Source of the DNA: Minisyncoccota bacterium
Lineage (GTDB): Bacteria; Patescibacteriota; Minisyncoccia; RBG-13-40-8-A
Direction: 5' to 3'
Length of the DNA stretch: 64,000 nucleotides
Assembly (NCBI GenBank): GCA_035528175.1
Contig: DATKZC010000025.1
Span: 431-64,430 of the forward strand
Shown: in pieces, positions 1 to 64,000 of the stretch
Layout of the letters: each line of letters starts with the position of its first letter
How positions within the stretch are numbered: the first letter of the stretch is position 1
Notes under the pieces: model-generated
Database searches by the model: none
What the model was told of the DNA's origin: nothing
What the model saw: the letters and a program-made list of their open reading frames with translations, nothing else
Translations under genes and position numbers: made by a program

Positions 1-626
1 ACAAATTTTGTCCCTTTAATTTCTTTTATTGCTGCATTGATAATAAATTCCACCTTTCCCGTTTTAGCCAATTTTTCTTTATTAATCGGGTCGCCTTTCA
101 TTGCATCAAAAAATTCTAAGATATAAACTTTTTTGGCATATTTCACCAAATCTAGCGCTGTGCTGAAACCGGAATTCCCTCCACCCGCAACTGCCACCTC
201 TTTGTCTTTAAACATCGGCGCATCGCAGGTTGCGCAAATACTCACCCCTTTTCCTTTAAATTCTTCTTCGCCTAAAACATCCAACATTCGCGGAATCTTG
301 CCAGTGGCAACAATGACTGCCCTCGCTTCATATTCTAGCTCATTGTCTCTTACTAAAAAATTATCGCCTTTTTTATCCAAATTAATCACTTCTTTATTCT
401 GTTTTATTTCGATTTCAAATTCTTTAAGATGTTCTGTCATCTGCCTAATCAACTCTGTACCTGAAATAATCTTCGTTCCTGGCCAATTTCCAATTTCATT
501 AGCTTTGACTATCTGCCCGCCCCACTCTTTGGTAATTAAAAGAGTTTTTAGTTTTTTCCTAGCAGCATAAATCCCGGCAGTTATTCCGGCCGGACCTCCG
601 CCAATAATGATTAAATCGTATATCAT
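1..626 (-). CDS. trxB: Thioredoxin-disulfide reductase (FAD/NAD-binding), partial; the C-terminus runs off the window
   Basis: Minus-strand translation from the ATG at 624-626 begins MIYDLIIIGGGPAGITAGIYAARK (GxGxxG FAD site) and contains CATCDAPMF (the CxxC redox centre of TrxR). The 133-570 plus-strand ORF in the track is a shadow ORF of this gene. Confidence 0.8.
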   Translation of the reverse strand, partial: MIYDLIIIGGGPAGITAGIYAARKKLKTLLITKEWGGQIVKANEIGNWPGTKIISGTELIRQMTEHLKEFEIEIKQNKEVINLDKKGDNFLVRDNELEYEARAVIVATGKIPRMLDVLGEEEFKGKGVSICATCDAPMFKDKEVAVAGGGNSGFSTALDLVKYAKKVYILEFFDAMKGDPINKEKLAKTGKVEFIINAAIKEIKGTKF

Positions 627-850
627 AATTTCAATAATTGCTTAATGCGTTCTTGATTAAATCCTATAATAATTTCCCCATCAATATCTATGACCGGTAC
701 TCCGTATTGCCCTGATTTTTCAATCATTTCTTTTTGGGCTTCTAAATCCTGCGAAACATCAATGTCCTGAAATTCTATATTGCGTTCTTTTAAATAACCT
801 TTGAGCGCTACGCAATAAGGGCAGCTCGGAGTTGAAAATACTCTTACCAT
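623..850 (-). CDS. Glutaredoxin-like / NrdH-like small redox protein
   Basis: 75 aa, N-terminal FSTPSCPYCVALKGYL carries a CPYC active site, and a conserved GVPVIDIDGE motif typical of glutaredoxin/NrdH. It overlaps the trxB start by 4 bp, so an operon is likely. Confidence 0.7.
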   Translation of the reverse strand: MVRVFSTPSCPYCVALKGYLKERNIEFQDIDVSQDLEAQKEMIEKSGQYGVPVIDIDGEIIIGFNQERIKQLLKL

Positions 851-854
851 AAAA

Positions 855-1280
855 TTATATACTTAATGAGTCCTTAATTTTTTGCATTATCTCTTCAAGT
901 TTTTCTTCTAACGCATTTTTTAAATTTTCTTTCTGTTTTTCTATCGCTTTTTGAATTGCTTTATTCAGCGCATCTTTGGCTTTATTTAAATACGACTCAT
1001 AAATGCCTTTCAGTTTCTCGGCTAATTCCATGTTTCCCTTTAAAAGCATTTCTTTGGCTTCTGCTGCTCTTTTCTCTGCGAATGCCTTATATCTTTCCGC
1101 TCTGTTCTCAGCGCCAAAGGTGAAAAATGTAACAATTTTTTCCCACCAGATTTTCAGAAAATAAAACTTACTGTCAGCGGGTATCTTGGGTCCTGGCAAA
1201 TCATTGGGAAATCCTGCCAACGCATAAGCAGTTGATGCTAAAAATCCCAAAATTACCAAAACTAAAATCATTTTTTTCAT
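855..1280 (-). CDS. Secreted or periplasmic coiled-coil protein of unknown function
   Basis: N-terminal hydrophobic signal peptide (MKKMILVLVILGFLASTAYA) followed by a K/E-rich helical region. Confidence 0.35.
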   Translation of the reverse strand: MKKMILVLVILGFLASTAYALAGFPNDLPGPKIPADSKFYFLKIWWEKIVTFFTFGAENRAERYKAFAEKRAAEAKEMLLKGNMELAEKLKGIYESYLNKAKDALNKAIQKAIEKQKENLKNALEEKLEEIMQKIKDSLSI

Positions 1281-1309
1281 ATTTTTATTATATCACAAAA
1301 TTAAAATAG

Positions 1310-2179
1310 CTACACGTTTCCCGGATATACATATTTTAATCCCATTTTCTTGCCGATTTCAACCGCTTGATAAATTTTTTCTACTGGCGTAAATGGAATG
1401 TCTGATAATTTGTATTGCGGGAAAAAGCGTGAAACGTGCCAAGGAATTTCGTCTCCTAATTCTTTTTTAATAAATTCGGCAATATTTTTTAATTCTTGTT
1501 CTGAATCATTCTTGCCTGGAATGATTAGAGTGGTAATTTCTAAGTGGATTTTTCTTTTTTTAATATCAACCAGATTTTCCAAAACCGGCTTAAGCCGCGC
1601 TCCACAAATTTCTTGATAAAATTCTTCTGTAAATGCTTTCAAATCAATATTAATTGCATCCAAATACGCCTCGATTAAATCCAGTGTCTCTTTAGTCATA
1701 TAACCATTGGAAACCCAGATATTTTTTAGTCCTTTCTTATGCGCCAATTTCATACAATCCAAAGCAAATTCCACAAAAATAGTTGGCTCAGCATAAGTAT
1801 AAGAAATGCTCGGGCATTTACCATCTAGGGCGTCTTGAACAATCTGTTCTGGGATCAAGGTCTTGCCACCGACACTCCCCGCGGTCGGAACCTGTGATAT
1901 GTCCGCATTCTGACAATGCAAACATCGAAAATTACAGCCAGCCGTGGCGAAAGATAAAGAAAAAGTCCCTGGCAAAAAATGATACAGGGGCTTTTTCTCA
2001 ATCGGGTCAATATGTTCGGCAATTATCTTGCCATAGACCAAACTATACAATTTCCCATTTCGATTTTCACGTACTTTGCAGATTCCGCGCTTTTTATCCA
2101 ATATAACGCATTTATGATTACACGCATTGCATTGAACTTTACTACCACCTAATTTTTTGTAAAGTAATGCTTCTTTCAT
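1310..2179 (-). CDS. Radical SAM enzyme (AmmeMemoRadiSam-system / PFL-activating-enzyme-like family)
   Basis: GCNFRCLHCQN is a CxxxCxxC radical SAM cluster motif. An N-terminal Cys-rich segment (CNACNHKC) is typical of AmrS-like rSAM enzymes. Confidence 0.6.
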   Translation of the reverse strand: MKEALLYKKLGGSKVQCNACNHKCVILDKKRGICKVRENRNGKLYSLVYGKIIAEHIDPIEKKPLYHFLPGTFSLSFATAGCNFRCLHCQNADISQVPTAGSVGGKTLIPEQIVQDALDGKCPSISYTYAEPTIFVEFALDCMKLAHKKGLKNIWVSNGYMTKETLDLIEAYLDAINIDLKAFTEEFYQEICGARLKPVLENLVDIKKRKIHLEITTLIIPGKNDSEQELKNIAEFIKKELGDEIPWHVSRFFPQYKLSDIPFTPVEKIYQAVEIGKKMGLKYVYPGNV

Positions 2180-2186
2180 GTTTTAA

Positions 2187-3110
2187 TTATTCACACTCAC
2201 CGGCTGCAGTCGTATCAGGGCTATTGCCTAAACTTGTGGAACATTCTGATGGCGCGGTGTTAAATCCTGCGCAAATAGCGGATTTATAACCTTCTGCGCT
2301 TCTTGTTCCTGTAAACTCTTTATCATTAATTATAAGCTGGGGCGAACCACTGATGTCGTATTTCTTGCCTAATTCAACTTCATTCTCTAATAAAGAAATC
2401 TTTTCCTCTGCGAAGCAAGTTTTTACATTATTGACATCAACTCCCGAACTTTTAGCAACATTTTCCCAGCAAGCATCAACATCTTGATAATTACAAGAAG
2501 TATTTATTTGCTTTACAAAACCCCAGAATTTTTCTTTTTGATATTTCTGCACGCATAATTCTCGCACATCCTGGTTTAATTCCTGTATTCCATGCATTGA
2601 GCAATATTTGCTTTCAGCTACACAGTAATCCGAGCCACCGCCTTGATAATTTTCGTAAATCACATAATGAAGTTCAATATCCACTTTGTCCCCTAATAAA
2701 TTAACCACTGGTATTATTATTTCTTCTGCCTGATTTCCATAAGGACAAAAACTCATTACAAATAAATCAGCCTTTGTTTTGTCTTGTTTTGGTATGTCGC
2801 TATTGGCATCGCCATTGACAGTTGTGTCTTCTGTAATTGCTATGCCGCTTGGAAATATTAATTCTCCATCAAGAGAAATATATGAGATCATATCCTGTTC
2901 TCCGATTTTGAGATTTAATTTATACACTCCATTTTCTTTTACCACATCTCCGACTAATATTGCAGTAGCCTGACCTTCTAATACTTTATTAACATAATCT
3001 ATAACTATCTTACCGGCCTCTTTTGAAGATATCCCCTTTTGACTGTAAAGCACTTGAGCAATACCCAAAACAATCAAAATTATAATTATTGGAACTAAAA
3101 ATTTTTTCAT
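2187..3110 (-). CDS. Membrane-anchored thioredoxin-fold protein (DsbA-like thiol-disulfide oxidoreductase) with a Cys-rich C-terminus
   Basis: Start chosen at the internal M (MKKFLVPIIIILIVLGIA signal anchor). The longer ORF in the track would overlap the nifU-like gene. FCPYGNQ is a CPYG thioredoxin-like active site. The C-terminal 120 aa carry about 10 Cys. Confidence 0.5.
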   Translation of the reverse strand: MKKFLVPIIIILIVLGIAQVLYSQKGISSKEAGKIVIDYVNKVLEGQATAILVGDVVKENGVYKLNLKIGEQDMISYISLDGELIFPSGIAITEDTTVNGDANSDIPKQDKTKADLFVMSFCPYGNQAEEIIIPVVNLLGDKVDIELHYVIYENYQGGGSDYCVAESKYCSMHGIQELNQDVRELCVQKYQKEKFWGFVKQINTSCNYQDVDACWENVAKSSGVDVNNVKTCFAEEKISLLENEVELGKKYDISGSPQLIINDKEFTGTRSAEGYKSAICAGFNTAPSECSTSLGNSPDTTAAGECE

Positions 3111-3150
3111 ACTTTGTCCCGCCGTAGCTTTAGCGAAGGCGGAATTTACT

Positions 3151-3519
3151 TTATTTATACTTATTAATCGCATCGCTTAATGCCTCAGTGACTAACTGAG
3201 CACAATGAATTTTTAATGGAGGCAATGTTCCCAATTCATCAGAAACATCCTGAAAATCAATTTTTAATGCCTGCTCTAATGTCTTGCCTTTTGCCAACTT
3301 ACAAATCATGTCTGAAGAAGCAATGGCTGAGGCGCAGCCCAATGTTTCGAATTTAATGCCTTTTATTCTCCTGCTTTTTTCGTCAATTTTCAAATATAAA
3401 GTCAGTAAATCTCCGCAACGCGGATTACCGGCTTTCCCAATCACATCCGGATTATTAATTTTACCAAAAAACTTGGGATTAGTAAAATGCTGCATTATTT
3501 GTTTGTTATAAATAGGCAT
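3151..3519 (-). CDS. nifU: NifU/IscU-type Fe-S cluster scaffold
   Basis: PRCGDLL, GCASAIASS and HCAQL give the three conserved Cys of U-type scaffolds. It sits directly downstream of the cysteine desulfurase. Confidence 0.8.
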   Translation of the reverse strand: MPIYNKQIMQHFTNPKFFGKINNPDVIGKAGNPRCGDLLTLYLKIDEKSRRIKGIKFETLGCASAIASSDMICKLAKGKTLEQALKIDFQDVSDELGTLPPLKIHCAQLVTEALSDAINKYK

Positions 3520-3523
3520 ATAT

Positions 3524-4717
3524 TTAACGTCCGGAAATTTTTCTTAGTTTTTCTACTACCCTAGGTAATATTTTAATAAAATAATCTATTTCTTTCACTG
3601 TTGTATATCTTCCCATACTCACCCTTAAACTTGAATGCGCGTCTAATTCGGGTAATCCCATTGCGATTAAAACATGCGACGGCATCAAAGAAGTTGAGGT
3701 GCAGGCCGAGCCGGTTGAAACAGCAATCCCTTCTTCGTTTAAAGCAATAACCAGGCTTTCCCCTTCAACTCCCAAAAAACTGAAATTAACGATGTTCGGC
3801 AGTCTTTCTTCTGGTCGTTTCGAACCATTAACCTTGCTGCCTTGGACGTTTTCTAGAACACCGTCTACTAATTTATTCCTTAATATTTCCATTTTTCGAA
3901 TTTCGGCTTTCGTATTTCGGATTTTTGCAATTACCTCCCCTATGCCGACAATACCGGCAACGTTTTCCGTCCCTGCCCTCAATTTCCATTCATGGCTCCC
4001 GCCAGTAATTAACGACGCAATCGGCGTACCCTCTTTAATATAGAGAATCCCAACTCCTTTTGGCCCATAAATTTTATGGGCTGAAAGTGTTAACAAATCA
4101 ACTTTCAAATCATCAACTCTACAATCCAGCCAATTCGCTGCCTGGACCGCGTCAACGTGGAAATAAGTCGGATGCTCTTCGTTTTTGTTGATTTCACTAA
4201 TAATTTTTCCGATTTTCTTAATTGACTGCACAGAACCAATCTCATTATTCGCGTACATTATTGAAACTAAATCAGTTTCCGGAGTAATCTCGGCTCTAAG
4301 ATCATCCAAATTTATCAAACCATCCGGCCCTACTGGCAAATAAGTTATTCTGATTCCTTCTTTTTCCAAATCCCTGCAGGTTTCCAACACTGCCTTGTGC
4401 TCTATTTTTGAAGTAATAATATGAATTCTCTCCCCTGCTTGTTTTTTATGTTTTAATGCTTTTATTAAGCCCCTAATCGCAAGATTATCGCTTTCTGACG
4501 CAGAGCCCGTAAAAACAATTTCCATTGGCTTGCAGTTTAAAAATCTAGCCACTTTTTTCCTGGCTTCATCGATCGCGCTACTTCCTTCCTGACCGAATTT
4601 ATGGATGGACGACGGATTGCCATATTTATCAGTTAAATACGGCATCATTTTTTTCAAAACCCCGGCATCCAATGGTGTCGTAGCAGCATAATCTAAATAA
4701 ATCCTTGACTTACTCAT
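3524..4717 (-). CDS. nifS: Cysteine desulfurase (class V aminotransferase, NifS/IscS type)
   Basis: YLDYAATTP start, SAHKIYGPKGVG PLP-lysine region and SGSACTS active-site Cys loop. Confidence 0.85.
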   Translation of the reverse strand: MSKSRIYLDYAATTPLDAGVLKKMMPYLTDKYGNPSSIHKFGQEGSSAIDEARKKVARFLNCKPMEIVFTGSASESDNLAIRGLIKALKHKKQAGERIHIITSKIEHKAVLETCRDLEKEGIRITYLPVGPDGLINLDDLRAEITPETDLVSIMYANNEIGSVQSIKKIGKIISEINKNEEHPTYFHVDAVQAANWLDCRVDDLKVDLLTLSAHKIYGPKGVGILYIKEGTPIASLITGGSHEWKLRAGTENVAGIVGIGEVIAKIRNTKAEIRKMEILRNKLVDGVLENVQGSKVNGSKRPEERLPNIVNFSFLGVEGESLVIALNEEGIAVSTGSACTSTSLMPSHVLIAMGLPELDAHSSLRVSMGRYTTVKEIDYFIKILPRVVEKLRKISGR

Positions 4718-4721
4718 AATA

Positions 4722-5606
4722 TTATATTACCAAAAGACTTAATCCTATACAAATAAAAATGATGGCGATGATTTTTTGAATAAGAACCTCTTTATTAAAC
4801 TGTTCTTTCAAAACCGGAATCTTCTTCAATAATAATAAAGCCAAAATCAAAACAAAAACATACTGTAATCCTTGAAAAGCAATTGTCAGGGTTACGCTTC
4901 CCAAAAATGCTGCTAAATACAAAAACAAACTTCCAGCAACATTAAAAAGCCTGCCGAATATAAAAAATTTTGTTGTTTTTGATTTAACCTGCTTTGTTTC
5001 TGAAAATATAAGCTCTCGATTCTTTTTTGAAAACAATAAAGTCAGAGCTATTAATACTACTCCAACCCTTACCCATATCAGACCGCTGACAAAATTGGTT
5101 CCCAAAAATAAATACTTAGTGATTACCCAAAAAAGCGCAAAGAGAAAGGCCGAAACAATAGATAGCCCCAAAACTCCATTCCTCAAAAAATGTTTTCTTC
5201 TAAACCCTATAACTAGGCATCCTAAAACCAATAATACAAAGGCTATTATTTGTCGAAGAGTCAAAAACTCTTTTATAATAGAAGAACTCAAAATTAAAAC
5301 AAATACTGAACTCACGGCGCCTACAAAAGGCACGACCCTAGAAATTTCTTCTCTGTTCACGGCTTTATAAAAAAGCAAAAAACCGCTAATTTGCGCAACT
5401 CCAGCAACCAAACTCCAGAAAATTTCCGCGCCATTGGGCATTACAAACCCGAATGGAATTAGAACTAAAACAAATATACCTAAAACCCCAACATAGAAAG
5501 AATAAACCACTTGGTGTGGCATCGACCTAGAAAGGATATATTTGTCAAATATAAAGACTAATGCGTAGAAAAACTGGGCTAAAATTACTAATAAAATCCA
5601 ACTCAT
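4722..5606 (-). CDS. DMT/EamA-like 10-TM transporter
   Basis: Entirely hydrophobic with about 10 predicted TM helices in two-halves architecture. No catalytic motifs. Confidence 0.45.
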   Translation of the reverse strand: MSWILLVILAQFFYALVFIFDKYILSRSMPHQVVYSFYVGVLGIFVLVLIPFGFVMPNGAEIFWSLVAGVAQISGFLLFYKAVNREEISRVVPFVGAVSSVFVLILSSSIIKEFLTLRQIIAFVLLVLGCLVIGFRRKHFLRNGVLGLSIVSAFLFALFWVITKYLFLGTNFVSGLIWVRVGVVLIALTLLFSKKNRELIFSETKQVKSKTTKFFIFGRLFNVAGSLFLYLAAFLGSVTLTIAFQGLQYVFVLILALLLLKKIPVLKEQFNKEVLIQKIIAIIFICIGLSLLVI

Positions 5607-6727
5607 AAATTTGTTCCATTATTCTTACAAATTTCCGCGTAAACTCTGCTACTGGGGCGCGGAATTCGTTGAAAGGTTTTGTAATCAATTTCAATCAAGC
5701 CAAAACGTGGCTCAAATCCTTTATCCCACTCAAAATTATCCAATAACGACCAATGGAAATATCCGCGTACATCAACCCCTTCTTCAATTGCCTTATAAAC
5801 CCACTTCAAATGCTCAATAATGAATTTTGTTCGTTTTTCATCCTTGGCATCAGCCAAACCATTTTCCGTAATGTAAATCGGCTTGTTATATTTTTTAAAA
5901 TCTTTTAAAACATGATAAATCCCTTCGGGGTATATTTCCCAACCGATATCTGTTCTCTTTCTATGAGAAAGTTTTAATATCTCAGATAATGAATGGTGAA
6001 AATAATAATTCAGACCAATAAAATCATGATGATTTTCTATTTTATTTAAAAATTTTTGATTCCAGAATGTATTTAAAATTTTTAAAAATCCTTTAAAATG
6101 AGTATAGTTTTGAGCTATGCCAACAAAAGCATCGGGAGAAATTTTGTGAATTAATTCATAAATCTCCTTGTGGGTTATAATCAATTGTTTACAAACTCTG
6201 CGAAATTTAAACCAATTTTTTATAAATGGTGGCCACTTACCTATTAAAAAAGACAGAACGGCATAAACATTGTCTGGCTCATTTAAAGTAATCCAAAATT
6301 TAACCAGGTCTTTATATTCCGAGACAATTTTCCCGACAAATCGCCCGAAATCTTTCGGCGCATCTTCATTCAGCCAACCTCCCTTTTCAACGAACCAAAT
6401 CGGCAAAGTCCAGTGATATAAGGTCATAAACGGCTCCAGCCCCCTTTCTTTAAGTGCCAAAATTACTTTTCTGTAATGCTCAATTTCTTTTTGGTCAAAT
6501 TTTCCTTCCTCGGGTTCGATACGAGCCCATTCGATTGAAAATCTATGGGCATTATTATTCAGTGATTTCGCTAAATCAAAATCTTCTTCAAATTTATGAT
6601 AATGGTCGCAAGCAATACCTGCGTCAAACTTTTTTCCAATCATTGACCAATCATTCTTTATTCCTCCCTCCACTTGATATGCAGATGTAGCTGTACCCCA
6701 ATAAAAATTTTCTGGGAATTTTAACAT
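5603..6727 (-). CDS. Glycoside hydrolase family 1 beta-glucosidase, cytoplasmic
   Basis: FYWGTATSAYQVEGG N-terminal GH1 signature, LNEP acid/base region and ITENG nucleophile motif (YITENGLAD). Confidence 0.85.
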   Translation of the reverse strand: MLKFPENFYWGTATSAYQVEGGIKNDWSMIGKKFDAGIACDHYHKFEEDFDLAKSLNNNAHRFSIEWARIEPEEGKFDQKEIEHYRKVILALKERGLEPFMTLYHWTLPIWFVEKGGWLNEDAPKDFGRFVGKIVSEYKDLVKFWITLNEPDNVYAVLSFLIGKWPPFIKNWFKFRRVCKQLIITHKEIYELIHKISPDAFVGIAQNYTHFKGFLKILNTFWNQKFLNKIENHHDFIGLNYYFHHSLSEILKLSHRKRTDIGWEIYPEGIYHVLKDFKKYNKPIYITENGLADAKDEKRTKFIIEHLKWVYKAIEEGVDVRGYFHWSLLDNFEWDKGFEPRFGLIEIDYKTFQRIPRPSSRVYAEICKNNGTNL

Positions 6728-7887
6728 TACTGCACGATTAAAATATTGTTATAATTCTCGGTCAGCATTTTTTCCGCTTTTTTGGTTTTTACATTTAATC
6801 TCATAATATTAAACATATTCACCTCTTCTCCTTCTGCCCTTTCAAGAAAGTATAAAGAATTACTGGAACCGTCAAATGCCAGCTGGCTGATATAGCTTCC
6901 GGAATATATCTCATTATCCGTTTCCTTATATAAATCAACCAAGTGGATTGTTTCAATTATTTCATTGTTTTTACCCGACTTCTGTTCTGTGTAAAAAAAT
7001 CCTTTTTCTGTATCCAACCAGATTTTGTCACTAATTCTATCTGTGGTTAAAACCGGTTTGTAGTCTCTTTTTTCGAAATCGCCCAAATAAAGTTCGGTAA
7101 TTTCCTTGTTGTTTTTCCTGCTGTAGATCTCATAAAGAAACATTTTGCCGCTTGGCGAAAATTCTATGTTCTGGCAATTAGTCAAATTGGCGTCGCAGCT
7201 TTTTGGAATTATGTATTCTACTTTCTTGGTTTCTATATTTATTCTGCCTAAGCTTTTAATATTCGCGTCAAAAATCCCCTGGAAATAAATATAATCCTCA
7301 TTCCAACGTTTTAATAAAAGCACATTTTCCTCAAATTTTGCTAATAACTGCGGACCTTCGCCATCTGCTATGCTTATCCATAATTCCCTTTTTGTATTAT
7401 TTGTCTCTATTTCTTCATAGGTTGAATCTTTAATTTCTTTAATCCAGGCAATACTATTACTATCCGGAGAAAAAACCAAGCTGGTTGAATCAATCGGTTG
7501 TTCAATTTTCTTTTCTGTGCCGGTTCTTAGATTAACTAGAATCGGATCATAATAAATTCTGCTTGCCACCATGCCATCGCCTAAATCCTCTATTTGTTCC
7601 TCTTTTGACTTTTTAGAATAAATCAATTGGCGCCTGTCCGGCGAAATAAAAGAGTGGCGGGGCGGCTTGTATTTGCCCAAATCAACTTCCTGAGCAGCAA
7701 CTGCGACGATTTTCTCGCCTTCGCCTTTATTATCTAATAAAAACAAATTAGCTTTATTCTCGTTAAGTCGGTAATAAAAAACCCCTTCGCCCAGTTTCGG
7801 GCTAAGAATTTTCCAAAGCAGAATTCCAAGAATAATACCGATTAGAACTGCTATTAAAATAAAGAAAGTTAATCGCTTTCTCTCCAT
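6727..7887 (-). CDS. Membrane-anchored beta-propeller (TolB/PD40-like) protein
   Basis: N-terminal TM anchor, then repeated SPD..IA(W/F) segments (SPDRRQLIY, SPDSNSIAWI, SPSGKMFLY) typical of PD40 blades. Confidence 0.4.
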   Translation of the reverse strand: MERKRLTFFILIAVLIGIILGILLWKILSPKLGEGVFYYRLNENKANLFLLDNKGEGEKIVAVAAQEVDLGKYKPPRHSFISPDRRQLIYSKKSKEEQIEDLGDGMVASRIYYDPILVNLRTGTEKKIEQPIDSTSLVFSPDSNSIAWIKEIKDSTYEEIETNNTKRELWISIADGEGPQLLAKFEENVLLLKRWNEDYIYFQGIFDANIKSLGRINIETKKVEYIIPKSCDANLTNCQNIEFSPSGKMFLYEIYSRKNNKEITELYLGDFEKRDYKPVLTTDRISDKIWLDTEKGFFYTEQKSGKNNEIIETIHLVDLYKETDNEIYSGSYISQLAFDGSSNSLYFLERAEGEEVNMFNIMRLNVKTKKAEKMLTENYNNILIVQ

Positions 7888-7957
7888 GGAATCAATATAT
7901 CACGAAATTAATCAACCTGCAATATTTCTTGACAAGTTCTTCTAAAAGGCCGGCACA

Positions 7958-7987
7958 ACAAAAAAGGGGTGGTCTAGGACCACCCCT
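7958..7987 (-). terminator. Rho-independent terminator for tyrS
   Basis: GGGGTGGTC-TAG-GACCACCCC hairpin at 7966-7986. On the minus strand it is followed by a U-run (A-run 7959-7965 on the plus strand). Confidence 0.6.
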
Positions 7988-8008
7988 ACTTTATTTCTGA
8001 AATCAAAT

Positions 8009-9193
8009 TTATACGATTTTCACAAAAAATCGTTTTCCTTTTTGAATAATACTATTTCGATTAACTATAATGTCAATCGATTTTATTTCTTCGCCGTCAA
8101 TTTCAATCCCGCCCTGTTCAATCAATCTTTTTGCGTCTCCCCTACTCGTTGCTAAATTTGTCTCGACTAAAACATCAACAATATTCTTTCCTGCTAATTT
8201 ATATTCTTGGATTTCATCCGGTAAATCTTTTTTCTGGAAAACCGAGACAAAATATTTTTTGCCATTTTCTGCGCCTTTTTCTCCCCAATATATTTTTACA
8301 ATTTCAAAAGCCAATTCCATCTTAATATCGCGCGGATTTGTTGTTTCCAGTAATAATTGCTTTTCGTATCCTCTGATTTTATCCATATCAATGCGAGTAC
8401 AATGCACAAAATAAGTAATAATCAAATCATCAGAAATGCTCATCACTTTTCCAAACATATCTTCTGGTTTATCTGTAATATTAATTGTGTTTCCCCAACT
8501 TGAGCTCATTTTTCTGCTATCGGTTCCCAGAATCAAATTAGTCATTAAAATGTCCTGCGCTTCTTGTTTGTAATGTTCCTGTAGAGTCCTGCCTGCCAAT
8601 AAATTAAATCTCTGGTCTGTTCCGCCAAGTTCAACATCAACCTTAGTGGCAATACTGTCATAGCCCTGCATTAGAGGATATAATAACTCTCTCAAAGAAA
8701 CGTGCCTTCCTTCTTCTAATCTTTTTCTGATATTCTCTCTGGCAATGAACTCCCCTAATGAAAACTGGTTTGCTAATCTGCCGATTTCACTGAAATTAAG
8801 TTTTTTAAGCCATTTTGAATTATGTTCAATTTTGGCTTTTTTAATATTGATAATCTTTCCTGTCTGCTCAACATAATTTTTCATATTTTTCTTAATCTGC
8901 TCCTCGGAAAGCATCGGCCTTTCGGAGTCCTTGTCAGAAGTATCGCCTACCATGCCCGTAAAGTCGCCTATAACAAAAATAATCTCGTGGCCAAGCTCCT
9001 GAAAGTCCCTCATTTTCAGCAATGTGACTGCTCTACCAATATGGATATTAGGGCTGGTGGGGTCAATTCCAAGCTTTACTCTTAATTTTTTGCCAGACAT
9101 CAATTTCTCACGCAAGTGCTTTAAATCAATCACCTCGCTCACCCCACGGGTCAGTATCTCTTCTATTTTGTTTTCATCAACTTTTATACTCAT
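8009..9193 (-). CDS. tyrS: Tyrosyl-tRNA synthetase
   Basis: GIDPTSPNIHIGR (HIGH-class motif), KMSSS (KMSKS motif) and a C-terminal S4-like RNA-binding domain (RLIEQGGIEIDGEEI). Confidence 0.85.
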   Translation of the reverse strand: MSIKVDENKIEEILTRGVSEVIDLKHLREKLMSGKKLRVKLGIDPTSPNIHIGRAVTLLKMRDFQELGHEIIFVIGDFTGMVGDTSDKDSERPMLSEEQIKKNMKNYVEQTGKIINIKKAKIEHNSKWLKKLNFSEIGRLANQFSLGEFIARENIRKRLEEGRHVSLRELLYPLMQGYDSIATKVDVELGGTDQRFNLLAGRTLQEHYKQEAQDILMTNLILGTDSRKMSSSWGNTINITDKPEDMFGKVMSISDDLIITYFVHCTRIDMDKIRGYEKQLLLETTNPRDIKMELAFEIVKIYWGEKGAENGKKYFVSVFQKKDLPDEIQEYKLAGKNIVDVLVETNLATSRGDAKRLIEQGGIEIDGEEIKSIDIIVNRNSIIQKGKRFFVKIV

Positions 9194-9225
9194 AATTTTA
9201 TTATAGCAAAATTTCTAAAACCTAT

Positions 9226-9296
9226 CTGCGGGACAGGGATTCGAACCCCGATCGACTCCTTCAAAGGGAGCTGTCCTACCATTAGACGATCCCGCA
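9226..9296 (-). tRNA. tRNA-Gln (anticodon UUG), 71 nt, CCA not encoded
   Basis: Reverse complement reads TGCGGGA-TC-GTCT-AATGGTA-GGAC-A-GCTCC-CTTTGAA-GGAGT-CGAT-CGGGG-TTCGAAT-CCCTG-TCCCGCA-G. It has a 7-bp acceptor stem, T-loop TTCGAAT, anticodon loop CU-UUG-AA, a U1:A72 pair and G73 discriminator, as in bacterial tRNA-Gln. Confidence 0.7.
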
Positions 9297-9300
9297 ATGA

Positions 9301-10395
9301 TTATCTCCCGCAGATTTCTACTGCTGCTAATTCTACATTAATTTGCGGGAATTTGGAAAATTTCATTTTATACAAAGTTTCAAGCAGAATATCAATCATT
9401 TTAGAAATCTCTGCCAGAGAAAACTCTTCTGACTGTTTTAAAGCGGTGTTTAACTGTTCCGCGCTTATCTCTTCTTTTATCAGTTTTAAAAGATCTTTGT
9501 CAACTCTTAAAAACATCAATTTTCTGGAATAATTTATCAATGACTCAATAAACTGTACTAAATCATATCCCTGATTCACAAATTTATCAATAAAACTTAG
9601 TACCTCGCTGGAGTTTTTCTTTGCCAATAAATCAATAAATTTTATTGCCAAATTGATATCAACAATACCCAGAATATTTTCAATATCTTCTACGGAAATT
9701 TCCTTATCGCCGCTAAACGCAATCACCTGCCCCAACATGCTTTCCGCATCGCGCATAAACCCTTCAGAATTTAAGGCAATAATCCTCAGTGCTTTATCGC
9801 TGATTTTAACTCCTTCTTTTCTGGCAACCATTTCCAGTTTTTTAATCACGTTCTGCAAAGATAATTTCCTGAAATCAAATCTCTGCACGCGCGAAAGAAT
9901 GGTTGGCAGCATTTTATGCGCTTCGGTTGTGGCAAGAATAAAAATGGCATGGGCTGGCGGTTCTTCTAATGTTTTCAACAGAGCGTTAAAAGCAGCTGGA
10001 GTTAATTGATGCGCTTCATCAATAATAAAAACCTTATACTTACCATGACTTGGAGCAAACCTGATTCTTTCTCTTAATTCCCGAACTTCATCAATTCCTC
10101 TATTTGAGGCAGCGTCGATTTCAATTAAGTCCATTGCCCTACTCTCTATAATCTCCAAACAGGATTCACACTTGTTGCACGGCTCAAAACCGGAATCGTC
10201 CTGGCAATTCACTGCTTTTGCCAAAAGCCGGGCTACTGTGGTCTTACCTGTTCCACGCGGTCCGGAAAATAAATAAGCATGAGCAACTTTATTGTTGTTT
10301 AAAGCACTGGTCAGGGTTTTTATAATATGGTCTTGACCAATTACCTCGGAAAACTTTTGAGGTCTATATTTGCGATAAATCACTAGTTCCGCCAT
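9301..10395 (-). CDS. dnaX: DNA polymerase III subunit gamma/tau, short form
   Basis: YRPQKFSEVIGQ, GPRGTGKTT Walker A, DEAH-like IIDEAHQL, and a CxxC...CxxC zinc module (CNKCESC). Confidence 0.85.
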   Translation of the reverse strand: MAELVIYRKYRPQKFSEVIGQDHIIKTLTSALNNNKVAHAYLFSGPRGTGKTTVARLLAKAVNCQDDSGFEPCNKCESCLEIIESRAMDLIEIDAASNRGIDEVRELRERIRFAPSHGKYKVFIIDEAHQLTPAAFNALLKTLEEPPAHAIFILATTEAHKMLPTILSRVQRFDFRKLSLQNVIKKLEMVARKEGVKISDKALRIIALNSEGFMRDAESMLGQVIAFSGDKEISVEDIENILGIVDINLAIKFIDLLAKKNSSEVLSFIDKFVNQGYDLVQFIESLINYSRKLMFLRVDKDLLKLIKEEISAEQLNTALKQSEEFSLAEISKMIDILLETLYKMKFSKFPQINVELAAVEICGR

Positions 10396-11053
10396 CTTTT
10401 TTATTAAATACGATAAATTTATAACCTACAAAATTCCACACCATTGAGACTACCGAAGCAATTGCCGCAGCAGCAATGGCCCACTGTTCTACATTTAATC
10501 CTCCTATTGCGGGAATGAGTTTAAAAATAGACGAAGCAATTCCGACATTAATCAGAAAACCGATAATCGAAACAATTAAAAACTGCATAAATTCTCTGCC
10601 TAGTTTTTCTGTAGTTTTCTTTTTAAATGTCCAGAATTTGTTCCAAATATAACTATTAATTGTAGCAATAATAAATGAGGTCGCCTTTAATAAAGTGAAA
10701 AGAATAATCGTTATAGAAAAAACCTCAAACAGGACCTTATCCGAATTAATACCGGAGCGCTTAAAGGCAAAGATAAAAAAACTTAATACTCCCCAATCAA
10801 CCAAAGTATTAAATCCGCCGACCAAGACAAACTTTGCCACCTCGTAAGCAACTTTAATCTTTTTGCTGATTATACTTGCCAAATAAAGAAAAATTAAACA
10901 CACAATCGGAAAAACTATCGGCAAAATTATAGTTATTAATCCGTGAATCTTATCGTACAAATCCGGATTTAAAACCCCTTTGACTACTGCCAAAATCAGC
11001 CAGGCAGCAATTTCACCTAAAACCAAAACCGCGATAACATCGTTTTTTTTCAT
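10364..11053 (-). CDS. GtrA-family membrane protein (polysaccharide synthesis/translocation accessory)
   Basis: FVLVGGFNTLVDWGV and FLIVSIIGFLINVG GtrA-like motifs, four TM helices. Its 3' end overlaps the dnaX start by 32 bp. Confidence 0.55.
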   Translation of the reverse strand: MKKNDVIAVLVLGEIAAWLILAVVKGVLNPDLYDKIHGLITIILPIVFPIVCLIFLYLASIISKKIKVAYEVAKFVLVGGFNTLVDWGVLSFFIFAFKRSGINSDKVLFEVFSITIILFTLLKATSFIIATINSYIWNKFWTFKKKTTEKLGREFMQFLIVSIIGFLINVGIASSIFKLIPAIGGLNVEQWAIAAAAIASVVSMVWNFVGYKFIVFNKKDGGTSDLSQI

Positions 11054-11075
11054 AAATTTTAATTTTTACTAATTA

Positions 11076-13529
11076 TTATTTTAAATTTATCTCTTCTGAT
11101 AAAGCGTCTGCGCCAGGGGCATTGTTCGCTTTAATTTTTGATCTTTCAAAAATTTCTTTATCAACAATTACTTTATCACGTCCGTATTTTATACGCGAAA
11201 GTTCCTTAATTCTTATTGCAATTTGAGAATCGCCCCTTGCCGGTGGATTGCATTTAATATTAAACGGCGTGCTAGTCATGTTATTTATCAATAATTTAAC
11301 ATAAGCATTAAAATTATCAATATTCAACAAATCCTGCGCGCTAAAAACCGGTTCAAATTGTTTTACTAAGAATTCTGCATCGTCAGCTCCAACTCTAAAA
11401 ACGGCCATACTACCAACATTTCCAAATACTGCGTCTTTAATTTTATCCTCCAATTGCCCAATAAATTGATGCGCTATAATTAAATTTAATTTATATTTTC
11501 TCGCTTCAGCTAAAATCGTTGAAATACTATCAGTTGTAAAATTCTGGAATTCGTCAATATAAAGATAAAAATCCGGCCTTTGATCTTCTGGGGTATCTAC
11601 TCTGGAAAAAGCTCCCATTAAAAATTTACCAACAATAATTAAACCCAATAAATAACTATTTAAATCACCCATTTTCCCTTTTGACAAGTTTGCTAAGAAA
11701 ATTTTCTTTTCATTCATTATTTTCCTAAAATCAAAAGCGCTTTTCTGCTGACACAAAATAGGACGCATGATATCGTTTGCTAAAAATATATTTGTTTTGG
11801 AAGTAATATAAGGAACAATATTTGCTAACGAGGCCTCTCCTCCTGCTTTTTCAGCTTCTTTTTCCCAAAAATCTTTAACTACAATATTGTTTGTTTTTGA
11901 AAGCTTATATTTTCTGAATTCCGCATCAACCAACACTTTAGGAACCTCTAAAAGCGTTGCACCTGATTCTGGATCATCCATAACCAATAATAACGCTCCT
12001 CTCATATACTGTTGGAATACCGGACCCATTCCCTCTGGCGCTTCAGGAAAGATTTTTTTGAAAATATTTATCATTTCATTGGCAAGAAAAGTTTTTTGTT
12101 CTGGGAATTTCGGATCATACTCAAGCATGTTTAAACCCATCGGTCTTTCAACGTCACCGGGATTAAAATAAATAACATCTTCCGCTCTTTCTGGAGGAAT
12201 CATGCCCAAAATATCATCAACATCTGAACCATGAGGGTCAATAAAACAAACACCTTTGCCATTCATAATGTCCTGCTTAATCATATTAATCATTAATTTT
12301 GTCTTACCTGTTCCGGTTTGACCAATAACATAAAAATGTCTGCGCCTATCATTTTCAGTCATTCTAATTTCTGTTTCCTCGCCCCTAAAAATATTCTTGC
12401 CGAGTAATACTCCCTCTTTGGAAATATTTATCGGCGGAACCGATTCTTTAGATTTTAACCATTTCATTTTTGGAGAACCAAGCGAAGTCAATGGAAAATG
12501 AAAAATACTTGCCACTTCCTCGCTGTTTAAAATCATTTTTTGCCTTTTACTGAATACTCTGAACGAAAAATAGAAAGAGAGTTTTTTTAAGCCGTTTTTC
12601 TTCATTTTTTCCAATCTTAAAGAATTAAGATTAGGCACGCCGAACTGATAAAAAGAACCTTCCATGTGGGATAAAAGTTCTGCTGACCTTTCCTGTGTAT
12701 TCCCGGAAAACAAGAGCCGAATATTCGCCTCAAATCCGGTTTTTGATATTTTTGATTGCAAAGATTTTATTGTTTCTTGGGCATCTAAAGTCATTTGCGA
12801 CTGGATTTGTGGTTCGCCTTCTTTTGGTTTTTTCGCAATTTTTCCCTTTACAGCATCGATAAAACTCTGCCCTCTATTCATTTTTCTTATAATGGATAAC
12901 CCGAATTTATCCCAGTTTTTCGAAGCTGGTTTTAAAATAATCTGCAATGCCCCACCCTCGCCGGTTTCTTCTATTTTGCTCAATGCAGTGGAAATATTTT
13001 CCAGAGGGTCGATTTCCAATTCTTTGTATGTTTTTATCGGCAAAATACTATTTTTTTCTAATTTTAAAAATCCTCCAGCGCAAGCTCCTTGAGGATTGAA
13101 AATATTGTAATCCTTAACCTTTTGCACGATAGCTTTCGGATAAAACCCGTAAATTTGTTTTTCCAAAAATGTTTCGTATTTTTTGGGAGCTGCCAGATAA
13201 AAAGAAATTTCTGCGCCAGAAAAGGGAACAGCCATTTCTAAAACAATATACGGCTGGCCATAGGAAAACTGAATTCTAGAACCCCTCTCTCTTAAAGACC
13301 CCAAACTTGATAAAAATTGCTCCATCACAGCAATCCTGTTTTTCTTTTCTTCGGCTGACAAATCCTCTTTTGTCTCTCTGGGTATCTTAATTAAAAATAA
13401 ACTCATATTCAGAGCCCTGACAATTAATCCCCTGCCCCTCGATCTTTCAACTAACAAAATAAACGCCAATCCGCCGATTAGAAGCACAATCAGCCCGCTG
13501 ACAATATAAATAAATTGCATTGTCTCCAT
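11076..13529 (-). CDS. Fusion protein: N-terminal membrane-anchored domain plus C-terminal TraD/TraG/VirD4-like type IV coupling-protein P-loop ATPase
   Basis: N-terminal TM, then about 380 aa similar in outline to the separate 429-aa protein at 21704-22993. C-terminal YVIGQTGTGKTK Walker A, FIDPHGSD, YLYIDEFQNF Walker B, and the LIIAHQF...FGNVGSMAVFRVG motif shared with the 513-aa ATPase at 20161-21702. Confidence 0.6.
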   Translation of the reverse strand: METMQFIYIVSGLIVLLIGGLAFILLVERSRGRGLIVRALNMSLFLIKIPRETKEDLSAEEKKNRIAVMEQFLSSLGSLRERGSRIQFSYGQPYIVLEMAVPFSGAEISFYLAAPKKYETFLEKQIYGFYPKAIVQKVKDYNIFNPQGACAGGFLKLEKNSILPIKTYKELEIDPLENISTALSKIEETGEGGALQIILKPASKNWDKFGLSIIRKMNRGQSFIDAVKGKIAKKPKEGEPQIQSQMTLDAQETIKSLQSKISKTGFEANIRLLFSGNTQERSAELLSHMEGSFYQFGVPNLNSLRLEKMKKNGLKKLSFYFSFRVFSKRQKMILNSEEVASIFHFPLTSLGSPKMKWLKSKESVPPINISKEGVLLGKNIFRGEETEIRMTENDRRRHFYVIGQTGTGKTKLMINMIKQDIMNGKGVCFIDPHGSDVDDILGMIPPERAEDVIYFNPGDVERPMGLNMLEYDPKFPEQKTFLANEMINIFKKIFPEAPEGMGPVFQQYMRGALLLVMDDPESGATLLEVPKVLVDAEFRKYKLSKTNNIVVKDFWEKEAEKAGGEASLANIVPYITSKTNIFLANDIMRPILCQQKSAFDFRKIMNEKKIFLANLSKGKMGDLNSYLLGLIIVGKFLMGAFSRVDTPEDQRPDFYLYIDEFQNFTTDSISTILAEARKYKLNLIIAHQFIGQLEDKIKDAVFGNVGSMAVFRVGADDAEFLVKQFEPVFSAQDLLNIDNFNAYVKLLINNMTSTPFNIKCNPPARGDSQIAIRIKELSRIKYGRDKVIVDKEIFERSKIKANNAPGADALSEEINLK

Positions 13530-13530
13530 A

Positions 13531-13905
13531 TTATATCGCTTTCAATTTTCCTTGTTCGACTAATTTTTTATAAAACTCATCTATTAAGGCATCGTGGAAT
13601 TCATCCAAAAGATAAGGATTGTCAAGATTTTTGGCGACCTCCACCGCTTCAATAACTCCCTTTTCAAAAGCCACTTCAATAAGAAGCTGAATCTGTCTGT
13701 CTTTTGGCTGGTCTTTTAATTTCTGCGCTGTTTGTATAGTAGCCTGCTGCTGGCCTGCTGCTGGCTGAGCTGTGGCTATTTTTTCGGAAATAGCTTCTTT
13801 TAGAATTTCTTTTTGCTTTTCTGAACTCAATTCGCCTTCTTTGATTTCTGATTGTTTTAAAATCTCGGCTTTTCTTGCCTCAAAATTTTTATATATTTCT
13901 TCCAT
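13531..13905 (-). CDS. Small acidic/Q-rich helical protein of unknown function
   Basis: 124 aa, fills the gap immediately upstream of the fused ATPase (a 1-bp intergenic gap suggests co-transcription). No recognisable motif. Confidence 0.35.
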   Translation of the reverse strand: MEEIYKNFEARKAEILKQSEIKEGELSSEKQKEILKEAISEKIATAQPAAGQQQATIQTAQKLKDQPKDRQIQLLIEVAFEKGVIEAVEVAKNLDNPYLLDEFHDALIDEFYKKLVEQGKLKAI

Positions 13906-13943
13906 ATCTATTATTGTACCATATTAAATGATATAATAAAAAT

Positions 13944-15737
13944 ATGAAAAAATATATACCTTTATTTTCGATTTTATTAATAATTCTGATGTTGGCCCTG
14001 GCAACCATCAGCCAAAAACAGGAATCAGCAATTATGGACGAGGTTGCCCACACTCCTGCGGGCTATTCTTATTTAACCCAAAAAGATATGCGTTTAAACC
14101 CAGAACATCCACCTTTATTAAAAGATTTGTCCGCCATTCCCGCACTTTTTATGAATAACCTGCCTGCTGGTAGGCAAGGTATCAACTTTCCGGAAGATTT
14201 AAAATCTTGGACAAGCGAAGTAAACAGTCAGTGGGATTTCGGGTTTAAATTTCTATACGAATCTAATAACAACGCTGATAAAATTATTTTCTGGTCCAGA
14301 ATTCCAATGCTTCTACTACTGATTCTTTTGGGGTTTTTCATTTATCGTTGGACAAAAGAATTATACGGAAAACTTCCCGCTCTGTTCGCAGTTTTCCTTT
14401 TTTCTTTTTCTCCAACATTCTTGGCGCACGGTCGTTATGTTACTACTGATGTCGGCGCTGCTTTCGCATTTTTCTTTGCTTCTTATTTCTTCATAAAATA
14501 CCTAAAGAACCAAAACGGAAAAAATCTGTTTTGGGCAGGAATAGCTTTTGGCATTGCCCAGCTTATAAAATTCTCTTTGATTCTGCTTGTCCCCTATTTT
14601 GGAATCTTGATTTTGATTTGGGTCTATATCAAATGGCGGGAAAACAGACAATTCTGGAAAACATTTTTTCATTATATTTTCAGATTTGCCCTGATTATGA
14701 TTATCGGCTATATTCTTGTTTATCCTGTTTATCTGTTCCATACTTATAATTACCCGCAGGAAAAACAAATTTCCGATACAACTTTCATTGCCTCGCAATT
14801 TCCAGTAAAACCAATCGGCGACCTGACAATTTGGATGTCTAAACAGCCAATTCTTAGGCCGTATGCCCAGTATGCTCTAGGATTATTTATGGTTTTCCAA
14901 AGAGCGACCGGTGGCAATACTACCTATTTCTTGGGAGATGTAACCAATAAGGGTTGGAAGAGTTATTTCCCGATTGTATATGCCATAAAAGAACCATTAA
15001 CATTACACATATTAACTATTATTGCTCTTTTGGTTCTGGCCGCTGGCGGCACTAGAAAAGCTTGGTCGCGAGCATTCGAGTCATTTTCAAATTTTCTGAA
15101 AAACCATTTTACAGAAATTGCAATGTTGATTTTCTTGGCAATTTACTGGGGCGCAAGTATTACCAGCAACTTAAATATCGGCATACGTCATATCCTCCCC
15201 ACATTTCCATTTATTTATGTGCTTGTTTCTGGCCAGATAAGGAAATTATTCAATCAAATCCATAATAAAAAAAGAGTTTTTATTACTTGTTGCCTATTAC
15301 TCGGCGCTTTATTGGCATGGTATGCGTTTTCATCCTTATCAATCTATCCTCATTACCTCGCTTATTTTAACGAATTAATTGGCGGCGCTAAAAACGGTTA
15401 TATATATGTAACCGACTCCAATCTCGACTGGGGACAAGACTTAAAACGTCTAGCAGAATGGGTTGAGAAAAATAACGTCCAAAAAATAAAAATAGATTAT
15501 TTCGGCGGGGCAACTGCGAAATATTATTTAGGAGACAAAGCTGAAGAATGGCATGCGGATTATGATCCGCAAAAAGCAAAAAACAGCTGGTTAGCTGTTT
15601 CCGCAACTTTTCTGCAGCAGAATCGCGCCATAGCGACAAAGGGATTTGAAAGAAGAACTGATTACTATGTCTGGCTTAACCAATACGAACCAGTAACCGT
15701 AATCGGGAATTCAATTTTTGTATATTATATTCCGTAA
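13944..15737 (+). CDS. PMT/ArnT-like polyprenyl-phosphate-sugar dependent glycosyltransferase (GT39/GT83 fold)
   Basis: N-terminal TM followed by DEVAHTPAG (the DE motif of PMT-family GT-C enzymes in the first extracytoplasmic loop), about 11 TM helices and a C-terminal soluble domain. Confidence 0.6.
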   Translation: MKKYIPLFSILLIILMLALATISQKQESAIMDEVAHTPAGYSYLTQKDMRLNPEHPPLLKDLSAIPALFMNNLPAGRQGINFPEDLKSWTSEVNSQWDFGFKFLYESNNNADKIIFWSRIPMLLLLILLGFFIYRWTKELYGKLPALFAVFLFSFSPTFLAHGRYVTTDVGAAFAFFFASYFFIKYLKNQNGKNLFWAGIAFGIAQLIKFSLILLVPYFGILILIWVYIKWRENRQFWKTFFHYIFRFALIMIIGYILVYPVYLFHTYNYPQEKQISDTTFIASQFPVKPIGDLTIWMSKQPILRPYAQYALGLFMVFQRATGGNTTYFLGDVTNKGWKSYFPIVYAIKEPLTLHILTIIALLVLAAGGTRKAWSRAFESFSNFLKNHFTEIAMLIFLAIYWGASITSNLNIGIRHILPTFPFIYVLVSGQIRKLFNQIHNKKRVFITCCLLLGALLAWYAFSSLSIYPHYLAYFNELIGGAKNGYIYVTDSNLDWGQDLKRLAEWVEKNNVQKIKIDYFGGATAKYYLGDKAEEWHADYDPQKAKNSWLAVSATFLQQNRAIATKGFERRTDYYVWLNQYEPVTVIGNSIFVYYIP

Positions 15738-16289
15738 TTACTTATAGTAAATTCTGTTTTCAATTCTTAAATCAATATACCGTAAGCTCATCCTGTTCTC
15801 GATTTTCTCATCTAAAGCCACTTTTAAAGCTAAAAGCTGGCTTTTTATGTCTCTCTTTAAACTAAACAGTATGTACCAACTCTCATTGGTCACAACCCTC
15901 AATACTTCTATTGGAAATAATTCTATATCAAAACTCGCGACCATTAAACCCATTTTAGAAAATAGTTCGTCTTTTGCCTGCAATAAAATATCCAGAAAAC
16001 TTTTATCTAAAACCTTATCTCCTAATTTGTAATCTTTTTGGGAATAATCTTTTATCAGCAAAATTAAACTGCCACTTGTTTGTGGCGCATCCTTAAAAAT
16101 AATTCCGTCTTTGTTAAAATAAAAACAACTGCCAGTATTGTCTTTACAAATAATACCTATCTCCTGCTCGTCTCTTATTTCTGGCTTCTTTTTAAATAAA
16201 CTCTCTCCGATGGATGAGAAAAATAAAACATAAACCAATCCAGCTAATATAAAAGGAGAGATAATCCAGCTTATTTTGTAACGATACAT
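15738..16289 (-). CDS. Membrane-anchored protein, possibly an FtsQ/DivIB-like cell-division protein
   Basis: Single N-terminal TM, about 160-aa periplasmic domain ending in LRYIDLRIENRIYYK, which resembles the FtsQ beta-domain C-terminus. Weak call. Confidence 0.3.
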   Translation of the reverse strand: MYRYKISWIISPFILAGLVYVLFFSSIGESLFKKKPEIRDEQEIGIICKDNTGSCFYFNKDGIIFKDAPQTSGSLILLIKDYSQKDYKLGDKVLDKSFLDILLQAKDELFSKMGLMVASFDIELFPIEVLRVVTNESWYILFSLKRDIKSQLLALKVALDEKIENRMSLRYIDLRIENRIYYK

Positions 16290-17497
16290 TTTATTCCGGT
16301 ATATTTTCTTAAAACCTTCGGAACTTTAATGCTTCCATCTTTTTGCTGATAATTTTCAATAATCGCAATTAATGTTCTACCAATTGCAAAAGCCGTGCCA
16401 TTCAAGGTGTGAACAAATTCCAATCCGTTTTTTGTTTTATATTTAATGTTTAATCTTCGCGCTTGAAAATCAGTACAACTAGAGGTGGAGTGCGTCTCGC
16501 GATACTCGTTCTGCCCCGGAAACCAAGCTTCAATATCATATTTAGCTGCAGCTGGATGGCCTAAATCTCCTGTGCACATTTGCACAACGCGATAGGGTAT
16601 TTTCAAAAGGTTCATCAGTTTTTCCTCCAAAGACAACAGAAATTTGTGTTCTTTTATTGAATCCTCCGGCTTACAAAAACTAAACATTTCAACCTTATCA
16701 AATTGATGAACTCTTAAAATTCCTTTTGTATCCTTGCCATAAGAACCCGCCTCCCTTCTAAAGCAGGTTGAAAATCCAACATATCTTTTTGGCAATTCAT
16801 TTTCATTAAAAATTTCGTCCGCGTGCATTGCGCCCAATGATTGTTCTGATGTGCCTATAAGATAAAGATTATCGCTATTGATATAATATGCTTCCTCGCT
16901 GTTCGTTTGCTCTATATAACCCATGCCCTTGGCCATTTCCGGCTTTATCATTACTGGTGGAATAACCGGAATAAATCCCTCTTTTCCTAAAACATCAAAA
17001 GCTAATCGCACTAATCCAAATTCCAGAATCGCTAAATCGCCTTTCAAATATCCGAAACGCGAGCCAGAAGTTTTAGCTGCGCGTTTCACGTCTATAATAT
17101 CCAGTTTTTCAGCTATTTCCATATAATCCCTTAGTCCTTTTTCTGTTTTGCCGACTGCTTTAATAACTTTATTTCCTGTTTCATTGCTGCCAATTGGCAC
17201 ATCGTCCAAGGGCAGGTTGGGTATTTGATTAAACGAAACCTGAAACTTTAAATTGAGTTCATCTCGTTTTTGCTCCCCCTTTTTTATATCGTCTTTTAGT
17301 TTTCTTAATTCTGCCTCTTTTTCTGGAGCATATTCCGTTCTTGCTCGTTGAGCTCTTAATTCTTCTGTTTTTTTAATTACCTCTCTTTTATTTTTATCTA
17401 ATTCCAAAACTTTATCAATATCAATTTTAGCGCCTTTGTTTTCGCAGGCCTTTTTCACTTTTTCTCGATTTTCGCGTAATAATTTAATATCAATCAT
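16271..17497 (-). CDS. serS: Seryl-tRNA synthetase
   Basis: N-terminal coiled-coil arm, class II motifs (FRREAGSYGKDTKGILRVHQFDKVE, GTAFAIGRTLIAIIENYQ). Confidence 0.9.
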   Translation of the reverse strand: MIDIKLLRENREKVKKACENKGAKIDIDKVLELDKNKREVIKKTEELRAQRARTEYAPEKEAELRKLKDDIKKGEQKRDELNLKFQVSFNQIPNLPLDDVPIGSNETGNKVIKAVGKTEKGLRDYMEIAEKLDIIDVKRAAKTSGSRFGYLKGDLAILEFGLVRLAFDVLGKEGFIPVIPPVMIKPEMAKGMGYIEQTNSEEAYYINSDNLYLIGTSEQSLGAMHADEIFNENELPKRYVGFSTCFRREAGSYGKDTKGILRVHQFDKVEMFSFCKPEDSIKEHKFLLSLEEKLMNLLKIPYRVVQMCTGDLGHPAAAKYDIEAWFPGQNEYRETHSTSSCTDFQARRLNIKYKTKNGLEFVHTLNGTAFAIGRTLIAIIENYQQKDGSIKVPKVLRKYTGIKCIVTK

Positions 17498-18830
17498 TGT
17501 TTTTTGGTTTCATTGTCGGAAATAAAATTATTTCCCGTACTGTTCTTGAATTAGTCAATAAAACCGTTAATCTATCAATGCCAACGCCAATGCCCGCAGC
17601 TGGCGGCATACCGTATTCCAACGCTTCAATAAAGTCCTTATCATACTGGTGTGCTTCCAGATTTCCTCCCCTCCTCTCTATTTCCTGCGCTTTAAATCTC
17701 TCCACTTGGTCAAATGGGTCATTTAATTCGGAAAATCCATTGGCAATTTCCAATCCATTAACAATTAATTGAAATCTCTCTACTTTTTGATTCTTGCCCT
17801 GAGCTTGTCGAAGAGGTTTCGCCAGAGGCGAAATTTCAATCGGGTGATTGATTATAAAAGTAGGTTCTTTAATTTTTGCAAAAACTTCTTTTTCATCTTT
17901 ATTACCGACAATTTTGCTGTATTCCGCTTTTTTAAACTTTTTTCCGAAAACCTTCTTATCCAGTGAACCTAATAATTTTTCCGTAAAATCCATCATTTTA
18001 TTATAATCCCAATAAGCTGCGTAAAACTCCAGCATAGTGAATTCTGGATTATGTTCCCTGTCCATGCCTTCGTTTCTAAAATTTCTGTTTAATTCATAAA
18101 CTTTTTCAAATCCACCAACTAATAACCTTTTTAAATACAATTCCGGCGCAATTCTTAAATATAAATCCATATCCAAGGCATTCAAATGCGTCTCAAACGG
18201 CCTAGCATTTGCTCCACCAGCCATTGTTTGTAGCATTGGAGTTTCAACTTCCAAAAATCCATTTTCATCCAATAATTTTCTGATTTTTTTGATAATTTCC
18301 GACCGCTTTATAAATTTATCTTTAACTTCTTTATTTATCATTAAATCCAGATATCTTTTTCTGAACCTTTCTTCAACATCTTCTAACCCATACCATTCAC
18401 TCGGCAATGGCAATAAAGATTTGGTTAAAATTTTCCAATCCGAAACCAATAAAGTTTTCTCGCCTTTTTTCGTTAAAAATAATTTACCAGTTGCTTGGAT
18501 AAAATCGCCGATATCCACATTTTCCAAAAACAGCTTATACTTCTTTTCGCCAATTTTGTCTTTTTTAAAATAAACTTGAATCTGCACACTTGTGGTGAGC
18601 GAAGTCGAACCATCTTCGATATGCGCAAAAGTCGAACCCCCGTGCTCCCTAATTGAACGCACCCTGCCAACTAAAGTAATTCTCTTATTTGCCAGTTTTT
18701 TGAAATCATTAATTGCCTCCTTATTTGTATGCGTACGCAAAACCTCAGCCGGATACGCATTAATCCCAGCTTTTTTCAAATTTTCAAGTTTTTCTATTCT
18801 AATTTTCCTTATTTCTTCTAAATTATCCAT
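17490..18830 (-). CDS. lysS: Lysyl-tRNA synthetase, class II
   Basis: N-terminal OB-fold anticodon-binding region, class II motifs (YELNRNFRNEGMDREHNPEFTMLEFY, GIGVGIDRLTVLLT). Confidence 0.9.
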   Translation of the reverse strand: MDNLEEIRKIRIEKLENLKKAGINAYPAEVLRTHTNKEAINDFKKLANKRITLVGRVRSIREHGGSTFAHIEDGSTSLTTSVQIQVYFKKDKIGEKKYKLFLENVDIGDFIQATGKLFLTKKGEKTLLVSDWKILTKSLLPLPSEWYGLEDVEERFRKRYLDLMINKEVKDKFIKRSEIIKKIRKLLDENGFLEVETPMLQTMAGGANARPFETHLNALDMDLYLRIAPELYLKRLLVGGFEKVYELNRNFRNEGMDREHNPEFTMLEFYAAYWDYNKMMDFTEKLLGSLDKKVFGKKFKKAEYSKIVGNKDEKEVFAKIKEPTFIINHPIEISPLAKPLRQAQGKNQKVERFQLIVNGLEIANGFSELNDPFDQVERFKAQEIERRGGNLEAHQYDKDFIEALEYGMPPAAGIGVGIDRLTVLLTNSRTVREIILFPTMKPKNND

Positions 18831-18856
18831 ATGATTTTATTATAGCATAATTTTAA

Positions 18857-18899
18857 AATAAAAAAACCCGCTGTTCGCTTTTGCTACTTAGCGGGTTTG
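18857..18899 (-). terminator. Rho-independent terminator for the small membrane-protein gene
   Basis: CCCGCT...AGCGGG stem (18867-18896). On the minus strand it is followed by UUUUUUUAUUUU. Confidence 0.6.
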
Positions 18900-18902
18900 A
18901 GT

Positions 18903-19199
18903 TCACTTTCCGGAAAGCCAGGTAAAAACCCCGGTCAGGGTTTGTTTGGAAAATATAAGGCACAGAATCTCAAATCCTCGATCCAAATTTCGATATATAA
19001 CAATAAAAAAGCCAACGAGCAGCGCCATGCCTAAAACAAAGACTGTCGGAGCAATGATCACGGTCATGATAAACTCAAAAATCATGGTGAGCATAGCTTC
19101 GTTGGATGCCACATGCCAGACTCCCAAGAACATGGCGAAGAGAATCGCCACGACTAAGGGAATCCTCCAAAGCATCCTGTTTCTCTGAATCAATTCCAT
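18903..19199 (-). CDS. Small (98 aa) hydrophobic membrane protein, 2-3 TM helices
   Basis: Near-consensus SD (AAAGGAGGA, 7 nt upstream), an upstream TTGACA box, its own terminator, and a sequence that is almost entirely TM helices. Confidence 0.5.
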   Translation of the reverse strand: MELIQRNRMLWRIPLVVAILFAMFLGVWHVASNEAMLTMIFEFIMTVIIAPTVFVLGMALLVGFFIVIYRNLDRGFEILCLIFSKQTLTGVFTWLSGK

Positions 19200-19296
19200 T
19201 GTTTCCTCCTTTGTTTTTTTATTGTAATTTAAAACTGATAATAATCAGTTTTATGACTATTATCAGCTTAGCACATACAATTATTTTTGTCAATGG
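19200..19296 (-). promoter_or_regulatory. Promoter, perfect palindrome and SD for the small membrane-protein gene
   Basis: On the minus strand: TTGACA (plus coordinates 19288-19293), about 18-nt spacer, TAAGCT. The perfect 9-bp/4-nt-loop palindrome AAAACTGAT-AATA-ATCAGTTTT (19231-19252) is followed by a third TGATAATAG half-site (19255-19267), then the AAAGGAGGA SD. Confidence 0.5.
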
Positions 19297-19689
19297 TTAT
19301 TCTTTTTCCTCCTCTACTACTTTGTCCTCTCGATTAGAAGCAAAAATATATGCTTCATGAACCAAGGAACCATTAATCTGTGTATCCTCTGATATTTTGG
19401 TTTCGGATTTAAAGTCTAATAACGCTTGTATTATATGATCTTCTTTTCGAAAAATCCCAATTCGTGCTATGGATTTTCTTTCTTCTGAATCAAGATGACC
19501 ATCTAATAATCCTTTCGTAAATTTAAATATTTCTCCTCTATTTGCTTCTGTAGCCCAAGAAGCACATAATATAACCGTCCATTTGTCTGTTAATTCATCT
19601 ATTTTCATAATCGCAAATAAAACAACATCACCTTTTGAGGCTTTAATCTCGGATAATATCTTCTGAAATTTTTCTGTTATATTTCCCAT
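19297..19689 (-). CDS. Unknown 130-aa protein, downstream partner of the HEPN-like gene, ending in an acidic tail
   Basis: 13-bp overlap with the upstream gene. No GS...DxD nucleotidyltransferase motif. C-terminal EDKVVEEEKE. Confidence 0.35.
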   Translation of the reverse strand: MGNITEKFQKILSEIKASKGDVVLFAIMKIDELTDKWTVILCASWATEANRGEIFKFTKGLLDGHLDSEERKSIARIGIFRKEDHIIQALLDFKSETKISEDTQINGSLVHEAYIFASNREDKVVEEEKE

Positions 19690-20117
19690 TGTTTTTTTAT
19701 ACGATTAATTAAATTTTTAAGATTATTATGCACCCTAGCTGTTTTAATCTCATCCCAACCAGGATCTAAAGTATATCTTAATGTAGGCCAATTTCCATGA
19801 AACTCCTGTGTGAATCCTGACCAATCTTCATATAACTCTCCATCGTAGCCCAAAACATCTACCATACCGGATAATATTAATAAGGTTTCAAATTCGTGAG
19901 CTCTAAAAAAGGTAGGTATTTTTTCAGACGAAAAATTTTTTTGAGGACAATCTGGATAATCAGATAAGTGAAGAGTTTTACAAATAACTGCCTTTAGAGC
20001 ACATTCTAATGCATAGCCCATCATATATGCAGCCATGCCCCAATCCTTTGCAGATATAAGTGTATTAATTGTCGTTAATCGAGCATCTGTAATATTGCGA
20101 AGATCTTGTGATGTCAT
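19677..20117 (-). CDS. HEPN-like domain protein
   Basis: AKDWGMAAYMMGYALECALKAVI resembles the first HEPN helix (A..EkalKA). Later FRAHEFETLLIL (H.L..L) and NWPTLRYTLDP (R-Y-x-x-P C-terminal HEPN signature). By-eye assignment only. Confidence 0.45.
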   Translation of the reverse strand: MTSQDLRNITDARLTTINTLISAKDWGMAAYMMGYALECALKAVICKTLHLSDYPDCPQKNFSSEKIPTFFRAHEFETLLILSGMVDVLGYDGELYEDWSGFTQEFHGNWPTLRYTLDPGWDEIKTARVHNNLKNLINRIKKQWEI

Positions 20118-20160
20118 TTACTATTATACTATGAATAAATAATAAAGAAAATTGAACCTT

Positions 20161-21702
20161 CTACTTTTTTTTGTCTTCCCCTACTGCTTTTTTGATTGCT
20201 TCACGAATGCCAACAAGGTCAATTTCCGGCTTTTGTTTTTTAATCGGCTGAGATTGAGTATTTGGTTTTTTCTCTCTTTCTTTTTGTAAACAGGACGAAC
20301 AATAAACCGGCCTTACTCCATCTGGTTTAAAAGCAACTTTGGTTTTTTTGCCGCAATCAGAACAAACTGCCTCAAATTTTTTCGCTTCTTCTTCTGTTTC
20401 TGCCACTTCACTCCATCTAGCAATTTTTTCTTCCACTGCTTTTCGCGATATGGTATATCTTTCGCGGGAGAGTTTAATAATTTTATCCTCAAAAGATTTT
20501 TTAGGAACCGTAGATGGAGCCATGGTCTGAGCGCTGAAAGCCCGAGAAGCAACACCATCAATCATTAGTTTTAAATAAATAGTATACTTTGTTAAATTGA
20601 CTAAATCATCGGCAATAAATACTGGCAGAAATTCCCTTTCCAAAAACTCGGCATCATCTGCGCCAACACGGAAAGTAATCAGAGTTCCGACATTGCCGAA
20701 AATCGCATCTCTTACTTTAGTATTTTTGCCTTTATCGCCCATAGAATCTAATTGAGCAACATATTGATGGGCTAAAGTCAGACAGAGATGATATTTTCTG
20801 GCCTCAGAAAGAATGCTCGCAAATGCGTCTGTGGCAAAAGTTTGGAATTCATCAACATAAAGATAAAAATCTTTTCTTTCGTGTTCAAGCACATCCACCC
20901 TACTCATAGCCGCAAGTTGTAATTTGGTTATTACCAAAGCTCCCAACAACTGACTGGCGTCCTCACCAACTCTACCTTTTGAAAGATTGACAATTAAAAT
21001 CTTCCCTTGGTCCATTATCTCCCGCATATCAATTGACGACTTAACTTGTCCGATAATATTCCTGATTAAGGGAGTAGAAATAAATTGCCCGACCTTATTT
21101 TGAATCGGCGCTACTGCTTCTTCCCTGAATCGGTCAGGATATTTGGCAAATTCATTTGTCCAAAACGCTTTTACGCTGGGATCAGTAACCTTTTCCAGAA
21201 CTTTTTGGCGATAATCCTTGTCAGCTAAAAGACGATTAACACCCAAAAGAGTTGAGCCGGGATATTCCAGTAATGATAAAATCGCATTTCTTAAAATATA
21301 TTCCATCCTTGCGCTCCAAACATCAGGCCAGATTTTCTTAAATACGCCCATTAAACCAGAAACAACCAAATGACGGTATTCTGGCTCAACATTCTCCATA
21401 ATATTAAAAGTAATAGGATATTCCAAATCAGCAGGATTGAAATAAATTATATCATTCACCCTGTTAGACGGAACAAAATCAAGCATTGTTTCCGCAAAAT
21501 CTCCATGCGGATCAACAATTGCTACGCCATGCCCATTTTGGATATCTTGAATTGCCATATTTTTCAGAAGTTCTGATTTCCCTGTACCGGTTTTACCAAC
21601 GACATAGACATGCTGGCGCCTGTCTTTTGTTTTTATGCCAAATTTTGTCCGTTTGTTGCGGAAATTTGTTTCGCCTAAAATTGTTATTTCGTTTTCAATC
21701 AT
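20161..21702 (-). CDS. TraD/TraG/VirD4-like P-loop ATPase with a C-terminal zinc ribbon, stand-alone
   Basis: YVVGKTGTGKSE Walker A, VDPHGDF, YLYVDEFQTF Walker B, TLAHQY...FGNVGTLITFRVGADDAEFL. The C-terminal CSDCGKKTKVAFKPDGVRPVYCSSC is a CxxC-x17-CxxC ribbon. Confidence 0.6.
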   Translation of the reverse strand: MIENEITILGETNFRNKRTKFGIKTKDRRQHVYVVGKTGTGKSELLKNMAIQDIQNGHGVAIVDPHGDFAETMLDFVPSNRVNDIIYFNPADLEYPITFNIMENVEPEYRHLVVSGLMGVFKKIWPDVWSARMEYILRNAILSLLEYPGSTLLGVNRLLADKDYRQKVLEKVTDPSVKAFWTNEFAKYPDRFREEAVAPIQNKVGQFISTPLIRNIIGQVKSSIDMREIMDQGKILIVNLSKGRVGEDASQLLGALVITKLQLAAMSRVDVLEHERKDFYLYVDEFQTFATDAFASILSEARKYHLCLTLAHQYVAQLDSMGDKGKNTKVRDAIFGNVGTLITFRVGADDAEFLEREFLPVFIADDLVNLTKYTIYLKLMIDGVASRAFSAQTMAPSTVPKKSFEDKIIKLSRERYTISRKAVEEKIARWSEVAETEEEAKKFEAVCSDCGKKTKVAFKPDGVRPVYCSSCLQKEREKKPNTQSQPIKKQKPEIDLVGIREAIKKAVGEDKKK

Positions 21703-21703
21703 A

Positions 21704-22993
21704 TTATTGGACTATAGGAAGCTCGCTGGGCGGTCCGCCTTTCTTGGCTTCAATCTTAGATAATCTTTCAGCTTCAACAAACTTCCCAGGAAGATGGAAA
21801 ATTGTTGCCAGTTCCTCAATATTAAAAACAAATCCCCTAGTTTTGAGCTTATGAAACGGAAAAAATCTTTTCTTGAAAATACCCACAAAAAATCTTCTCT
21901 GTCCCGGCTCTCTTTTTCTTTTAAAGATTTTCCCCCTTCCAGGAGTGGATTTTTTATTGATTTTAAAACCATTTAGATTTTGGGTATTAAATTGTCTGAA
22001 AAATCCAGCTACTACTGTTGGCTTGTCCTTGGAAAAAAGATCTTTAGGCGCCCAATACATAAATCTTATCATTGTTTTAAATCCTATTTTTCCAATATTC
22101 CTTTCAATTGCCAAAACAACTTCTTTCTGACCTGGGGTTAAAAACGGCATAACTTTTTCGACTTTCTTTTCCCCGCCAACAGCACCCTCCTCGCCCCCCA
22201 AGCCAAAAAATCTTGCAATACCCTGACCCAACGCTTCAAGCCAGCTTCTAGCTTCTTCCACTATCATTAATCCTTTCTTGCTTTCTTTTACTTCTTTGCC
22301 AATTATATTTCCAACCAAATTTTCCCCATCTTTTATCCATTGTTTATCGGTAACTGGACTGATTGGGCTGATTAAGATATGAATGGCAATGCTTTCTTTC
22401 GGATTCAAGCTGCTTAAAAATTCAAAAAGTCCGGCAATGGGGTCAGTTCTTTCTTCTGCTTCTTTTTCCTCAAAAAACACCGGATAAGTCCTAATAGGAT
22501 AAGCATCCTGCTTGGTTAAAATCAATTCTGTGCCCCAGGCATCAAAATCCGCGGTCGGAGTGCCGGGCGGAATACTGTTTATATAATCCTCCGCATCTAT
22601 TATTTCTGCTTGTGGGTATTGGGCGTAAAGATGTGATTCAACAAGATTTCTGTATTTTGCTTCGGTTCTGATATAAAAATGGATCTCCCCGCCATGCCCA
22701 AGCATTTCAATGCTAAACCATGGAGGAAGGTCGCCTTTTATATATTTCTCTTTAAATTTTCTCCCCTTTTCAGCAGCGTGCAAGCCAGCAAAAAACTGCT
22801 CCATGGCTTTCGGCGTTTTAATTAGATCTCTAGGAAATTTTACTTCCAAAATAATCCATTCCAAACCTCGTATATATTTAACAATAAGATAATTCACCCA
22901 GAGATGCTTTAAGAATAAAAAAAGAGCTATTGGTGCGATAATCCACCAATAACTCACAAATATATCCCTATAAATATTAAGGATTTCAGTCAT
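21704..22993 (-). CDS. Membrane-anchored partner protein of the TraD/VirD4-like ATPase
   Basis: N-terminal TM pair, then a soluble domain with the same outline as the N-terminal 380 aa of the fused 817-aa protein (EVKFPRD / LIKIPRET, HFYIRTEAKY / SFYLAAPKKY). A 1-bp gap separates it from the ATPase gene. Confidence 0.5.
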   Translation of the reverse strand: MTEILNIYRDIFVSYWWIIAPIALFLFLKHLWVNYLIVKYIRGLEWIILEVKFPRDLIKTPKAMEQFFAGLHAAEKGRKFKEKYIKGDLPPWFSIEMLGHGGEIHFYIRTEAKYRNLVESHLYAQYPQAEIIDAEDYINSIPPGTPTADFDAWGTELILTKQDAYPIRTYPVFFEEKEAEERTDPIAGLFEFLSSLNPKESIAIHILISPISPVTDKQWIKDGENLVGNIIGKEVKESKKGLMIVEEARSWLEALGQGIARFFGLGGEEGAVGGEKKVEKVMPFLTPGQKEVVLAIERNIGKIGFKTMIRFMYWAPKDLFSKDKPTVVAGFFRQFNTQNLNGFKINKKSTPGRGKIFKRKREPGQRRFFVGIFKKRFFPFHKLKTRGFVFNIEELATIFHLPGKFVEAERLSKIEAKKGGPPSELPIVQ

Positions 22994-23025
22994 GAAATAG
23001 TTAAATTGCTTGTTTTAAGGCTGTT

Positions 23026-24066
23026 TTAAGCTAAAATATATTTTCCATTTTCCAATCTCTTTACTTTTGGAGATCGGTGAAGGTTCAAAATGATTGTATT
23101 TGGCCTCACCTGCCGTTTTGCCAGAACAGAATCAATAATTTCTTTCCTGGTTAACGGTTTTTTGTTTTCAACTAAAGTCTTTTGAATCACTTCCTCCACT
23201 GTTCCCGATTCATAACCCCAATCAGTAAGAGCATAGGTTCCTCTTCCTACTAAAATAAATCTTGGGTCTTTTATTAATTCATTATGAACAGTCTGAGTAT
23301 AAGCCGGCTTATCTACGAATATCTTATTTATCAACTCAGTAATAGCAGTAAAATGGCGAGGTTCGCCTTCTTTTTTAAGGATTAAATAGGCGCGGTCTTT
23401 TACTCCCTGCGGAGAAATCTCCGGCCAATAATTTAAACCAATTTCTCCGAAAATATTTTTGTTAATTTCTCTAGAGATTTCCAAAACAACAGAAAACATT
23501 TTTGGGGGAATATTGGAATGCTTCCTGGAAAGTAAATCAAAAACTTCTGATTCATGAAAAACTTTATCGTGCTTCTTAAAATGGTCAATTAAAAAATCAA
23601 TAATTTCCTTGGCTTTCTGACGGGCAGATTTGTGAGCAACCCAGTAAGGATGGAATTTTTCATCTCTGGCTATTCTTTCGAACGGCTCGCCCAATGTCAA
23701 TGCTAAATAAATATAACCCCTTGAAGTATGGGGTTCGGTTGTTCCAGTTGCAGCATGATACAAATAATTCTCCCCCATAATATGGCCGTGCGCGAAAAAT
23801 AAATCATTCAAATAATCGAAAGCTGCCTCAAAAAATGGCAGAACTTTTTCTGATTTAAGAATTTTTATCCCATTTTCTTCTAATTGCCTAACTCTTTCCC
23901 TGGTTATACCATGGTTTTGGCCAATAGCTTCCAGGGTTTCGCTTTTACCGTTCTTTAACCCAAATCGACGCTCAATAACCTCTCTGACCCTCGGGTTGCT
24001 CAAATATAAAAGCGCCTTTTCTATTTTTTTAGAAATATCTTTAGAAATTGTTGATTTCTTGTTCAT
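23026..24066 (-). CDS. Two-domain DNA-binding protein: sigma-70 region 4 HTH plus a C-terminal HARE-HTH-like winged helix
   Basis: N-terminal VREVIERRFGLKNGKSETLEAIGQNHGITRERVRQLEENGIKILK is a textbook sigma-70 region 4.2. The C-terminal FILVGRGTYALTDWGY matches the HARE-HTH GRG.Y.L..W pattern. No sigma region 2 or 3. Confidence 0.5.
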   Translation of the reverse strand: MNKKSTISKDISKKIEKALLYLSNPRVREVIERRFGLKNGKSETLEAIGQNHGITRERVRQLEENGIKILKSEKVLPFFEAAFDYLNDLFFAHGHIMGENYLYHAATGTTEPHTSRGYIYLALTLGEPFERIARDEKFHPYWVAHKSARQKAKEIIDFLIDHFKKHDKVFHESEVFDLLSRKHSNIPPKMFSVVLEISREINKNIFGEIGLNYWPEISPQGVKDRAYLILKKEGEPRHFTAITELINKIFVDKPAYTQTVHNELIKDPRFILVGRGTYALTDWGYESGTVEEVIQKTLVENKKPLTRKEIIDSVLAKRQVRPNTIILNLHRSPKVKRLENGKYILA

Positions 24067-24111
24067 ATGTTTATTCTTATAAGATTAATATACTACATTA
24101 AAAATTGTCTG

Positions 24112-25014
24112 TCAAGAACCAATTCTTTTTCTACCCCAACTTATCAATAAAGCGCTAGCAATGAAAAGCGAAGTATATGTCCCTACAACAATTCCGATTA
24201 TCAATGTCAATGAAAAATATTTCAGCGTTTCGCCTCCTAAAAAGAATATAGAAAAAAGAACCAAAAGCGTGCAAAAACCAGTACTAAGCGAACGGCTAAT
24301 TACCTGATTCAAGCTTTGATTTATTGTCCCAGCAAAATCTTCCGACCTTGTTCTTAAAATATTTTCTCTTACCCTATCAAAAACAATTACCTTATCATTC
24401 ATGGTATAACCCAAAATAGTAAGCAAAGCAGCCACAATCGGTATATTAAATTGAACATTATTGAATTTTCCGAGCAAAATCAAAACAAAAACCGGAATAA
24501 TAACATCAATTGCCAGGGTAATAATCGAAACCAGCCCGTATTGCCAGCCGCTGATTGGCCAGGAAAGCTTTCTGAACGCAACAGCAATATAAATAAGCAA
24601 TGAAATCAAGGAAATGACTATCAGGGTAATTGTTTTGTTGCGCAGCTCCTTACCTATTGTCGGGCCAATACTCTCAAATCTTCCTTCCTCAACTTTTGAA
24701 ATTTCATTCAAACTGGATAACATCTGCTGATGGACATTTTCATCAATATCTTTAAATCTCAAAATAATGCCTTTTTCTCCTGTTGGCTGTATAATAATTT
24801 CACCTAAATCAAATTTATTTAATTTTTCCTGAATAATAGCATTATCCGGCCTATTCTCAAATTGAAATTCCCAAATTGTCCCACCCAAAAAATCAATTCC
24901 AAGATTCAATCCCAAAATAAATAGACAGGCTATGCTGGCAATAATAAGAATACTAATCAAGAAGTAATGTATTTTATAATATTTTACAAAGGGAAAATTC
25001 ATATTTATAGCCAA
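24112..25014 (-). CDS. secF: Protein translocase subunit SecF
   Basis: LGLNLGIDFLGGTIWEF and a 6-TM SecD/F fold. Its stop overlaps secD. Confidence 0.85.
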   Translation of the reverse strand: MAINMNFPFVKYYKIHYFLISILIIASIACLFILGLNLGIDFLGGTIWEFQFENRPDNAIIQEKLNKFDLGEIIIQPTGEKGIILRFKDIDENVHQQMLSSLNEISKVEEGRFESIGPTIGKELRNKTITLIVISLISLLIYIAVAFRKLSWPISGWQYGLVSIITLAIDVIIPVFVLILLGKFNNVQFNIPIVAALLTILGYTMNDKVIVFDRVRENILRTRSEDFAGTINQSLNQVISRSLSTGFCTLLVLFSIFFLGGETLKYFSLTLIIGIVVGTYTSLFIASALLISWGRKRIGS

Positions 25015-26354
25015 AGCTTTTTAATTTTCTCTCCATTTATGCTGAAGAAAAACTTAATTAAATAATTGGTGATTACGATTGCTGAAAACATGTTCACTAA
25101 ATTACCAACAACCAAAGTAAGGGCGAATCCTTTAACAAAACTAGTGCCGAAAATAAATAAAATCAAACCAACCAAGATGGTGGTAAAATTTCCGTCCCTA
25201 ATCGAAGGCCATGCTCTCTTAACGCCATTAGTCAAAGCATCCAGATAATTCCTTCCATTCTTTAATTCCTCTTTAGTTCTAGAAAATATCAAAATGTTGG
25301 CATCAACAGCCATGCCCATTGAAAGCAAAAAACCAGCAATGCCAGCTAGAGTAAGAGTTACTGGCACTAATTTAAAAACAGCCAAAAGCAATAGAACATA
25401 AATTATCAGAGAAATGGAAGCAAAAAATCCGCTCAAGCGGTAGGAAATAATCATAAATAAGAGTATTGCCAAAAATCCGATTATTCCCGCTTTCAAACTC
25501 TTGGTCAGAGAATCGTGCCCTAAAGAAGCTCCGATGCTCTGCTGACCGATTAAGTTAATCGGCACTGGCAAGGCTCCGGTATTTAATCTTTCAGCCAATT
25601 GCTTAGCTTCTTTCTGGGTAAATTGTCCGCTAATCTGAGCTTTGCCGCTCGGAATTTCTTCATTCACAACCGGAATACTGATTGGCGCCCCATCCAGATA
25701 AATAGCTAATCTTTTGCCTATGTTTTTCTTGGTCAAATCAGCAAAAATTTTCGCACCTTCATTATCAAACTCCAAAGTGACATATGGCTGATAAGTAGTC
25801 TGATCAAATTCCAATTGTGCGCTTTTCAAAAATCTGCCGGTCAAAGAAGTATTTGTAAAATCTGTTCCATCTGCATTTTCTTCTTTAAATTCCAGATACG
25901 GAGTTCCACCAATCATTTCAATTGCTTCAGCGACATCTCTAACTCCAGGCAGTTCTATAATCAGACGGTTGGAGTCCCCTACTTTATTAATCTGGACTAA
26001 TGGCTCGGCAACGCCGAATAGATTCACCCTCCTTTCAATTAAATCTCTAATTCCGTCCATAGATGAATCTCTATCTATCTCTCCTATTCCAGCAAGGTTC
26101 GCTTCATAAACTAAATGCGTCCCGCCTTGTAAATCCAGTCCTAATCTGAATGGTAATTTGTAAAACTCTGGAAGATTGAATCCAATTTGAGAATTCACCC
26201 AATTGACTGCCTTATCCCATAATACTGGATAATCCAGGGAGCCAGCTAAAACAAGTAAAATAAAAATCCCCAGCACAATCAGCCGGATTTTACTTTTTTC
26301 TTTGGCCGCATAATTCCCCTTTTCAACTGTTTGTTTTCTGTCTATAAAAGCCAT
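25005..26354 (-). CDS. secD: Protein translocase subunit SecD
   Basis: LGLDLQGGTHLVYEA periplasmic-domain signature and a C-terminal 6-TM domain. Confidence 0.85.
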   Translation of the reverse strand: MAFIDRKQTVEKGNYAAKEKSKIRLIVLGIFILLVLAGSLDYPVLWDKAVNWVNSQIGFNLPEFYKLPFRLGLDLQGGTHLVYEANLAGIGEIDRDSSMDGIRDLIERRVNLFGVAEPLVQINKVGDSNRLIIELPGVRDVAEAIEMIGGTPYLEFKEENADGTDFTNTSLTGRFLKSAQLEFDQTTYQPYVTLEFDNEGAKIFADLTKKNIGKRLAIYLDGAPISIPVVNEEIPSGKAQISGQFTQKEAKQLAERLNTGALPVPINLIGQQSIGASLGHDSLTKSLKAGIIGFLAILLFMIISYRLSGFFASISLIIYVLLLLAVFKLVPVTLTLAGIAGFLLSMGMAVDANILIFSRTKEELKNGRNYLDALTNGVKRAWPSIRDGNFTTILVGLILFIFGTSFVKGFALTLVVGNLVNMFSAIVITNYLIKFFFSINGEKIKKLWL

Positions 26355-26400
26355 GAAATTTTATTGTAAAGCAAAAAATTATTTTTGTAAAGTTTCGCAT

Positions 26401-27327
26401 TTATTTTCCGCGACGCTTCTTCTCAATGAAATAATCTCTCATTAATATTGCTCCTTCATCCTGCGTATCTTTGGCTTCACAAATTACAACAGGATTCAAA
26501 CCTCTTTTTAAGATAGCGTCAATAAAGGGTTCGACCTGAGGATAATATCTATCATCATTATAATAGTCATCTTTTGAAAAAGCTAATTGATTACCTTTTG
26601 TTTTATCAGAAAATGCCTTATGACCCTTCTCTCCGGTATGATCTATTCCTACTGGATACATATGAAAATGACATTGTTTTAACATTTTCTTGCCCAAATG
26701 TTTTTCAATAGTGTCAAAAATGTTCAATATGTCTTCGGGAGCTTTTAAAATTCCTCCTTCGCGTGCATGCAAGTGTGCCAGATCTAGACAAGGTCTTGCA
26801 AAGTTGACCTTGTTACAAATTTCTATAATCTCCATTAACGACCCTAATTGATTTACCTTGCCTGATATTTCAGGATATATCTTAATTTTTTCTGTCGGCA
26901 AGTCGTCCTTAATTTCATTTAGATTTTGAATAAGTTTATCTAGTCCTGCTTTTCTATCATTATCAGAAGTGCCTGGAAAGTGTCCTGGATGAAAAATTAT
27001 TCTCTGCGAGTTTATTAGTTCTGCCAGATGAAATGCTTTTTTAATTCTCTCTTGGGATCTTTTTACTATTTCTTTGTCCTTGCTTGCAAGAGTAATGTAA
27101 TAAGGGGCATGAATTGAAATTCCAATTTTATATCGCGAGGCTAATTCTCTATATTTAATAGCTTGCTCATCAGGCATCTTAATTCCGTAAGTATTCTGTA
27201 ATTCAATCCAATTCAAACCAAGAAAATTTAACCATTGAAAAATATTTTCTCGCTTATTTTTAAAATCACTTTTAAAAAAATTCGGGGGGAAACCAGCAAC
27301 GCCAAATTTAACTTCGGGTTCAGGCAT
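26401..27327 (-). CDS. nfo: AP endonuclease family 2 (endonuclease IV-like TIM barrel) with a C-terminal extension
   Basis: HAPYYITLAS (Endo IV: HAPYLINLA), IFHPGHF, and CLDLAHLHA metal-binding His/Asp pattern. Confidence 0.55.
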   Translation of the reverse strand: MPEPEVKFGVAGFPPNFFKSDFKNKRENIFQWLNFLGLNWIELQNTYGIKMPDEQAIKYRELASRYKIGISIHAPYYITLASKDKEIVKRSQERIKKAFHLAELINSQRIIFHPGHFPGTSDNDRKAGLDKLIQNLNEIKDDLPTEKIKIYPEISGKVNQLGSLMEIIEICNKVNFARPCLDLAHLHAREGGILKAPEDILNIFDTIEKHLGKKMLKQCHFHMYPVGIDHTGEKGHKAFSDKTKGNQLAFSKDDYYNDDRYYPQVEPFIDAILKRGLNPVVICEAKDTQDEGAILMRDYFIEKKRRGK

Positions 27328-27353
27328 ATTTATAACAATTTATTTTGCATTTT

Positions 27354-27563
27354 TTATTTCTTGATATAATCAAATCTCGGGATTTTTTTGCCATCTATTT
27401 CAACTTCTTCCAAAAACATTTTTAAAGGGCGTACCCAAATCTGATTGTCGCCATATAATGCCCGATACATAACCATATCTTCTTGCGTTTCACTATGCTT
27501 GGCTATACCAATCACCTCGTATTCATTTCCTTTATAATGTTTATATTTCCCTAATTTAATCAT
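27354..27563 (-). CDS. DUF1653-family small protein
   Basis: YKHYKGNEYEVIGIAKHSETQEDMVMYRALYGD matches the DUF1653 core. Confidence 0.55.
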   Translation of the reverse strand: MIKLGKYKHYKGNEYEVIGIAKHSETQEDMVMYRALYGDNQIWVRPLKMFLEEVEIDGKKIPRFDYIKK

Positions 27564-27641
27564 ATTATTTTTGCTACAATATTTTTATTCCTCTTAGCTC
27601 GAAATTTGACAATTATTCAAGATGGGATTAATATAAAATCA

Positions 27642-27756
27642 TTCGTGTCAGCGTAGGACAATGTCCGAATAACGAGGCGTGCGTGAGACGCCTACAAGAG
27701 ATAAAATCTCGGAGACTGACCCTTCAGCCAGTTATTAAAACGCTGGCTTTTTTTTA
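27642..27756 (+). ncRNA. Candidate small structured RNA with its own promoter and intrinsic terminator
   Basis: TTGACA (27606-27611), 17-nt spacer, TAATAT (27629-27634). About 115 nt with nested hairpins: GUCAG...CUGAC closing stem, GGAC-AAU-GUCC, AGGCGU-GCGUGAG-ACGCCU and GAGAU-AAA-AUCUC. It ends in an AGCCAG-N11-CUGGCU hairpin plus U8 (27726-27756). No plus-strand ORF follows. Confidence 0.35.
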
Positions 27757-30255
27757 TTTCCCATGACACTTCTTATATTTCTTACCTGAACCGCACGGAC
27801 AGGGATCGTTGCGGCCAATATGTTTTGTTTGTTGGCTACCTTGCTGGCGTTGCGGGCGGGTTAATTCTACTTTCAACAACATCTCAACAATCGCATTATC
27901 AATTTCTTCCAGCATGTGCTTGAATAAACGATGACCTTCGTTTTTATATTCAACCAATGGGTCGCGCTGTCCATAGGCGCGCAAACGCACGCTCTCGCGT
28001 AAACATTCCATTGTTTCCAAGTGTTCCATCCAAAGCATATCAATTGAACGTAATGATACAAATTTTTCCAATCCCGCTCTCTCATTTTCAGGAACATCCC
28101 CGCCCAAACCTTCGGATTGTGGCGGGCCTGCCTGTTTGCGCTCCGCGCTTACGGCGGATTTCTCAAATTTATTACAATATTGCTTATACTCGTCTTCTGT
28201 CATTAATTCCTTAATTTTTTGATGCATCTCTTTATCTGTTGCTTCGAATAAAATTTCTTTTCTCATTTTATAAATCGTTTCCCTGTGCTTATTCATCACC
28301 TCGTCATATTCCAAAACATGATTCCTAATATCAAAATTATATCCTTCAATTTTTGCCTGCGCTTTTTCAATCGCCGATGAAATCATTTTATTTTCAATCG
28401 GCTGATCCTCGGGAATTTTTAAAGCATCCATCAGGGTTTTAATCCTCTCTGAACCGAATCTCTGCATCAATTCATCTTCCAATGAAACAAAAAATTCGGT
28501 AGAACCAGGATCGCCTTGCCTACCGGATCTTCCTCTTAATTGATTGTCAATTCTTCTTGCTTCATGGCGTTCAGTACCAAGAACATGAAGCCCTCCGGAT
28601 TCACAAACTCTTCGACTCTGTTCGGGGTCTTGGGGATTACCTCCCAAAACAATATCAACTCCACGACCTGCCATGTTGGTTGCAACCGTCACGGCTCCTA
28701 ATCTTCCTGCCTGGGCAATAATCGCGCCTTCCCCCTCGTGCTGTTTAGCATTTAAAATTTCGCATTGTATTCCCTCTATTTTTAAGAGCATTCCCAAGTA
28801 CTCGTTTTTTTCAATAGAAATCGTGCCTATCAAAACTGGCTGGCCTTTTTTATGGCGTTCTTTTATTTCCTGAACAATCGCTTTAAATTTCCCCTGCTCG
28901 GTTTTGTAAATCTTGTCTGGCAAATCTTTCCTAATCATCGGCTTATTAGTCGGCACAACTATAGTGTCCAACTTATAAACCTTATCAAACTCTTCAGCAT
29001 TGGTTAATGCAGTTCCTGTCATTCCAGCTAATTTGTTATACATCCTAAAAAGATTCTGGAAAGTAATTGTTGCCAAAGTTTTCGATTCCTTCTGCACTTG
29101 TACATTTTCTTTTGCTTCCAATGCCTGATGCAACCCGCCGGAATAACGCCTGCCAGGCATCAGCCTGCCGGTGAATTCATCAACAATAATTACTTCCCCA
29201 TTTTTAACTACATAATCTTTATCTCTTTTGAATAAAACTTCTGCGCGTAAAGCTTGCTCCAAATGATGCACTAATTGGATTCCGGCTTCATCATAAATAT
29301 TCCCAACTCCCAAAACTTTTTCCACTTTATCCATACCCTCATTAGTTAAAGTAGCTGCGCGCATTTTTTCATCAATTTTAAAATCAATATCCCTTTTTAA
29401 TTGCGAAGCGATTTTGGAAAATTTCTTGTAAAGCTGGGCTGATTCCACATCCGGAGCGGAAATAATCAAAGGAGTTCTGGCTTCATCTATTAGAATACTA
29501 TCTACTTCATCAACAATTGCATAATTAAAAACTCTTTGCGCCATATTATCCTTATCATAAGCCATATTGTCCCGCAAATAATCAAATCCGAATTCATTAT
29601 TTGTTCCATATAAAATATCACAATTATAAGATTCTTTTCTCGAGATCGGTTTTAAAAAATCATCAATTACCTTAAATCCGCCCAATTTATCACGTTCCTC
29701 GTCTAATTTTAATTCCGGCTTGCCCGCCGAAGCCTTGGCAAAGGCGGGATCGTAAATATAAGAAGTTTCATGGTTTATACATCCAACGCTCAATCCAAGA
29801 AAATTATATATTTGCCCCATCCACACTGCATCTCTCCTTGCCAAATAATCATTAACTGTGATTAAATGCGCTCCTTTGCCTTCCAAGGCGTTTAAATATA
29901 ATGGCAGGGTTGCAGACAAGGTTTTGCCTTCTCCTGTTTTCATTTCAGCAATCATTCCTTGGTGTAAAATTATTCCGCCCATAAGCTGAACATCAAAATG
30001 CCTTTGATTTAATGTTCTCTTGGCTGCTTCTCTAATTAAGGCAAATGCTTCTGGCAAAATATCATCCAAGGTCTCTGACCTTGCCCCGAGCGCAGTCGAG
30101 GGGTTTAATCTATTCTTAAATTCAGAAGTTTTTTGTTTTAATTCCTCATTTGAAATAAGCTCGAATTGAGATTCAAGCTTATTTATTTCATCAACAATCA
30201 ACTGGATTTTATTCAAATACCTTTTATTCGGGTCTCCGAATAATTTCTCAAACAT
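27754..30255 (-). CDS. secA: Preprotein translocase ATPase SecA
   Basis: DEAD-like motor motifs ([37 protein letters not shown]) and a C-terminal zinc finger [14 protein letters not shown]. Confidence 0.9.
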
Positions 30256-30256
30256 T

Positions 30257-32044
30257 TTATAATGTCGTTTTATCTTCTCCTTTTGGATACCAGTCCAATT
30301 CTGATTTGTTAATTATAAATATTGATTCCGGTTTTCCGCCTTGAGATAGAAAGTTCTCGCCGGTTATGTTTAACCAACTTAAAATTCCTGTATCCTCGCC
30401 GGATATTTCCAGTTTATAAACTTTGTCTTCGCTTACGTACCTATAATAATTAGATGTCTTGAACGCGTCTCTTACTTCCGGACTAACGGTTTTAACTGCT
30501 TTCCATCCGCCAGTCAAATGGCCGTACATATTAAAGATAGCAGGATTAAGAAATAATCTTTTGTAGCCATATTGGCTAATGATGAAAATATCAAAATCAC
30601 CAACTGCCCTGATTAAATCTCCTTCTTTTAATCCAAAATCTTCTGGCTTGGGCAATTCTTCTCCAGGTGGCTCAACCGGCTCATCAAAAAGATCCGTAAA
30701 TGCGGAAAGAATAAAAGGATTTGTCGGTTCATTGTTTTGAAAATCGCTTTTCTTAAATTGATTAGAGATAGCAATCGTAACTGAATCAACTCTTGTTTTG
30801 AAATCAGGTATTTTCAGGATTCCGCTTTGATTTTCTAAGGTTAATTTTCCAACCACTGTCTGCTGATCTATATAATCAACAATATAATAAACATTAAAAT
30901 CACCCTGTCCCATAAAACCTTCAAACTCAATTTCCAAATCTTTAGCAATAGTGCTTGCATCCTGTTTATTAACAAAACGATACCAATATGGCGACCAATC
31001 TTTTACCTGCTGCGCAATATTAATTACGTTTGCTGATACGATGCTGTAAGTAATTGGTGAAATCTGGACATTTCCTTTCAAATACGGATTTTTGTAGCCG
31101 TATATGCCGCTATAAATTGATTTGTCATTCAGATAATTAGCAATTGCCCAATTATTAAATATCTGAGAAAAAGTAGAACTATATCCTTTTTCTCTTAACG
31201 CCTGTTCAATGCTGTAGATTCCAACTTTATTGTTTTTTATCATTAAAGAAAAAATATCTTCTCCGAACTGCTCAGCCAGATAATGGCCCAAAAGATTCAC
31301 TGATGGATAATCATACCTGTCGCCTTTCCACTCGGTCAGAGAATCTGATGGTTGAAAAAGAAAATCTTCAACGCGCCTTTCTAAGTTGCTTCCTACGTAA
31401 TCGCTATCCAATCCAGCTACTGTTGAAGCGTATTCACTCCTTAATTCATTAAGCCAAATATCTTCTTGGACATTATTAAGTCTTTGTTTTTGATTCCAAT
31501 TAATCATATGCTGCAATTCATGAGCAATCAAACCGTGAACTAAACTAGTGCCAACCTGGCTGACATTAATATAAATCATTTCTCTGTTATTGGAAGTGGG
31601 TTCCTGTAAGCTGGCGACTTCATCTCTTTCATTAAAATATCCTCCTGCTGTCTTTTTTAACTGTGTGAGGAGAATTGTAATTCTTTCATCGTTATCAATT
31701 CCAGGATTCCATTCCGAGCCAAAAATATATCTCAAAGAAGGATATGTTTTCTCATTAAATTGGACAGCAATGTCATCTAGTCCATCAAGAAAAGAACCTT
31801 GCTGGACCAAAGACAATTCTTGCCAAAATGGATCTTCAACATAAAAATAAGCATTAGCAGAAACCTTTTGCAAGGTAGCTGCTATTTTTGTTCTTGTTTC
31901 ATAATCAAAAGATGAATCAACAAAAAATTCACTGCTATCGCCGACTTCAAAAACAGCAAAAACAGAACAACTGCAAATAATAAAAATCCCGCCTGAAACC
32001 AGCAGGATTGATAAAAATTTATTTTTTCTTAAAAGGGAAATCAT
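30257..32044 (-). CDS. Secreted putative zinc metalloprotease (HExxH) with a C-terminal beta-rich domain
   Basis: Start moved to the internal M ([23 protein letters not shown] signal anchor). [14 protein letters not shown] HExxH motif. The track's 75-codon N-terminal extension runs through a GC-rich structured intergenic region and was rejected. Confidence 0.45.
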
Positions 32045-32317
32045 AAAAATTTTGCGTTGCCAAAGGAGCCGGGAAAGTAAAACCCCAATACTTGGTATTA
32101 AATGGGTACTAGTTCCCGGACTCCTCAAGCAACACAATCTATAGTTTAAGTATAGCTGATACGAATAATGTGTGTCAAACCCCTCGACTTCGCTCGGGGT
32201 AAAAAGAAAAACGTCGACTAAAAGCCAGACGTTTTTCCCCAAGTATAGAGTTTTCCCTTGCGGGATCACCCATTCAACTGTTTATATACTAGCAGGTAAA
32301 AAATTCGTTGTCAAGCA

Positions 32318-33046
32318 CTAGTAAGAAAATTCGGCGTCTATGATAATATCCTTGTCAAATTCCTGACATCCAAGAGCGAAAATTTTAAACATTGGAGAGA
32401 TATCGGCTCCGTCTAAAAATTCCAGAGATTTGTTTTCGCTGAGTTTCAGTTCAATCAAAACCTCAAATTCCAAAAATGTTTCTCTGTCATAAGGATAAAT
32501 ATCACCCAAAGGATAATCAGAGAGTTCTATGAGCATATATTCTGTACCACCTAATTTTATTTCCTGCTCATAACCGTTCACCACTAAAGTCATTTTAGAG
32601 ACATATGATTTTTCCAAAGCATAAACCTTGTCTTCTCTGATGCTTAATTTATCGCTAAAAAAATATAACCAAAGTTTACGGATATCTAAAATTGTATTAA
32701 CGGGATTTTTAATTTTGTATTTACCTAAACTAATAGTATTAGATTCGCCATTTTTAGATATTGCCCAAATTTTATCTGGTTCTTTTGTTGTTGTCGGCTC
32801 AATGGTTGCCGGGCTTGCGCAGCCATATTTGGAGAAATCCGTAATTACTTCAGAGCGCCTAAGATTATCTTTAAGAGAAATTGGTTTTGGCTTATATTCT
32901 TCCGAAGTTGAATTATTTGGTGGATTTGGGTCGTCTCCTGGTTTCTGATAATCAAGATAGATGAAAATTACTGCAACAACTACAGCTAAAATAACGGGCG
33001 CAATTATAGCCCAGTTGATTTTTTTGCTTTTATTTGTATCTTCCAT
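32318..33046 (-). CDS. Membrane-anchored extracytoplasmic protein of unknown function
   Basis: N-terminal TM, a Pro-rich linker (DDPNPPNNSTSEEYKPKP) and a beta-rich domain. Confidence 0.35.
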   Translation of the reverse strand: MEDTNKSKKINWAIIAPVILAVVVAVIFIYLDYQKPGDDPNPPNNSTSEEYKPKPISLKDNLRRSEVITDFSKYGCASPATIEPTTTKEPDKIWAISKNGESNTISLGKYKIKNPVNTILDIRKLWLYFFSDKLSIREDKVYALEKSYVSKMTLVVNGYEQEIKLGGTEYMLIELSDYPLGDIYPYDRETFLEFEVLIELKLSENKSLEFLDGADISPMFKIFALGCQEFDKDIIIDAEFSY

Positions 33047-33059
33047 GTTTTATATTTAA

Positions 33060-33626
33060 TTACTTAATCTGAAAATTTCCCGCAATCTGATGAAACAAAT
33101 TTTTGTATTCATCCCAACTTTCTTTAAGCGTATTGAATGAGATTATCCAGACATCCTTATCCTTAATGTTTACAGCCAATAAAACTTTAAAGTCAATATC
33201 CTGCTGAATAATGTCTGCCTCCATAAAATAAATTGGTTCGCCATCCATATTTTTGTCTTCTTCCTTTGATATTTTTACTTCTGGAAAATTTCCCTTTAAA
33301 GAAGTTTCTATTTTCTCCAGATAGTCATTATCGGTTTTTTCATTAAAAGTATCGTAAACAACAGAGTAATAACTCCTAAAACCTATTTTCGCAGCATCTG
33401 CATTATTAATCTGTTCCTTGTTATTCATCGCTGTTGCAAAAGAACCCATCACAGCTTCTACTTCAACCCACCCCCCTGGTAATTGAATAACAAAACCATC
33501 TTTATTTATTTCGGTTTGTGCGTTTTGCTCTGGCGACGTCTTTTTAAAAATAAAAAAATAAGCCAGAACCAACCCTGCCAATATGATAAATAATATCCCT
33601 AGAATAATTAATGTTTTTTTATTCAT
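33060..33626 (-). CDS. Membrane-anchored extracytoplasmic protein of unknown function
   Basis: N-terminal TM (LIILGILFIILAGLVLAYFFIF) and a 160-aa soluble domain. Confidence 0.35.
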   Translation of the reverse strand: MNKKTLIILGILFIILAGLVLAYFFIFKKTSPEQNAQTEINKDGFVIQLPGGWVEVEAVMGSFATAMNNKEQINNADAAKIGFRSYYSVVYDTFNEKTDNDYLEKIETSLKGNFPEVKISKEEDKNMDGEPIYFMEADIIQQDIDFKVLLAVNIKDKDVWIISFNTLKESWDEYKNLFHQIAGNFQIK

Positions 33627-33638
33627 CTGTTTATTATT

Positions 33639-35876
33639 TTAACGCGGTAATAAATTAATAAATTTTTCAGCGTCTGATTTAAAATTCGGATCAATTTCAG
33701 CTGATTTTAACGCTTCTTCTCTGGCATTTTCATAATCTCCAATTTTAGCATACGCAGCTGCCAAAGAAGCATGCATCTGGGCGTTGTTCGGTTGTTTTAA
33801 TATTGCCAATTTGTAAACTTCTACAATTTTACTATAATTCCCGATTTTATCATAAATATAAACTAAACGCATCAAATCATTTATACTGCTTTTGTAATTG
33901 TATCCCATTACTATCGCCTTTTCAACAAGTTGAGCGGCTTCCTGGTAATGGCTTAAATCGTAACGGCCATTTTCATAAGCAGCCATACCCAAAAACCAGT
34001 AAGAGATGGCTACCTGTGGATTAATGTTTAATGCTTCCTTGAAACTATCATAAGCTTCTTTATATTTATCGAGTGATAATTGCGCTTGTCCAAGTTCATA
34101 CCATATTCTTGGATTCTTTCTATTTAAATCCAGGGCTTTGCCGATGAATTCTTCTGCTAATTTACCAGCCGTATCCGCCTCCTCATCAATTAAAAGAATA
34201 TACATTCTTCCAACATAAAGATAAGGCGTTGTATCTAAAGGGAATTTTTCGATGTTCTTCTTCATTTGTTCAATTGTATAATGCGCCAAATTTACATCAA
34301 TGGTTTTATCCTTCTGTCTTTGTGCTTCAATAACCTGTATAGTAAAAACGGCAAGTTTATGCCTGATATCATAATTTACTTGAGGGCTGTCATAATCAAT
34401 CGCTTTTTTGTAATACTGGAAAGCTTCATTCGCCTCTCCTTTTTGGCCAGCTACAATTGCTCTAGTGCAAGCATAATTGGCTTTTGCCGGTTTTATTCCA
34501 GTTTGGAATATTAATACTATGGCAATAATTAACAGAATTGTAGTCAGAAAAATAGAAGGATCTTTTGTCACTGGAACATCTTCTTCTTGCTCCGGCAAAT
34601 ATGGGCGGTTGATATATCCCAATATTAAAAAGAATAAAAAATAATTAGCAAATGTGTCAAAGATAAACAGATTCTGTCCAATATAGGCAATAAGCATTGC
34701 TATAATTATGCCAAAATCAGAATTCTCGATTTGCTTTTGCTTAAATTTTTTAATCAGAATATAAAAGATGCTGAAAAAAATGAAAATATAACTTAAAAGA
34801 CCAACTATGCCCATAGTTGAAAGCATTTCCAAAATTATATTATGGGCCCTGTCCCAGATTGTTTCAGAACCCAAGCCGGTAAAATGACGAGAGTCAAAAT
34901 ATTTCATATGCAGAAAAGTAAAATTCTCTGGACCCCATCCCAAAATCGGCTTTTCCTTCCAGCCATTGATTGCGCTTTCCCATGACCATAATCTAGTTTG
35001 GATAGTTTCACTCTTTAAAGAAATATCAGTAATCCTTTGTAATAGATCATTGTTTTGAACCCAATCTTTATTCCTCTCTAACCAGATAATGGTACTGAAA
35101 ATTACGAAAACAATAATTGCTACCAATAAAAAGATTTTTATTTTTCGATTTTTCTGAGAAAAGATGAAAAACAATGCCAAAAGCACAAGGCTGCCGAAAA
35201 GGCTTATAATCGCACCCCTCACCCCTGTCATCAATAAAACCGGGATACCCAAAATAAGCACGGCAGCGAAAAATCCTTTCTGCCATGAAGGAGTTGTCTT
35301 TCTTGATAAGAATAAAATCGCCAAATACAAAATAAATAAAAGATAACCCGCAAAAAGAGCAGGATTGCCGATCGTGCCAATTACTCTGTTACCATGCTGC
35401 CAGCCAACGAAAAAATTGCCCAATTTCAGACGCTGACCGTAAGCAAAAAGAATAGAAAGAAACCCGACCAAAACCGAGACTTTAAGAACTTTATTCCAGT
35501 CAACCTCTTTTTTAATAACACTAATCAAAATTATAAAGTAGACCCAATAATGCAGAAAACTGAAAATTCCCCCCATTCTCTCAATCGTCCCCCAAAAACT
35601 GGAATAAAAATTATTTCCTACTAAGCCACTGAAAAAATACAAAAATGTAAAAATAGAAACACTGGTTAAAACCAGTGTCCATTTTGGCCGATATTTTTTA
35701 TCGGTAATAATCAACGAAATATAAAAAACCGCCATTATTTCTACCAATGCCCGAAATATAACCACTTTGCCAAAATGAAACGGCGATAAATATTGGGAAA
35801 AAATCACTAATGGTAAAAACAAGGAAATAAAAATTCCCCAGCGGAGTATTTTTACAAAAGCTTCAGAAATAACCAT
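33639..35876 (-). CDS. O-antigen ligase/polymerase-like (Wzy_C/WaaL) membrane domain fused to C-terminal TPR repeats
   Basis: About 12 TM helices with a large periplasmic loop, then at least 6 TPR-like repeats (A..YKKAI..DP, AYDSFKEALNINP, ...). Confidence 0.55.
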   Translation of the reverse strand: MVISEAFVKILRWGIFISLFLPLVIFSQYLSPFHFGKVVIFRALVEIMAVFYISLIITDKKYRPKWTLVLTSVSIFTFLYFFSGLVGNNFYSSFWGTIERMGGIFSFLHYWVYFIILISVIKKEVDWNKVLKVSVLVGFLSILFAYGQRLKLGNFFVGWQHGNRVIGTIGNPALFAGYLLFILYLAILFLSRKTTPSWQKGFFAAVLILGIPVLLMTGVRGAIISLFGSLVLLALFFIFSQKNRKIKIFLLVAIIVFVIFSTIIWLERNKDWVQNNDLLQRITDISLKSETIQTRLWSWESAINGWKEKPILGWGPENFTFLHMKYFDSRHFTGLGSETIWDRAHNIILEMLSTMGIVGLLSYIFIFFSIFYILIKKFKQKQIENSDFGIIIAMLIAYIGQNLFIFDTFANYFLFFLILGYINRPYLPEQEEDVPVTKDPSIFLTTILLIIAIVLIFQTGIKPAKANYACTRAIVAGQKGEANEAFQYYKKAIDYDSPQVNYDIRHKLAVFTIQVIEAQRQKDKTIDVNLAHYTIEQMKKNIEKFPLDTTPYLYVGRMYILLIDEEADTAGKLAEEFIGKALDLNRKNPRIWYELGQAQLSLDKYKEAYDSFKEALNINPQVAISYWFLGMAAYENGRYDLSHYQEAAQLVEKAIVMGYNYKSSINDLMRLVYIYDKIGNYSKIVEVYKLAILKQPNNAQMHASLAAAYAKIGDYENAREEALKSAEIDPNFKSDAEKFINLLPR

Positions 35877-35956
35877 AATACAATAATTATATGTTTACAT
35901 AAATTTCATGTCAAACTATTGTCAAAAAAAATAAATTGAGATAGAATAAAACCAAT

Positions 35957-37327
35957 ATGAAAACGAAAAAATTAGTCCTTCTTGTCGGGGATTTGATTAT
36001 TTTGTACGTTTCTTTGGCCATTGCTCTTGTAGTCCGCTATAAAGAGCTTAATTTGAATACTTTCCAGGCCCACTTTATCCCTTTTTCGATTATCTATTTA
36101 TTCTGGATAATTGTTTTTTATATTCACAACCTTTACGAATTGGATATTGCCAAAAATAATATTGCTTTTTCTTCGGCCCTGATAAGAGCGTTAATTATTG
36201 GTGGATTAATTTCAATCGCATTTTTCTACATCATACCGGGATTTATCGTGTCTTCAATTACGCCAAAAACGAATTTGGCTTTGAATATTGTATTCTTTAT
36301 AATCCTGTTTTACGGCTGGAGATATTTGTTTAATTTATTGGCCGGATCTTTAAAGCTGAAAACCAATATAGCAATCATCGGATACAATCCCCAGGCCATA
36401 GAACTGGCAAAAGAGATAATCAAGAATCCCCAACTGGGATATAAACTAAAACTGATTATCATAGACCACGAGCAAGTCGACCGAACCGAGTTGCCGGAGA
36501 TAAAAATAACGCAGGGATTTAAAAACCTGAGGGAAACCCTGCAACAGGAAAAGATAAGCATGGCTATTGTCACACCGGAAGTTTACAGATACCAGGATTT
36601 AATCCAAAATCTTTTTGAATGCATTAAATATAAAATCGATTTTGTGAATCTGCCAGAATTCTACGAAGATATAACAAAAAAAATTCCATTGGCTGCCATA
36701 AACCAAGTATGGTTCTTGGAAAATATATCTCAAGGAAAAAAACAATCTTATGAAATCGCCAAAAGATTATTTGACTTTGTTTTTGGGATATTGCTTTTAA
36801 CTGTCAGTTTGCCGTTTTGGCCATTAATCGCTATTATTATCAAATTGGAATCACGAGGCAAAATATTCTACACACAAACAAGGGTCGGGCAAGGCGGTAG
36901 GCCATTCAAAATGGTGAAATTTCGCTCAATGGTAAAAGACGCGGAAAAAGACGGGCCAAAAATGACTTCGGAAAAAGATTCCCGAATTACCAAATTCGGA
37001 AACTTCTTAAGAAAATCGAGATTGGATGAAATGCCACAGCTTTGGATTATTATTAAAGGAGAAATGAGTTTTGTCGGACCACGGGCAGAAAGACCGGAAT
37101 TTCATCAAGAACTTAAAGCACATATCCCCTTCTACCAAGAAAGATACCTAATAAAGCCGGGTCTTTCCGGCTGGGCACAGATAAAATACGGCTATGGTTC
37201 ATCCGTTGCAGATAATTTTGAGAAAGTTCAATACGATTTGTATTATATTAAAAACAGATCATTTATCTTTGATTTGAGTATTATCCTTAAAACAATTAAT
37301 ATTATTCTCCGAGGTGGCGGACGATAA
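35957..37327 (+). CDS. Polyprenyl-phosphate hexose-1-phosphate transferase (bacterial sugar transferase, WbaP/PglB-like initiating enzyme)
   Basis: 4-5 TM N-terminus and a C-terminal catalytic domain with PLIAIIIKLESRGKIFYTQTRVG...FKMVKFRSM and DEMPQLWIIIKGEMSFVGPRAERP. Confidence 0.8.
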   Translation: MKTKKLVLLVGDLIILYVSLAIALVVRYKELNLNTFQAHFIPFSIIYLFWIIVFYIHNLYELDIAKNNIAFSSALIRALIIGGLISIAFFYIIPGFIVSSITPKTNLALNIVFFIILFYGWRYLFNLLAGSLKLKTNIAIIGYNPQAIELAKEIIKNPQLGYKLKLIIIDHEQVDRTELPEIKITQGFKNLRETLQQEKISMAIVTPEVYRYQDLIQNLFECIKYKIDFVNLPEFYEDITKKIPLAAINQVWFLENISQGKKQSYEIAKRLFDFVFGILLLTVSLPFWPLIAIIIKLESRGKIFYTQTRVGQGGRPFKMVKFRSMVKDAEKDGPKMTSEKDSRITKFGNFLRKSRLDEMPQLWIIIKGEMSFVGPRAERPEFHQELKAHIPFYQERYLIKPGLSGWAQIKYGYGSSVADNFEKVQYDLYYIKNRSFIFDLSIILKTINIILRGGGR

Positions 37328-37330
37328 AAT

Positions 37331-38668
37331 ATGAAAGACTTCCTATCTAAAACAGCCAATTTAAATCGATCAATTGTATCCGAAGATTTTGAAAAAACCC
37401 TTGATGTAATTAATCAAAGGATACCATTGATAATTCATAAATATCCGACGAGCACTGGGTGCTTCGGATGGGTACTTCCTAAAAAATGGATCATTCGCGA
37501 TGCTTATATTAAAAACGAAATGGGTGAAAAAATATTGGATTGGAAAAAACATCCATTGCACGTGACAATCGGCTCTCTGTCTGTTAAAAAAACATTATTA
37601 AAAAAAGAAGAATTGCTGAAAAAAATCTGCGTTGCCGAAGATTGTCCTGATTCAATCCCTTATCAATTTAAATTCTATGATTTGAATTGGGGATTTTGTA
37701 TGAGTAAAAATCAAAGAGATAAAATTCAAGGTAATTCTTTCGAAGTATTTATAGATTCGGAATATGTCGATGACAATCTCTTAGTGGGAGAATATATAAT
37801 AAAAGGCAAAAGTGAAAAATCCATAATCATAATGGCGCATATAGATCATCCGGCACAGGTCAATGATGGTCTAGCCGGAGCAGCCGTACTCATTAAACTT
37901 GCAGAACAATTAAAAGAAACCACTCCTGAATATACTTTAAGATTTCAATTTTTACCAGAGAGAATAGGTTCTATCGCCTATCTGCATCACAATTATAAAC
38001 AAATAGACAACATTCTCGGCGGAATCTTTTGCGACATGCCAGGAACGCCAAATCTATCAATGGCACTACAATATTCAAAATGGAAAGATTCCAGAATAGA
38101 TAGAGTGGCTAAATATGTCTTAAAAAATTCCGGCAATAAAACTATATTCGGAAATTGTTTTGAACATGTTGTCAATGACGATGGTTTCTATAATAGTCCC
38201 GGAGTAGATATCCCCTGCATTTCTCTTTCACGTTCCGAGGAACAAAAGGACGAAAACAACTGGAGGCATTTTCCATTTTATCATACGAGCGGCGACTCTC
38301 TTGAAAATTTCGATTTTGCGCAAGCTGAGGAATTCCTTTCTTTACTTTCGGAAATTATTTTTATCTTAAACGAAGATAGAAAAATAATAAGAAAGTATAT
38401 CGGCGTACCGCATCTCTCAAAATACAATTTATGGGTCGACAGAAAAATAAATCCCAAACTTTCCAATAGCATTGAAATCATGCTCTATGATTTCAATAAT
38501 AGAATTTCAATTTTTGACATCTGTGAAAAAAATGGTCTCAATTTTAAAGAAACGCTCGAATTTATTAAAAAATTGGAAAACGCCGGACTGATTAAACTGG
38601 AAGCGACAGATTCCATTTGGTTCAATCCTGAAAATCCATTCGAAAAACTGGCTAGCCGCGAAAAATAA
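37331..38668 (+). CDS. Aminopeptidase-fold (M28/DUF4910-like) protein of unknown role
   Basis: AHIDHPAQVNDGLAGAAVLIKL resembles the metal-binding HxD...D(G) region of the M28/M42 fold. Confidence 0.3.
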   Translation: MKDFLSKTANLNRSIVSEDFEKTLDVINQRIPLIIHKYPTSTGCFGWVLPKKWIIRDAYIKNEMGEKILDWKKHPLHVTIGSLSVKKTLLKKEELLKKICVAEDCPDSIPYQFKFYDLNWGFCMSKNQRDKIQGNSFEVFIDSEYVDDNLLVGEYIIKGKSEKSIIIMAHIDHPAQVNDGLAGAAVLIKLAEQLKETTPEYTLRFQFLPERIGSIAYLHHNYKQIDNILGGIFCDMPGTPNLSMALQYSKWKDSRIDRVAKYVLKNSGNKTIFGNCFEHVVNDDGFYNSPGVDIPCISLSRSEEQKDENNWRHFPFYHTSGDSLENFDFAQAEEFLSLLSEIIFILNEDRKIIRKYIGVPHLSKYNLWVDRKINPKLSNSIEIMLYDFNNRISIFDICEKNGLNFKETLEFIKKLENAGLIKLEATDSIWFNPENPFEKLASREK

Positions 38669-38671
38669 ACT

Positions 38672-39781
38672 ATGAAAAATATCAAAATAGAATATTTATC
38701 GAACAGCAAGCTCACCGAAGAATTCATAAAAGACGTTGTTGATCAACTTAAAGATGATTTGGTTGGAAATAAAACCAGCGAAGAAAAAGAAATCATAGAA
38801 AAACTCATTAGTGACTTAACCGCCAAAACAGAAGGCGGATTTGTCGTTCAGGAAAATGAATATAATTTCCTCTCTCAGAATGAAAAATCTCTATGGACAA
38901 AATATTTGATTTTCAGGTATAAATTCAAAATCTATCCCCTGCTCAAAAAACTAACCGACTTTCCAATGCATCTCTTGGTTGAATTGATGTCTTATTGCAA
39001 TCTAAAATGTATTATGTGTTTCCAGTCAGATCCAACTTTCAACAAGCCCGAATATATGGGGCAAATTGACGTCGATTTGTTCAAAAAAGTTGTAGATGAA
39101 GCAGTAAAAGAAAATTGCGGATCATTGACAATGGCATCCCGCGGCGAGCCGACACTCCATCCCCAATTTGGCGAAATTTTGGAATATATAAAAGGCAAAT
39201 TCTTTGATATTAAGCTCAATACCAACGCTATGCTTCTTAATGAAGAAAAATGCCATCAAATATTGAAGAACGAAGTCACTGAATTGGTTTTTTCTGTTGA
39301 TGCAACATCAAAGGAGGAGTATGAAAAAATACGCAGGAATGGCAACTTCGAACAAGTAGTTAATAATATAAAACAATTTCACAAAATCAGAACTGAATTC
39401 TATCCTGATTCCAAGTGTAGAACACGGATTAGTGGAGTAAAATACAATCAAAATTTCGATACGGAAAAATTTATGGAATTTTGGAAAGCGATTGTTGATA
39501 ATGTTGTCTGTGCTACCATGGAAGATTTCCATGATACGTATAATAATAAACCTAATGGCAAAAACTCTCCCTGTCCAAATCCTTGGTGGAGTCTTTATGT
39601 TTGGTATGACGGCACGGTCAGTCCTTGCGACTACGACTATAAAAGCCAGTTGAATATGGGAAACGTGCGAGAAAAATCAATCAGAGAAGTTTGGACTGGA
39701 GGAAAATTCTCTGAATTAAGAAATAACCATGCTAGCGGAAATCGCAATCGCTATATCCCTTGCGACCGCTGCGAAAATTGA
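38672..39781 (+). CDS. Radical SAM enzyme with C-terminal SPASM/twitch domain
   Basis: CNLKCIMCFQ (CxxxCxxC) and a C-terminal Cys cluster CPNPWW...SPCDYDYKSQLNMGNV...IPCDRCE. Paralogous to the 371-aa minus-strand gene at 60730-61845 (CNLNCVMCYQ). Confidence 0.7.
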   Translation: MKNIKIEYLSNSKLTEEFIKDVVDQLKDDLVGNKTSEEKEIIEKLISDLTAKTEGGFVVQENEYNFLSQNEKSLWTKYLIFRYKFKIYPLLKKLTDFPMHLLVELMSYCNLKCIMCFQSDPTFNKPEYMGQIDVDLFKKVVDEAVKENCGSLTMASRGEPTLHPQFGEILEYIKGKFFDIKLNTNAMLLNEEKCHQILKNEVTELVFSVDATSKEEYEKIRRNGNFEQVVNNIKQFHKIRTEFYPDSKCRTRISGVKYNQNFDTEKFMEFWKAIVDNVVCATMEDFHDTYNNKPNGKNSPCPNPWWSLYVWYDGTVSPCDYDYKSQLNMGNVREKSIREVWTGGKFSELRNNHASGNRNRYIPCDRCEN

Positions 39782-39782
39782 T

Positions 39783-40784
39783 ATGCCGAAAATAAAAATC
39801 GGATTCATAGGATATAAAGGGCACGCAATGCGTTTAATCAAAATATTCTCAAAAATAAAAGATTGCGAGATTTCTTATTTTTATCATCCGGAAAAAAATA
39901 TAGACCTCAAACAAATTTCAATAACCAATAAATCGAAGCTGATTGCAACGCGCAATTTAAAAGGTATGTATTCGTGCGACTGCATTGTAATCTCCTCTCC
40001 AAATTATAGTCATTTCAATTATATTAAAAAACTATTGAAAAACTATAAAGGATATATATTTTGCGAAAAACCACCAGTTGCAAATCTGAAAGAATTAAAT
40101 GCATTAGCCAAAATATCAATTAAAAACAAAAAGAGAATTTATTTTAATTTTAATATGCGATTTAGTTTTCTCAATGATGTTTTAAAAAATTTCTCTCGAA
40201 AATATAATCTTGGAAAACCCATAAGAATAGCAACAACGGTTGGGCATGGATTGGCCTTCAAAAAGTCTTATAAATCATCTTGGCGAGCAAAAAAAGAATT
40301 ACACAAAACCGGAGTACTAGAAACGTTGGGAATTCATTATTTTGATTTAGTAAGTTTTTTGTTCGGCTCACCGGAAAATTTTTGCTATAAATCCGAAAAT
40401 TATTCTCCATACGGCAATTCTATTGATACAAGTCATTTATCGTGTAGCTTTAAAACCCATTGTTATTTCAATTTGACTTGTAGCTATTGCATACCATTTA
40501 TAGAAAACACACAAATTATTTATACAAACGGTTTAATTGAATTAAATGCCACCGAGATAAAAGTTTTTGGACCAAGGGAAGTTTTTGACAAAAAAGGATT
40601 TTTTACCAATCCTCCTTTGATTTTTAAAAAATCTTTAAATAGTGAAAAATTATATTTTGAATCTTTGGTTATGTCCTGTGAATACTTTATTGATTGTGTT
40701 CGCCGAAAAAGAACAATAAATCCGAAATATTTTAAACAAAGCATACTTTCTAATAAGATATGTTTAAACACTGTAGAAAATTAA
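39783..40784 (+). CDS. Gfo/Idh/MocA-family NAD(P)-dependent oxidoreductase
   Basis: Start set at MPKIKIGFIGYKGHA (Rossmann GxxGxxG). The longer 39729 start in the track overlaps the rSAM gene. EKP motif (FCEKPPVA) typical of the family. Confidence 0.55.
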   Translation: MPKIKIGFIGYKGHAMRLIKIFSKIKDCEISYFYHPEKNIDLKQISITNKSKLIATRNLKGMYSCDCIVISSPNYSHFNYIKKLLKNYKGYIFCEKPPVANLKELNALAKISIKNKKRIYFNFNMRFSFLNDVLKNFSRKYNLGKPIRIATTVGHGLAFKKSYKSSWRAKKELHKTGVLETLGIHYFDLVSFLFGSPENFCYKSENYSPYGNSIDTSHLSCSFKTHCYFNLTCSYCIPFIENTQIIYTNGLIELNATEIKVFGPREVFDKKGFFTNPPLIFKKSLNSEKLYFESLVMSCEYFIDCVRRKRTINPKYFKQSILSNKICLNTVEN

Positions 40785-40796
40785 TAACAAATAAAA

Positions 40797-40824
40797 GAAG
40801 AACATCTATTGTTCTTTTTTTTAT
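40797..40824 (+). terminator. Rho-independent terminator after the rSAM/oxidoreductase pair
   Basis: GAAGAACA-TCTAT-TGTTCTT hairpin followed by T8. Confidence 0.6.
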
Positions 40825-40840
40825 TTGTCCACAGATAAGT

Positions 40841-40895
40841 ACCTGACACCATTTGACACCTATTGACACTATCATTTTTACTACTATATAATTAA
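40841..40895 (+). promoter_or_regulatory. Promoter with three direct TGACAC repeats at exact 10-bp spacing
   Basis: TGACAC at 40844, 40854 and 40864. The last forms a TTGACA -35 with an about 18-nt spacer to TATAAT (40887-40892). The gene starts at 40902. Confidence 0.55.
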
Positions 40896-40901
40896 ATCAA
40901 T

Positions 40902-41150
40902 ATGAAAAAAGAGGTAAATTCAAACTCAATATACACTACCAATGAAACCAAAGAACTCTTGAAAGTAAGCGACAGCACCATAAAGCGCCTGCTCAAAAAA
41001 GGTATCATTAAAGCCAATAAAGTCGGTGGTCAATACAGAATTATGGGAAAGGAAATCCTCCGACTCGTCTCGCCTAAAGTTGAAAGAAAGGCAGTATCAA
41101 TTTATCAGAAGCTTAAAAAAGATATAAAAACTAAAATTAAGAAGTGGTAA
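40902..41150 (+). CDS. Excisionase-family (HTH_17-like) small DNA-binding protein
   Basis: ETKELLKVSDSTIKRLLKKGIIKANKVGGQYRI: the HTH and the conserved ...(R/K)xGxxxRI wing of Xis/AlpA-like excisionase-family regulators. K-rich tail. Confidence 0.5.
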   Translation: MKKEVNSNSIYTTNETKELLKVSDSTIKRLLKKGIIKANKVGGQYRIMGKEILRLVSPKVERKAVSIYQKLKKDIKTKIKKW

Positions 41151-41160
41151 TTTAAATACT

Positions 41161-42120
41161 ATGAAAAAAGCTTTAGTTTGCGGAGCAGGTGGTTTTATTG
41201 GTGGCCATCTGGTAAAACAATTAAAAAAAGAAGGTTATTGGGTACGCGGAGTTGATTTAAAAAAACATGAATTTTCTCCAAGTGCTGCGGATGAATTTTT
41301 AATACTAGACCTAAGAGAAGAAAAAAATTGCCAAACAGCTGTTCTTGGCCCAAATGGCGAGATTTTTGACGAAGTTTACCAATTAGCAGCTGACATGGGC
41401 GGCATGGGATTTATTCATACAGCTGAATGCGAAATTATGCGCAATAACGCCTTAATCAATATTAATATGATTAATTCAAGCGCTGATGCCAGAGTCAAGC
41501 GTTATTTCTTTTCCTCGTCTGCCTGCATTTATAGGAATATGGAATATAATGAGCCCGAACTATCCGAAGAAGACGCTTACCCTGCATTACCAGATAATGA
41601 ATATGGCTGGGAAAAGCTTTATGCCGAGCGCATGGCCATGGCTTATGGCCGACGTTTTGGTCTGGCTATTCGATTGGCTCGATTCCAAAACTGCTATGGA
41701 CCAGAGGGCACATGGAAAGGCGGAAGGGAAAAGGCTCCAGCTGCATTGTGCCGTAAAATTGCTGAAGCCAAAGACGATGACACTATTGAAATTTGGGGCG
41801 ATGGCACGGCTATGCGTGCTTATACTTACATTGATGATATGATTGAAGGAATCCGTATGCTTATGGATTCTGAATTAGAAAACGGCGTGAATATCGGCCG
41901 ACAAGAATATGTGAGCGTAGACGAATTAGCGAAAACAATTGCCGAAATTTCCAACAAGAAAGTAAATCTTAAACATATAAATGGACCAGTGGGGGTAAAA
42001 GCTAGAAATTTCCGCATTGACCGCATTTCTTCTTTGGGCTGGAACTCCCAGTTTTCCCTACGAGATGGTCTAACTAAAACATATTCCTGGATTAAAGAAC
42101 AAGTATGGAAAACCTCATAA
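41161..42120 (+). CDS. NAD-dependent sugar epimerase/dehydratase (extended SDR)
   Basis: ALVCGAGGFIGGHLV Rossmann motif, catalytic YGWEK (YxxxK), 319 aa. Confidence 0.75.
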   Translation: MKKALVCGAGGFIGGHLVKQLKKEGYWVRGVDLKKHEFSPSAADEFLILDLREEKNCQTAVLGPNGEIFDEVYQLAADMGGMGFIHTAECEIMRNNALININMINSSADARVKRYFFSSSACIYRNMEYNEPELSEEDAYPALPDNEYGWEKLYAERMAMAYGRRFGLAIRLARFQNCYGPEGTWKGGREKAPAALCRKIAEAKDDDTIEIWGDGTAMRAYTYIDDMIEGIRMLMDSELENGVNIGRQEYVSVDELAKTIAEISNKKVNLKHINGPVGVKARNFRIDRISSLGWNSQFSLRDGLTKTYSWIKEQVWKTS

Positions 42121-42926
42121 TCATAAAACCTCAAAAGAGATTTAGCCTACAAGACTTAAAGGAAATTTGGATATATAAAGAATTGCTTTATTTCTTTACT
42201 TGGCGCGATCTTAAAGTCCGATACAAACAAACCGCAATAGGTGTTCTCTGGGCAATTTTCCGACCATTTATTACCATGATTATTTTTAGTGTCTTTTTCG
42301 GCGGACTAATGAAAGTTCCTTCTGATAATATCCCTTATCCTATATTTGTTTATGTTGGTCTATTGTTTTGGCAGTTGTTTTCCGCGTCTTTATCCGAATC
42401 TAGCAATAGCTTGGTCAGCAGCCGAGCCATATTTACGAAAATTTATTTTCCACGTTTAATTCTGCCGATTTCTTCAATAATTCCTCATTTTGTTGATTTT
42501 TTAATTGCTTCGATAATTCTAATTGGTATGATGTTTTATTATCATTTTATTCCTGGACTGATTGGTTTATTGATTCTGCCAATTTTAATTTTAATAACAC
42601 TAACAATGTCTTGCGGACTGGGCATCTTTTTATCGGCAATAAACGTTAAATACCGGGACGTGCCCCATATTCTGCCTTTTTTAATCCAAACATTAATGTT
42701 TGTTACCCCTGTTATTTATCCCACGAGCATATTACAAAAATATTCGTGGATTATGGCCATAAACCCCATGACCGGAGTTATTCAGACAGCTCGTGCGGCA
42801 ATATTGGGAACATCATCAATTAATTGGTTTTTATTGCTCATTTCTGGTTTGATTTGTTTAACGGTATTAATTTTTGGAATAATTTATTTTAAAAAAACAG
42901 AAAAACATTTTGCGGATTTGGTATAA
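42105..42926 (+). CDS. wzm: ABC-2 type polysaccharide/O-antigen export permease
   Basis: WRDLKVRYKQTAIGVLWAIFRPF N-terminal ABC-2 signature and 6 TM helices. Overlaps the upstream gene by 16 bp. Confidence 0.8.
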   Translation: MENLIIIKPQKRFSLQDLKEIWIYKELLYFFTWRDLKVRYKQTAIGVLWAIFRPFITMIIFSVFFGGLMKVPSDNIPYPIFVYVGLLFWQLFSASLSESSNSLVSSRAIFTKIYFPRLILPISSIIPHFVDFLIASIILIGMMFYYHFIPGLIGLLILPILILITLTMSCGLGIFLSAINVKYRDVPHILPFLIQTLMFVTPVIYPTSILQKYSWIMAINPMTGVIQTARAAILGTSSINWFLLLISGLICLTVLIFGIIYFKKTEKHFADLV

Positions 42927-42941
42927 AATTACAAAAAATAT

Positions 42942-44213
42942 ATGTCAGTCGTTGAAATAAAAAATATATCAAAAAAATATCGCATTATGCGCCAAAAAGA
43001 ACGCTATGGCACACTGCGCGATACGCTTATCAATATTACTAAAAACCCATTCAGATTTTTCAAAAATACCATACTAGGCAACAATACTAGAGAAGAATTC
43101 TGGGCATTAAAAAATATAAATTTAGATATCAAAAAGGGAGAAGCCATCGGCATAATTGGAGCTAATGGCGCCGGCAAGTCCACGTTTTTAAAAATTATTT
43201 CCAGAATCACATTCCCGACAACTGGCGAAATCAAAATCAGAGGACGAGTAGCTTCTTTGCTGGAAATCGGCACGGGATTCCATCCGGAATTAACGGGATA
43301 CGAAAATATTTTTCTGAACGGAGCTATTATGGGAATGACCAAAAAAGAAATTAAAGCGAAGCTTAACGATATAATTAAATTTGCCGGAATTGAAAAATTT
43401 ATTGATACTCCGGTAAAACGTTATTCGTCCGGCATGTATATCAGGCTTGCGTTTTCTGTGGCTGCACACATGGAGCCGGATATTTTAATAGTCGACGAAG
43501 TGCTTGCCGTGGGAGACGTCAGTTTTCAAAAAAAGTGTCTTGGGAAGATGAATGAAGTGGCCAAAAAACAAGGCAGGACCGTTTTATTCGTCAGTCATAA
43601 TATGGCGGCGATTCAAAACCTTTGTGAAAGGTGCATTCTATTAGAAAATGGGATGATTAAAAAACGGGGCAAGACAGATGAAATAATAAGTTACTACCTA
43701 AGTCAAACTAACGGTAATACCACTATTGGAGAATATAAACATAGCAAGAATGATTTTTTGGCAAATGATTTTGTTGAATTAATTTCCGTTAAATTAACCG
43801 ATCAAAACGGAGATATCAGTGCGGATTTTGGCTCCACTGAAGATATATATATGTTAATAGAGTATAAAATAAAAAAAGAATTATCCACTTTGGTTATTGA
43901 TGCCGACATTAAAAATGAAGATGGCCTTACCATATTTCACTCCACGGATAATGATGATGGCAAACTTGCCGGCGAAAAAAGGGTTCCTGGAACTTACATC
44001 AGTCGTTGCCAAATTCCTAAAAGTTTATTAAATACTGGAAAATATTTTGTAGGAGTAGGGGGAGGCATTCCTAAAATAGAACAATTTTTCCATGCAAAAA
44101 ATATTTTAAGCTTTAATTTAAGATCTACCGGCGGACCAACAAGCGTAGACTCGCCAAGAAGCGGGGTGGTCTGCCCCGAACTTAAGTGGGAAACTACTTT
44201 AAAAATGATATAA
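42942..44213 (+). CDS. wzt: ABC polysaccharide export ATP-binding protein with C-terminal carbohydrate-binding-like domain
   Basis: GIIGANGAGKST Walker A, YSSGMYIRLAF signature, ILIVDEVLAVGD Walker B, and a 170-aa beta-rich extension as in Wzt. Confidence 0.85.
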   Translation: MSVVEIKNISKKYRIMRQKERYGTLRDTLINITKNPFRFFKNTILGNNTREEFWALKNINLDIKKGEAIGIIGANGAGKSTFLKIISRITFPTTGEIKIRGRVASLLEIGTGFHPELTGYENIFLNGAIMGMTKKEIKAKLNDIIKFAGIEKFIDTPVKRYSSGMYIRLAFSVAAHMEPDILIVDEVLAVGDVSFQKKCLGKMNEVAKKQGRTVLFVSHNMAAIQNLCERCILLENGMIKKRGKTDEIISYYLSQTNGNTTIGEYKHSKNDFLANDFVELISVKLTDQNGDISADFGSTEDIYMLIEYKIKKELSTLVIDADIKNEDGLTIFHSTDNDDGKLAGEKRVPGTYISRCQIPKSLLNTGKYFVGVGGGIPKIEQFFHAKNILSFNLRSTGGPTSVDSPRSGVVCPELKWETTLKMI

Positions 44214-44221
44214 GTAATTTT

Positions 44222-45643
44222 ATGAAAATACTTTTACTTTACGATACAAAAGGCTCAAAAGCAAAGAATTTAATGCTAGAATTAGAAAAAAATTCTAATA
44301 AAATAATCTATTGGGTAGGCGCCCCTGGGGGAGAAATAGATAATTTGCCTGAAAGTATTTTTCATTCAAGCTCCGATGCATTGCTCGGATTGCCGGCTAA
44401 AAATATTAATATTTCTGAATTTGCTCCACCAAGCAATAATCTGATAGAAAAATTATACAGAACTGAATCTCTAATTCTAACGATGATGAATGCAAAATAC
44501 GATAATTTGCGCACCAGCGAACGCAAGCATTTATATTATGAAATGTTAAGATATTGGTACGGTATACTCAATAAATATAAACCAGATGTTGTTCTCCATG
44601 GACTTATCCCTCATGCCGTCCATACCTTTTTAATACAGGAATTGGCGCGCTTGCTAAATATCAAAACCGTGATGTTTGAAGACACAGGAGCATCTGATAG
44701 ATTACTGGCATTTAACGATTTCCGCGACGGAAGCAAAGATCTACAAAGAGAAATCAAAAGAAATCATGGCAAAAATTTTTCATTAAAAGATTTGAGCAAT
44801 GATATACAAAAATACTATAAATCACAACTCGACTTTAAGCACGATTCTACGCCAGTATATGTAGGAGTCCTGAAAAATCGATACACTGGATCAGAATTAT
44901 TAAAACGCAGATTGAACCGCTTTAGAAAAAGCATCCAAGAAGGCATTTTTCTGAAAACAATAATACAAACCATAATTAAGAGATTTAGAAAAAATAGCAA
45001 AGATGAATATGCCAGCCTTCAAGCCGAACCGGATTTAAATAAAAAATTTATTTATGCCCCGCTACATTTGCAGCCAGAATGCACCACTTCCCCAAAAGGC
45101 GATTTATTCGTTGACCAAATTCTAATGCTCGAAACTTTATCTGCCGCCCTACCCAAAGATTGGGTAATATATGTTAAAGAGCATCCAATTCAATGGTACC
45201 AGCGCGGAACAGATTTTTCCGGCGCAAGATACCGAGGATATTACAAAAAAATATCTGAGATAAAAAATATTCAATTGATTCCAGTCCAAATCAGCACCTA
45301 TACTTTAATCAATAAATCACAGGCAGTAGCTACTGTTGCCGGAATGGCATCGTGGGAAGCAGTACTGAGGTCTAAACCAGCCATAATATTCGGCTACTCC
45401 TGGTATAGGGATTGTTATGGAGTTTTTAAAGTTGATAACATTTACTCCTGTAGTGTGGCTTTAGAAAAAATTGCCAGCGGTTTTGCCGTAGACCAACAAC
45501 AAGTTATTAATTATTTAAAATGCTTTGATGATGCAACCATCCATGGATATCTCGACGTTGATTATGCAAAAAGCTCTGAACTTACTCCTGAAGAAAATAA
45601 AAATAATGTAATTCAAAAAATGTTATTTGAGATTAAAAATTAA
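44222..45643 (+). CDS. Capsule_synth (KpsC/KpsS)-like glycosyltransferase candidate
   Basis: Start set at MKILLLYDTKG. YAPLHLQPECTTSP and VKEHPIQW resemble the H.QPE and K.HP motifs of KpsC/KpsS-type ulosonic-acid transferases. By-eye only. Confidence 0.35.
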   Translation: MKILLLYDTKGSKAKNLMLELEKNSNKIIYWVGAPGGEIDNLPESIFHSSSDALLGLPAKNINISEFAPPSNNLIEKLYRTESLILTMMNAKYDNLRTSERKHLYYEMLRYWYGILNKYKPDVVLHGLIPHAVHTFLIQELARLLNIKTVMFEDTGASDRLLAFNDFRDGSKDLQREIKRNHGKNFSLKDLSNDIQKYYKSQLDFKHDSTPVYVGVLKNRYTGSELLKRRLNRFRKSIQEGIFLKTIIQTIIKRFRKNSKDEYASLQAEPDLNKKFIYAPLHLQPECTTSPKGDLFVDQILMLETLSAALPKDWVIYVKEHPIQWYQRGTDFSGARYRGYYKKISEIKNIQLIPVQISTYTLINKSQAVATVAGMASWEAVLRSKPAIIFGYSWYRDCYGVFKVDNIYSCSVALEKIASGFAVDQQQVINYLKCFDDATIHGYLDVDYAKSSELTPEENKNNVIQKMLFEIKN

Positions 45644-45663
45644 TTAAGAATTGAGATGAAATT

Positions 45664-46644
45664 ATGATTGAAGATTTATTTAAAGATAAAACAATATTGA
45701 TTACAGGCGGCACCGGATCTTTTGGTTCCAATTTTGTTAAGTATCTACTAAAAAACTCTAAGGCAAAAAAATTAATAATTTACAGCAGAGACGAACTCAA
45801 GCAATCAAAGATGGATGCCGAAATCAATGACAAAAGACTGCGCTTCTTTATTGGAGATGTCCGAGAATCGGAAAGGTTGCGAAGGGCATTTAATGGCGTT
45901 GATATTGTGATACATGCTGCGGCCCTCAAACAAGTTCCGGCCTTGGAATATAATCCATTTGAAGCAATTAAAACCAATATACTCGGCAGCCAGAATATTA
46001 TCAATGCTGCCATTGACCAAGGAATAGAAAAAGTGTTGTTAGTTTCAACAGATAAAGCAGTCCATCCAGTAAATCTTTATGGCGCGACCAAATTATGCGC
46101 CGAGAAATTATTTGTAAACGGCAATGTTTATGCCCCTAAAAAATCAATCTTCAGCGTAGTAAGATATGGCAATGTTTTAGGCAGCCGGGGAAGTATTGTA
46201 GAAACATTACTTAAAGAGAAAAATCCGAAAAAAGTCCAAATTACCGATATGGAAATGACCCGATTCTGGATTACATTAGAACAGACATTTGAATTGGTAT
46301 TGTTTGCGCTTGAGCATATGCGCGGCGGGGAGATTTTTGTGCCCAAGATACCGAGCATGAAATTGGTTGATTTATTTGATGCTATTGCGCCAAACACAGA
46401 GAAAGAAATTATCGGAATCAGACCAGGAGAAAAACTGCACGAAGTCCTACTCACTCAGGAAGAAGCTAAACATGCCATGGAATTAGACAGACATTTCGCC
46501 ATCGTGCCTCATGATAAAAAACTGGAGTTTTACGCGGAAGTAATAAGAAACGGCAAAAAAGTAGCGCATGATTTTAGTTTTAGCAGCCATACCAATAATC
46601 ATTGGTTGACCAAGGAGGAGCTTAAAAAATTAATAAATAACTAA
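45664..46644 (+). CDS. pseB: UDP-GlcNAc 4,6-dehydratase (PseB/CapD/FlaA1-like inverting dehydratase)
   Basis: ILITGGTGSFGS, IYSRDELKQ, LRFFIGDVRE, VIHAAALKQVP...PFEAIKTNILGSQN, and STDKAVHPVNLYGATK with Lys in place of the usual SDR Tyr-partner arrangement, characteristic of PseB/CapD. Confidence 0.85.
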   Translation: MIEDLFKDKTILITGGTGSFGSNFVKYLLKNSKAKKLIIYSRDELKQSKMDAEINDKRLRFFIGDVRESERLRRAFNGVDIVIHAAALKQVPALEYNPFEAIKTNILGSQNIINAAIDQGIEKVLLVSTDKAVHPVNLYGATKLCAEKLFVNGNVYAPKKSIFSVVRYGNVLGSRGSIVETLLKEKNPKKVQITDMEMTRFWITLEQTFELVLFALEHMRGGEIFVPKIPSMKLVDLFDAIAPNTEKEIIGIRPGEKLHEVLLTQEEAKHAMELDRHFAIVPHDKKLEFYAEVIRNGKKVAHDFSFSSHTNNHWLTKEELKKLINN

Positions 46645-46651
46645 TTAAAAT

Positions 46652-47722
46652 ATGGCCAAAAAAGAATTCCCTAAAGTTATAAAAATAGGTTCAAAGTTAG
46701 TCGGCAAAGAACAACCAACGTACTTTATCGCTGACATCGGAGCAAACTTCGATAGCAATTTGGAAAAGGCGAAGAAATTGGCTTTAGCAGTAAAAAAATC
46801 TGGCGCAGATTGCGTTAAATTTCAAACTTTTGCAGCAGACAAAATTGTTTCCGGCCCAAGCTTCGCTAAAATGCATTTAAAAGGCATCCACGGGTCATGG
46901 AAAAAGCCAATTAACCAAATTTTTAAAGAAGCGGAATTCCCTAGGGCATGGCATAAAAAACTTGCTGATTACTGCAAAAAAATAAATATTGATTTCTCTT
47001 CTTCTCCATATGATTTCGAGGCCGTAGATCTTTTGGATAAAATCGGCGTTAATTTTTTCAAAATCGGCTCCGGAGAAATAATCTGGCCAGAAATGTTAAA
47101 ATATATCGCGAGAAAAAACAAACCGATGATTCTGGCAACCGGCGATAGCACATTGGCTGAAGTCGACGAGGCAATAAGAATTATTGAAAGTACAGGAAAC
47201 AATAAATTGATTTTACTTCAGTGCATCACCAATTATCCGTCCAAAATTGAAAATGCAAATATTAATGTCCTTAAAACATATCAAACCGCCTTCAATATTA
47301 TAACCGGATATTCTGATCATAGCCCGGGCGATATAGTCGTTCTGGGTTCTGTTGCATTGGGAGGCAAGGTAATCGAAAAACATTTTACGTTGAACAAAAA
47401 AGATTCTGGCCCAGACCATCCCCATTCTATGGAACCGCAAGAATTCAAACAAATGGTAGATAAAGTAAGATTATTAGAAAAAGCCCTTGGCAGCACCAGA
47501 AAAGAAGTTACGGCCGAAGAATTTGAAACTGTAATTGTCCAGCGTCGATCGCTTCATGTTAACAAAAATATCAAAGCGGGGGAAACAATCAAACGAAACG
47601 ATATAATCGAATTGAGACCAGCGACAGGAATACTTCCTAAACACAAAGACATTGTCGTTGGACGAAAAGCAAAAATCAATATTAAAAAACGCGAAGCAAT
47701 ACAATGGGAGGATATTGCATAA
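46652..47722 (+). CDS. Nonulosonic acid synthase (NeuB/PseI/LegI family) with C-terminal SAF domain
   Basis: YFIADIGANF, ADCVKFQTF TIM-barrel N-terminus of the NeuB family and a C-terminal antifreeze-like domain. Confidence 0.85.
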   Translation: MAKKEFPKVIKIGSKLVGKEQPTYFIADIGANFDSNLEKAKKLALAVKKSGADCVKFQTFAADKIVSGPSFAKMHLKGIHGSWKKPINQIFKEAEFPRAWHKKLADYCKKINIDFSSSPYDFEAVDLLDKIGVNFFKIGSGEIIWPEMLKYIARKNKPMILATGDSTLAEVDEAIRIIESTGNNKLILLQCITNYPSKIENANINVLKTYQTAFNIITGYSDHSPGDIVVLGSVALGGKVIEKHFTLNKKDSGPDHPHSMEPQEFKQMVDKVRLLEKALGSTRKEVTAEEFETVIVQRRSLHVNKNIKAGETIKRNDIIELRPATGILPKHKDIVVGRKAKINIKKREAIQWEDIA

Positions 47723-47725
47723 ATA

Positions 47726-48349
47726 ATGAAATTCAAAGGAAAATTAGTCAATTTAATAAAATTAATGGTCGTTACTTATAACGACCTAATTGACGAATCT
47801 GATGTTGTTGTCTGCCTAGAGGGAGATGGATATAATCGCATAGAAAAAACTATTGAATTGTTTAGGAATGGGTTGGCAAAAAATATTGTTATCTCCGGCG
47901 GATTCAATTCTCCCCCGTTTTGCCTTCACGCAGAAATACTTGCGCAAGAAATTATCAAAAGGGGCATTCCTAAAAATAAAATAATTTTAGAAAAAAATTC
48001 CCAAAATACATACGAACAGGGATTGGAGGTTCTAAAAATCGTTCAGGAAAAGAAATGGAATAAAATAATCCTTGTTGCATCACATTTTCATCAACCAAGG
48101 GCATATCTAGCGTTCTTAAAGGCGATGAAAGATTTAAAATTGAAAGTCCATATATTCAACGCTCCGGCAAAAGACCTTCTTTGGTTTGAAAAAACCGATG
48201 CCGGACCAACAAGAATCCAATTAATGGAAGATGAATTAGAAAAAATCAAAGAATACACAAAAAAAGGTCATCTTATTGAAATTAAAGAAGCATTAAATTA
48301 TCAAAAATGGCAAGAGAAAAAACTGGCTTCGAAAAAATCAAAAAAATAA
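47726..48349 (+). CDS. DUF218 (YdcF/SanA-like) domain protein
   Basis: VVCLEGDGYNRIEKTIELFRNGLAKNIVISGG and LVASHFHQPRA match the DUF218 core. Confidence 0.55.
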   Translation: MKFKGKLVNLIKLMVVTYNDLIDESDVVVCLEGDGYNRIEKTIELFRNGLAKNIVISGGFNSPPFCLHAEILAQEIIKRGIPKNKIILEKNSQNTYEQGLEVLKIVQEKKWNKIILVASHFHQPRAYLAFLKAMKDLKLKVHIFNAPAKDLLWFEKTDAGPTRIQLMEDELEKIKEYTKKGHLIEIKEALNYQKWQEKKLASKKSKK

Positions 48350-48975
48350 TGGGTAAGAATTTTATTGGCCTAAAAGAGCTAAATAAAATTAGCCATTATT
48401 TTAAAATCTCAAACCTTCCCAGGTCTGGTCGTTCAATACCCGACGTTCCCTTTAATTTGAACTATTTAAAAAAAGTTCGCAAAGATTATATATTAATCTT
48501 GGGAATACCAAAAGATAGACAAGACCAAAAATTAACCATAAATAATCTACGTTTAAAATTCGGCTATAACCCATTTAAATCTGAGCCTTGTTTCTATAAC
48601 CAGGACTGGTATTTAAAAGAAAAATTCGCAAAAAATACTACGCTTGAATTCAAATGGTATCTTATAAAAAAGACTGTTGACCAAAATACGCGCGGTAAAA
48701 ATCCTGAAAATATCATAAGAACTTTAAAAGGCAACGAAATATTTCCATCTGCTATTCTCGCTGCCTTCACATTTTTTGCTTATTATCTCTTGAATCACGG
48801 TGAAATCTTATGGAAACATGATTTTATCTGGTGTTCCGATAAAGACAAAAACAATGACAGAATTTATACTGGCCGCTACATTGACCCAAAAAAGATTAAT
48901 AAGAATGGATTTAATATCCATAGACATCTTTCTATCCGTCCCTGCTACGGATTGGTTCCTCAAATAAAATATTAA
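48307..48975 (+). CDS. Protein of unknown function
   Basis: The ORF overlaps the upstream gene by 43 bp, so the true start may be the internal M at codon 15 (MGKNFIGLKEL). One TM-like segment (ILAAFTFFAYYLL). Confidence 0.3.
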   Translation: MAREKTGFEKIKKIMGKNFIGLKELNKISHYFKISNLPRSGRSIPDVPFNLNYLKKVRKDYILILGIPKDRQDQKLTINNLRLKFGYNPFKSEPCFYNQDWYLKEKFAKNTTLEFKWYLIKKTVDQNTRGKNPENIIRTLKGNEIFPSAILAAFTFFAYYLLNHGEILWKHDFIWCSDKDKNNDRIYTGRYIDPKKINKNGFNIHRHLSIRPCYGLVPQIKY

Positions 48976-48999
48976 TATTGATTAAGTCAATTAATAATT

Positions 49000-49689
49000 A
49001 TGAAAGACACAATTCTTTGGAATAAAGAGAGCGATAACTACACAAAAAGAGCTAAAATATCTTATGAGGATTTATATAATAGAAAAATAGATTATGATGA
49101 TGTCGAAAAACTTACAAAAATATTACCAACCAGAATTAAAACCATTTTAGATATTGGTTGTGGATTTGGAGGGTTTACAGGAAAATTAGCTGAAAAATTT
49201 CCTCGCGCAAAAATAATTGGCATTGATCCGGGAAAAAGAACAATTGCTTTGGCTAAAAATAAATTTAAAAAATATAAAAATTTGTCTTTCTATGTTGGGC
49301 ATTCACACAAAATAAATCTTAATGAGGAACAATTTGATTTAGTTATTCTAAGAATGGTTTTTCAATGGATTCCTAGAAAATATTTATTTAAAACAATCGC
49401 AGAAATTGATAAATTATGTAAAAATTTTATATTTATTAAAGAGTTTTATCCTGCCATTCCATCAAGCTCAAAATCTATTCATGATAAAAAAATTAAAATA
49501 TTCAAAGAAGATTACGCAAAAATTTTTATTAGCGTTCCGTGGTATAAATTAATATATAAAAAAATTCAGGATAAAAAATATGGGGATAGTTTTCAAAGAG
49601 GAGATTTTTTAATCCAAAAATTTTCTATTTCTAAATCATATATTTACAAAAAGGCCGTCCAAGAAAAAGATAAAAAAACGCAAAAATAA
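49000..49689 (+). CDS. Class I SAM-dependent methyltransferase
   Basis: ILDIGCGFGGFTGKLA (motif I), IIGIDPG (motif II), LVILRMVFQWIP. Confidence 0.7.
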   Translation: MKDTILWNKESDNYTKRAKISYEDLYNRKIDYDDVEKLTKILPTRIKTILDIGCGFGGFTGKLAEKFPRAKIIGIDPGKRTIALAKNKFKKYKNLSFYVGHSHKINLNEEQFDLVILRMVFQWIPRKYLFKTIAEIDKLCKNFIFIKEFYPAIPSSSKSIHDKKIKIFKEDYAKIFISVPWYKLIYKKIQDKKYGDSFQRGDFLIQKFSISKSYIYKKAVQEKDKKTQK

Positions 49690-49691
49690 AT

Positions 49692-50450
49692 ATGATTACA
49701 GCAATTATCCAAGCCAGAATGGGTTCTACAAGATTGCCCGGCAAAGTACTGAAAAAAATAAAAGGCAAAACCCTGCTGGAAATACTCGTAGAAAGATTAA
49801 GACAGGCAAAAAAAATAGATCAAATTATCATTGCCACCAGCACTGACAAAAAAAATTCGGCCATTGTTAAATTGGCAAAAAAAATAAATTGCTCTTATTT
49901 TATCGGAAATGAAAATGATGTCCTAGATAGAATTTACCAGACCGCTAAAAAATTCAAAGCGCAAACAATTATCAGAGTTACTGCCGATTGCCCATTCCAC
50001 GATCCTGAATTAATAGACCAAATGGTCAATTTTTATTTGAAAAATAAGGATAAATACGATTATGTAAGCAATGTCGACCCGCCAAGCTTTCCTGACGGAC
50101 TAGATCTCTGGATTATCCCCTTCAAAACTCTAGAGCGCACATGGAAAGAAGCAAAACTAACATCAGAAAGAGAGCATGTCTGCCCATACATCTGGAAAAA
50201 TCCTCACTTATTTAAAATCGGGCATTTTGAATCGAAAAAAGATTACTCCCATTTAAGATGGACTGTGGATGATATCGGCGATTTCAATTTTATTAAAAAA
50301 ATCTACGAAAAACTTTACAAAAAAGGAAAAATTTTCCACATGAAAGATATATTAGATTTATTAAAAAAACACCCAGAATTGCATAAAGCCCAAGAAGGAA
50401 AAATTAGAGATGCGGGATATTTAAAATCAATTAAAAACGATAAAAAATAA
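49692..50450 (+). CDS. CMP-nonulosonic acid synthetase / acylneuraminate cytidylyltransferase family (PseF/NeuA/KdsB-like)
   Basis: ITAIIQARMGSTRLPGKVLK (the N-terminal CTP_transf_3 signature) and RVTADCPF. Confidence 0.75.
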   Translation: MITAIIQARMGSTRLPGKVLKKIKGKTLLEILVERLRQAKKIDQIIIATSTDKKNSAIVKLAKKINCSYFIGNENDVLDRIYQTAKKFKAQTIIRVTADCPFHDPELIDQMVNFYLKNKDKYDYVSNVDPPSFPDGLDLWIIPFKTLERTWKEAKLTSEREHVCPYIWKNPHLFKIGHFESKKDYSHLRWTVDDIGDFNFIKKIYEKLYKKGKIFHMKDILDLLKKHPELHKAQEGKIRDAGYLKSIKNDKK

Positions 50451-50454
50451 AATC

Positions 50455-51321
50455 ATGAAAGAAAGACTTCCTATCAGCATAATTATCCGCGCCATAAATG
50501 AAGAATCGAACATTTCTGATTGCATTAAAGCGTGCAAAGACAACAATCCTGAAGAAATTATTGTTGTTGATGGCGGCTCAAAGGATAAAACGCGAGAAAT
50601 AGCGCAGCAATGCGGAGCAAAAGTAGTAATTTCCGAACGCGGACTCTCTAATCAAAGAGATGCCGGCGTAAAAGCTGCTTCCTGTCCGTATATAGCCATT
50701 GTAGACGCTGATGACCGCTTAAAAGAAGACTGCCTGGAAAAGTTGCTTAAAGAAATAAGAGAAAACGATTACGACGCAATCCAAGCGCAACTGCGCAATT
50801 TCTACAAATGGTACGGCAATGAAGAAAAACAAGCAACATATCTTGAACGGGCAATGGATGTTAATCTTAGAATAATCCGCTCTCAAATCGGCCCTACAAC
50901 AATGGTTGGCAGGCCAGCGCTCTATAAAACAAGTTCACTAAAAGCTGTTCCCATGGATCCCCTGTTCCAGGACGCGTCCGAAGATTCAGACCTTTCGTAC
51001 AGATTCCATCAAAATGGATTCAAACAAGGAATAGGCACTGGAGTTTCTTACAGAAAACATCTTTCTAGTTTCAGAAAAGCCGTCAAAAAATACATTTTAA
51101 GCGGAAAGGGAGAAGCTTTATTTACTTTCCGCCATCCGGAAAGATTGTTCGCAACGCTCAAGCACGAGCTTTATGTGTATCCGATTAAAAGATCATTTAA
51201 AGCAATTCGCAATGGTTATATGTTTTATGCTCCGTTTTTCGTCTTGGTTGGCTGGTGCCGTTTCTTCGGTTTTATTAAAACAAAAATAAAGTTTCTTCTT
51301 AAGGGAAAACCTAGATTATGA
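50455..51321 (+). CDS. Family 2 glycosyltransferase
   Basis: ISIIIRAINEE, VVDGGSKDKT and AIVDADD (DxD) motifs. Confidence 0.75.
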   Translation: MKERLPISIIIRAINEESNISDCIKACKDNNPEEIIVVDGGSKDKTREIAQQCGAKVVISERGLSNQRDAGVKAASCPYIAIVDADDRLKEDCLEKLLKEIRENDYDAIQAQLRNFYKWYGNEEKQATYLERAMDVNLRIIRSQIGPTTMVGRPALYKTSSLKAVPMDPLFQDASEDSDLSYRFHQNGFKQGIGTGVSYRKHLSSFRKAVKKYILSGKGEALFTFRHPERLFATLKHELYVYPIKRSFKAIRNGYMFYAPFFVLVGWCRFFGFIKTKIKFLLKGKPRL

Positions 51322-52739
51322 AAATAGCTTTTATACAAAAAAGAACTTATGAAAAAATTGGCGTTCACCAAATTTCTGGCTGCCTGAAAAACGCCAACAA
51401 AGATTTTATAATTGATATTTTTATCGAAGAACTTGAACCTAATTTCTACGATAAAATTGCCACATTTAAGCCAGATTTTGTGCTCTACAGCCTTTTTATC
51501 GGCGAAGAATCATTCGTCTTGGAAGCATTTTCGAAAATAAAAGAATTCTTGCCCCAAGTTAAAACAATTATTGGCGGGCCATTCACGCTTGTTTTTCCAG
51601 AAATTGCCAAAAGAGACGAAGTTGATTTTGTAATCCGAGGTGACGGAGAATATTCTCTTCCCCTCTTTTTTAAATTATATGAGGACAAAAAATCTCTTCA
51701 TGAGGTTCCAGGAATATATTTCATACAAGAAGACGGAACTCTATTTAAAAATGACAATATCCGATTAACTTCTGATTTAAAAAACATTCCTGACCCGGAT
51801 CGAGATCTATATTACAAATACGAATCGCTACGTAATCAAGACACTAAAGGTTTTATCGCTTCGCGCGGATGCCCTTATAACTGTACTTATTGTTATAATG
51901 CCGAGCTTAAAAAGTTTTATACAGAGTCTTATTGGCGCCTCAGAGACCAAGAAGCGGTACTCAGGGAAATCGAATACGTCAAAAACAAATACGGCCTGAA
52001 ATGGGTTCATTTCCACGATGGTACGTTCAATTCGAGTATCGAATGGTTGAAGTCATTCCTTGTAGAATATAAAAAACGCGGCTTGCCACCTTTTCTCTGT
52101 AATTGCAGGGTAGAAAATATAAATGAGGAATCAGTATCTCTAATGAAACAGGCCGGTTGCGAGAGGATTACTTTTGGAATACAATCTGGCAACCAATATA
52201 TCAGGGAAGATATTTCTGGAAGGCATATGCCGGACAAACAAATAGAAGATGCTTTCGCGCTATGTAAAAAATATAACATCCGAGTTGGTGCAGATATTAT
52301 TTTTGGTTGGCCAGGAGAAACCATGGAACAAGCGATGGATACGATAAATATGTGCAGAAAAATCAAACCTGATACTTGCCATTCTAATGTACTTATTCCC
52401 TATCCTGGACTCTGGATTACTAAAAGAGCGATAAAAGAAGGATTTTTGGAACACGAACCGACTTTCAAAGAAATCAGAGAACTAGACAGCAATAAATCAT
52501 TAATAAAGCAAAAAAATATCAGATTGTTAATCAATATGGATAAACTTTTTAATTATTTGATACAATTTCCGTTTATAGAAAAGTTTTTCAAATTTTTACT
52601 GCACCTGCCTCCCAATAAGTTTTTCAAGTTTTTAAAAAATTTACATCTTTTAAAAAGAAGTTTAAAATATGATTCTGACGACTTTTTATCGTCACTCAAA
52701 ATTATTAGAAACTACATACAGCATTATAATGACGCTTAA
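51318..52739 (+). CDS. Cobalamin-binding radical SAM enzyme (class B rSAM)
   Basis: About 150-aa N-terminal B12-binding-like Rossmann domain (IIGGPF), then ASRGCPYNCTYCYN (CxxxCxxC) and ERITFGIQSG TIM-barrel motif. Confidence 0.75.
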   Translation: MKIAFIQKRTYEKIGVHQISGCLKNANKDFIIDIFIEELEPNFYDKIATFKPDFVLYSLFIGEESFVLEAFSKIKEFLPQVKTIIGGPFTLVFPEIAKRDEVDFVIRGDGEYSLPLFFKLYEDKKSLHEVPGIYFIQEDGTLFKNDNIRLTSDLKNIPDPDRDLYYKYESLRNQDTKGFIASRGCPYNCTYCYNAELKKFYTESYWRLRDQEAVLREIEYVKNKYGLKWVHFHDGTFNSSIEWLKSFLVEYKKRGLPPFLCNCRVENINEESVSLMKQAGCERITFGIQSGNQYIREDISGRHMPDKQIEDAFALCKKYNIRVGADIIFGWPGETMEQAMDTINMCRKIKPDTCHSNVLIPYPGLWITKRAIKEGFLEHEPTFKEIRELDSNKSLIKQKNIRLLINMDKLFNYLIQFPFIEKFFKFLLHLPPNKFFKFLKNLHLLKRSLKYDSDDFLSSLKIIRNYIQHYNDA

Positions 52740-52742
52740 TTT

Positions 52743-54368
52743 ATGAAAACAATAAAAAATATTTTATTTTTAAATCCGCCCGATCCTTCTTTATTGAAAC
52801 AAAATTCTAAAAAGATTAATTGTCCATATTTTGAACCTCCATTGGGATTGCTTTATGTTTATTCATTTATAAAAAGAAACAAAAAAGATTTGTCAGTCCG
52901 TTTTTGCGATCTGAATATAGAAATGGGCTTTAAGGGCGCAAAAACTCTTGAGGAGGCAATTAAACGCTCAATGGATAATTTTGCTCCCGACCTTGTTTGT
53001 GTGTCGGCCCTATATTATTCGGCAATTTCCATTTTTCATTCCACGGTAAAGGAAGTTAAAAAACTGGCGCCTGGTGTTTTGGTTGTATTGGGGGGGCACT
53101 ATGCGACTCATTTGACAAATATGGCAATGAAAGACGAATTAATTGACTTTTGCGTCCTTTCCGAGGGCGAAATCGGGCTGTCGGACTTAATTGACGCTCT
53201 TAACTCTGAAAAAAATCTTGAAGAAATAGAAGGTTTAGCCTATAGAAAAAACAATGAAATAATCAGGAAACCGCGCAATAATTTTTGGAGCGGATACAGC
53301 GATTTTGACACGCTGGAATGGAATGACTTGGAAATGGAATACTATTTCAAAGAAGGCAGAAACGTATTCGACAGATTCGAAAATAGAAATCAGAGAAAGT
53401 TTGCGGCAATGACTGCCACGCGCGGATGCCCGAATGCCTGCATTTTTTGCTCTTCAAAAAATTTCTGGCACAGAAATTGGAGAAAGAGAAAAATACCCAA
53501 AATCATAGATGAGGTAAAATTCCTAATTAATAATTATGGCGCAAACACGATTATTTTCAATGATGAAAACATGAGCGTAGACAAAGATTGGTTCTTCGAA
53601 TTAATGGATGAATTAGAAAAATTAAAAATTACCTGGATAGCAGGCAGCGGTCTCTCAGTAAGAACTATCAACGACGAAAAAGTGATTAAAAAAATGTATT
53701 CAAGCGGTATAGGATATTTTAATCTGGCCATTGAATCAAGTAGCGACGAATCACTAAAAAAATTACAGAAACCGAGTTCAATCGAAGAAATAAAAAACGT
53801 GATTAAAATGATTAGGGAAAACGGCAATGGTTATGTTAACGGGTTTTTTATAACCGGATTTCCGTTTGAAGCAAAAAAAGACGTAATTTATACTTATGAT
53901 TTTGCCCGCTCGCTCGGGCTGGATTGGTATTCTTTTTATTGCCTGCAACCATTCCCAGGAACCGAAATCCATAATTATTGCCTAGAAAATAAATTAATAG
54001 AAGCGTTTGATATAAACTATGGAGAAAATTATTTTGCTCCAGATATGAAACATTTGGATTATACTTCTGAAGAATTGAACAAATTGAACTATATAGCCAA
54101 CTTAAAATACAATTTTGTCGAAAATCGCAACTTAAAAATGAATACGGAAAAATCTCTCCAGCAGGCCGAACGCGACTTTAAATACATCCTTGATATGGTA
54201 CCCAATCATGTTTTCGCTTTTTGGGGATTATCGGAAATAGCAAGATTAAAAAATCAAGAAGACAAAAGGAAAGAATACATTGCTTTAGCGAAAAAAGCGC
54301 TTATTGAAGACAAAACTACAGACTGGCAATACTATTTAAAAGAATTTAATTTAAATATTAACCAATAA
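52743..54368 (+). CDS. Cobalamin-binding radical SAM enzyme (class B rSAM), tandem paralog
   Basis: N-terminal B12-binding-like domain (VVLGGHYATH), ATRGCPNACIFCSS (CxxxCxxC) and a C-terminal about 150-aa extension. Confidence 0.75.
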   Translation: MKTIKNILFLNPPDPSLLKQNSKKINCPYFEPPLGLLYVYSFIKRNKKDLSVRFCDLNIEMGFKGAKTLEEAIKRSMDNFAPDLVCVSALYYSAISIFHSTVKEVKKLAPGVLVVLGGHYATHLTNMAMKDELIDFCVLSEGEIGLSDLIDALNSEKNLEEIEGLAYRKNNEIIRKPRNNFWSGYSDFDTLEWNDLEMEYYFKEGRNVFDRFENRNQRKFAAMTATRGCPNACIFCSSKNFWHRNWRKRKIPKIIDEVKFLINNYGANTIIFNDENMSVDKDWFFELMDELEKLKITWIAGSGLSVRTINDEKVIKKMYSSGIGYFNLAIESSSDESLKKLQKPSSIEEIKNVIKMIRENGNGYVNGFFITGFPFEAKKDVIYTYDFARSLGLDWYSFYCLQPFPGTEIHNYCLENKLIEAFDINYGENYFAPDMKHLDYTSEELNKLNYIANLKYNFVENRNLKMNTEKSLQQAERDFKYILDMVPNHVFAFWGLSEIARLKNQEDKRKEYIALAKKALIEDKTTDWQYYLKEFNLNINQ

Positions 54369-54382
54369 ACAAATCCAAACTT

Positions 54383-55696
54383 ATGAAACCTAATCGAGGC
54401 ATCAAATTATGGAATAAAGCGAAAAAATTAATCCCTGGCGGCTCTCAGCTGCTTTCAAAGCGCGCAGAAATGTTTCTGCCAGACCAATGGCCTGCCTATT
54501 TTAAAAAATCCAAAGGCGTAAATGTCTGGGATTTAGACGGAAATAAATATCTGGACACATGGGCAAGTATTGGCGCCTGCATATTAGGCTATGCTGATCC
54601 GGATGTGAATAAAGCTGTTAAAAGAGCAATAGATGATGGTTCGGTATCTACGCTTAATTCACCAGAAGAAGTAGAACTGACAGAATTATTGTGCAAATTG
54701 CATCCCTGGGCTCAAATGGCAAGATATGCCAGAGGCGGAGGCGAAGCAATGGCAGTAGCTATTAGAATTGCCCGCGCTGCCAGCAACAAGGACAAAATAG
54801 CGTTCTGCGGTTATCATGGATGGCAGGATTGGTACCTTGCCGCAAACCTCGCTAAAGATAAAAACCTTGACGGACATCTCTTGCCTGGGCTTGAACCAAG
54901 GGGCGTACCCAGAGGGCTGAAAGGAACCGCCATCCCCTTCCATTACAACAAGATCGAGGAGCTTGAAAAAATAATTGCTCAAAATAGAGACATAGGAGTA
55001 ATTGTAATGGAACCATTAAGAGACCATGAACCACAAAACAATTTTTTACAGAAAGTCAGAAAGATTGCCGACAAAATCAATGCAGTATTGATTTTTGATG
55101 AAATAACTATTGGCTGGAGATTATGCATTGGCGGAGCGCATCTTAAATACGGAGTTAATCCCGACATTGCAGTATTCGCCAAAGGTATAAGCAATGGTTT
55201 TCCCATGGGGGCTATTATTGGCAAAAAGAAAATTATGGAAGCAGCTCAAACTAGCTTTATCAGCAGTTCTTCATGGACAGAAAGAATCGGTTTTACTGCT
55301 GCGCTGGCAACCATTAAAAAATTCATGGCTAAAAATGTTCCTGTCCATCTTAATAAAATTGGAAAAATACTTATCGTCGGCTTAAAAGAAGTTGCAAAAA
55401 AAAATGGAATAAAATTAACAATAGCCGGCCCTGCGCCATTATTCCATTTTTCTTTCGATTATGGCACGGACAGCCAGGCAATTCGCACTCTTTTTACGCA
55501 AGAAATGCTAAAAAGAGGAATTTTAGCTTCTGGTGGCGTTTATATCAGTTATAGTTTTAAAACTGAGCATGTTAAAAAATATTTAAAAGCAGCAGACAGC
55601 GTTTTTTTCTTGCTTAAAAAAGCCATTGATAAGAAAACAATTTACAGCTTATTGGAAGGACCAATTGCGCATAAACGATTTGAAAGATTAACCTAA
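54383..55696 (+). CDS. Class III PLP-dependent aminotransferase (GSA-aminomutase-like)
   Basis: GGSQLLSKR, VWDLDGNKYLD, GYHGWQDWY, VIFDEITIGWRL and FAKGISNGFPMGAI (PLP-Lys) are all class III hallmarks. Confidence 0.8.
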   Translation: MKPNRGIKLWNKAKKLIPGGSQLLSKRAEMFLPDQWPAYFKKSKGVNVWDLDGNKYLDTWASIGACILGYADPDVNKAVKRAIDDGSVSTLNSPEEVELTELLCKLHPWAQMARYARGGGEAMAVAIRIARAASNKDKIAFCGYHGWQDWYLAANLAKDKNLDGHLLPGLEPRGVPRGLKGTAIPFHYNKIEELEKIIAQNRDIGVIVMEPLRDHEPQNNFLQKVRKIADKINAVLIFDEITIGWRLCIGGAHLKYGVNPDIAVFAKGISNGFPMGAIIGKKKIMEAAQTSFISSSSWTERIGFTAALATIKKFMAKNVPVHLNKIGKILIVGLKEVAKKNGIKLTIAGPAPLFHFSFDYGTDSQAIRTLFTQEMLKRGILASGGVYISYSFKTEHVKKYLKAADSVFFLLKKAIDKKTIYSLLEGPIAHKRFERLT

Positions 55697-55701
55697 TTTT
55701 T

Positions 55702-57234
55702 ATGGATGAATTCATAAGAAAAAACAAAGCATTTTGGTCCCAATTCAAGACCAAGCACGGAGAGAAAAAATTGCTTATTGAGGAACCCGGCCGTGTGATG
55801 ATTACGCATGCGAATGCGGTTTTCTCAATAATGATAAACCAGGCAAAAGATTATATGCCTGTGTGGCTTTGCGGCAAAGATTGCGAAGAAAAAAAGCTAA
55901 TTTTCTCTTATTGCCCTGAAGCAGAAATTATAACCACCAAAGAATGGACGTTTATAAAAATCTATTCTGCTTTAGTCGCTTTTGTTAAATATTTAAAGAT
56001 ATATTTAACCAAAGATGTATTAGGATTCCATTACGATGGCATAAAATACGGCGACATCCTCTACGATGCTTATCTATTTGAAAACAACGTCGCAACCATA
56101 AAAAAAATAGATTTTAAAATTATAAAAATTATCGCCAAGTGCATTTTCCGCCACATTAAGATTAAAAAAACCTTAAATAGCGGTAATTATTTCGGCGTTC
56201 TAGTTTCCCATTTAACCGGCATCAGCAGCGGCGTGATGGCGCGCTGCGCCCTGCGTTATGGCTATTATGTATATGTACGCACCGGCCACCATCGTTCAAG
56301 GCTTCAATTACTAAAAGGCACAGAAAGCTCTTATGATTATCCGCTTACCGCCCATATGACTGATGTTGATAAAATTATTACCCAAGCAGGACCGAACTTA
56401 GAAAAAATATTCCAAAAAACACTGGAAGAAGAAATTATTGGCAAAGGTAATGCAAACAGCATCAATGCCTTTTCAAAAAACAGTTCTTTTTATGATAATC
56501 GTATAGTTTTTAATTCCGATTATCATCTCGACCCGAATAAAAAAAATGTGTTTATCATGTTGCATATTTTCAACGACCACCCGCATTCGCACTTTCGATG
56601 GATGCTTTTCAACGATTATTATGACTGGATGGTGCAGACGCTCAACTTTGCCAAAACAAATAATAAGGTCAATTGGATTTTTAAACAGCATCCTTCAATT
56701 AAAAATTACGTTACTAAAGGTACGGATTTAAACGAATTATTCAAAGACCTACCCCCAAATATCGCTTATATCGATGAAAACAAACAAATAAACACTCAAA
56801 GTTTAATCCATTGCGCAGATTTAATTGTCACCTGCCTTGGTTCTGCTGGTTTTGAATTGCCGGCGATGAAAGCCATTCCCTCGCTGGTTGCTGGCGACAA
56901 CCCTTATACAGGGTTAGGTTTTGCCCTTGAACCGAAAACAAAGAAAGAATATTTTCAAATACTGGAGAATGCCGATAAAATTGACAAAATCAAACCCGAA
57001 GCGCAAAAACGCGCGCAAGCAGCCTTTATTTATATCTACAAAGTTTCCAATATAAATATGTCTGTCTGCCCCATTCTGTCCCAGGCAGAAGAAAAAGACA
57101 AAAACATTAAACAGCGTTATTGGAATATGATTTGCAACCAATATGCTACGAAAAAAGATATTATTTTAAAAGAATTAAACCAATATATTCAAGAAATAGC
57201 TAAGCCAAAATTTAAAAGATTGATTAATGAATAA
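55702..57234 (+). CDS. Unknown polysaccharide-biosynthesis protein, possibly a second Capsule_synth/TagF-like transferase
   Basis: FKQHPSIKNY and DLIVTCLGSAGFE resemble the K.HP and nucleotide-sugar-binding C-terminal half of KpsS/TagF-like enzymes. Weak call. Confidence 0.3.
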   Translation: MDEFIRKNKAFWSQFKTKHGEKKLLIEEPGRVMITHANAVFSIMINQAKDYMPVWLCGKDCEEKKLIFSYCPEAEIITTKEWTFIKIYSALVAFVKYLKIYLTKDVLGFHYDGIKYGDILYDAYLFENNVATIKKIDFKIIKIIAKCIFRHIKIKKTLNSGNYFGVLVSHLTGISSGVMARCALRYGYYVYVRTGHHRSRLQLLKGTESSYDYPLTAHMTDVDKIITQAGPNLEKIFQKTLEEEIIGKGNANSINAFSKNSSFYDNRIVFNSDYHLDPNKKNVFIMLHIFNDHPHSHFRWMLFNDYYDWMVQTLNFAKTNNKVNWIFKQHPSIKNYVTKGTDLNELFKDLPPNIAYIDENKQINTQSLIHCADLIVTCLGSAGFELPAMKAIPSLVAGDNPYTGLGFALEPKTKKEYFQILENADKIDKIKPEAQKRAQAAFIYIYKVSNINMSVCPILSQAEEKDKNIKQRYWNMICNQYATKKDIILKELNQYIQEIAKPKFKRLINE

Positions 57235-58402
57235 AAACAACATAGCCATTAGTCTTTTGCAAATTTCGCACCACAGCCCTACTGGTGTTTTTGTTTATGT
57301 TCAAAGTCTCTTGGATAATCTTTTAAAAATCGATAAAAACAATGAATATTATCTTTTGCTGAGACTTAACGATTTTAGATATTTCCGAAAAAGATACAAA
57401 AATGACAAAAATATCAAATTGAAAATCATTGATATGCGCCGCGACTTACTATTTAATCCTGTGAGGGCATGTTTAAAAATAATCGCAGGCATAAAGAAAG
57501 ACAAATCCGCAAAAGAAGAGATTTTAAGAAAAGAAATACAAAAACTTACGGATGAAAATAATATAAATATATTCTTTTTCCCTTCAGGGATTATTTATCC
57601 TAAAAACATTAAAAATACAAAGAAAATCGTTACTATCTGTGATTTACAGTATGAATATTTCCCTGAAAACTTCCCCGGAAAATATTTAAAATACAGAAAA
57701 GAAAGCCACCGATATGCTATGCTAAATTCCGACCGGATTATTGCTATTTCCAATTATACCCGCAATACCATTATTGAAAATTATGGCATTAGCCCGGAAA
57801 AAATTACCACAATTTATCTTGGCACCGACGCTAAAAAAATAAAAAAAGGTAATATTTTATTACCCAACAATTTCATCTTCTATCCAGCCGCCGTATGGCC
57901 ACACAAAAACCACAAAATACTTATTGATTTATTGAAAAAAATCGAGATCCAGTTCCCCGACCTATGTCTTGTTTTTACCGGAATGATAAAAAATCATGGT
58001 TTAAAAAAAGAAATTGATAATCTTATTAATAATTATAATTTGTCAAAAAAAATAATCTTTCTTGGATATGTCTCAGATAACAATTTAAACTGCATTTATC
58101 AAAATGCGAAAGTCTTAATCTATCCTTCTTCTTTTGAGGGTTTCGGTTTGCCAATTATAGAGGCTTTCAAACACAAATTGCCTGTTATAGCTGCTGACAA
58201 TACTAGTATTCGCGAGATTGTCGAAGACGCAGGACTGCTGTTTGAAACTAATAATCTGGAAATGCTTGCTGATTGCGTAAAAAAAATTCTCACAGACCAA
58301 AGCCTGAGAGAACATTTGATAAATAATGGTTTTGAGCGTGCGAAAAATTTTACCTGGGAAAATACCGCGCTGGAAACGCTTTCACTTTTTAATAAGCTGT
58401 AA
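57227..58402 (+). CDS. GT4-family glycosyltransferase
   Basis: YPSSFEGFGLPIIEAFKHKLPVIAADNTSIREIV (the E-x7-E GT4 motif region). Confidence 0.8.
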   Translation: MNKNNIAISLLQISHHSPTGVFVYVQSLLDNLLKIDKNNEYYLLLRLNDFRYFRKRYKNDKNIKLKIIDMRRDLLFNPVRACLKIIAGIKKDKSAKEEILRKEIQKLTDENNINIFFFPSGIIYPKNIKNTKKIVTICDLQYEYFPENFPGKYLKYRKESHRYAMLNSDRIIAISNYTRNTIIENYGISPEKITTIYLGTDAKKIKKGNILLPNNFIFYPAAVWPHKNHKILIDLLKKIEIQFPDLCLVFTGMIKNHGLKKEIDNLINNYNLSKKIIFLGYVSDNNLNCIYQNAKVLIYPSSFEGFGLPIIEAFKHKLPVIAADNTSIREIVEDAGLLFETNNLEMLADCVKKILTDQSLREHLINNGFERAKNFTWENTALETLSLFNKL

Positions 58403-59500
58403 GCATAAACTCAGTAATTCATTGCCCAAAACTGCAGGAGTTAATTTCTCCTGATATAATTTATAGCCGTTATCGGCTATTTTTTTACCCAATTCCGGAT
58501 TATTCTTAAGTTCTATTATTTTTTCAGCTAAATCTTCTGGATCTGCCAAATTAACCAATAAACAGTTTTCCCTGTCTCGCAATAATTCTTTTATCCCGTC
58601 TCCATTACCGTTAATATAGGGTAATTTTATTGCTAAATATTCAAATGCCTTGTAAGGAACTGTTCTTTTTAAGCGTTCATGGCTTTCAATTTGCCCGATG
58701 CCAATGTCTGCAGAAAGCATTTTCTCGCGCAGCTCATCAATAGTCAGACGCCTGGATATCAATTCAACATTCCCCAAACCGAGATCTTTAATCTGTTTTT
58801 GGATTTCTTCTTCTAAGAGACCGAAGCCTAATATCAAAAATTTAATATCTTCATCTTTTAAAATTTTGGCTGTTTTTAAAATGTGCCTTACCCCTGCTTC
58901 GGGAAGCAGCCTTCCGCGGAATAAAACAGTAAACTTCCCAATTCTTTCTGGCCTTGCTTCTGGATAAAAAATAGCATCATTGGCACCGGTATAAAGCCTG
59001 GCGAATTTTTTTTCCTTGATTTTAAACTTCTTAACCAAATAATCTTTCTGTTTGCTAGTTTCTACTAATACTAAATCGGAAAGCCTAAATGCCAGCCAAT
59101 CAATAAGCCAAATGCGCCAGGCAAAAGGAGAATATGAAGCATGCTTGCCTCTTGATACAATACTCGCTTCATACAAAGAAGTCATGGCATTAAAAACTAT
59201 CGGCTTGCTGGAAATTAATTTTGCGAACGGAACTAAAAAATGGCCAGCGTATCCGACAATCATCACATCATATTTTTTCCTGATTTTCCAATGCTTGGCA
59301 AATAATTTGAAGTATTTTGCGATTCCTGAGCTGCTATCTGAGCATTCAATTACTTCAACATTATTCTGTCTTAGTCCCCTGAGATAAACTTCATTCCTGG
59401 CTAATTCAGAATTATACGCGCCAAAATAACAAATTGTGGGTTTATTATTTATCATATAACTATTTTTTATTAAGCATGTAGATATATTGATTAATTCCAA
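58382..59500 (-). CDS. GT4-like glycosyltransferase
   Basis: GT-B two-domain outline. The C-terminal domain has FEYLAIKLPYINGNGDGIKELL in the position of the GT4 E-x7-E region. Its 3' end overlaps the convergent GT4 by 21 bp. Confidence 0.65.
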   Translation of the reverse strand: MELINISTCLIKNSYMINNKPTICYFGAYNSELARNEVYLRGLRQNNVEVIECSDSSSGIAKYFKLFAKHWKIRKKYDVMIVGYAGHFLVPFAKLISSKPIVFNAMTSLYEASIVSRGKHASYSPFAWRIWLIDWLAFRLSDLVLVETSKQKDYLVKKFKIKEKKFARLYTGANDAIFYPEARPERIGKFTVLFRGRLLPEAGVRHILKTAKILKDEDIKFLILGFGLLEEEIQKQIKDLGLGNVELISRRLTIDELREKMLSADIGIGQIESHERLKRTVPYKAFEYLAIKLPYINGNGDGIKELLRDRENCLLVNLADPEDLAEKIIELKNNPELGKKIADNGYKLYQEKLTPAVLGNELLSLCLQLIKK

Positions 59501-60083
59501 GCATTATATTCTCTTTGCGCATAACCTGAAAATGATTTTCAATTTCTTTATTAATTCTATTTACAGATTTACGATCAACAACCCAATGGTGATGACTGGA
59601 ATAAGGAAACTTGGTTAAGATATTCTGGGCAATCCTTAAAAATGACCTCTTCAAGATTTTTCTGATAAACGGAAATCTTAAAATACATTCAAAGCCAACT
59701 TGCCTCACCGGCAGAGACAAAACAACCCATTTTCTAGTAATCTGGTGTATTCTCGAAAGTATTTTTGAAAAATAATCGAATGGAATATGTTCCAAAACCT
59801 GGCAAATAACAACGCAATCAAATTCATTGTCTTTAAATGGTAAATTTATAACATCGCCGACAATGTCGGGATTTAATTCTTGATCTATATCAAAAGTAAT
59901 AAGTTCTATTCCGGGAATCTTTTTTAAATAATCAGGGACCAAACCATCTCCAACACCGACAAAAAGAATCTTTTTTGCCTCGGTTTTCCTGATAAAATCA
60001 ATCTGATAATAGTACGAGATAAAACGCCTTAGATCTGCGTATCTTTCCTGAAAATAATGATTTTTATCAACCTGTAATTCCAT
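59460..60083 (-). CDS. Class I SAM-dependent methyltransferase (Methyltransf_11-like)
   Basis: ILFVGVGDGLV (motif I), VVICQVLEHIP. Confidence 0.7.
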   Translation of the reverse strand: MELQVDKNHYFQERYADLRRFISYYYQIDFIRKTEAKKILFVGVGDGLVPDYLKKIPGIELITFDIDQELNPDIVGDVINLPFKDNEFDCVVICQVLEHIPFDYFSKILSRIHQITRKWVVLSLPVRQVGFECILRFPFIRKILKRSFLRIAQNILTKFPYSSHHHWVVDRKSVNRINKEIENHFQVMRKENIMLGINQYIYMLNKK

Positions 60084-60749
60084 TTATTTTTTACACTCAA
60101 AATAATAAATTAAAACATATTTATCTTTATTGTGTATTTTTCTGATTCTGGCGATGATTTTATCCAATAAAATTGCCGGAAACATAAAGATGGGGCGGAG
60201 GAATCTTGGAATTGAAAAGGAAATTGTATAGTACCCCACAACAAATGGCCCATAGCCCAGCGCCTCAATCCGCACCTCTGCGAAGCCGGATGCTTTAAAA
60301 ATCCCTTCCAATGCCGACTTGGTATAGCGGAAATAATCATTAGGATCAGCATGCACGCTAGCCAGAAATGGAACTGCGCCGATTAGCCTGCCTCCTTGTC
60401 TCAAAACGCGGTGAGCTTCGCCAATTAGATTCCTATAATCGAAAATATGTTCCAGTAAATTAAAGCAAAGAACATAATCAAATTCTTTATCGTCAAATGG
60501 AAACTTCTGCTCTAAATCAGCATAAACATCGGGTTTTCTTTCATCCGAAACGTCAACTGAAATGATTTTAGAATCTTTGCTTATTTTTAAAAAATCATGG
60601 TAGCTTGGACGGATTGTTCCTGAACCCAAATCTAAAATCCTGCCATCTAATTCCTGGACTTTTCTCAGCCTATTATTCATTAAAATCCTAAGTATGGTTT
60701 TATCCTTTAGCGTCCCTATTATTAAATCTTTAAACAATTTGTTCCTCAT
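60084..60749 (-). CDS. Class I SAM-dependent methyltransferase (Methyltransf_11-like), tandem paralog
   Basis: RILDLGSGT (motif I), YVLCFNLLEHI, LRQGGRLI. Confidence 0.7.
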   Translation of the reverse strand: MRNKLFKDLIIGTLKDKTILRILMNNRLRKVQELDGRILDLGSGTIRPSYHDFLKISKDSKIISVDVSDERKPDVYADLEQKFPFDDKEFDYVLCFNLLEHIFDYRNLIGEAHRVLRQGGRLIGAVPFLASVHADPNDYFRYTKSALEGIFKASGFAEVRIEALGYGPFVVGYYTISFSIPRFLRPIFMFPAILLDKIIARIRKIHNKDKYVLIYYFECKK

Positions 60750-61845
60750 TTTTATCAGCTCTTAATCCCAATTTACAGCAACGCTTACAAATTGGCAATA
60801 AGTTATTTTTTACTAATTTATTCCTAAACGATTTGAATTCCTCCTTGTTCCAAATCTGCTCCATTGTTTCATTAAGCAGATTGCCGAAAGGCTTTTTGAT
60901 AAAAGGGCAAAAAATCACATCGCCCTGGGCATTAACCCTACCAACAAACATATTCTTGCAGACAAGCTTGGTTTTGCCTCTTAATCTCCCGCCATAGAGT
61001 TCTTCGGGGAAAGAATCGAAAATATCTGGATGTATAACTACATTTATCCCTTTGATTTTCCTTATTTTACTAATTGTCTCTTTTAATTTATTGAAAGAAA
61101 ATTTATACCCGGGCTGGCTTGATATTGAAGTTGCAAATGCCGGATTCTCTTCGACTAATATCTTTTTAGAAGCAACGGCTTCCTCGGCAGTAGAAAACAT
61201 TTCCATGGTCAACCCAAAATTAATCACTCCCATATTGCTTAGATATTGGACTAAATCATAAAGCTCATCAAGATTGCTCTCCATCATTACCGAATTGACG
61301 CTTACATTAAAATCGTTTTTAAGCAGGTTTATCGCCTTAATCGTTCTATCAAAAGCCGAATTAAGCCCTCTGATTTTATTATGCGTCTCTTTTGAACCAT
61401 CAAGAGAAAAACCGATGCCGCGAATCCCATTTTTATATTTTTTCAGCTTTTCAGCAACTTCTTCGTTTATCAAGGTGCCATTACTTGTCAGATACAGCTT
61501 GATTCCTCTTTTTATAAACTCTTCTATAATTTGGAAAATATCCGGTCTGGTAAAAATTTCCGCTCCTATCAACGAAGCTTGTTTAATATTGCCAAGATTA
61601 TTGATAACTTTCTTGATTTCTTCAAAAGACAAATCGCGCTTTCCCAATAATCTTTCTTCTTTTTGGTAGCACATCACGCAGTTCAAATTGCATTTTGTGG
61701 TTAATTCAAAACCCACAGACAGCGGCAAATCTGCTGTCCCATCTGGCAATAAAATTTGTCGGCGGCTACGAAAAAAAACCCTCTTTATTGGGTCTGCCAA
61801 GCGAAGCTTCTTAGTAATTCTAATAGCTAAAATCCTGAAATTCAT
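60730..61845 (-). CDS. Radical SAM enzyme with C-terminal SPASM/twitch domain (paralog of 38672-39781)
   Basis: CNLNCVMCYQ (CxxxCxxC), GxE-like LIGAEIFTRPD, and a C-terminal Cys cluster (CKNMF...CPFIKKPFGN...PICKRCC). Confidence 0.7.
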   Translation of the reverse strand: MNFRILAIRITKKLRLADPIKRVFFRSRRQILLPDGTADLPLSVGFELTTKCNLNCVMCYQKEERLLGKRDLSFEEIKKVINNLGNIKQASLIGAEIFTRPDIFQIIEEFIKRGIKLYLTSNGTLINEEVAEKLKKYKNGIRGIGFSLDGSKETHNKIRGLNSAFDRTIKAINLLKNDFNVSVNSVMMESNLDELYDLVQYLSNMGVINFGLTMEMFSTAEEAVASKKILVEENPAFATSISSQPGYKFSFNKLKETISKIRKIKGINVVIHPDIFDSFPEELYGGRLRGKTKLVCKNMFVGRVNAQGDVIFCPFIKKPFGNLLNETMEQIWNKEEFKSFRNKLVKNNLLPICKRCCKLGLRADKNEEQIV

Positions 61846-62939
61846 AATTCAAATAATGCTATAAATTTATTAACTACTTTTTCTAAAGAATATTCCTTGA
61901 CTTTTTGTAGCTCTTCTTTTCTGAACGCCTCATAAACTTTTTGGTCCGAGAGCAGATTCTCTATTTTGTGAGCGAACATTTCGACGTCGCCAGATTTAAC
62001 CAGGAACCTTTGTGCTGTTTCTGCAGATATTTCGCGCACTGCGCCAACATCAGAAGCGACATATGGAACGCCCATGGCCATTGCCTCTAGTAATACCCTG
62101 GGAAACCCTTCTTCCATTGACGGCATAATAAATATATCCGTCTTTTTATAATACTCAATAATATCTTCGTTGGGAACGGGGCCAAGAATCTTAATAACGC
62201 TTTTCAACTTATTCTCTTCTACCTCTCTAGATAAATCATCTTTATACGGCCCGTCGCCGATAACCAATAATTTATAATCCACTGATTTCAATTGAAAGTC
62301 CTGGTTTAAATGCCTGACAATCGGCACAATCATATCAGCGCCTTTTCTTTTTGAAAGCCAATGCACGAATAAAAATGTTTTTTCTTTTGATGAAGGGGCC
62401 TCCGCGGGCTGAAATCGTTCCAGATTTATCCAATTCGGCATCACTTTTATTTTCTCAGGATCCAAATGATAATGCTCGATATATCCCTGCTTCATTCCTT
62501 CGCCTCCGGTCACCAGATAGTGGGACAGTTTCAAACTTAATTCATAGCCGATTTTAGACGAATCTTTCTTTTTGAACAGCCAATTCATTGCGCAATTCCA
62601 ATAATATGATTTTCCGCCGAAAACCCTGGAAACAATAGCCGCATTCACTCCTCCAATATAGCAATAATGCGTATAAAAATTCTTATATCCTTTAATTCTG
62701 GCTTTAAGTATAATAATGAAGCTCTCAATAAAGCGCAAAGGAATAAATTTAAATTTTTGCACATAAACCGCATTCGCAATTTTAATATCTTCGGTTTTAA
62801 CATTCGATTTTTCAACGATTAAAAATATATCCGCTTTTTGCGAAGCCTTTTCCAGAAATTCATAGACATGAAAGAAGTGACTGTCAGTTTTTTGGTTATA
62901 ATCAGGAAGAATGTAGCAAACTTTCAAAGATTTTTGCAT
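61842..62939 (-). CDS. GT4-family glycosyltransferase
   Basis: MPSMEEGFPRVLLEAMAMGVPYVASDVGAVREI. Confidence 0.75.
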   Translation of the reverse strand: MQKSLKVCYILPDYNQKTDSHFFHVYEFLEKASQKADIFLIVEKSNVKTEDIKIANAVYVQKFKFIPLRFIESFIIILKARIKGYKNFYTHYCYIGGVNAAIVSRVFGGKSYYWNCAMNWLFKKKDSSKIGYELSLKLSHYLVTGGEGMKQGYIEHYHLDPEKIKVMPNWINLERFQPAEAPSSKEKTFLFVHWLSKRKGADMIVPIVRHLNQDFQLKSVDYKLLVIGDGPYKDDLSREVEENKLKSVIKILGPVPNEDIIEYYKKTDIFIMPSMEEGFPRVLLEAMAMGVPYVASDVGAVREISAETAQRFLVKSGDVEMFAHKIENLLSDQKVYEAFRKEELQKVKEYSLEKVVNKFIALFEL

Positions 62940-63993
62940 AATTTTCTATTATTTTTTTTCTCTCGAATTGCTGTACGGTTTGATAGCCGTTTTCGACAAT
63001 TTTTTCCCTTAATCCGTTATTGTCCAGCAATAATTTAATTTTATCAGCAATATCCTTTGCATTCCAATCCATAAACACGCCATTGGCTTGTTCCGAATCA
63101 ATTGAAGGATCACGGATTATATCCAGCATAATTCCAACCTTACTGGTTATTACTGCCGTTTTGCAGGCCATTGCCTCCAATGTCACTCTCGGTCCGCCTT
63201 CATTAAATGACGGCATAACCATAATCTTGGACTGGTTATAAATCCTTGCCACATCGCCTGCGGTTTGAAGCCATCCGGAAAACTCTATATTTCCACCAAG
63301 ATTATGCTTTTTGATATATTTTTGGATTTTATCTTTTTGCGATCCTTCACCGATAATTATCGTTTTTAATTCAAAATTGCCGCCTTTTAATACATTAATC
63401 GCCTCCAACAGCAGATTAATGCCCTTATTTTTAGCCAGGCGCCCGGCGAAGACCAAATCGTATTTCTTTTCTAAGTCTAAAAAGGAAAATGTCTCCAAAT
63501 CAATATAAGCCGATGGCGCATAAATGATTTTCTTGCTGTCAACTCCGTATCTTTTTAAAAACCCCGGCGTCTGCTTCTGATTTACGACTCTCACTATTGC
63601 TGCTTTTTTGGCGCTGTATCTGATGAATATTTTATTTAAAAATCTGTAAAAGCGCTCTTTAGTATTCCCGGCCCTGGGATAGCCGGTAATGTGGTGCACT
63701 TCAAGAATAAACGGCTTCTTTATTTTGTTATGCAGCCAACATCCACCAATATCATTATAAAACGGGGGGTAGCTGTGAGTCGTGAAAAAATCGAATTTCT
63801 GTTCTTTAAAAATTTCCGTCCCTTTTTTAAGAATAAACCAAGGATGAAAGATTTTCGGCAAATTTGAACTATGTACATATACATTATTAAAAAACTTTTG
63901 AACAAAGGGTTTTGCTTGCCCGCCGAAGCATTGGCGAAGGCGGGGGCAAATAATATCGATTCTTTCCCAATAACGAGAAAATTCCTCCAGCAT
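62902..63993 (-). CDS. GT4-family glycosyltransferase
   Basis: MPSFNEGGPRVTLEAMACKTAVITSKVGIMLDII. Overlaps the downstream GT4 by 38 bp. Confidence 0.75.
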   Translation of the reverse strand: MLEEFSRYWERIDIICPRLRQCFGGQAKPFVQKFFNNVYVHSSNLPKIFHPWFILKKGTEIFKEQKFDFFTTHSYPPFYNDIGGCWLHNKIKKPFILEVHHITGYPRAGNTKERFYRFLNKIFIRYSAKKAAIVRVVNQKQTPGFLKRYGVDSKKIIYAPSAYIDLETFSFLDLEKKYDLVFAGRLAKNKGINLLLEAINVLKGGNFELKTIIIGEGSQKDKIQKYIKKHNLGGNIEFSGWLQTAGDVARIYNQSKIMVMPSFNEGGPRVTLEAMACKTAVITSKVGIMLDIIRDPSIDSEQANGVFMDWNAKDIADKIKLLLDNNGLREKIVENGYQTVQQFERKKIIENYAKIFESLLHSS

Positions 63994-64000
63994 ATAATAA

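Follow-up and report, generated by a model that had tools for sequence, protein, structure and literature searches.

Two chromosomal loci encode DUF8128 and coupling protein-like ATPase modules, one fused and one split, in a Minisyncoccota genome

Introduction

Patescibacteria are host-dependent and account for a large share of bacterial diversity. According to Quinonero-Coronel et al. (2025; PMC12102498), 5,713 homologues of coupling proteins (T4CPs) are found in 2,918 of 3,035 Patescibacteria genomes (96%) and 148 of them lie near virB4, while VirB4 itself is found in 80% of the genomes (2,417/3,035). The authors note that exaptation of the T4CP homologues ‘cannot be ruled out’ and treat the Southlakia ‘t4cp homologue’ as one non-essential gene (PMC12102498). 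In Southlakia epibionticum, the one species tested, the T4SS gene cluster SEML1_0006-0019 is reported to be essential and to lack a recognizable coupling protein (Wang et al., 2023; PMC10633639). The Tn-seq data in Table S1 of that study call SEML1_0142 (a T4CP-like protein of 1019 aa) and a 139-aa ORF upstream of it essential. SEML1_0293, which is located behind a sigma/HARE-HTH gene and resembles the type B gene described below, is listed there as non-essential, and its sigma/HARE-HTH neighbor SEML1_0294 as essential (PMC10633639).

We analyzed two loci in the window, i.e., the whole 64-kb stretch of DNA studied here. They almost certainly represent the same gene families as the orphan T4CPs, including SEML1_0293 and SEML1_0142. 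The likeness consists of about two copies per genome, a location far from virB4, and the position of SEML1_0293 after a Sigma70_r4 + HARE-HTH gene. The family as such is already known (Pfam DUF8128 plus T4CP). The parts of both papers cited here (PMC12102498 and PMC10633639) make no mention of DUF8128 or a VirB4-like N-module, of two paralogue types, of a split form, of a small partner, or of the essentiality of the second paralogue.

Results

Domain organization of the two loci

A sequence-only reading of this DNA had proposed that an 817-aa protein fuses a membrane domain to a TraD/VirD4-like ATPase, and that the same parts recur nearby as two adjacent genes. The ORFs concerned (817, 124, 513, and 429 aa) are all present on the minus strand. 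The fused gene is called type A and the split pair type B; the 124-aa protein is called Q124. The type A locus contains the following features:

11076..13529, minus strand: type A gene (ORF), a single 817-aa polypeptide with a TM helix, a DUF8128 domain, and a T4CP-like ATPase
13446..13514, minus strand: N-terminal TM helix, aa ~6-28, with RSRGRG next to its C-terminal end (Kyte-Doolittle window values reaching 2.95)
12432..13418, minus strand: DUF8128 domain, aa ~38-366 (PF26449; BLASTP match to the 429-aa ORF, E 7e-22)
11130..12425, minus strand: T4CP-type P-loop ATPase domain, aa 369-800
12300-12323, minus strand: Walker A, GQTGTGKT
11544-11570, minus strand: Walker B, FYLYIDEFQ
13531..13905, minus strand: Q124, soluble type A partner of 124 aa (homologue directly upstream of type A elsewhere)

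The type B locus and its conserved upstream neighbor comprise:

23026..24066, minus strand: 346-aa Sigma70_r4 + HARE-HTH protein, the conserved upstream neighbor (Pfam)
21704..22993, minus strand: first part of type B, a 429-aa protein with TM helix and DUF8128
20161..21702, minus strand: second part of type B, a soluble T4CP-type ATPase of 513 aa (1-nt gap to the 429-aa gene)
21574-21597, minus strand: Walker A, GKTGTGKS
20842-20868, minus strand: Walker B, FYLYVDEFQ
20275..20379, minus strand: C-terminal treble-clef zinc ribbon, CxxC-x17-CxxC (zf_Tbcl_2, TIGR04272)
20164-20235, minus strand: K/E-rich tail after the zinc ribbon, ending in a conserved EIDLVGIREAIKKA-type motif

Both modules of the fusion are matched by BLASTP in the split pair, which is located 6.6 kb away. 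The 429-aa protein and residues 16-366 of the fusion align end to end (E 7e-22, 25% identity), and the 513-aa protein is matched by residues 369-799 (E 1e-109, 40% identity); both matches are far beyond chance. The motifs on which the similarity had been based (FPRD/IPRET, HFYIRTEAKY/SFYLAAPKKY, FYLY[IV]DEFQ, AHQ[FY], and FGNVG..FRVGADDAEFL) are also present. The Rosetta-stone inference drawn from the fused and split forms is sound. It is further backed by single-polypeptide orthologues of the split pair in other classes of Patescibacteria, by fused forms on Bacillus plasmids, and by a split pair on a haloarchaeal conjugative plasmid. The split of type B is lineage-specific, and the two loci are ancient paralogues.

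The ATPase modules

Profile searches place both ATPases in T4CP/HerA-type Pfam families. TrwB_AAD_bind exceeds its cutoff of 20.5 for the 817-aa (26.6 bits) and the 513-aa protein (44.1 bits). TraG-D_C (cutoff 22) is passed by the 513-aa protein with 25.5, while the 817-aa protein remains below it with 21.7. DUF87 matches as well, and T4SS-DNA_transf stays just below its cutoff (19.6 vs. 20.1). The best NCBIfam matches are TraD and VirD4 families, and none of the equivalogs comes near its cutoff (in one example, 51 vs. 366 bits). Both proteins have intact Walker A and Walker B motifs. The fold is TrwB-like, down to the helical domain that interrupts the NBD. The two-helix TM domain that usually precedes the NBD directly in T4CPs was not found in either protein.

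The VirB4 models behave differently. There is no Pfam match of the ATPases to AAA_10 or to CagE_TrbE_VirB, which we take to be a VirB4-type model family, and the NCBIfam scores are 20 bits for VirB4_plasma (cutoff 590) and 18.7 bits for CD1110 (cutoff 325). Using hhalign, 297 columns are aligned with TrsK of pGO1 (VirD4) and only the P-loop with TrsE (VirB4). A search for the FtsK_SpoIIIE motor model, the 4-TM region, and the gamma domain found none of them.

The DUF8128 module

A hydropathy scan detected one N-terminal hydrophobic helix in both the 817-aa and the 429-aa protein and no TM helix in the 513-aa ATPase. Positively charged residues on the C-terminal side of the 817-aa TM helix suggest that the remainder of the protein is cytoplasmic. 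Of the earlier description, the fusion and the ATPase stand, but the term ‘membrane domain’ does not fit the N-module, which is predicted to combine one TM helix with a large, presumably cytoplasmic domain with a fold like that of the VirB4 N-terminal domain. Precomputed matches assign PF26449 to each of the 120 homologues listed for the 429-aa protein and to P0121, a protein from a Ca. Paceibacterota MAG that is identical to the 817-aa protein and also carries PF10412 and PF01935. The DUF8128 domain of the 817-aa protein closes with a conserved EE[LV]A[ST]IFH[FL]P motif, and the domain shows conserved columns in A1 and A2.

The likeness to the VirB4 N-domain is seen in the predicted structure of DUF8128 (Foldseek TM 0.36). 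The relation rests on the predicted fold only because hhalign comparisons of the DUF8128 profile with TrsD of pGO1, with the Bacillus plasmid VirB4-like protein, and with the haloarchaeal 1099-aa protein gave no match. A link via TrsD, which is reported in the literature as VirB4-N-domain-like, was accordingly rejected. The 429-aa protein showed no meaningful match to PDB sequences. The AF2 model of the 817-aa protein has a pLDDT of 84.5 and a full-model pTM of 0.57, which leaves the interdomain orientation uncertain. A profile search of 1.84 billion representatives yielded 27,949 sequences at E<=1e-3 and 8,552 at E<=1e-30, numbers that are not DUF8128-specific because the profile had grown to cover the ATPase too.

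Type A and its small partner

Type A is found in a conserved neighborhood of PMT, Q124, type A, GtrA, and DnaX. As noted before, the small Q-rich protein abuts the fused copy with a gap of 1 nt, and the junction reads TAA-T-ATG. Q124 has a Q-rich middle and a conserved C-terminal helical motif of ~55 aa (..P[YH][LI].D[ED]FH[DR].L..). A survey of relatives for conserved neighbors found a Q124 homologue directly 5' of type A in loci L002, L003, L082, L083, and L084. In metagenome loci found using Q124 alone, it adjoins type A in 25 of the 28 that were independent and testable. In 10 of 150 representative clusters, DUF8128-ATPase proteins carry the Q124 motif as an N-terminal fusion. Judging from adjacency and fusion, Q124 is a real partner of type A. 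Some type A homologues carry long C-terminal extensions (up to ~1,200 aa), which were considered as a further Rosetta stone and rejected, being P/A-rich, of low complexity, and without a Pfam domain.

Type B and its neighbors

The junction between the 429-aa and 513-aa genes also reads TAA-T-ATG, and an ATPase homologue is found immediately 3' of the DUF8128 gene in 69 of 80 species loci. The zinc ribbon of the 513-aa ATPase is recognized by Pfam zf_Tbcl_2 (8.3e-15) and by TIGR04272 (6.2e-15). Of 63 orthologues, 28 have its CxxC..CxxC signature; the tail motif is found both with and without this signature. The zinc ribbon and the conserved tail probably bind the substrate or an adaptor. Just 3' of the 513-aa gene there is a small, non-conserved two-gene cassette with a weak PDC-M28A match.

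The Sigma70_r4/HARE-HTH gene, the neighbor that the survey found for type B, is located directly upstream of DUF8128 in 71/80 loci, including loci without an adjacent SecDF. The arrangement recurs in L090 and in Southlakia (SEML1_0294 upstream of SEML1_0293). Whether its product belongs to the type B machine is uncertain. A role as dedicated DNA adaptor of type B is weakened by the Southlakia data, since the sigma/HARE-HTH orthologue is essential and the adjacent type B-like gene is not.

Genomic setting and conservation

The genes around both loci encode aminoacyl-tRNA synthetases, DnaX, SecA/SecD/SecF, and Fe-S assembly and glycan synthesis functions, and the GC content of both loci is the same as that of their surroundings. 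Neither locus lies in a T4SS cluster, as had been stated: Pfam scans covering ~45 of the window's larger ORFs detected no VirB4, VirB6, VirB8, relaxase, or pilin, and no VirB3/VirB6/VirB8-type membrane partners adjoin the ATPases among these ORFs. A promoter/terminator scan of the 10.3-24.3 kb region gave promoter-like sites no more numerous than in shuffled sequence.

The order SecA..SecD-SecF-sig-DUF8128-ATPase is found across 80 species, with a median identity of 60% for the type B ATPase, compared to 59% for SecA and 52% for SecD. One NJ tree, built without support values, places type A and type B in distinct Patescibacterial clades, apart from plasmid and phage homologues. Both loci are core, housekeeping-grade genes and not part of a mobile element.

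Relatives on plasmids

Pfam's own DUF8128 model matches many fused Bacillaceae proteins. The B. subtilis plasmid NZ_CP032854 encodes a fused homologue of 886 aa (hhalign E 1e-42 over 646 columns), the first gene of an operon that also encodes a Replic_Relax relaxase, TcpC, TcpE, and a VirB4-like ATPase of the AAA_10 family. The Haloterrigena plasmid pHTS138 contains a 399-aa DUF8128-like ORF (hhalign probability 98%, E 2.9e-14) with a T4CP directly downstream, in a cluster whose other annotated products include a pilin and a conjugal transfer protein. These Bacillus and haloarchaeal plasmid relatives occupy the coupling-protein slot.

Discussion

On balance, we lean toward reading both loci as membrane-tethered coupling ATPases of the VirD4/TraD/TrwB type (FtsK-HerA superfamily), most likely serving a chromosomal T4SS. 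The DUF8128 N-module would anchor the motor at the membrane and dock it on a membrane channel complex, by analogy with the VirB4 N-domain and its contacts with VirB3 and VirB8. The P-loop motor would form a ring and use ATP to feed its substrate, DNA or unfolded protein, to the channel. The T4SS served would be encoded elsewhere in the genome by a cluster with no coupling protein of its own, and type A would be translationally coupled to its 124-aa helical partner. Both paralogues would trace back to coupling proteins carried by the conjugative elements of monoderms and archaea, in which the same fused or split architecture stands beside a relaxase and VirB4; in Patescibacteria they are part of the vertically inherited core genome and no longer mobile.

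T4SS coupling is opposed by the location of the genes, as neither copy is near a T4SS gene in the window and phylum-wide only 148/5,713 homologues are near virB4 (PMC12102498), and by the dispensability of the type B-like gene in Southlakia, in which the T4SS is essential (PMC10633639). A distinctly less probable but serious alternative, suggested in the sequence-only reading, is that both are stand-alone translocases, taken over from conjugation for a task common to all Patescibacteria, such as the import or export of DNA or protein via some channel independently of a T4SS. The wider distribution of T4CP homologues compared to VirB4 (2,918 vs. 2,417 of 3,035 genomes), together with their near-complete lack of adjacency (PMC12102498), agrees with this, and the difference of 96 to 80% suggests that some genomes may use T4CP homologues without a T4SS. 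MAG incompleteness can nevertheless account for part of the gap, since a gene present twice is more readily found than one present once. A conservation equal to that of SecA, stable housekeeping neighborhoods (Sec and sigma/HARE-HTH genes for type B; PMT, GtrA, and DnaX for type A), and the exaptation remark (PMC12102498) also fit stand-alone translocases, but neither copy has a co-conserved gene that could encode the channel, and the plasmid relatives examined lie in T4SS or conjugation clusters. In addition, Southlakia has a canonical, essential FtsK (SEML1_0096) and a dispensable ComEC, which leaves two obvious roles outside the T4SS either occupied already or dispensable; the ideas of an FtsK replacement and of a ComEC motor are weakened by the same data. 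For a cell-surface motor, as suggested in the sequence-only reading, nothing was found in support.

It is improbable that the proteins are divergent VirB4 paralogues, i.e., assembly or energizing ATPases rather than coupling proteins. The predicted fold of the N-domain resembles that of VirB4, and total length and domain order are as in VirB4. The motor argues otherwise, since T4CP models match it and AAA_10 does not, and hhalign aligns it entirely with TrsK. Furthermore, the Bacillus plasmid homologue adjoins a relaxase, the position of a T4CP, on a plasmid that encodes an AAA_10 VirB4 as well, and a VirB4 clade of their own is already known from Patescibacteria. We regard it as very unlikely that the loci are left over from an integrated conjugative element or a prophage, or act in anti-phage defence as mad8/DndH/HerA-like ATPases. 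The PADLOC mad8 matches (E 3e-15 and 4e-18), a full-length match to phrog_5156 (E 1e-74), homologues in Bacillus phages of the SP-10 group, and the cassette with the weak PDC-M28A match point in that direction. Against it, integrase, relaxase, and defence partner genes were not found, the GC content matches the surroundings, the housekeeping gene order is kept across 80 species at SecA-level conservation, the family is near-universal in the phylum (PMC12102498), and the two Patescibacterial clades stand apart from the homologues found on plasmids and in phages. Equally slight is the probability of FtsK-like pumps for chromosome segregation or septal DNA, which would share the superfamily, the membrane tether, and the housekeeping-level conservation. 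ECOD indeed places the P-loop domain of SEML1_0142 on an FtsK-like template, but the FtsK_SpoIIIE Pfam match, the 4-TM region, and the gamma domain are all absent, and the essential FtsK of Southlakia is a separate, canonical protein.

From architecture and gene order, we infer that SEML1_0142 and SEML1_0141 correspond to type A and Q124, respectively. The 921-aa P0483, picked by length as the Southlakia orthologue, was dropped, as its neighborhood differs. We tentatively propose that type A and Q124 could be the missing essential coupling/energizing ATPase of the T4SS or, alternatively, an essential T4SS-independent translocase with which the epibiont exchanges macromolecules with its host. 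Either way, the family would be a VirD4 relative with a VirB4 architecture, a VirB4/VirD4 evolutionary intermediate, and a core gene of the superphylum. The orphan T4CP homologues thereby gain an anatomy, with a putative VirB4-like docking module and a VirD4-like motor, two ancient paralogues, fused and split forms, and a small dedicated partner for type A. The published Tn-seq data (PMC10633639) also contain another, overlooked T4CP-like gene, which is essential together with the small ORF upstream of it. Work on this gene in Southlakia could reveal the cargo of the essential secretion machinery and its source of power. A VirB4-like N-domain on a VirD4-type motor, if the predicted fold is right, also bears on the divergence of the two T4SS ATPases.

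Comparison with known conjugation ATPases

Among the closest known systems, which also include the HerA, FtsK, TcpA, and EccC translocases, the Bacillaceae plasmid proteins (e.g., WP_121549396.1, NZ_CP032854) and the pHTS138 pair have the same modules in the same order, with homology across both. The Bacillus form is fused and the Haloterrigena form is split, and both are only 23-27% identical to the Patescibacterial proteins. They differ in being located inside conjugation clusters, by a relaxase and VirB4, and without a Q124-like or sigma/HARE-HTH neighbor.

Compared to VirB4 (TrwK of R388; Thermoanaerobacter VirB4), there is no sequence-level match, and the proteins described here bring their own TM helix instead of relying on VirB3. 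Alongside the plasmid relatives examined, a VirB4-like ATPase is encoded separately, the haloarchaeal one (1099 aa) being identified only by its annotation as a conjugal transfer protein. Compared to VirD4, TrwB, and TraD, one TM helix and a DUF8128 module of ~330 aa take the place of the canonical two-helix TM domain, and this N-terminal part may come from a separate protein (429 aa). The genes are chromosomal core genes, single-copy per type, with no relaxase or T4SS genes found nearby, and they are conserved at the level of SecA, unlike T4CPs, the sequences of which have been described as highly diverse (PMC12857230).

Organization of the fused and split genes

The window encodes the same two modules twice, once as a fused 817-aa protein (type A) and once as a split 429-aa/513-aa pair (type B). 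The ORF calls place all four genes where the sequence-only reading had put them:

11076-13529, minus strand: 817-aa ORF, type A
13531-13905, minus strand: 124-aa ORF, the Q-rich small protein Q124 directly upstream of type A
20161-21702, minus strand: 513-aa ORF, type B ATPase
21704-22993, minus strand: 429-aa ORF, type B DUF8128 part

Both gene junctions (124-aa/817-aa and 429-aa/513-aa) read TAA-T-ATG, which suggests translational coupling. The fused protein and the split pair are homologous module by module. In the 817-aa protein, residues 16-366 match the 429-aa protein over its whole length (BLASTP, 25% identity, E 7e-22), and residues 369-799 match the 513-aa protein (E 1e-109 at 40% identity). 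The sequence-only observation and the core interpretation drawn from it were right. A single hydrophobic helix opens the 817-aa and 429-aa proteins alike, none was found in the 513-aa ATPase, and each of the two ATPases has intact Walker A and B motifs. The window derives from a Candidatus Paceibacterota MAG, and its 817-aa protein is identical to P0121.

The motor and the N-terminal module

The ATPases had been described as TraD/VirD4-like, and the HMM searches point the same way. TrwB_AAD_bind (Pfam, cutoff 20.5) scored 26.6 and 44.1 bits. DUF87 and TraG-D_C match both ATPases, TraG-D_C (cutoff 22) at 25.5 bits in the 513-aa protein and just under the cutoff, at 21.7, in the 817-aa protein; T4SS-DNA_transf fell short (19.6 against 20.1). 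For the 513-aa protein Pfam also reports a treble-clef zinc finger at the C-terminus. The top NCBIfam matches are TraD and VirD4 families, all far under their equivalog cutoffs, with VirB4 families much weaker. The VirD4-like TrsK of pGO1 aligned with the motor across 297 columns (hhalign); the alignment with TrsE, the VirB4 of pGO1, was confined to the P-loop. By sequence the motor is therefore a VirD4/TrwB/TraD-type coupling ATPase (T4CP), while the structural results place its predicted fold in the VirB4/VirD4 group (AF2 model of the 817-aa protein: pLDDT 84.5, pTM 0.57). Type B ATPases (orthologues at loci L002-L081) carry at the C-terminus a variable low-complexity stretch and then a conserved end motif, approximately KEVDLxxLRKxLEEA (window 20164-20379, minus strand). 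A zinc ribbon CxxC-x17-CxxC is restricted to 28 of 63 type B ATPase orthologues.

The N-terminal module contains Pfam DUF8128 (PF26449), an assignment precomputed on P0121 and on all listed homologues. Its predicted fold (AF2 model of the 429-aa protein: pLDDT 81, pTM 0.78) resembles VirB4 N-domains, with TrwK as the top Foldseek match (prob 0.99, E 1.8e-3, TM 0.36); no sequence-level signal was found between DUF8128 and VirB4 N-domains or TrsD. In the fused model, the break point between the 429-aa and 513-aa proteins maps to a linker predicted with low confidence (residues 351-358) and comes immediately after the conserved motif EELA[ST]IFH[FL]P.

Two paralogue types and a gene fission

Types A and B are two ancient paralogues with core-genome status. 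They form separate clades (NJ tree and domain-wise identities), neither of which takes in the haloarchaeal, Bacillus-plasmid or phage proteins. In other classes each type B orthologue is one continuous polypeptide (822-1124 aa), so that the proposed Rosetta stone holds between orthologues, and the split in this lineage reflects fission of an otherwise fused gene. The ATPase of these fused orthologues shares 46-55% identity with the split ATPase versus 39-44% with the 817-aa protein. One of them, P0499 (locus L090), lies behind topA and a sigma/HARE-HTH gene.

A scan of GTDB species representatives matched at least 600 stretches; of the 600 listed, 579 encode DUF8128 relatives, and the best 80 were retained. 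All 80 contain DUF8128; the following gene encodes the ATPase in 69, an MltG/YceG-like protein in eight, and the contig ends in three. The eight MltG/YceG-like genes (295-346 aa; L043, L046, L051, L063, L066, L074, L077, L081), identified from sequence motifs, occupy the place of the ATPase, and in these genomes the N-terminal module is orphaned or the ATPase is encoded elsewhere. In 71 of the best 80 loci a gene with Sigma70_r4 and HARE-HTH domains lies directly upstream of DUF8128; here it encodes 346 aa (23026-24066, minus strand; Sigma-70 region 4 at aa 24-71, HARE-HTH at aa 222-283). Sec genes occur near DUF8128 in the same set (SecF in 51 loci, SecD in 49, SecA in 16). Across 64 species loci, median identity is 60% for the type B ATPase, 59% for SecA, 52% for SecD and 36% for DUF8128.

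Just downstream of the 513-aa ATPase lie two overlapping small ORFs of 146 and 130 aa (19297-20117, minus strand), for which no counterpart was found across the best 80 loci. The 146-aa protein weakly matches PADLOC PDC-M28A (3e-5) and phrog_5737 (4.6e-8), and the pair may represent the insertion of a toxin-antitoxin or defence cassette.

The type A locus and its small partner

The conserved gene order at type A is PMT glycosyltransferase, small protein, type A, GtrA and DnaX. The PMT-family glycosyltransferase (13944-15737, plus strand) and the GtrA-family membrane protein (10364-11053, minus strand) recur as flanks in three distant contigs (L082, L083, L084), a stable glycosylation neighbourhood. 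Q124 is a partner protein of type A. All long contigs examined preserve its C-terminal ~55 aa upstream of type A, and a metagenome scan queried with Q124 alone returned 31 loci, 28 of them with room downstream: type A begins right after the match in 25 and lies within 4 kb in the remaining three. N-terminal fusions of the Q124 motif to the DUF8128-ATPase protein appear in 10 of 150 representative clusters; there the motif usually replaces the TM helix, and in one case a two-helix hairpin comes after it.

Some type A homologues (P0298, P0302, P0299, P0290, P0306) have long, P/A-rich, apparently disordered C-terminal extensions (750-1200 aa) with the recurrent short motifs PPIGAPP[VI]DL and S[IL]xDI[TM]GG; a search for Pfam domains in them gave none. 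Elsewhere in the window, the genes turn from minus to plus orientation at ~35.9 kb, and GC skew, clearly negative before this point, becomes roughly zero or positive. The region at 36-64 kb is a large surface-glycan biosynthesis cluster encoding a sugar transferase, a Wzt-type ABC transporter, NeuB, a cytidylyltransferase, several GT1/GT2/GT4 enzymes and several radical-SAM enzymes (two with B12-binding and two with SPASM domains).

Function and alternative explanations

In a sample of 3,035 Patescibacteria genomes, VirB4 was reported in 2,417 and 5,713 VirD4-type T4CP homologues in 2,918, only 148 of them near virB4; the authors allowed for exaptation because "the" Southlakia t4cp was non-essential (Quinonero-Coronel et al., 2025; PMC12102498). 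According to Wang et al. (2023; PMC10633639), neither a coupling protein nor a relaxase can be recognized in the essential type IV secretion system (T4SS) cluster of Southlakia epibionticum. Tables S1/S2 of that study hold two T4CP-like genes, SEML1_0293 and SEML1_0142. SEML1_0293 (921 aa) was called NE at all three passages. Directly before it lies the essential SEML1_0294 (349 aa; Sigma70_r4 27-72, HARE-HTH 225-283), an order that is the type B arrangement; SEML1_0294, annotated as 'RpoS', is the counterpart of our 346-aa protein and a member of a core family enriched in Patescibacteria. SEML1_0142 (1019 aa, P-loop 381-800) was ES at all three passages and follows SEML1_0141 (139 aa; GD/ES/ES) after 12 bp, as in the type A/Q124 arrangement. 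Matched by architecture rather than sequence, this pair is presumably orthologous to type A and Q124.

We infer that DUF8128 acts as tether and dock, holding the motor at a membrane complex, and that the motors would pass substrates to the chromosomal T4SS. Adaptor or substrate-recognition roles may fall to the zinc ribbon and tail in type B and to Q124 in type A. The main rival is a T4SS-independent translocase. An FtsK-like reading is poorly supported; Southlakia has a canonical FtsK, which is essential, and its ComEC is dispensable. A mobile-element remnant and a defence system are poorly supported as well.

Comparison with known systems

The motors have conjugative relatives that sit in the T4CP slot. 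Tblastn against plasmids matched 589 records (Bacillus, Streptomyces, Staphylococcus, haloarchaea, Sulfolobus), 56 of which cover 80% or more of the fused protein. On B. subtilis plasmid NZ_CP032854 the homologue is fused (886 aa; hhalign E 1e-42, 646 columns) and occupies the coupling-protein position, first in an operon whose further genes encode a Replic_Relax relaxase, TcpC, TcpE and an AAA_10 VirB4-like ATPase; many Bacillaceae proteins of this kind are matched by Pfam's own DUF8128 model. The archaeal conjugation cluster of Haloterrigena plasmid pHTS138 has the split form, as in the type B pair: a 399-aa DUF8128-like ORF (hhalign prob 98.2%, E 2.9e-14) lies directly upstream of a 1034-aa T4CP, and other genes of the cluster are annotated as a pilin and as a conjugal transfer protein. 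Bacillus phages of the SP-10 group likewise encode fused homologues (phrog_5156). In SP-10 gp203 (L085, 5773-8304) both Walker A (GAGKD for GKS/T) and Walker B (NE for DE) are degenerate, and the protein may be catalytically inactive.

No description was found in the searchable literature of the VirB4-like N-terminal module, the paralogy of types A and B, the gene fission, the small partner protein or the connection with the essential Southlakia pair; the family itself is of a known kind, the T4CPs, noticed before in Patescibacteria.

What the first reader, a model, noticed from the sequence alone, without database searches (positions are those of the whole stretch)
18857..19296. Small hydrophobic protein gene with consensus promoter, perfect operator-like palindrome, strong SD and its own terminator
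Most genes in this window lack recognisable SD sequences. This 98-aa protein of 2-3 TM helices has AAAGGAGGA 7 nt from its ATG, a TTGACA box, and between them a perfect 9-bp inverted repeat (AAAACTGAT-AATA-ATCAGTTTT) plus a third TGATAATAG half-site. It also has a dedicated intrinsic terminator. The arrangement looks like a tightly regulated stand-alone small membrane peptide gene, possibly a toxin-like, holin-like or stress peptide. It sits directly downstream of the HEPN-like pair, so it may be their effector or part of the same cassette.
Basis: seen in the sequence. Interest (0 to 1): 0.5.

Follow-up and report, generated by a model that had tools for sequence, protein, structure and literature searches.

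The report
Portable promoter-leader cassette, small membrane gene
The flagged gene is a real, self-contained 440-base expression unit in a Paceibacterota (candidate phyla radiation) genome; it is the only one of 57 genes in the window with a classical ribosome-binding site, and the first 37 bases after its promoter are nearly identical in three other related genomes, once in front of an unrelated gene.

Summary
On the minus strand lie TTGACA, a 17-nt spacer, an extended -10 (TGcTAAGCT), a perfect 10-bp/4-nt palindrome, AAAGGAGGA, a 98-aa membrane ORF (18903-19199) and a strong terminator. It is the only one of 57 genes in the window with a real Shine-Dalgarno sequence. The others are mostly leaderless.

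1. The promoter and leader recur in three other Patescibacteria loci in different contexts. A 37-nt core that contains the palindrome differs by 1.4%, against 34-46% in flanking non-coding segments. In one locus it drives a non-homologous soluble protein, so the module is portable.

2. The 98-aa protein is a short, divergent member of an undescribed membrane family. The family has 58 cluster representatives, conserved N- and C-termini and a variable glycine-zipper-like middle. Short form: dN/dS 0.30.

3. The HEPN-like pair upstream is an independent two-gene module and is absent from the other loci.

I cannot tell whether the palindrome works as a 5' RNA stem-loop (favoured) or as a DNA operator. 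The protein's function is unknown: no holin, toxin, Pfam, PDB or fold match. Moderately interesting, mainly because it is an SD-led, horizontally shuffled cassette in an SD-free genome.

The parts
19288..19293 (-). -35 hexamer TTGACA; invariant in all four copies of the module
19265..19273 (-). Extended -10, TGc-TAAGCT, 17 nt after the -35. The other copies have TGn-TATACT or TGn-TAAACT.
19230..19266 (-). Near-invariant 37-nt core, CTGATAATAGTCATAAAACTGATTATTATCAGTTTTA. Mean pairwise difference among 4 loci is 1.4%, against 34% in the promoter spacer and 46% in the core-to-SD segment.
19257..19266 (-). Half-site copy CTGATAATAG, overlapping the -10 and the predicted +1 (19257/19258). Part of a general motif, TAnnCT-N-ATAATAG, of this promoter class.
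19230..19253 (.). Perfect palindrome with 10-bp arms and a 4-nt loop. As RNA it forms a stem-loop of about -9.5 kcal/mol that starts about 5 nt from the predicted 5' end.
19204..19212 (-). Shine-Dalgarno AAAGGAGGA; GGAGG ends 5 nt before the ATG. It is unpaired in folds of the leader alone. It is the only genuine SD in the window.
18903..19199 (-). CDS of 98 aa, a 2-3 TM membrane protein. It is a short member of an uncharacterised Patescibacteria family. GC3 is 0.545, against 0.21-0.39 for neighbouring genes.
18855..18898 (-). Intrinsic terminator, AAACCCGCT-17 nt-AGCGGGTTT followed by T7-A-T4. It is homologous to the terminators of family members in L003 and L017.

Best explanation
The region 18855-19293 (minus strand) is a self-contained accessory-gene expression cassette of about 440 bp. 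It has been exchanged horizontally among Paceibacterota/Patescibacteria genomes.

Its parts, in order:
1. A near-consensus sigma-70-type promoter (TTGACA, 17 nt, TGn-extended -10).
2. A leader of about 60 nt.
3. A canonical Shine-Dalgarno sequence.
4. A small membrane-protein gene.
5. An intrinsic terminator that is conserved across the protein family.

The promoter-leader part is a portable module. The same sequence drives the homologous membrane gene in two other loci and a non-homologous soluble protein in a third.

Most likely mechanism (inferred, not shown): transcription starts about 7 nt after the -10, so the palindrome is transcribed. It forms a 10-bp stem-loop about 5 nt from the 5' end of the mRNA. 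This element, together with its invariant flank, acts at the RNA level as a 5' stabiliser and/or as a recognition site for a sequence-specific trans-acting factor. The A-rich, unstructured spacer and the SD then give SD-dependent translation in a genome whose other genes are leaderless or SD-less.

The cargo is a short form of a family of small polytopic membrane proteins with conserved N- and C-terminal segments and a variable, usually glycine-zipper-like, middle. Its biochemical role is unknown.
For: Shown:
- Homology boundaries. Window versus L001 runs from 19294 to 18884, from the -35 to within the terminator loop. Window versus L003 covers the 5' module plus the first ~30 codons (19294-19113) and the last codons plus terminator (18921-18854). 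Window versus L005 covers 19294-19197 only and ends at the ATG.
- Different contexts. L003 lies between nrdG and comEC. L001 and L005 are arrays of small orphan genes. The window copy lies between a HEPN-like pair and lysS.
- Different cargo. In L005 the module drives a 128-aa soluble Cys-rich orphan protein.
- Constraint by segment among the 4 copies: -35 0%, spacer 34%, -10 19%, 37-nt core 1.4%, core-to-SD 46%. Synonymous divergence of the ORF between window and L001 is 0.36. A shared housekeeping gene is only about 70% identical between the L005 organism and the window.
- AAGGAGG is kept in all copies although its flanks diverge.
- The only substitution in the palindrome is C to T in the left arm in L001. 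It keeps a G-U pair in the sense RNA but breaks the DNA symmetry.
- The hairpin is the dominant feature of all four leader folds, and the SD is left free in three of them; in L005 the AAGG of the SD is paired in a second, weak helix.
- Composition: ORF GC3 0.545 against 0.21-0.39 for neighbours, which suggests foreign origin.
- Family: 58 cluster representatives at E <= 1e-3. Four further members looked up (L016-L019) are also stand-alone genes with TTGACA/TTGACT-type promoters and leaders of 30-100 nt; three of the four have a clear SD (L019 has only a weak AAAGG), and terminators were seen where checked (L016, L017, L019).
- SD census: 1 of 57 genes in the window. Housekeeping genes in L003 and L005 also lack an SD.

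Literature:
- The anti-SD motif is detectable in only about 48% of Parcubacteria 16S rRNAs (PMC9297842).
- Reuse of promoters in front of unrelated genes is a described phenomenon (PMC3488235).
Against: - The transcription start is predicted, not measured.
- With four nearly identical copies there is no compensatory covariation, so an RNA structure cannot be proven.
- Invariance of the loop and of the unpaired 5' flank is more than a purely structural hairpin would need.
- 5'-proximal hairpins in the leaders of other family members are not better than shuffled controls (z -0.45 to -1.5).
- The window copy has the weakest -10 (TAAGCT), so it may be less active.
- The 16S rRNA of this organism is not in the window, so it is only inferred that it carries an anti-SD.
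Confidence: 0.5

Rival explanations
1. DNA operator. The palindrome (about +6 to +29) and the degenerate copy that overlaps the -10 and +1 are tandem binding sites for a dimeric repressor encoded elsewhere. The repressor keeps a very strong promoter shut until a signal arrives, as with lac O1 or the LexA boxes of colicin operons.
For: - The palindrome is perfect, with 10-bp arms, and a second similar site lies 18 bp upstream (13 of 16 positions, I3).
- The position is typical for repressors.
- Invariance at the sequence level includes the loop and the flank.
- The promoter has a consensus -35 plus an extended -10.
- The cargo is a hydrophobic protein that could be harmful if over-made.
Against: - No DNA-binding gene is linked in any of the four loci.
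- No second copy of the site was found in the 64-kb window or in about 100 kb of related loci, so no regulon is visible.
- The upstream 'half-site' is mostly the general TAnnCT-N-ATAATAG motif, which is present in promoters without the palindrome.
- The one substitution breaks DNA symmetry but preserves RNA pairing.
- By eye, the site does not match the consensus boxes of Fur, LexA, ArgR, CodY or NrdR (recalled consensus sequences, not a formal test).
Confidence: 0.3
2. Type I toxin-like locus. The small hydrophobic protein is a membrane toxin. Its mRNA is kept translationally inert by long-range pairing that hides the SD and/or by an antisense RNA against the conserved leader.
For: - Full-length mRNA folds are more stable than shuffled controls (z -3.2 and -2.65).
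- In the minimum-energy folds the A-rich leader and SD pair with a U-rich coding stretch (I1).
- The gene is stand-alone and has its own terminator.
Against: - The pairing partner of the SD differs between the window and L001.
- The minimum-energy structure has a frequency of about 0 in the ensemble.
- No conserved antisense promoter was found. The promoter-like hexamers on the opposite strand are made by the half-sites themselves and point away from the gene.
- The protein has 98 aa and family members reach up to 252 aa, well above typical type I toxins.
- The same leader drives a soluble protein in L005.
Confidence: 0.1
3. Effector or third gene of the upstream HEPN-like pair, that is, one cassette or operon.
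For: - Adjacency and the same strand: the 130-aa gene ends 3 nt before the -35.
Against: - The gene has its own promoter.
- The module occurs without the pair in L001, L003 and L005, and the pair occurs without the gene in L009, L011 and L013.
- Composition differs sharply: GC3 0.55 against 0.21-0.22.
Confidence: 0.03

Closest known systems
Putative mobile promoters / promoter reuse (Matus-Garcia, Nijveen & van Passel 2012, PMC3488235; PMC3575422)
   Same: A highly similar promoter-containing sequence sits upstream of non-homologous genes and is shared between different genomes.
   Different: - The conserved unit here extends through a 60-nt leader and the SD.
- Its most conserved part is downstream of the -10.
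- It lies in uncultivated Patescibacteria that otherwise do not use leaders or SDs.
- Only one copy is seen per genome fragment.
5'-terminal stem-loop mRNA stabilisers (E. coli ompA leader, B. subtilis aprE/ermC leaders; from general knowledge)
   Same: A stable hairpin lies within a few nucleotides of the 5' end, followed by an unstructured A/U-rich spacer and a strong SD.
   Different: - Those elements work through structure and tolerate sequence change, whereas here the sequence itself is invariant.
- No half-life data exist for this transcript.
Repressor operators just downstream of the -10 (lac O1, LexA boxes of colicin/SOS promoters; from general knowledge)
   Same: A palindrome lies at about +6 to +29 of a strong promoter, with a second weaker site over the -10 and +1.
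   Different: - No cognate regulator was found and there is no further site in the sequence at hand.
- The site does not fit the known box consensus sequences by eye.
Integron gene-cassette arrays
   Same: In L001 and L005 the module lies in arrays of small, mostly orphan ORFs plus a HicAB pair, separated by a repeated ~33-nt element.
   Different: - Each cassette carries its own promoter.
- The repeat shows no R''/L''-L'/R' inverted-repeat structure by eye (not folded or formally tested).
- No integrase is seen.
- The window copy has no flanking repeat.
Type I toxins (Hok, TisB, Fst; from general knowledge)
   Same: A small hydrophobic protein encoded by a stand-alone gene with a structured mRNA.
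   Different: - The protein is longer and polytopic.
- No antisense RNA was found.
- The leader is shared with a soluble cargo.
Rare SD-bearing genes in SD-poor genomes (for example rpsU in Bacteroidetes; recalled from memory, not checked here)
   Same: An isolated strong SD in a genome that otherwise avoids SDs.
   Different: - The Bacteroidetes case concerns a ribosomal protein gene and autoregulation.
- Here the SD sits on accessory, horizontally shuffled cassette genes.

Membership tests
Uncharacterised Patescibacteria small membrane protein family (defined here by the profile) | Significant profile match plus the conserved N-terminal segment (M..IQR..MLWRIPLV.AILFA.FWG.WY) and C-terminal segment (F/L-FS...W.....WL.GK) | tested here: met
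   -.
- 58 representatives at E <= 1e-3.
- Alignments A5 and A6.
Uncharacterised Patescibacteria small membrane protein family (defined here by the profile) | Nearly invariant loop and TM2 residues (VP...LPF.xSRWWD; P36, L51, S56, R57, D60 in P0003 numbering) and GLxxGLxx repeats | tested here: not met
   - The window protein and P0002 lack this loop and the repeats.
- They are a shortened subtype that is still under purifying selection (dN/dS 0.30).
Mobile / reused promoter | A homologous promoter sequence upstream of non-homologous genes | tested here: met
   - L005 module against the window module: 87% identity over 98 nt, ending at the ATG.
- The cargo is unrelated.
Mobile / reused promoter | Several copies within one genome | tested here: inconclusive
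   - One copy in the 64-kb window.
- A related promoter is duplicated before adjacent genes in L017.
- Complete genomes were not available.
Repressor-operator pair | A palindromic site overlapping or abutting the core promoter | tested here: met
Repressor-operator pair | A cognate DNA-binding regulator and/or further sites forming a regulon | tested here: not met
   - No linked regulator in the four loci.
- No other site in the window or in the loci.
- An unlinked regulator cannot be excluded.
Phage holin | A match to holin families, an adjacent endolysin, and a phage context | tested here: not met
   - No Pfam or PHROG hit for the window protein.
- One of 60 family members gives a sub-threshold Phage_holin_3_1 hit at E = 0.005.
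- The neighbours are lysS and the HEPN-like pair.
- No viral, phage or plasmid DNA matches.
- No BFVD fold match for the family model built on P0003.
Type I toxin-antitoxin | A hydrophobic toxin, usually under 60 aa, plus an overlapping or adjacent antisense RNA gene | tested here: not met
   - The protein has 98 aa and family members have 82-252 aa.
- No conserved antisense promoter.
- No Rfam match.
Type I toxin-antitoxin | Toxicity on expression | not testable with these tools
   This needs an expression experiment.
Integron gene cassette | An attC recombination site at the cassette end and an IntI integrase at the array head | tested here: not met
   - No repeat flanks the window copy.
- By eye, the 33-nt repeat in L001, L003 and L005 has no attC-like paired R''/R' cores; it was not folded or tested formally.
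- No integrase is present in the sequence at hand. The arrays are cut by contig ends.
Known cis-regulatory RNA (Rfam) | A covariance-model match at or above the gathering score | tested here: not met
   - The best match is the S15-Flavobacteria leader at 28.3 bits against a threshold of 46.5, E = 0.54.
- Only a tRNA passes the threshold in the window.

The most novel reading that the evidence does not exclude
SD-free, leaderless Parcubacteria/Paceibacterota may keep a separate, SD-dependent expression channel for a pool of horizontally shuffled accessory gene cassettes that carry their own promoters. These cassettes would be small orphan membrane and zinc-ribbon proteins, arranged in arrays punctuated by a 33-nt repeat. 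The invariant 37-nt leader core would be the handle through which a dedicated factor switches this channel on or off. That would amount to a new cassette system and a dual translation-initiation regime in one cell.
Probability: 0.15. Interest if true: 0.75.

Novelty: new variant of a known kind. Interest (0 to 1): 0.5.

Why it matters
Candidate phyla radiation bacteria are uncultivated, and almost nothing is known about how they control gene expression. Part of the Parcubacteria is reported to lack the anti-SD motif in 16S rRNA.

This locus offers a short, sharply defined, strongly constrained promoter-leader element that travels between genomes and between cargo genes. It carries the only Shine-Dalgarno sequence in 64 kb. 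That gives two things:
- A concrete handle to ask whether these organisms still use SD-dependent initiation, and for which genes.
- A ready-made candidate expression element for future genetic tools in this group.

It also brings to light an undescribed membrane-protein family of 58 sequence clusters, with a confident predicted fold that has no known relative.

Tried and rejected
- Family searches. Pfam, NCBIfam, PHROGs and PADLOC gave nothing for the 98-aa protein. Pfam on P0002 and P0003 and on all 60 family members gave only scattered sub-threshold hits.
- Rfam gave no family for the leader.
- DNA scans. Viral contigs gave 0 hits for three patterns. Phage and plasmid BLAST gave no match. 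The genome and metagenome scans each gave one true hit and one chance match inside a coding region (L006, L007).
- tRNA-derived att site. I considered this for the 33-nt repeat because of GGTTCAAATCC in L003. ARAGORN finds no tRNA there, and the T-arm pairing does not hold by eye.
- Integron attC. I considered this for the same repeat. No inverse-core/core pair is visible (by eye, not tested formally).
- Known operator boxes. I compared the palindrome by eye with the Fur, Zur/PerR, LexA, ArgR, CodY, NrdR and Rex consensus boxes. The spacing does not fit. This rests on memory only and is not a formal test.
- Shared 5' hairpin design. I looked for one across family leaders. Hairpins are present in some (L005 gene 3, L016, L019), but none is better than shuffled controls.
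- Long-range SD sequestration. It is predicted in the full-length mRNA folds, but the pairing partner is not conserved.
- C-terminal tail of the 130-aa neighbour. I examined whether it is a relic of the 33-nt repeat. Tails of its homologues are variable, so this is inconclusive.

Full report
**1. The observation**

The gene is on the minus strand. Reading 5' to 3' on that strand, the elements are:
- The stop codon of the 130-aa gene (19297-19299).
- TTGACA (19288-19293).
- A 17-nt spacer that ends in TGc, followed by TAAGCT (19265-19273), which is an extended -10.
- CTGATAATAG (19257-19266).
- The palindrome TAAAACTGAT-TATT-ATCAGTTTTA (19230-19253).
- An A-rich stretch.
- AAAGGAGGA (19204-19212).
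- ATG (19199), then 98 codons and TGA (18903).
- Five nucleotides later, the terminator AAACCCGCT-17 nt-AGCGGGTTT plus a run of seven T (18855-18898).

The palindrome has 10-bp arms. It occurs once in the window, with none expected in shuffles even at 3 mismatches. It is one of only three perfect hairpin palindromes of 10 bp or more in 64 kb. The terminator folds at -22.2 kcal/mol, z = -2.8.

The consensus scanner listed neither the promoter nor the terminator. The window's -10 hexamer matches only 3 of 6 positions, and the terminator loop is 17 nt.

**2. The gene is the translational odd one out**

I tabulated the 40 nt upstream of 57 genes. Only this gene has an SD (AAGGAGG at 5 nt). The few other 4-6-nt matches lie 9-16 nt away or inside the preceding gene. 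A regex scan for GGAGG followed by a start codon on both strands found no other intergenic case.

Genes that follow an intergenic gap typically carry TGnTATAAT 5-9 nt before the ATG. An example is lysS immediately downstream, with TGcTATAAT at 18839-18847 and ATG at 18830. This is the signature of leaderless mRNAs.

The same holds in related loci. In L003, tuf, fusA, rpsL, rpsG, rpsJ and rplC have no SD, and only two inserted small genes have AAGGAGG.

The organism is a Candidatus Paceibacterota MAG, according to the source name of the identical 130-aa protein. Tsurumaki et al. report that the anti-SD motif is detectable in only 48% of Parcubacteria 16S rRNAs (PMC9297842).

**3. The promoter-leader is a conserved, portable module**

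The word-indexed protein search found only three relatives:
- P0001, which is the window sequence itself on a JGI contig.
- P0002, 78% identical.
- P0003, 161 aa, in which only the first ~34 and last ~19 residues are alike.

Their loci show the same upstream sequence. A DNA pattern taken from the leader found one more true copy, in a Patescibacteria MAG (L005, JBMORO010000011.1), and a duplicate of L003 (L008). The other two hits, L006 and L007, are partial chance matches inside coding regions.

In L005 the module is followed by a different gene, a 128-aa soluble, Cys-rich orphan protein. BLASTN homology to the window stops at the ATG (19294-19197).

Contexts differ in every case:
- Window: HEPN-like pair, then the cassette, then lysS.
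- L003: nrdD-nrdG, then the cassette, then a second cassette, then comEC.
- L001 and L005: arrays of small genes.

**4. Where the constraint lies**

Mean pairwise difference among the four independent copies (alignment A3):

| Segment | Difference |
|---|---|
| -35 | 0% |
| 17-nt spacer | 34% |
| -10 (TAAGCT / TATACT / TATACT / TAAACT, always preceded by TGn) | 19% |
| 37-nt core CTGATAATAGTCATAAAA(C/T)TGATTATTATCAGTTTTA | 1.4% |
| Core to SD | 46% |

AAGGAGG is kept in all four copies.

For scale, synonymous divergence of the ORF between window and L001 is 0.36. A radical-SAM gene shared by L005 and the window is about 70% identical at the DNA level. So the core is far more conserved than neutral sites, and more than the promoter itself.

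The single change, C to T in the left arm in L001, leaves a G-U pair in the sense transcript but breaks the DNA palindrome.

**5. RNA element or operator?**

With the start predicted 7-8 nt after the -10 (19258/19257), the palindrome occupies about +6 to +29. The spacing of leaderless promoters in the same genomes supports this prediction.

All four leaders fold into the same 10-bp stem-loop, at about -9.5 kcal/mol, five nucleotides from the 5' end. The SD is left free in three of them. In L005 the AAGG of the SD is paired in a second, weak helix.

I favour an RNA-level role, as a 5' stabiliser and/or the binding site of a specific factor, for four reasons:
- The substitution in L001 is compatible with G-U pairing.
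- No regulator gene is linked in any of the four loci.
- No second site exists in the sequence at hand.
This motif occurs in three different cassette promoters of L001, two of which have no palindrome.

Against a purely structural hairpin:
- The loop and the unpaired flank are invariant too.
- 5' hairpins in other family leaders are not better than shuffled controls.

A DNA operator therefore remains a serious rival (0.3).

Full-length mRNA folds suggest that the SD could pair with a U-rich coding stretch (z -3.2 and -2.65). The partner is not conserved between window and L001, so I give the type I-toxin-like model 0.1.

**6. The protein**

A profile search without a word index found 58 cluster representatives at E <= 1e-3, 82-252 aa long. 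Alignments A5 and A6 define a family with this layout:
- An N-terminal TM helix (MLWRIPLV.AILFALFWGIWY).
- A loop with VP...LPFA.SRWWD.
- A second TM helix and an acidic turn.
- A variable number of GLxxGLxx repeats.
- A C-terminal F-FS...W.....WL.GK.

With 60 sequences, AlphaFold gives a confident model for P0003 (pLDDT 86, pTM 0.67): TM1, a beta-hairpin, TM2, a long helical hairpin and a C-terminal helix. No PDB or viral fold relative was found, no Pfam or PDB sequence match, and no source gives the proteins a name.

The window protein and P0002 are a short subtype that lacks the loop motif and the repeats. The subtype is nevertheless under purifying selection (dN/dS 0.30). Its GC3 (0.545) is far above that of its neighbours (0.21-0.39), which is consistent with acquisition from elsewhere.

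Four further members (L016-L019) are also stand-alone genes with TTGACA/TTGACT promoters and leaders. Three of them have a clear SD, whereas L019 has only a weak AAAGG. Terminators were seen where I checked (L016, L017, L019). None of the four has the 37-nt core. The terminator of the L017 member is homologous to the window's.

**7. The HEPN-like pair is separate**

The 146-aa protein gives a weak HEPN hit (E = 0.035), a PADLOC PDC-M28A hit (3e-5) and a phrog_5737 hit (5e-8). It overlaps the 130-aa gene.

Homologues of this pair occur as the same overlapping two-gene unit next to groEL, murG or other genes in L009, L011 and L013. They are never followed by the small gene.

**8. Surroundings of the module elsewhere**

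In L005, L001 and L003 the cassettes are separated by a ~33-nt repeat, AAACAGGTTCTAATAGCGTCCAYTCTCCGACCC. It lies just upstream of the -35 or after the previous terminator. The window has no copy.

A second leader type is likewise shared by non-homologous genes in L001 and L003. In L017 one promoter is duplicated before adjacent genes.

This looks like a pool of accessory cassettes that carry their own promoters. It is reminiscent of integron arrays and of 'mobile promoters' (PMC3488235). However, I saw no attC-like structure (by eye only), no integrase and no link to phages or plasmids.

**9. Verdict**

It is a horizontally shuffled expression cassette whose promoter-leader is a portable, strongly constrained module. 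Its cargo is a short member of an undescribed membrane-protein family.

Still unresolved:
- Whether the palindrome acts as RNA or as DNA.
- What the protein does.
- Whether the host ribosome reads the SD.

Novelty: a new variant of known kinds (reused promoter, 5' leader element, stand-alone small membrane gene). The unusual twist is that it is the only SD-led gene in a leaderless genome. Interest: 0.5.

Noticed in passing
window-wide, e.g. 18839-18847 (lysS), upstream of 855-1280, 8009-9193, 13531-13905, 13944-15737, 19677-20117: Most genes that follow an intergenic gap have a TGnTATAAT-type -10 only 5-9 nt before the ATG and no SD. The genome therefore appears to run largely on leaderless mRNAs and extended -10 promoters.
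   Followed up: partly
L005 48, 678, 1655, 2314, 3123; L001 942, 1313, 1783, 2957; L003 10545: A ~33-nt repeat, AAACAGGTTCTAATAGCGTCCAYTCTCCGACCC, punctuates arrays of small accessory genes (an orphan, a GIY-YIG protein, a 2TM protein with a zinc ribbon, a 2'-5' RNA ligase, a lycopene-cyclase-like protein, HicBA). It sometimes carries insertions. The window has no copy. Its function is unknown.
   Followed up: partly
L001 1-69 and 1818-1886: A 69-nt sequence is repeated at 97% identity. One copy is inserted inside a 33-nt repeat unit, and the other lies at the contig end. It may be a small mobile or structured element.
   Followed up: no
L001 930-1055 and L003 10535-10656: A second conserved promoter-leader type (TTGACA, 17 nt, TATACT/TATTCT, then GTTTTTAGTT...TTTGA...AAAGGAGGA) precedes two proteins (65 aa and 124 aa) that show no evident similarity by eye (not formally compared). 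Leader portability is therefore probably not unique to the palindromic module.
   Followed up: partly
L017 2812-2876 and about 3477-3540: The same promoter, TTGACAGGATTTTTGATTTGTGATAAG(A/G)T, is duplicated in front of two adjacent genes. The first of these is a member of the membrane-protein family (P0014).
   Followed up: no
L018 2685-2940: A family member (P0040) lies downstream of a tRNA gene that is followed by about four tandem ~22-nt repeats (..CCCTGGATTCTAGAGACATC..). This suggests an integration hot spot.
   Followed up: no
window 19297-20117: The 146-aa protein (weak HEPN hit; PADLOC PDC-M28A; phrog_5737) and the overlapping 130-aa gene form a two-gene module. It is conserved in other Patescibacteria contigs in unrelated contexts, so it is a candidate toxin-antitoxin or defence pair. 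It has a leaderless promoter (TAgTATAAT 5 nt before the ATG).
   Followed up: partly
window 20161-22993: A TraG/VirD4/HerA-like ATPase of 513 aa with a C-terminal treble-clef zinc finger (PF23477, 8e-15; TrwB_AAD_bind, 2e-11). It is preceded by a 429-aa protein with no Pfam match.
   Followed up: no
window 18994-19019 versus 19206-19231: The A-rich leader including the SD is 81% complementary over 26 nt to a U-rich stretch inside the CDS. It pairs with that stretch in the full-length minimum-energy fold (z -3.2). The partner is not conserved in L001.
   Followed up: partly
window 27355-27561 (-) and 40903-41150 (+): Small ORFs lie in otherwise 'empty' intergenic gaps. The second looks like a helix-turn-helix protein with a leaderless promoter. 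A GC-rich, possibly structured stretch lies at about 27640-27745 (-) and has no Rfam match.
   Followed up: no

Follow-up and report, generated by a model that had tools for sequence, protein, structure and literature searches.

Between secDF and lysS of a Minisyncoccota bacterium, a conserved ATPase operon adjoins a recent insertion with a HEPN-like gene pair

The locus belongs to contig DATKZC010000025.1 of a Minisyncoccota bacterium, and coordinates refer to the window, i.e., the whole analysed stretch of 64,000 nucleotides. It is flanked by lysS (17490–18830, tRNA-synt_2 1.6e-87) on one side and by secF (24112–25014) and secD (25005–26354) on the other, and the six genes between them are contiguous and, like the flanks, located on the minus strand. 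The preliminary description had listed a small membrane protein with strong expression signals, an overlapping pair of a HEPN-like and an unknown gene, a split ATPase module, and a stand-alone sigma-r4/HARE-HTH regulator, and all six genes were recovered on the minus strand at the coordinates given below. The implicit treatment of these genes as a single unit, however, is not correct. The block of 5.2 kb consists of two unrelated parts with separate histories, a core operon of three genes (20161–24066) and an insertion (18831–20160), which differ in both synteny and composition.

The first core gene (23026–24066, minus strand) encodes a protein of 346 aa that carries an N-terminal sigma-70 region-4 domain (aa 4–74, nt 23845–24057; Sigma70_r4 3.6e-10 in Pfam) and a HARE-HTH domain (aa 222–283, nt 23218–23403; 6.3e-07), as expected of the regulator described earlier. 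A PDB search with its family profile hits region 4 of primary sigma factors (E about 1e-20), the region 4 of the protein being nearly as good as theirs, and its HARE-HTH part matches model TIGR04567 of the RNA polymerase delta subunit (4.6e-07), thus resembling the N-terminal domain of delta (RpoE of Firmicutes). In contrast to both relatives, it joins the two domains in one chain, has neither sigma regions 1–3 (region 2 included) nor an acidic delta-like tail according to Pfam domains and sequence, and is encoded next to a membrane ATPase module. Of all sigma-70-like promoter matches in the region, the best (TTGACA-17-TATATT, 11/12, 24087–24115, minus strand), which is a consensus match only, overlaps the 3′ end of secF just upstream of this gene.

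The second core gene (21704–22993, minus strand) encodes a DUF8128 protein of 429 aa with an N-terminal membrane anchor (aa about 10–38), and its structural model matches VirB4/TrwK, whose fold the soluble part shares. Because no other RecA-type ATPases appear among the matches, the matched part of TrwK, as judged from these matches rather than read from the alignment, is presumably the VirB4 N-terminal domain. The DUF8128 stop codon is followed after 1 nt by the start of the third gene (20161–21702, minus strand), which is translationally coupled to it and encodes a soluble TrwB/VirD4/TraD-like P-loop ATPase of 513 aa with more than 8000 homologues. Its Walker A (GKTGTGKS, aa 36–43, nt 21574–21597), Walker B (DE, aa 284–285), and C-terminal CxxC-x17-CxxC zinc finger (aa 442–476, nt 20275–20379), the latter followed by a Lys-rich tail, are invariant in A2. 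For this type of zinc finger, zinc binding has been demonstrated experimentally elsewhere (PMC12704099). According to Pfam, the ATPase matches zf_Tbcl_2 (8.3e-15), TrwB_AAD_bind (1.7e-11), and DUF87 (2.8e-10), as well as T4SS-DNA_transf and TraG-D_C; NCBIfam reports TraD and the VirD4-like CD1115 family, and the coupling proteins (T4CPs) TrwB and DotL are the sole significant matches of the PDB profile search (3e-06 and 4e-05, respectively).

The split nature of the ATPase module, also part of the preliminary description, is confirmed by a fused paralogue of 817 aa (11076–13529, minus strand), which is likewise conserved in relatives and does not have the zinc finger. The 429-aa and 513-aa proteins align to it colinearly, at residues 16–366 (25% identity, 7e-22) and 369–799 (40% identity, 1e-109), respectively, and phrog_5156 spans both of its halves. 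Since the paralogue joins the two halves in one chain, the separate proteins form one functional unit. Together with the VirB4/TrwK match of the DUF8128 model, the pair therefore looks like one VirB4-shaped protein that was split in two and whose motor resembles that of coupling proteins, its fused paralogue lying 7 kb away.

The gene order secD-secF-[sigma4/HARE-HTH]-[DUF8128]-[ATPase]-lysS is kept in the same orientation in 6 to 8 contigs of close relatives (L001–L005 and L172–L174), with ATPase identities of 95, 95, 95, 86, 83, and 73% in six of them. Beyond these, most genomes in a species-level set of 80 that spans many lineages of Patescibacteria contain HARE-DUF8128-ATPase, often behind secDF. 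The gene immediately upstream of the ATPase encodes DUF8128 in 56 of 75 genomes, the HARE gene lies two genes upstream in 44 of 70, and secF is found further upstream of the trio in 24 of 58. These 80 loci were the top-ranking ones out of more than 600 matches, so the fractions do not amount to an unbiased census. The reciprocal scan, starting from the HARE gene, finds DUF8128 downstream of 16 of 19 full-length relatives, 12 of them also with the ATPase. The trio is therefore not obligatory, as roughly one in four genomes of the sample (19/75) has the ATPase with no detectable DUF8128 upstream, and four HARE-DUF8128 loci of the reciprocal scan have no adjacent ATPase.

The median ATPase identity over the 80 species equals 58.6%, close to the 59.5% of SecA, which is encoded in seven of these loci. 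Elsewhere the downstream neighbours of the module are housekeeping genes (MnmA, AlaRS, PGK, DHH, DnaK/J, and EF-P), and only one locus with the module is found among 2.9 million viral contigs. The third-position GC content (GC3) of the three core genes is within 0.5 standard deviations of the window mean (z-scores of −0.5, +0.2, and −0.3). The core operon is thus vertically inherited, housekeeping-like, and conserved across much of Patescibacteria, and it lies outside any conjugative element, T4SS gene cluster, or defence island.

Regarding the function of the first gene, it might encode an RNA-polymerase-associated factor, in which case its linkage to the ATPase would not concern substrate delivery but stem from a coupling between transcription and a membrane machine, or simply from operon history. 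Sigma region 4 and HARE-HTH each contact RNA polymerase in canonical settings, the profile matches to primary sigma factors and delta described above point the same way, and the gene heads the operon behind its best promoter match. The protein, however, is missing sigma region 2 and the acidic tail, and its two-way linkage to DUF8128 (44/70 and 16/19) exceeds what is expected for a general transcription factor, which leaves this explanation rather unlikely, if the strongest of the alternatives considered here.

In comparison with known T4CPs (TrwB of R388, VirD4, TraD, and DotL), the motor shares the Pfam and NCBIfam families listed above and intact Walker A and B motifs. It differs, however, in having no transmembrane segment in the ATPase chain, in the C-terminal zinc finger, and in being preceded by the putative VirB4-type N-terminal domain, to which the paralogue is fused. 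Moreover, its gene has neither relaxase nor T4SS genes nearby and is chromosomal, vertically inherited, and conserved at the level of SecA. As for VirB4/TrwK, the ATPase of the T4SS inner-membrane complex, DUF8128 shows no resemblance to VirB4 families at the sequence level, T4CP models fit the ATPase half with far better scores than VirB4 models do, the unit is split into two genes (20161–22993), and no VirB3, VirB6, or VirB8 partners of the core module are located nearby. A published counterpart is the group of orphan VirD4-type T4CP homologues of Quinonero-Coronel et al. (2025), whose criteria, as given in the T4CP passages of that study, both the ATPase and its fused paralogue fit (PMC12102498). 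The same passages leave the function and exaptation of the orphan homologues in Patescibacteria open, and describe no DUF8128 or VirB4-like partner, zinc finger, sigma-r4/HARE-HTH neighbour, or secDF linkage.

The trio might then be a working part of the Patescibacteria T4SS, namely, its missing coupling protein with genes located outside the virB4 cluster, and feed this machine protein or DNA substrates. The similarity of the motor to T4CPs and of the DUF8128 model to VirB4/TrwK (to its N-terminal domain, as presumed above) is consistent with this proposal, and the essential T4SS cluster of Saccharibacteria has no recognisable coupling protein (PMC10633639). T4CP genes are also often located away from virB4, according to the T4CP passages of PMC12102498. 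The same passages, however, report 5,713 VirD4-type homologues in 2,918 Patescibacteria genomes (about two per genome), which far outnumber the 148 located near virB4. They also report that in Southlakia epibionticum the T4CP homologue, unlike the T4SS genes, is non-essential, which, as far as these passages go, argues against an indispensable role of the core module as well. In addition, no T4SS genes were found within 10 kb of the module in any locus examined, and a coupling protein bearing an N-terminal domain of the VirB4 type departs from known T4CP design. Membership of the trio in the T4SS is hence unlikely.

The second part of the block is a strain-specific insertion of 1,330 bp (18831–20160) placed exactly between the stop codon of the ATPase and the start codon of lysS, which are 1 nt apart in relatives. 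The window matches the sequence of the relative L001, which has this single nucleotide, up to both junctions. The inserted segment is absent from L001–L005, L172–L174, and 80 other genomes, and its junction is reassembled in five short contigs (two from ENA assemblies, two from JGI metagenomes, and one from a Logan run). The insertion revealed neither an integrase nor direct or inverted repeats at its flanks, in agreement with the preliminary description, so that no mobility gene or repeat accounts for its arrival. Its three genes, referred to as A, B, and C, have GC3 values of 0.22, 0.21, and 0.55 (z-scores of −2.9, −3.2, and +5.7, respectively). The 1.33-kb segment is thus compositionally foreign and was recently inserted at the 1-nt gap that separates the ATPase gene from lysS.

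Gene A (19677–20117, minus strand, 146 aa) is preceded by a consensus TATAAT (20123–20128) 5 nt before its ATG and looks leaderless. Although its sequence yields a weak HEPN assignment (PF05168, E = 0.035, below the Pfam threshold), the best 14 PDB matches of its AlphaFold model (pLDDT 85.6) in Foldseek are HEPN proteins only, so that the fold is confirmed at the level of the predicted structure. Among 5.8 billion proteins only 20 homologues were found, and the protein also scores against PDC-M28A of PADLOC (3e-05) and phrog_5737 (4.6e-08). Gene B (19297–19689, minus strand, 130 aa) is DUF8379-like, has no Pfam or PDB sequence match and no recognisable fold, and overlaps gene A by 13 nt, which bears out the overlapping pair of the preliminary description. 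In each of the other four contigs read, which represent three distinct contexts, a homologue of gene B lies behind a HEPN-like gene, and the two genes overlap in three of these contigs (four of five counting the window), while in L008 a gap of 43 nt separates them. A spacer of 97 nt between gene B and the membrane gene folds with −23.2 kcal/mol (z-score of −5.1) and contains a hairpin with a 16-bp stem (19232–19269, minus strand), which may be a terminator or an operator.

Gene C (18903–19199, minus strand) is an orphan of 98 aa with two hydrophobic segments. No other of the window's 58 ORFs with 90 aa or more has a perfect 7-nt Shine-Dalgarno sequence like its AAGGAGG, and 43 lack a Shine-Dalgarno sequence altogether; an intrinsic terminator follows gene C (18857–18898, minus strand; 9-bp GC-rich stem and U7, −15.2 kcal/mol), in line with the strong expression signals ascribed to it earlier. 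The gene probably comes from a donor with higher GC content that uses Shine-Dalgarno sequences. Beyond the terminator, 8 nt before the ATG of lysS, an extended −10 element (TGcTATAAT, 18839–18847) is predicted to act as a replacement promoter for lysS; L001 has no such terminator or −10 sequence, and its lysS lies directly behind the ATPase stop codon. The insertion brought the HEPN-fold/DUF8379 pair, the orphan membrane gene, a terminator, and a putative new lysS promoter.

Judging by gene arrangement and composition, the pair is probably a module of the toxin-antitoxin (TA), abortive-infection, or defence type. Similarly to HEPN-MNT type II TA and other two-gene HEPN defence cassettes, it is small, bicistronic, and mostly overlapping, includes a HEPN-fold component, and is sporadically distributed and compositionally foreign; one of its three contexts is defence-island-like, among Fic, Schlafen/AlbA_2, HD, and GmrSD genes. 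In contrast to HEPN-MNT, gene B is DUF8379-like rather than a minimal nucleotidyltransferase, the HEPN gene comes first, and there is no conserved Rx4-6H motif, the canonical RNase signature. The lack of motif conservation and the score of the window protein below the Pfam HEPN threshold would also suit a HEPN adaptor that is not catalytic and whose partner has a housekeeping or regulatory role. Within the same explanation, the 98-aa ORF would be spurious, given that it was called in only one of five independent assemblies and that, among 1.84 billion representatives, only the identical sequence itself and two weak relatives were found. Sporadic occurrence, foreign composition, the gene order kept in every context read, and the defence-island-like context, however, speak against an adaptor. 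So does an Acinetobacter plasmid whose distantly related HEPN gene overlaps a different partner and lies beside BrnT/BrnA, i.e., the partner swapping typical of TA systems. The ORF, in turn, has its perfect Shine-Dalgarno sequence and its own terminator, and shares its N-terminal 37 residues with another membrane protein. Taken together, this combination of an adaptor and a spurious ORF is doubtful.

The preliminary description regarded the whole 18.9–24.1 kb as an accessory islet, in which the grouping of a regulator and a nucleic-acid ATPase with a HEPN pair resembled a defence neighbourhood. Accessory status holds for 18831–20160, a quarter of the block, which is absent from every relative and whose genes are foreign according to GC3. 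It does not hold for 20161–24066 (three of six genes, ~75% of the length), which is typical of the window in composition and retained between secDF and lysS, so that the syntenic presence across the lineage named there as evidence against an islet is what was found for this part. Since the core trio is syntenic with secDF and the HEPN segment occurs in the insertion only, the regulator and the ATPase belong to no HEPN-pair defence neighbourhood, and their adjacency to the pair is an accident of the landing site. A single islet whose regulator, ATPase, and HEPN pair cooperate in defence or mobile-element interaction is highly improbable: despite the co-orientation and contiguity of the six genes and PADLOC matches of the ATPase (mad8, 4e-18, and HerA), the sigma-r4 domain (MzaA), and the HEPN-like protein (PDC-M28A), these matches amount to generic P-loop and HTH similarity, the composition differs sharply between the two parts, the HEPN pair and membrane gene occur in 0 of 88 other ATPase-anchored loci, and the synteny of three of six genes with secDF in all close relatives and most sampled lineages already largely refutes it.

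A vertically inherited operon of the core trio joined by a recent insertion with the HEPN pair is therefore a probable explanation of the block as a whole. As for the working of the core module, in the most likely model DUF8128 would dock the ATPase ring at the cytoplasmic membrane, and the ring would spend ATP on moving a substrate made of nucleic acid or nucleoprotein. Contact with this substrate would fall to the zinc finger and basic tail of the ATPase, and perhaps to the HTH protein; alternatively, the HTH protein may simply regulate its operon. Family resemblance together with the zinc finger and basic tail suggests DNA as the putative substrate, while the linkage to secDF could hint instead at a role in protein export.

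All genes from 15.7 to 35.8 kb of the window lie on the minus strand, and the six that the preliminary description had placed between lysS and secF are all present (the identities of lysS, secF, and secD were checked directly). From the secF side these are a 346-aa Sigma70_r4 and HARE-HTH protein (23026-24066, hereafter the HARE protein), a 429-aa DUF8128 protein (21704-22993), a 513-aa TrwB/VirD4/TraD-like ATPase with a C-terminal CxxC-x17-CxxC zinc finger (20161-21702), a 146-aa weak-HEPN ORF (19677-20117) that overlaps a 130-aa ORF (19297-19689) by 13 nt, and a 98-aa protein with two hydrophobic segments (18903-19199), all on the minus strand. The window is a contig of Patescibacteria (candidate phyla radiation), and its ATPase matches a 'Candidatus Paceibacterota' MAG protein at 100% identity. 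The description of this block as an accessory islet holds for a 1.33-kb insertion with the three small genes (18831-20160). It does not hold for 20161-24066, which makes up 75% of the block, and a defence-islet reading of the whole is mostly wrong, as the ATPase, DUF8128, and HARE genes are syntenic with secDF across relatives.

Relatives were found via look-ups of ATPase homologues that returned long contigs (ATPase 95, 95, 86, 83, and 73% identical), and their common gene order is secA-secD-secF-[Sigma70_r4/HARE-HTH]-[DUF8128]-[ATPase]-lysS-(HD)-serS. Region 20161-24066 is present in all close relatives (L001-L005 and L172-L174). A one-genome-per-species scan with the ATPase gave at least 600 matches, of which the best 80 loci were kept and their ORFs searched with iterated HMMs; the fractions that follow refer to these best 80 of at least 600 loci and are not a census. 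They include Nealson-, Wildermuth-, Falkow-, Uhr-, Morani-, Magasanik-, Buchanan-, Niyogi-, Wolfe-, Nomura-, Kerfeld-, Doudna-, and Liptonbacteria, among others. DUF8128 lies immediately 5' of the ATPase in 56 of the 75 loci with enough DNA, the HARE protein precedes the DUF8128-ATPase pair in 44 of 70, and secF is found farther upstream in 24 of 58. The three small genes occur in none of the 80. Adjacency to lysS was rejected as part of the conserved module, being confined to close relatives (0/66 in the wider set). In a reciprocal metagenome scan from the HARE protein, 19 full-length relatives could be evaluated; 16 have DUF8128 as the next gene downstream, and in 12 of those loci a split or fused ATPase comes after it. 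Repeated downstream neighbours in other lineages are MnmA, AlaRS, PGK, DHH phosphoesterase, DnaK/DnaJ, and EF-P, and over 83 loci the recurrent neighbours (larger neighbour clusters annotated) are housekeeping genes. The median identity of the ATPase is 58.6% over the best 80 of at least 600 loci, compared with 59.5% for SecA in the seven loci having both. As for composition, GC3 z values of the ATPase, DUF8128, and HARE genes (−0.5, +0.2, and −0.3, respectively) all lie no more than 0.5 sd from the mean of the 52 long genes in the window. Judging by synteny, housekeeping neighbours, SecA-like conservation, and typical GC3, 20161-24066 is therefore a vertically inherited core operon and not an accessory islet, a correction that prevents its misclassification as mobile DNA.

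Roughly one in four of the best 80 of at least 600 loci is arranged otherwise: the ATPase is longer, a second paralogue is present, and DUF8128 is not detected. Among Paceibacterota and Nomurabacteria, L049, L050, L060, L064 (6873-16347, as an example), L075, L080, L082, and L088 have an ATPase of ~680 aa with neither DUF8128 nor the HARE gene upstream. The second ATPase paralogue of such loci (42-45% identity) lies downstream in 6 of 8 and upstream in L049 and L054, and some of them have a ~576-aa protein, which matches no known family, in repeated copies nearby. These loci may represent a different machine built on the same motor. Four HARE-DUF8128 loci (L099, L100, L103, and L110) have no adjacent ATPase; in L100 the gene after DUF8128 resembles an MltG/YceG-type transglycosylase, judged by eye.

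Several records with ATPases 57-66% identical (L012, L017, L018, L019, L028, L037, L046, L047, L057, L083, and P0089) are titled Gammaproteobacteria, Bdellovibrionales, Planctomycetota, or Humimicrobiaceae. In 5 of 10 such loci (L012, L017, L028, L037, and L047) the HARE and DUF8128 genes are upstream too, and L028 also has secDF; the titles probably reflect mislabelled MAG taxonomy rather than transfer. A phage origin of the ATPase was rejected on the basis of a single locus among 2.9 million viral contigs, despite phrog_5156 covering both the DUF8128 and ATPase halves; the one IMG/VR 'viral' contig concerned (IMGVR_UViG_3300015370_000561) carries an ATPase that is 60% identical, and may be either a genuine phage or a Patescibacteria fragment wrongly classed as viral.

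A second variable slot was observed near secD. An AP_endonuc_2/xylose-isomerase-like TIM-barrel gene (2.4e-27; 26401-27327), located between DUF1653 and secD, is missing from that slot in the five relatives. The secA-secD interval is thus counted as variable, since its small genes differ per relative (nothing, a 127-aa ORF, or dCMP deaminase plus Peptidase_M15).

Regarding the insertion itself, alignment shows that the window and the contig of relative L001 are identical as far as the ATPase stop and resume their identity at the lysS ATG, these two points being separated by 1 nt in L001 versus 1,330 bp in the window (18831-20160). According to gene tables, lysS directly follows the ATPase in L002-L005 and L172-L174 as well, with a gap of at most 4 nt or a short overlap. 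The synteny check thus supports accessory status for the insertion, which is absent from relatives, and contradicts it for the trio, which is present in all. An assembly chimera is rejected because the identical junction recurs in five short contigs whose sources are two ENA assemblies, two JGI metagenomes, and one Logan run. GC3 divides the block in the same manner: the three large genes are typical of the window, and the three small ones deviate (−2.9, −3.2, and +5.7 sd for the HEPN-like, 130-aa, and 98-aa genes, respectively), being three of only four outliers among window ORFs of at least 90 aa. Since the deviations have opposite signs, at least two donors are suggested. The fourth strong outlier is a class I methyltransferase gene (49000-49689; GC3 0.175, z −4.1) which, with the DUF218 and cytidylyltransferase genes around it, probably belongs to a variable glycan cluster. 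As the preliminary description had stated, no integrase or flanking repeats are found: the insertion junctions have no direct or inverted att-like repeats, and none of the six proteins has a recombinase domain in Pfam or NCBIfam. Rfam and tRNA scans report no RNA genes in the region.

The insertion carries several expression signals. A consensus TATAAT lies 5 nt upstream of the HEPN ATG, and the 97-nt spacer between the 130-aa and membrane genes contains a hairpin with a 16-bp AT-rich stem (19232-19269, z −5.1). This hairpin, which may act as a terminator or an operator, coincides in part with a weak promoter-like match; a TTGACA hexamer is located at 19288-19293. The strong expression signals attributed to the small membrane protein are borne out by its AAGGAGG Shine-Dalgarno; of the 58 ORFs picked, no other has a 7-nt match. 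After the 98-aa ORF a terminator follows (9-bp GC-rich hairpin plus U7, 18857-18898), and an extended −10 (TGcTATAAT) lies 8 nt before lysS. With these two elements the insertion would uncouple lysS from the upstream operon, supplying both a terminator and a likely replacement promoter. According to a simple substring test, a Shine-Dalgarno-like motif is lacking upstream of 43 of the 58 window ORFs that reach 90 aa, and the HEPN-like gene and lysS each have a consensus −10 box 5-8 nt before the ATG, which suggests that leaderless or SD-independent initiation is frequent in this organism.

A search of 5.8 billion proteins gave the HEPN-like protein only 20 homologues, the best non-self one being 60% identical. 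Its AlphaFold model (pLDDT 85.6) has HEPN proteins as all of its 14 best PDB matches (probability 0.63-1.0, E 0.02-1). The window protein scores under the Pfam HEPN threshold (14.7 versus 22 bits), and a Pfam HEPN match is on record for 5 of its 19 homologues; matches of the window protein to the PADLOC candidate PDC-M28A (3e-05) and phrog_5737 were also obtained. In the alignment of homologues R13, E38, K42, and H74 are invariant and R114 and Y115 nearly so; the canonical Rx4-6H RNase motif is not conserved. In 4 of 4 other contigs, representing three distinct contexts, the HEPN-like gene is followed by a 118-120-aa homologue of the 130-aa protein (33-49% identity), and the two genes overlap except in L008 (43-nt gap). 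One context is surrounded by Fic, Schlafen/AlbA_2, HD, and GmrSD/HNH genes. The 130-aa protein has no Pfam or NCBIfam match and no PDB sequence match even at an E of 10; one orthologue has a weak precomputed match to DUF8379. Thus, the pair resembles HEPN-MNT toxin-antitoxin systems in the helical fold of its HEPN-like member, but differs in having no conserved Rx4-6H and a partner that is not MNT, the role of MNT antitoxin being rejected for want of a nucleotidyltransferase match in Pfam or NCBIfam. A phage or plasmid origin was likewise rejected, with no instance in IMG/VR or GenBank phages and two weak plasmid matches whose partners are non-homologous. On an Acinetobacter plasmid, the gene of a distant HEPN relative overlaps a different partner and adjoins BrnT/BrnA. 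We read the pair as a putative cassette of toxin-antitoxin or abortive-infection type, belonging to an uncharacterised HEPN subfamily. The product of the 98-aa ORF is an orphan: besides the identical sequence, a search of 1.84 billion representatives gives two weak relatives, and one of them has the first 37 residues and the C-terminal WLxGK in common with it. The insertion as a whole is a clean natural example of a tiny HEPN-type pair and an orphan membrane gene placed in a 1-nt intergenic gap.

As for the conserved trio, the 'split ATPase' of the preliminary description stands. The 429-aa and 513-aa proteins align in colinear order to an 817-aa fused paralogue (11076-13529, minus strand) that is kept in relatives, the former to residues 16-366 (25% identity, 7e-22) and the latter to residues 369-799 (40% identity, 1e-109). 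Together with phrog_5156, which spans both halves, and the 1-nt spacing of the two genes, this colinearity indicates that they are, on sequence grounds, a gene-fission form of one protein. The fused paralogue has no zinc finger and is preceded by a conserved ORF for a soluble helical 124-aa protein with no family match (13531-13905); the pair (11076-13905) is conserved in close relatives.

The ATPase exceeds the Pfam cut-offs for TrwB_AAD_bind (44.1 versus 20.5 bits) and TraG-D_C (25.5 versus 22 bits) and matches TraD and VirD4-like NCBIfam models (1e-13 to 1e-09), with equivalog cut-offs not reached. Its only significant PDB sequence relatives are TrwB and DotL. VirB4-like NCBIfam models match weakly and partially (1.2e-04 and 4.3e-04), and no CagE_TrbE_VirB Pfam match is reported. 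By sequence, then, the motor is closest to coupling proteins rather than VirB4. Walker A, Walker B, and the four zinc-finger cysteines are invariant in the alignment, and this type of finger binds zinc in Methanosarcina small proteins (PMC12704099). DUF8128 has no PDB sequence homologue even at an E of 10; its model matches VirB4/TrwK, which gives this domain of unknown function a structural assignment as a probable VirB4-type N-terminal domain.

The ATPase of the trio thus shares with type IV coupling proteins (T4CP; VirD4/TrwB/TraD) an FtsK/HerA-superfamily P-loop motor matching T4CP families. In contrast to them, however, the 513-aa ATPase has no hydrophobic segment, the anchor being on the separate DUF8128 protein, and precomputed Pfam annotation gives no relaxase or T4SS mating-pair-formation genes within 10 kb in close relatives. 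It differs from VirB4 systems in that VirB3, VirB6, and VirB8 are not annotated in the flanks of close relatives. The study of Quinonero-Coronel et al. 2025 (PMC12102498) counts 5,713 VirD4-type homologues in 2,918 Patescibacteria genomes, only 148 of them near virB4, so the existence of these ATPases was already known. It also states that the S. epibionticum T4CP homologue is not essential and that exaptation cannot be excluded. An alternative is that the trio is the missing coupling protein of the Patescibacteria T4SS; the essential Saccharibacteria T4SS has no recognisable coupling protein (Wang et al. 2023, PMC10633639), and against this stands the lack of T4SS genes nearby in close relatives. 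Another alternative, suggested by the secDF neighbourhood, links the trio to protein export.

Regarding the HARE protein, the domain at its N-terminus matches primary sigma factors in region 4 (E about 1e-20), and Pfam, NCBIfam, and PDB profile searches detect region 4 only. Because region 2 is absent, the protein is, by domain content, not a sigma factor. It may alternatively be a plain operon regulator or an RNA-polymerase factor. In our working model of the trio, DUF8128 would anchor and scaffold the ATPase ring at the membrane, like the VirB4 N-terminal domain, and the motor would translocate or remodel a substrate. Nucleic acid or nucleoprotein is the most likely one, given the zinc finger and lysine-rich tail of the ATPase and the two-HTH protein linked to it.

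Literature searches on DUF8128 and on HARE-HTH in the candidate phyla radiation returned nothing, and no published description was found of the VirB4-like partner, of its occurrence fused to or split from the ATPase, of the zinc finger, or of the linkage to HARE/sigma4 and the secDF neighbourhood. Orphan T4CP homologues, which according to the literature number in the thousands in Patescibacteria with their role left open, thereby gain a candidate VirB4-like membrane partner, split or fused, as well as a zinc finger, a tightly linked sigma4/HARE-HTH protein, a housekeeping context by secDF, and SecA-level conservation. These additions provide concrete testable hypotheses in organisms where genetics has only recently become feasible. 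The most far-reaching reading, to which we assign a low probability, is that the secDF-linked trio is a Patescibacteria-wide, housekeeping-grade, T4SS-independent translocase of nucleic acid or nucleoprotein, and a third architectural branch of VirB4/VirD4 that combines a VirB4 N-terminal domain with a coupling-protein motor. Its roles would be, for example, DNA import or export with a host cell, or chromosome handling. If true, the translocase reading would provide a function for the thousands of 'orphan T4CP' genes of the lineage.
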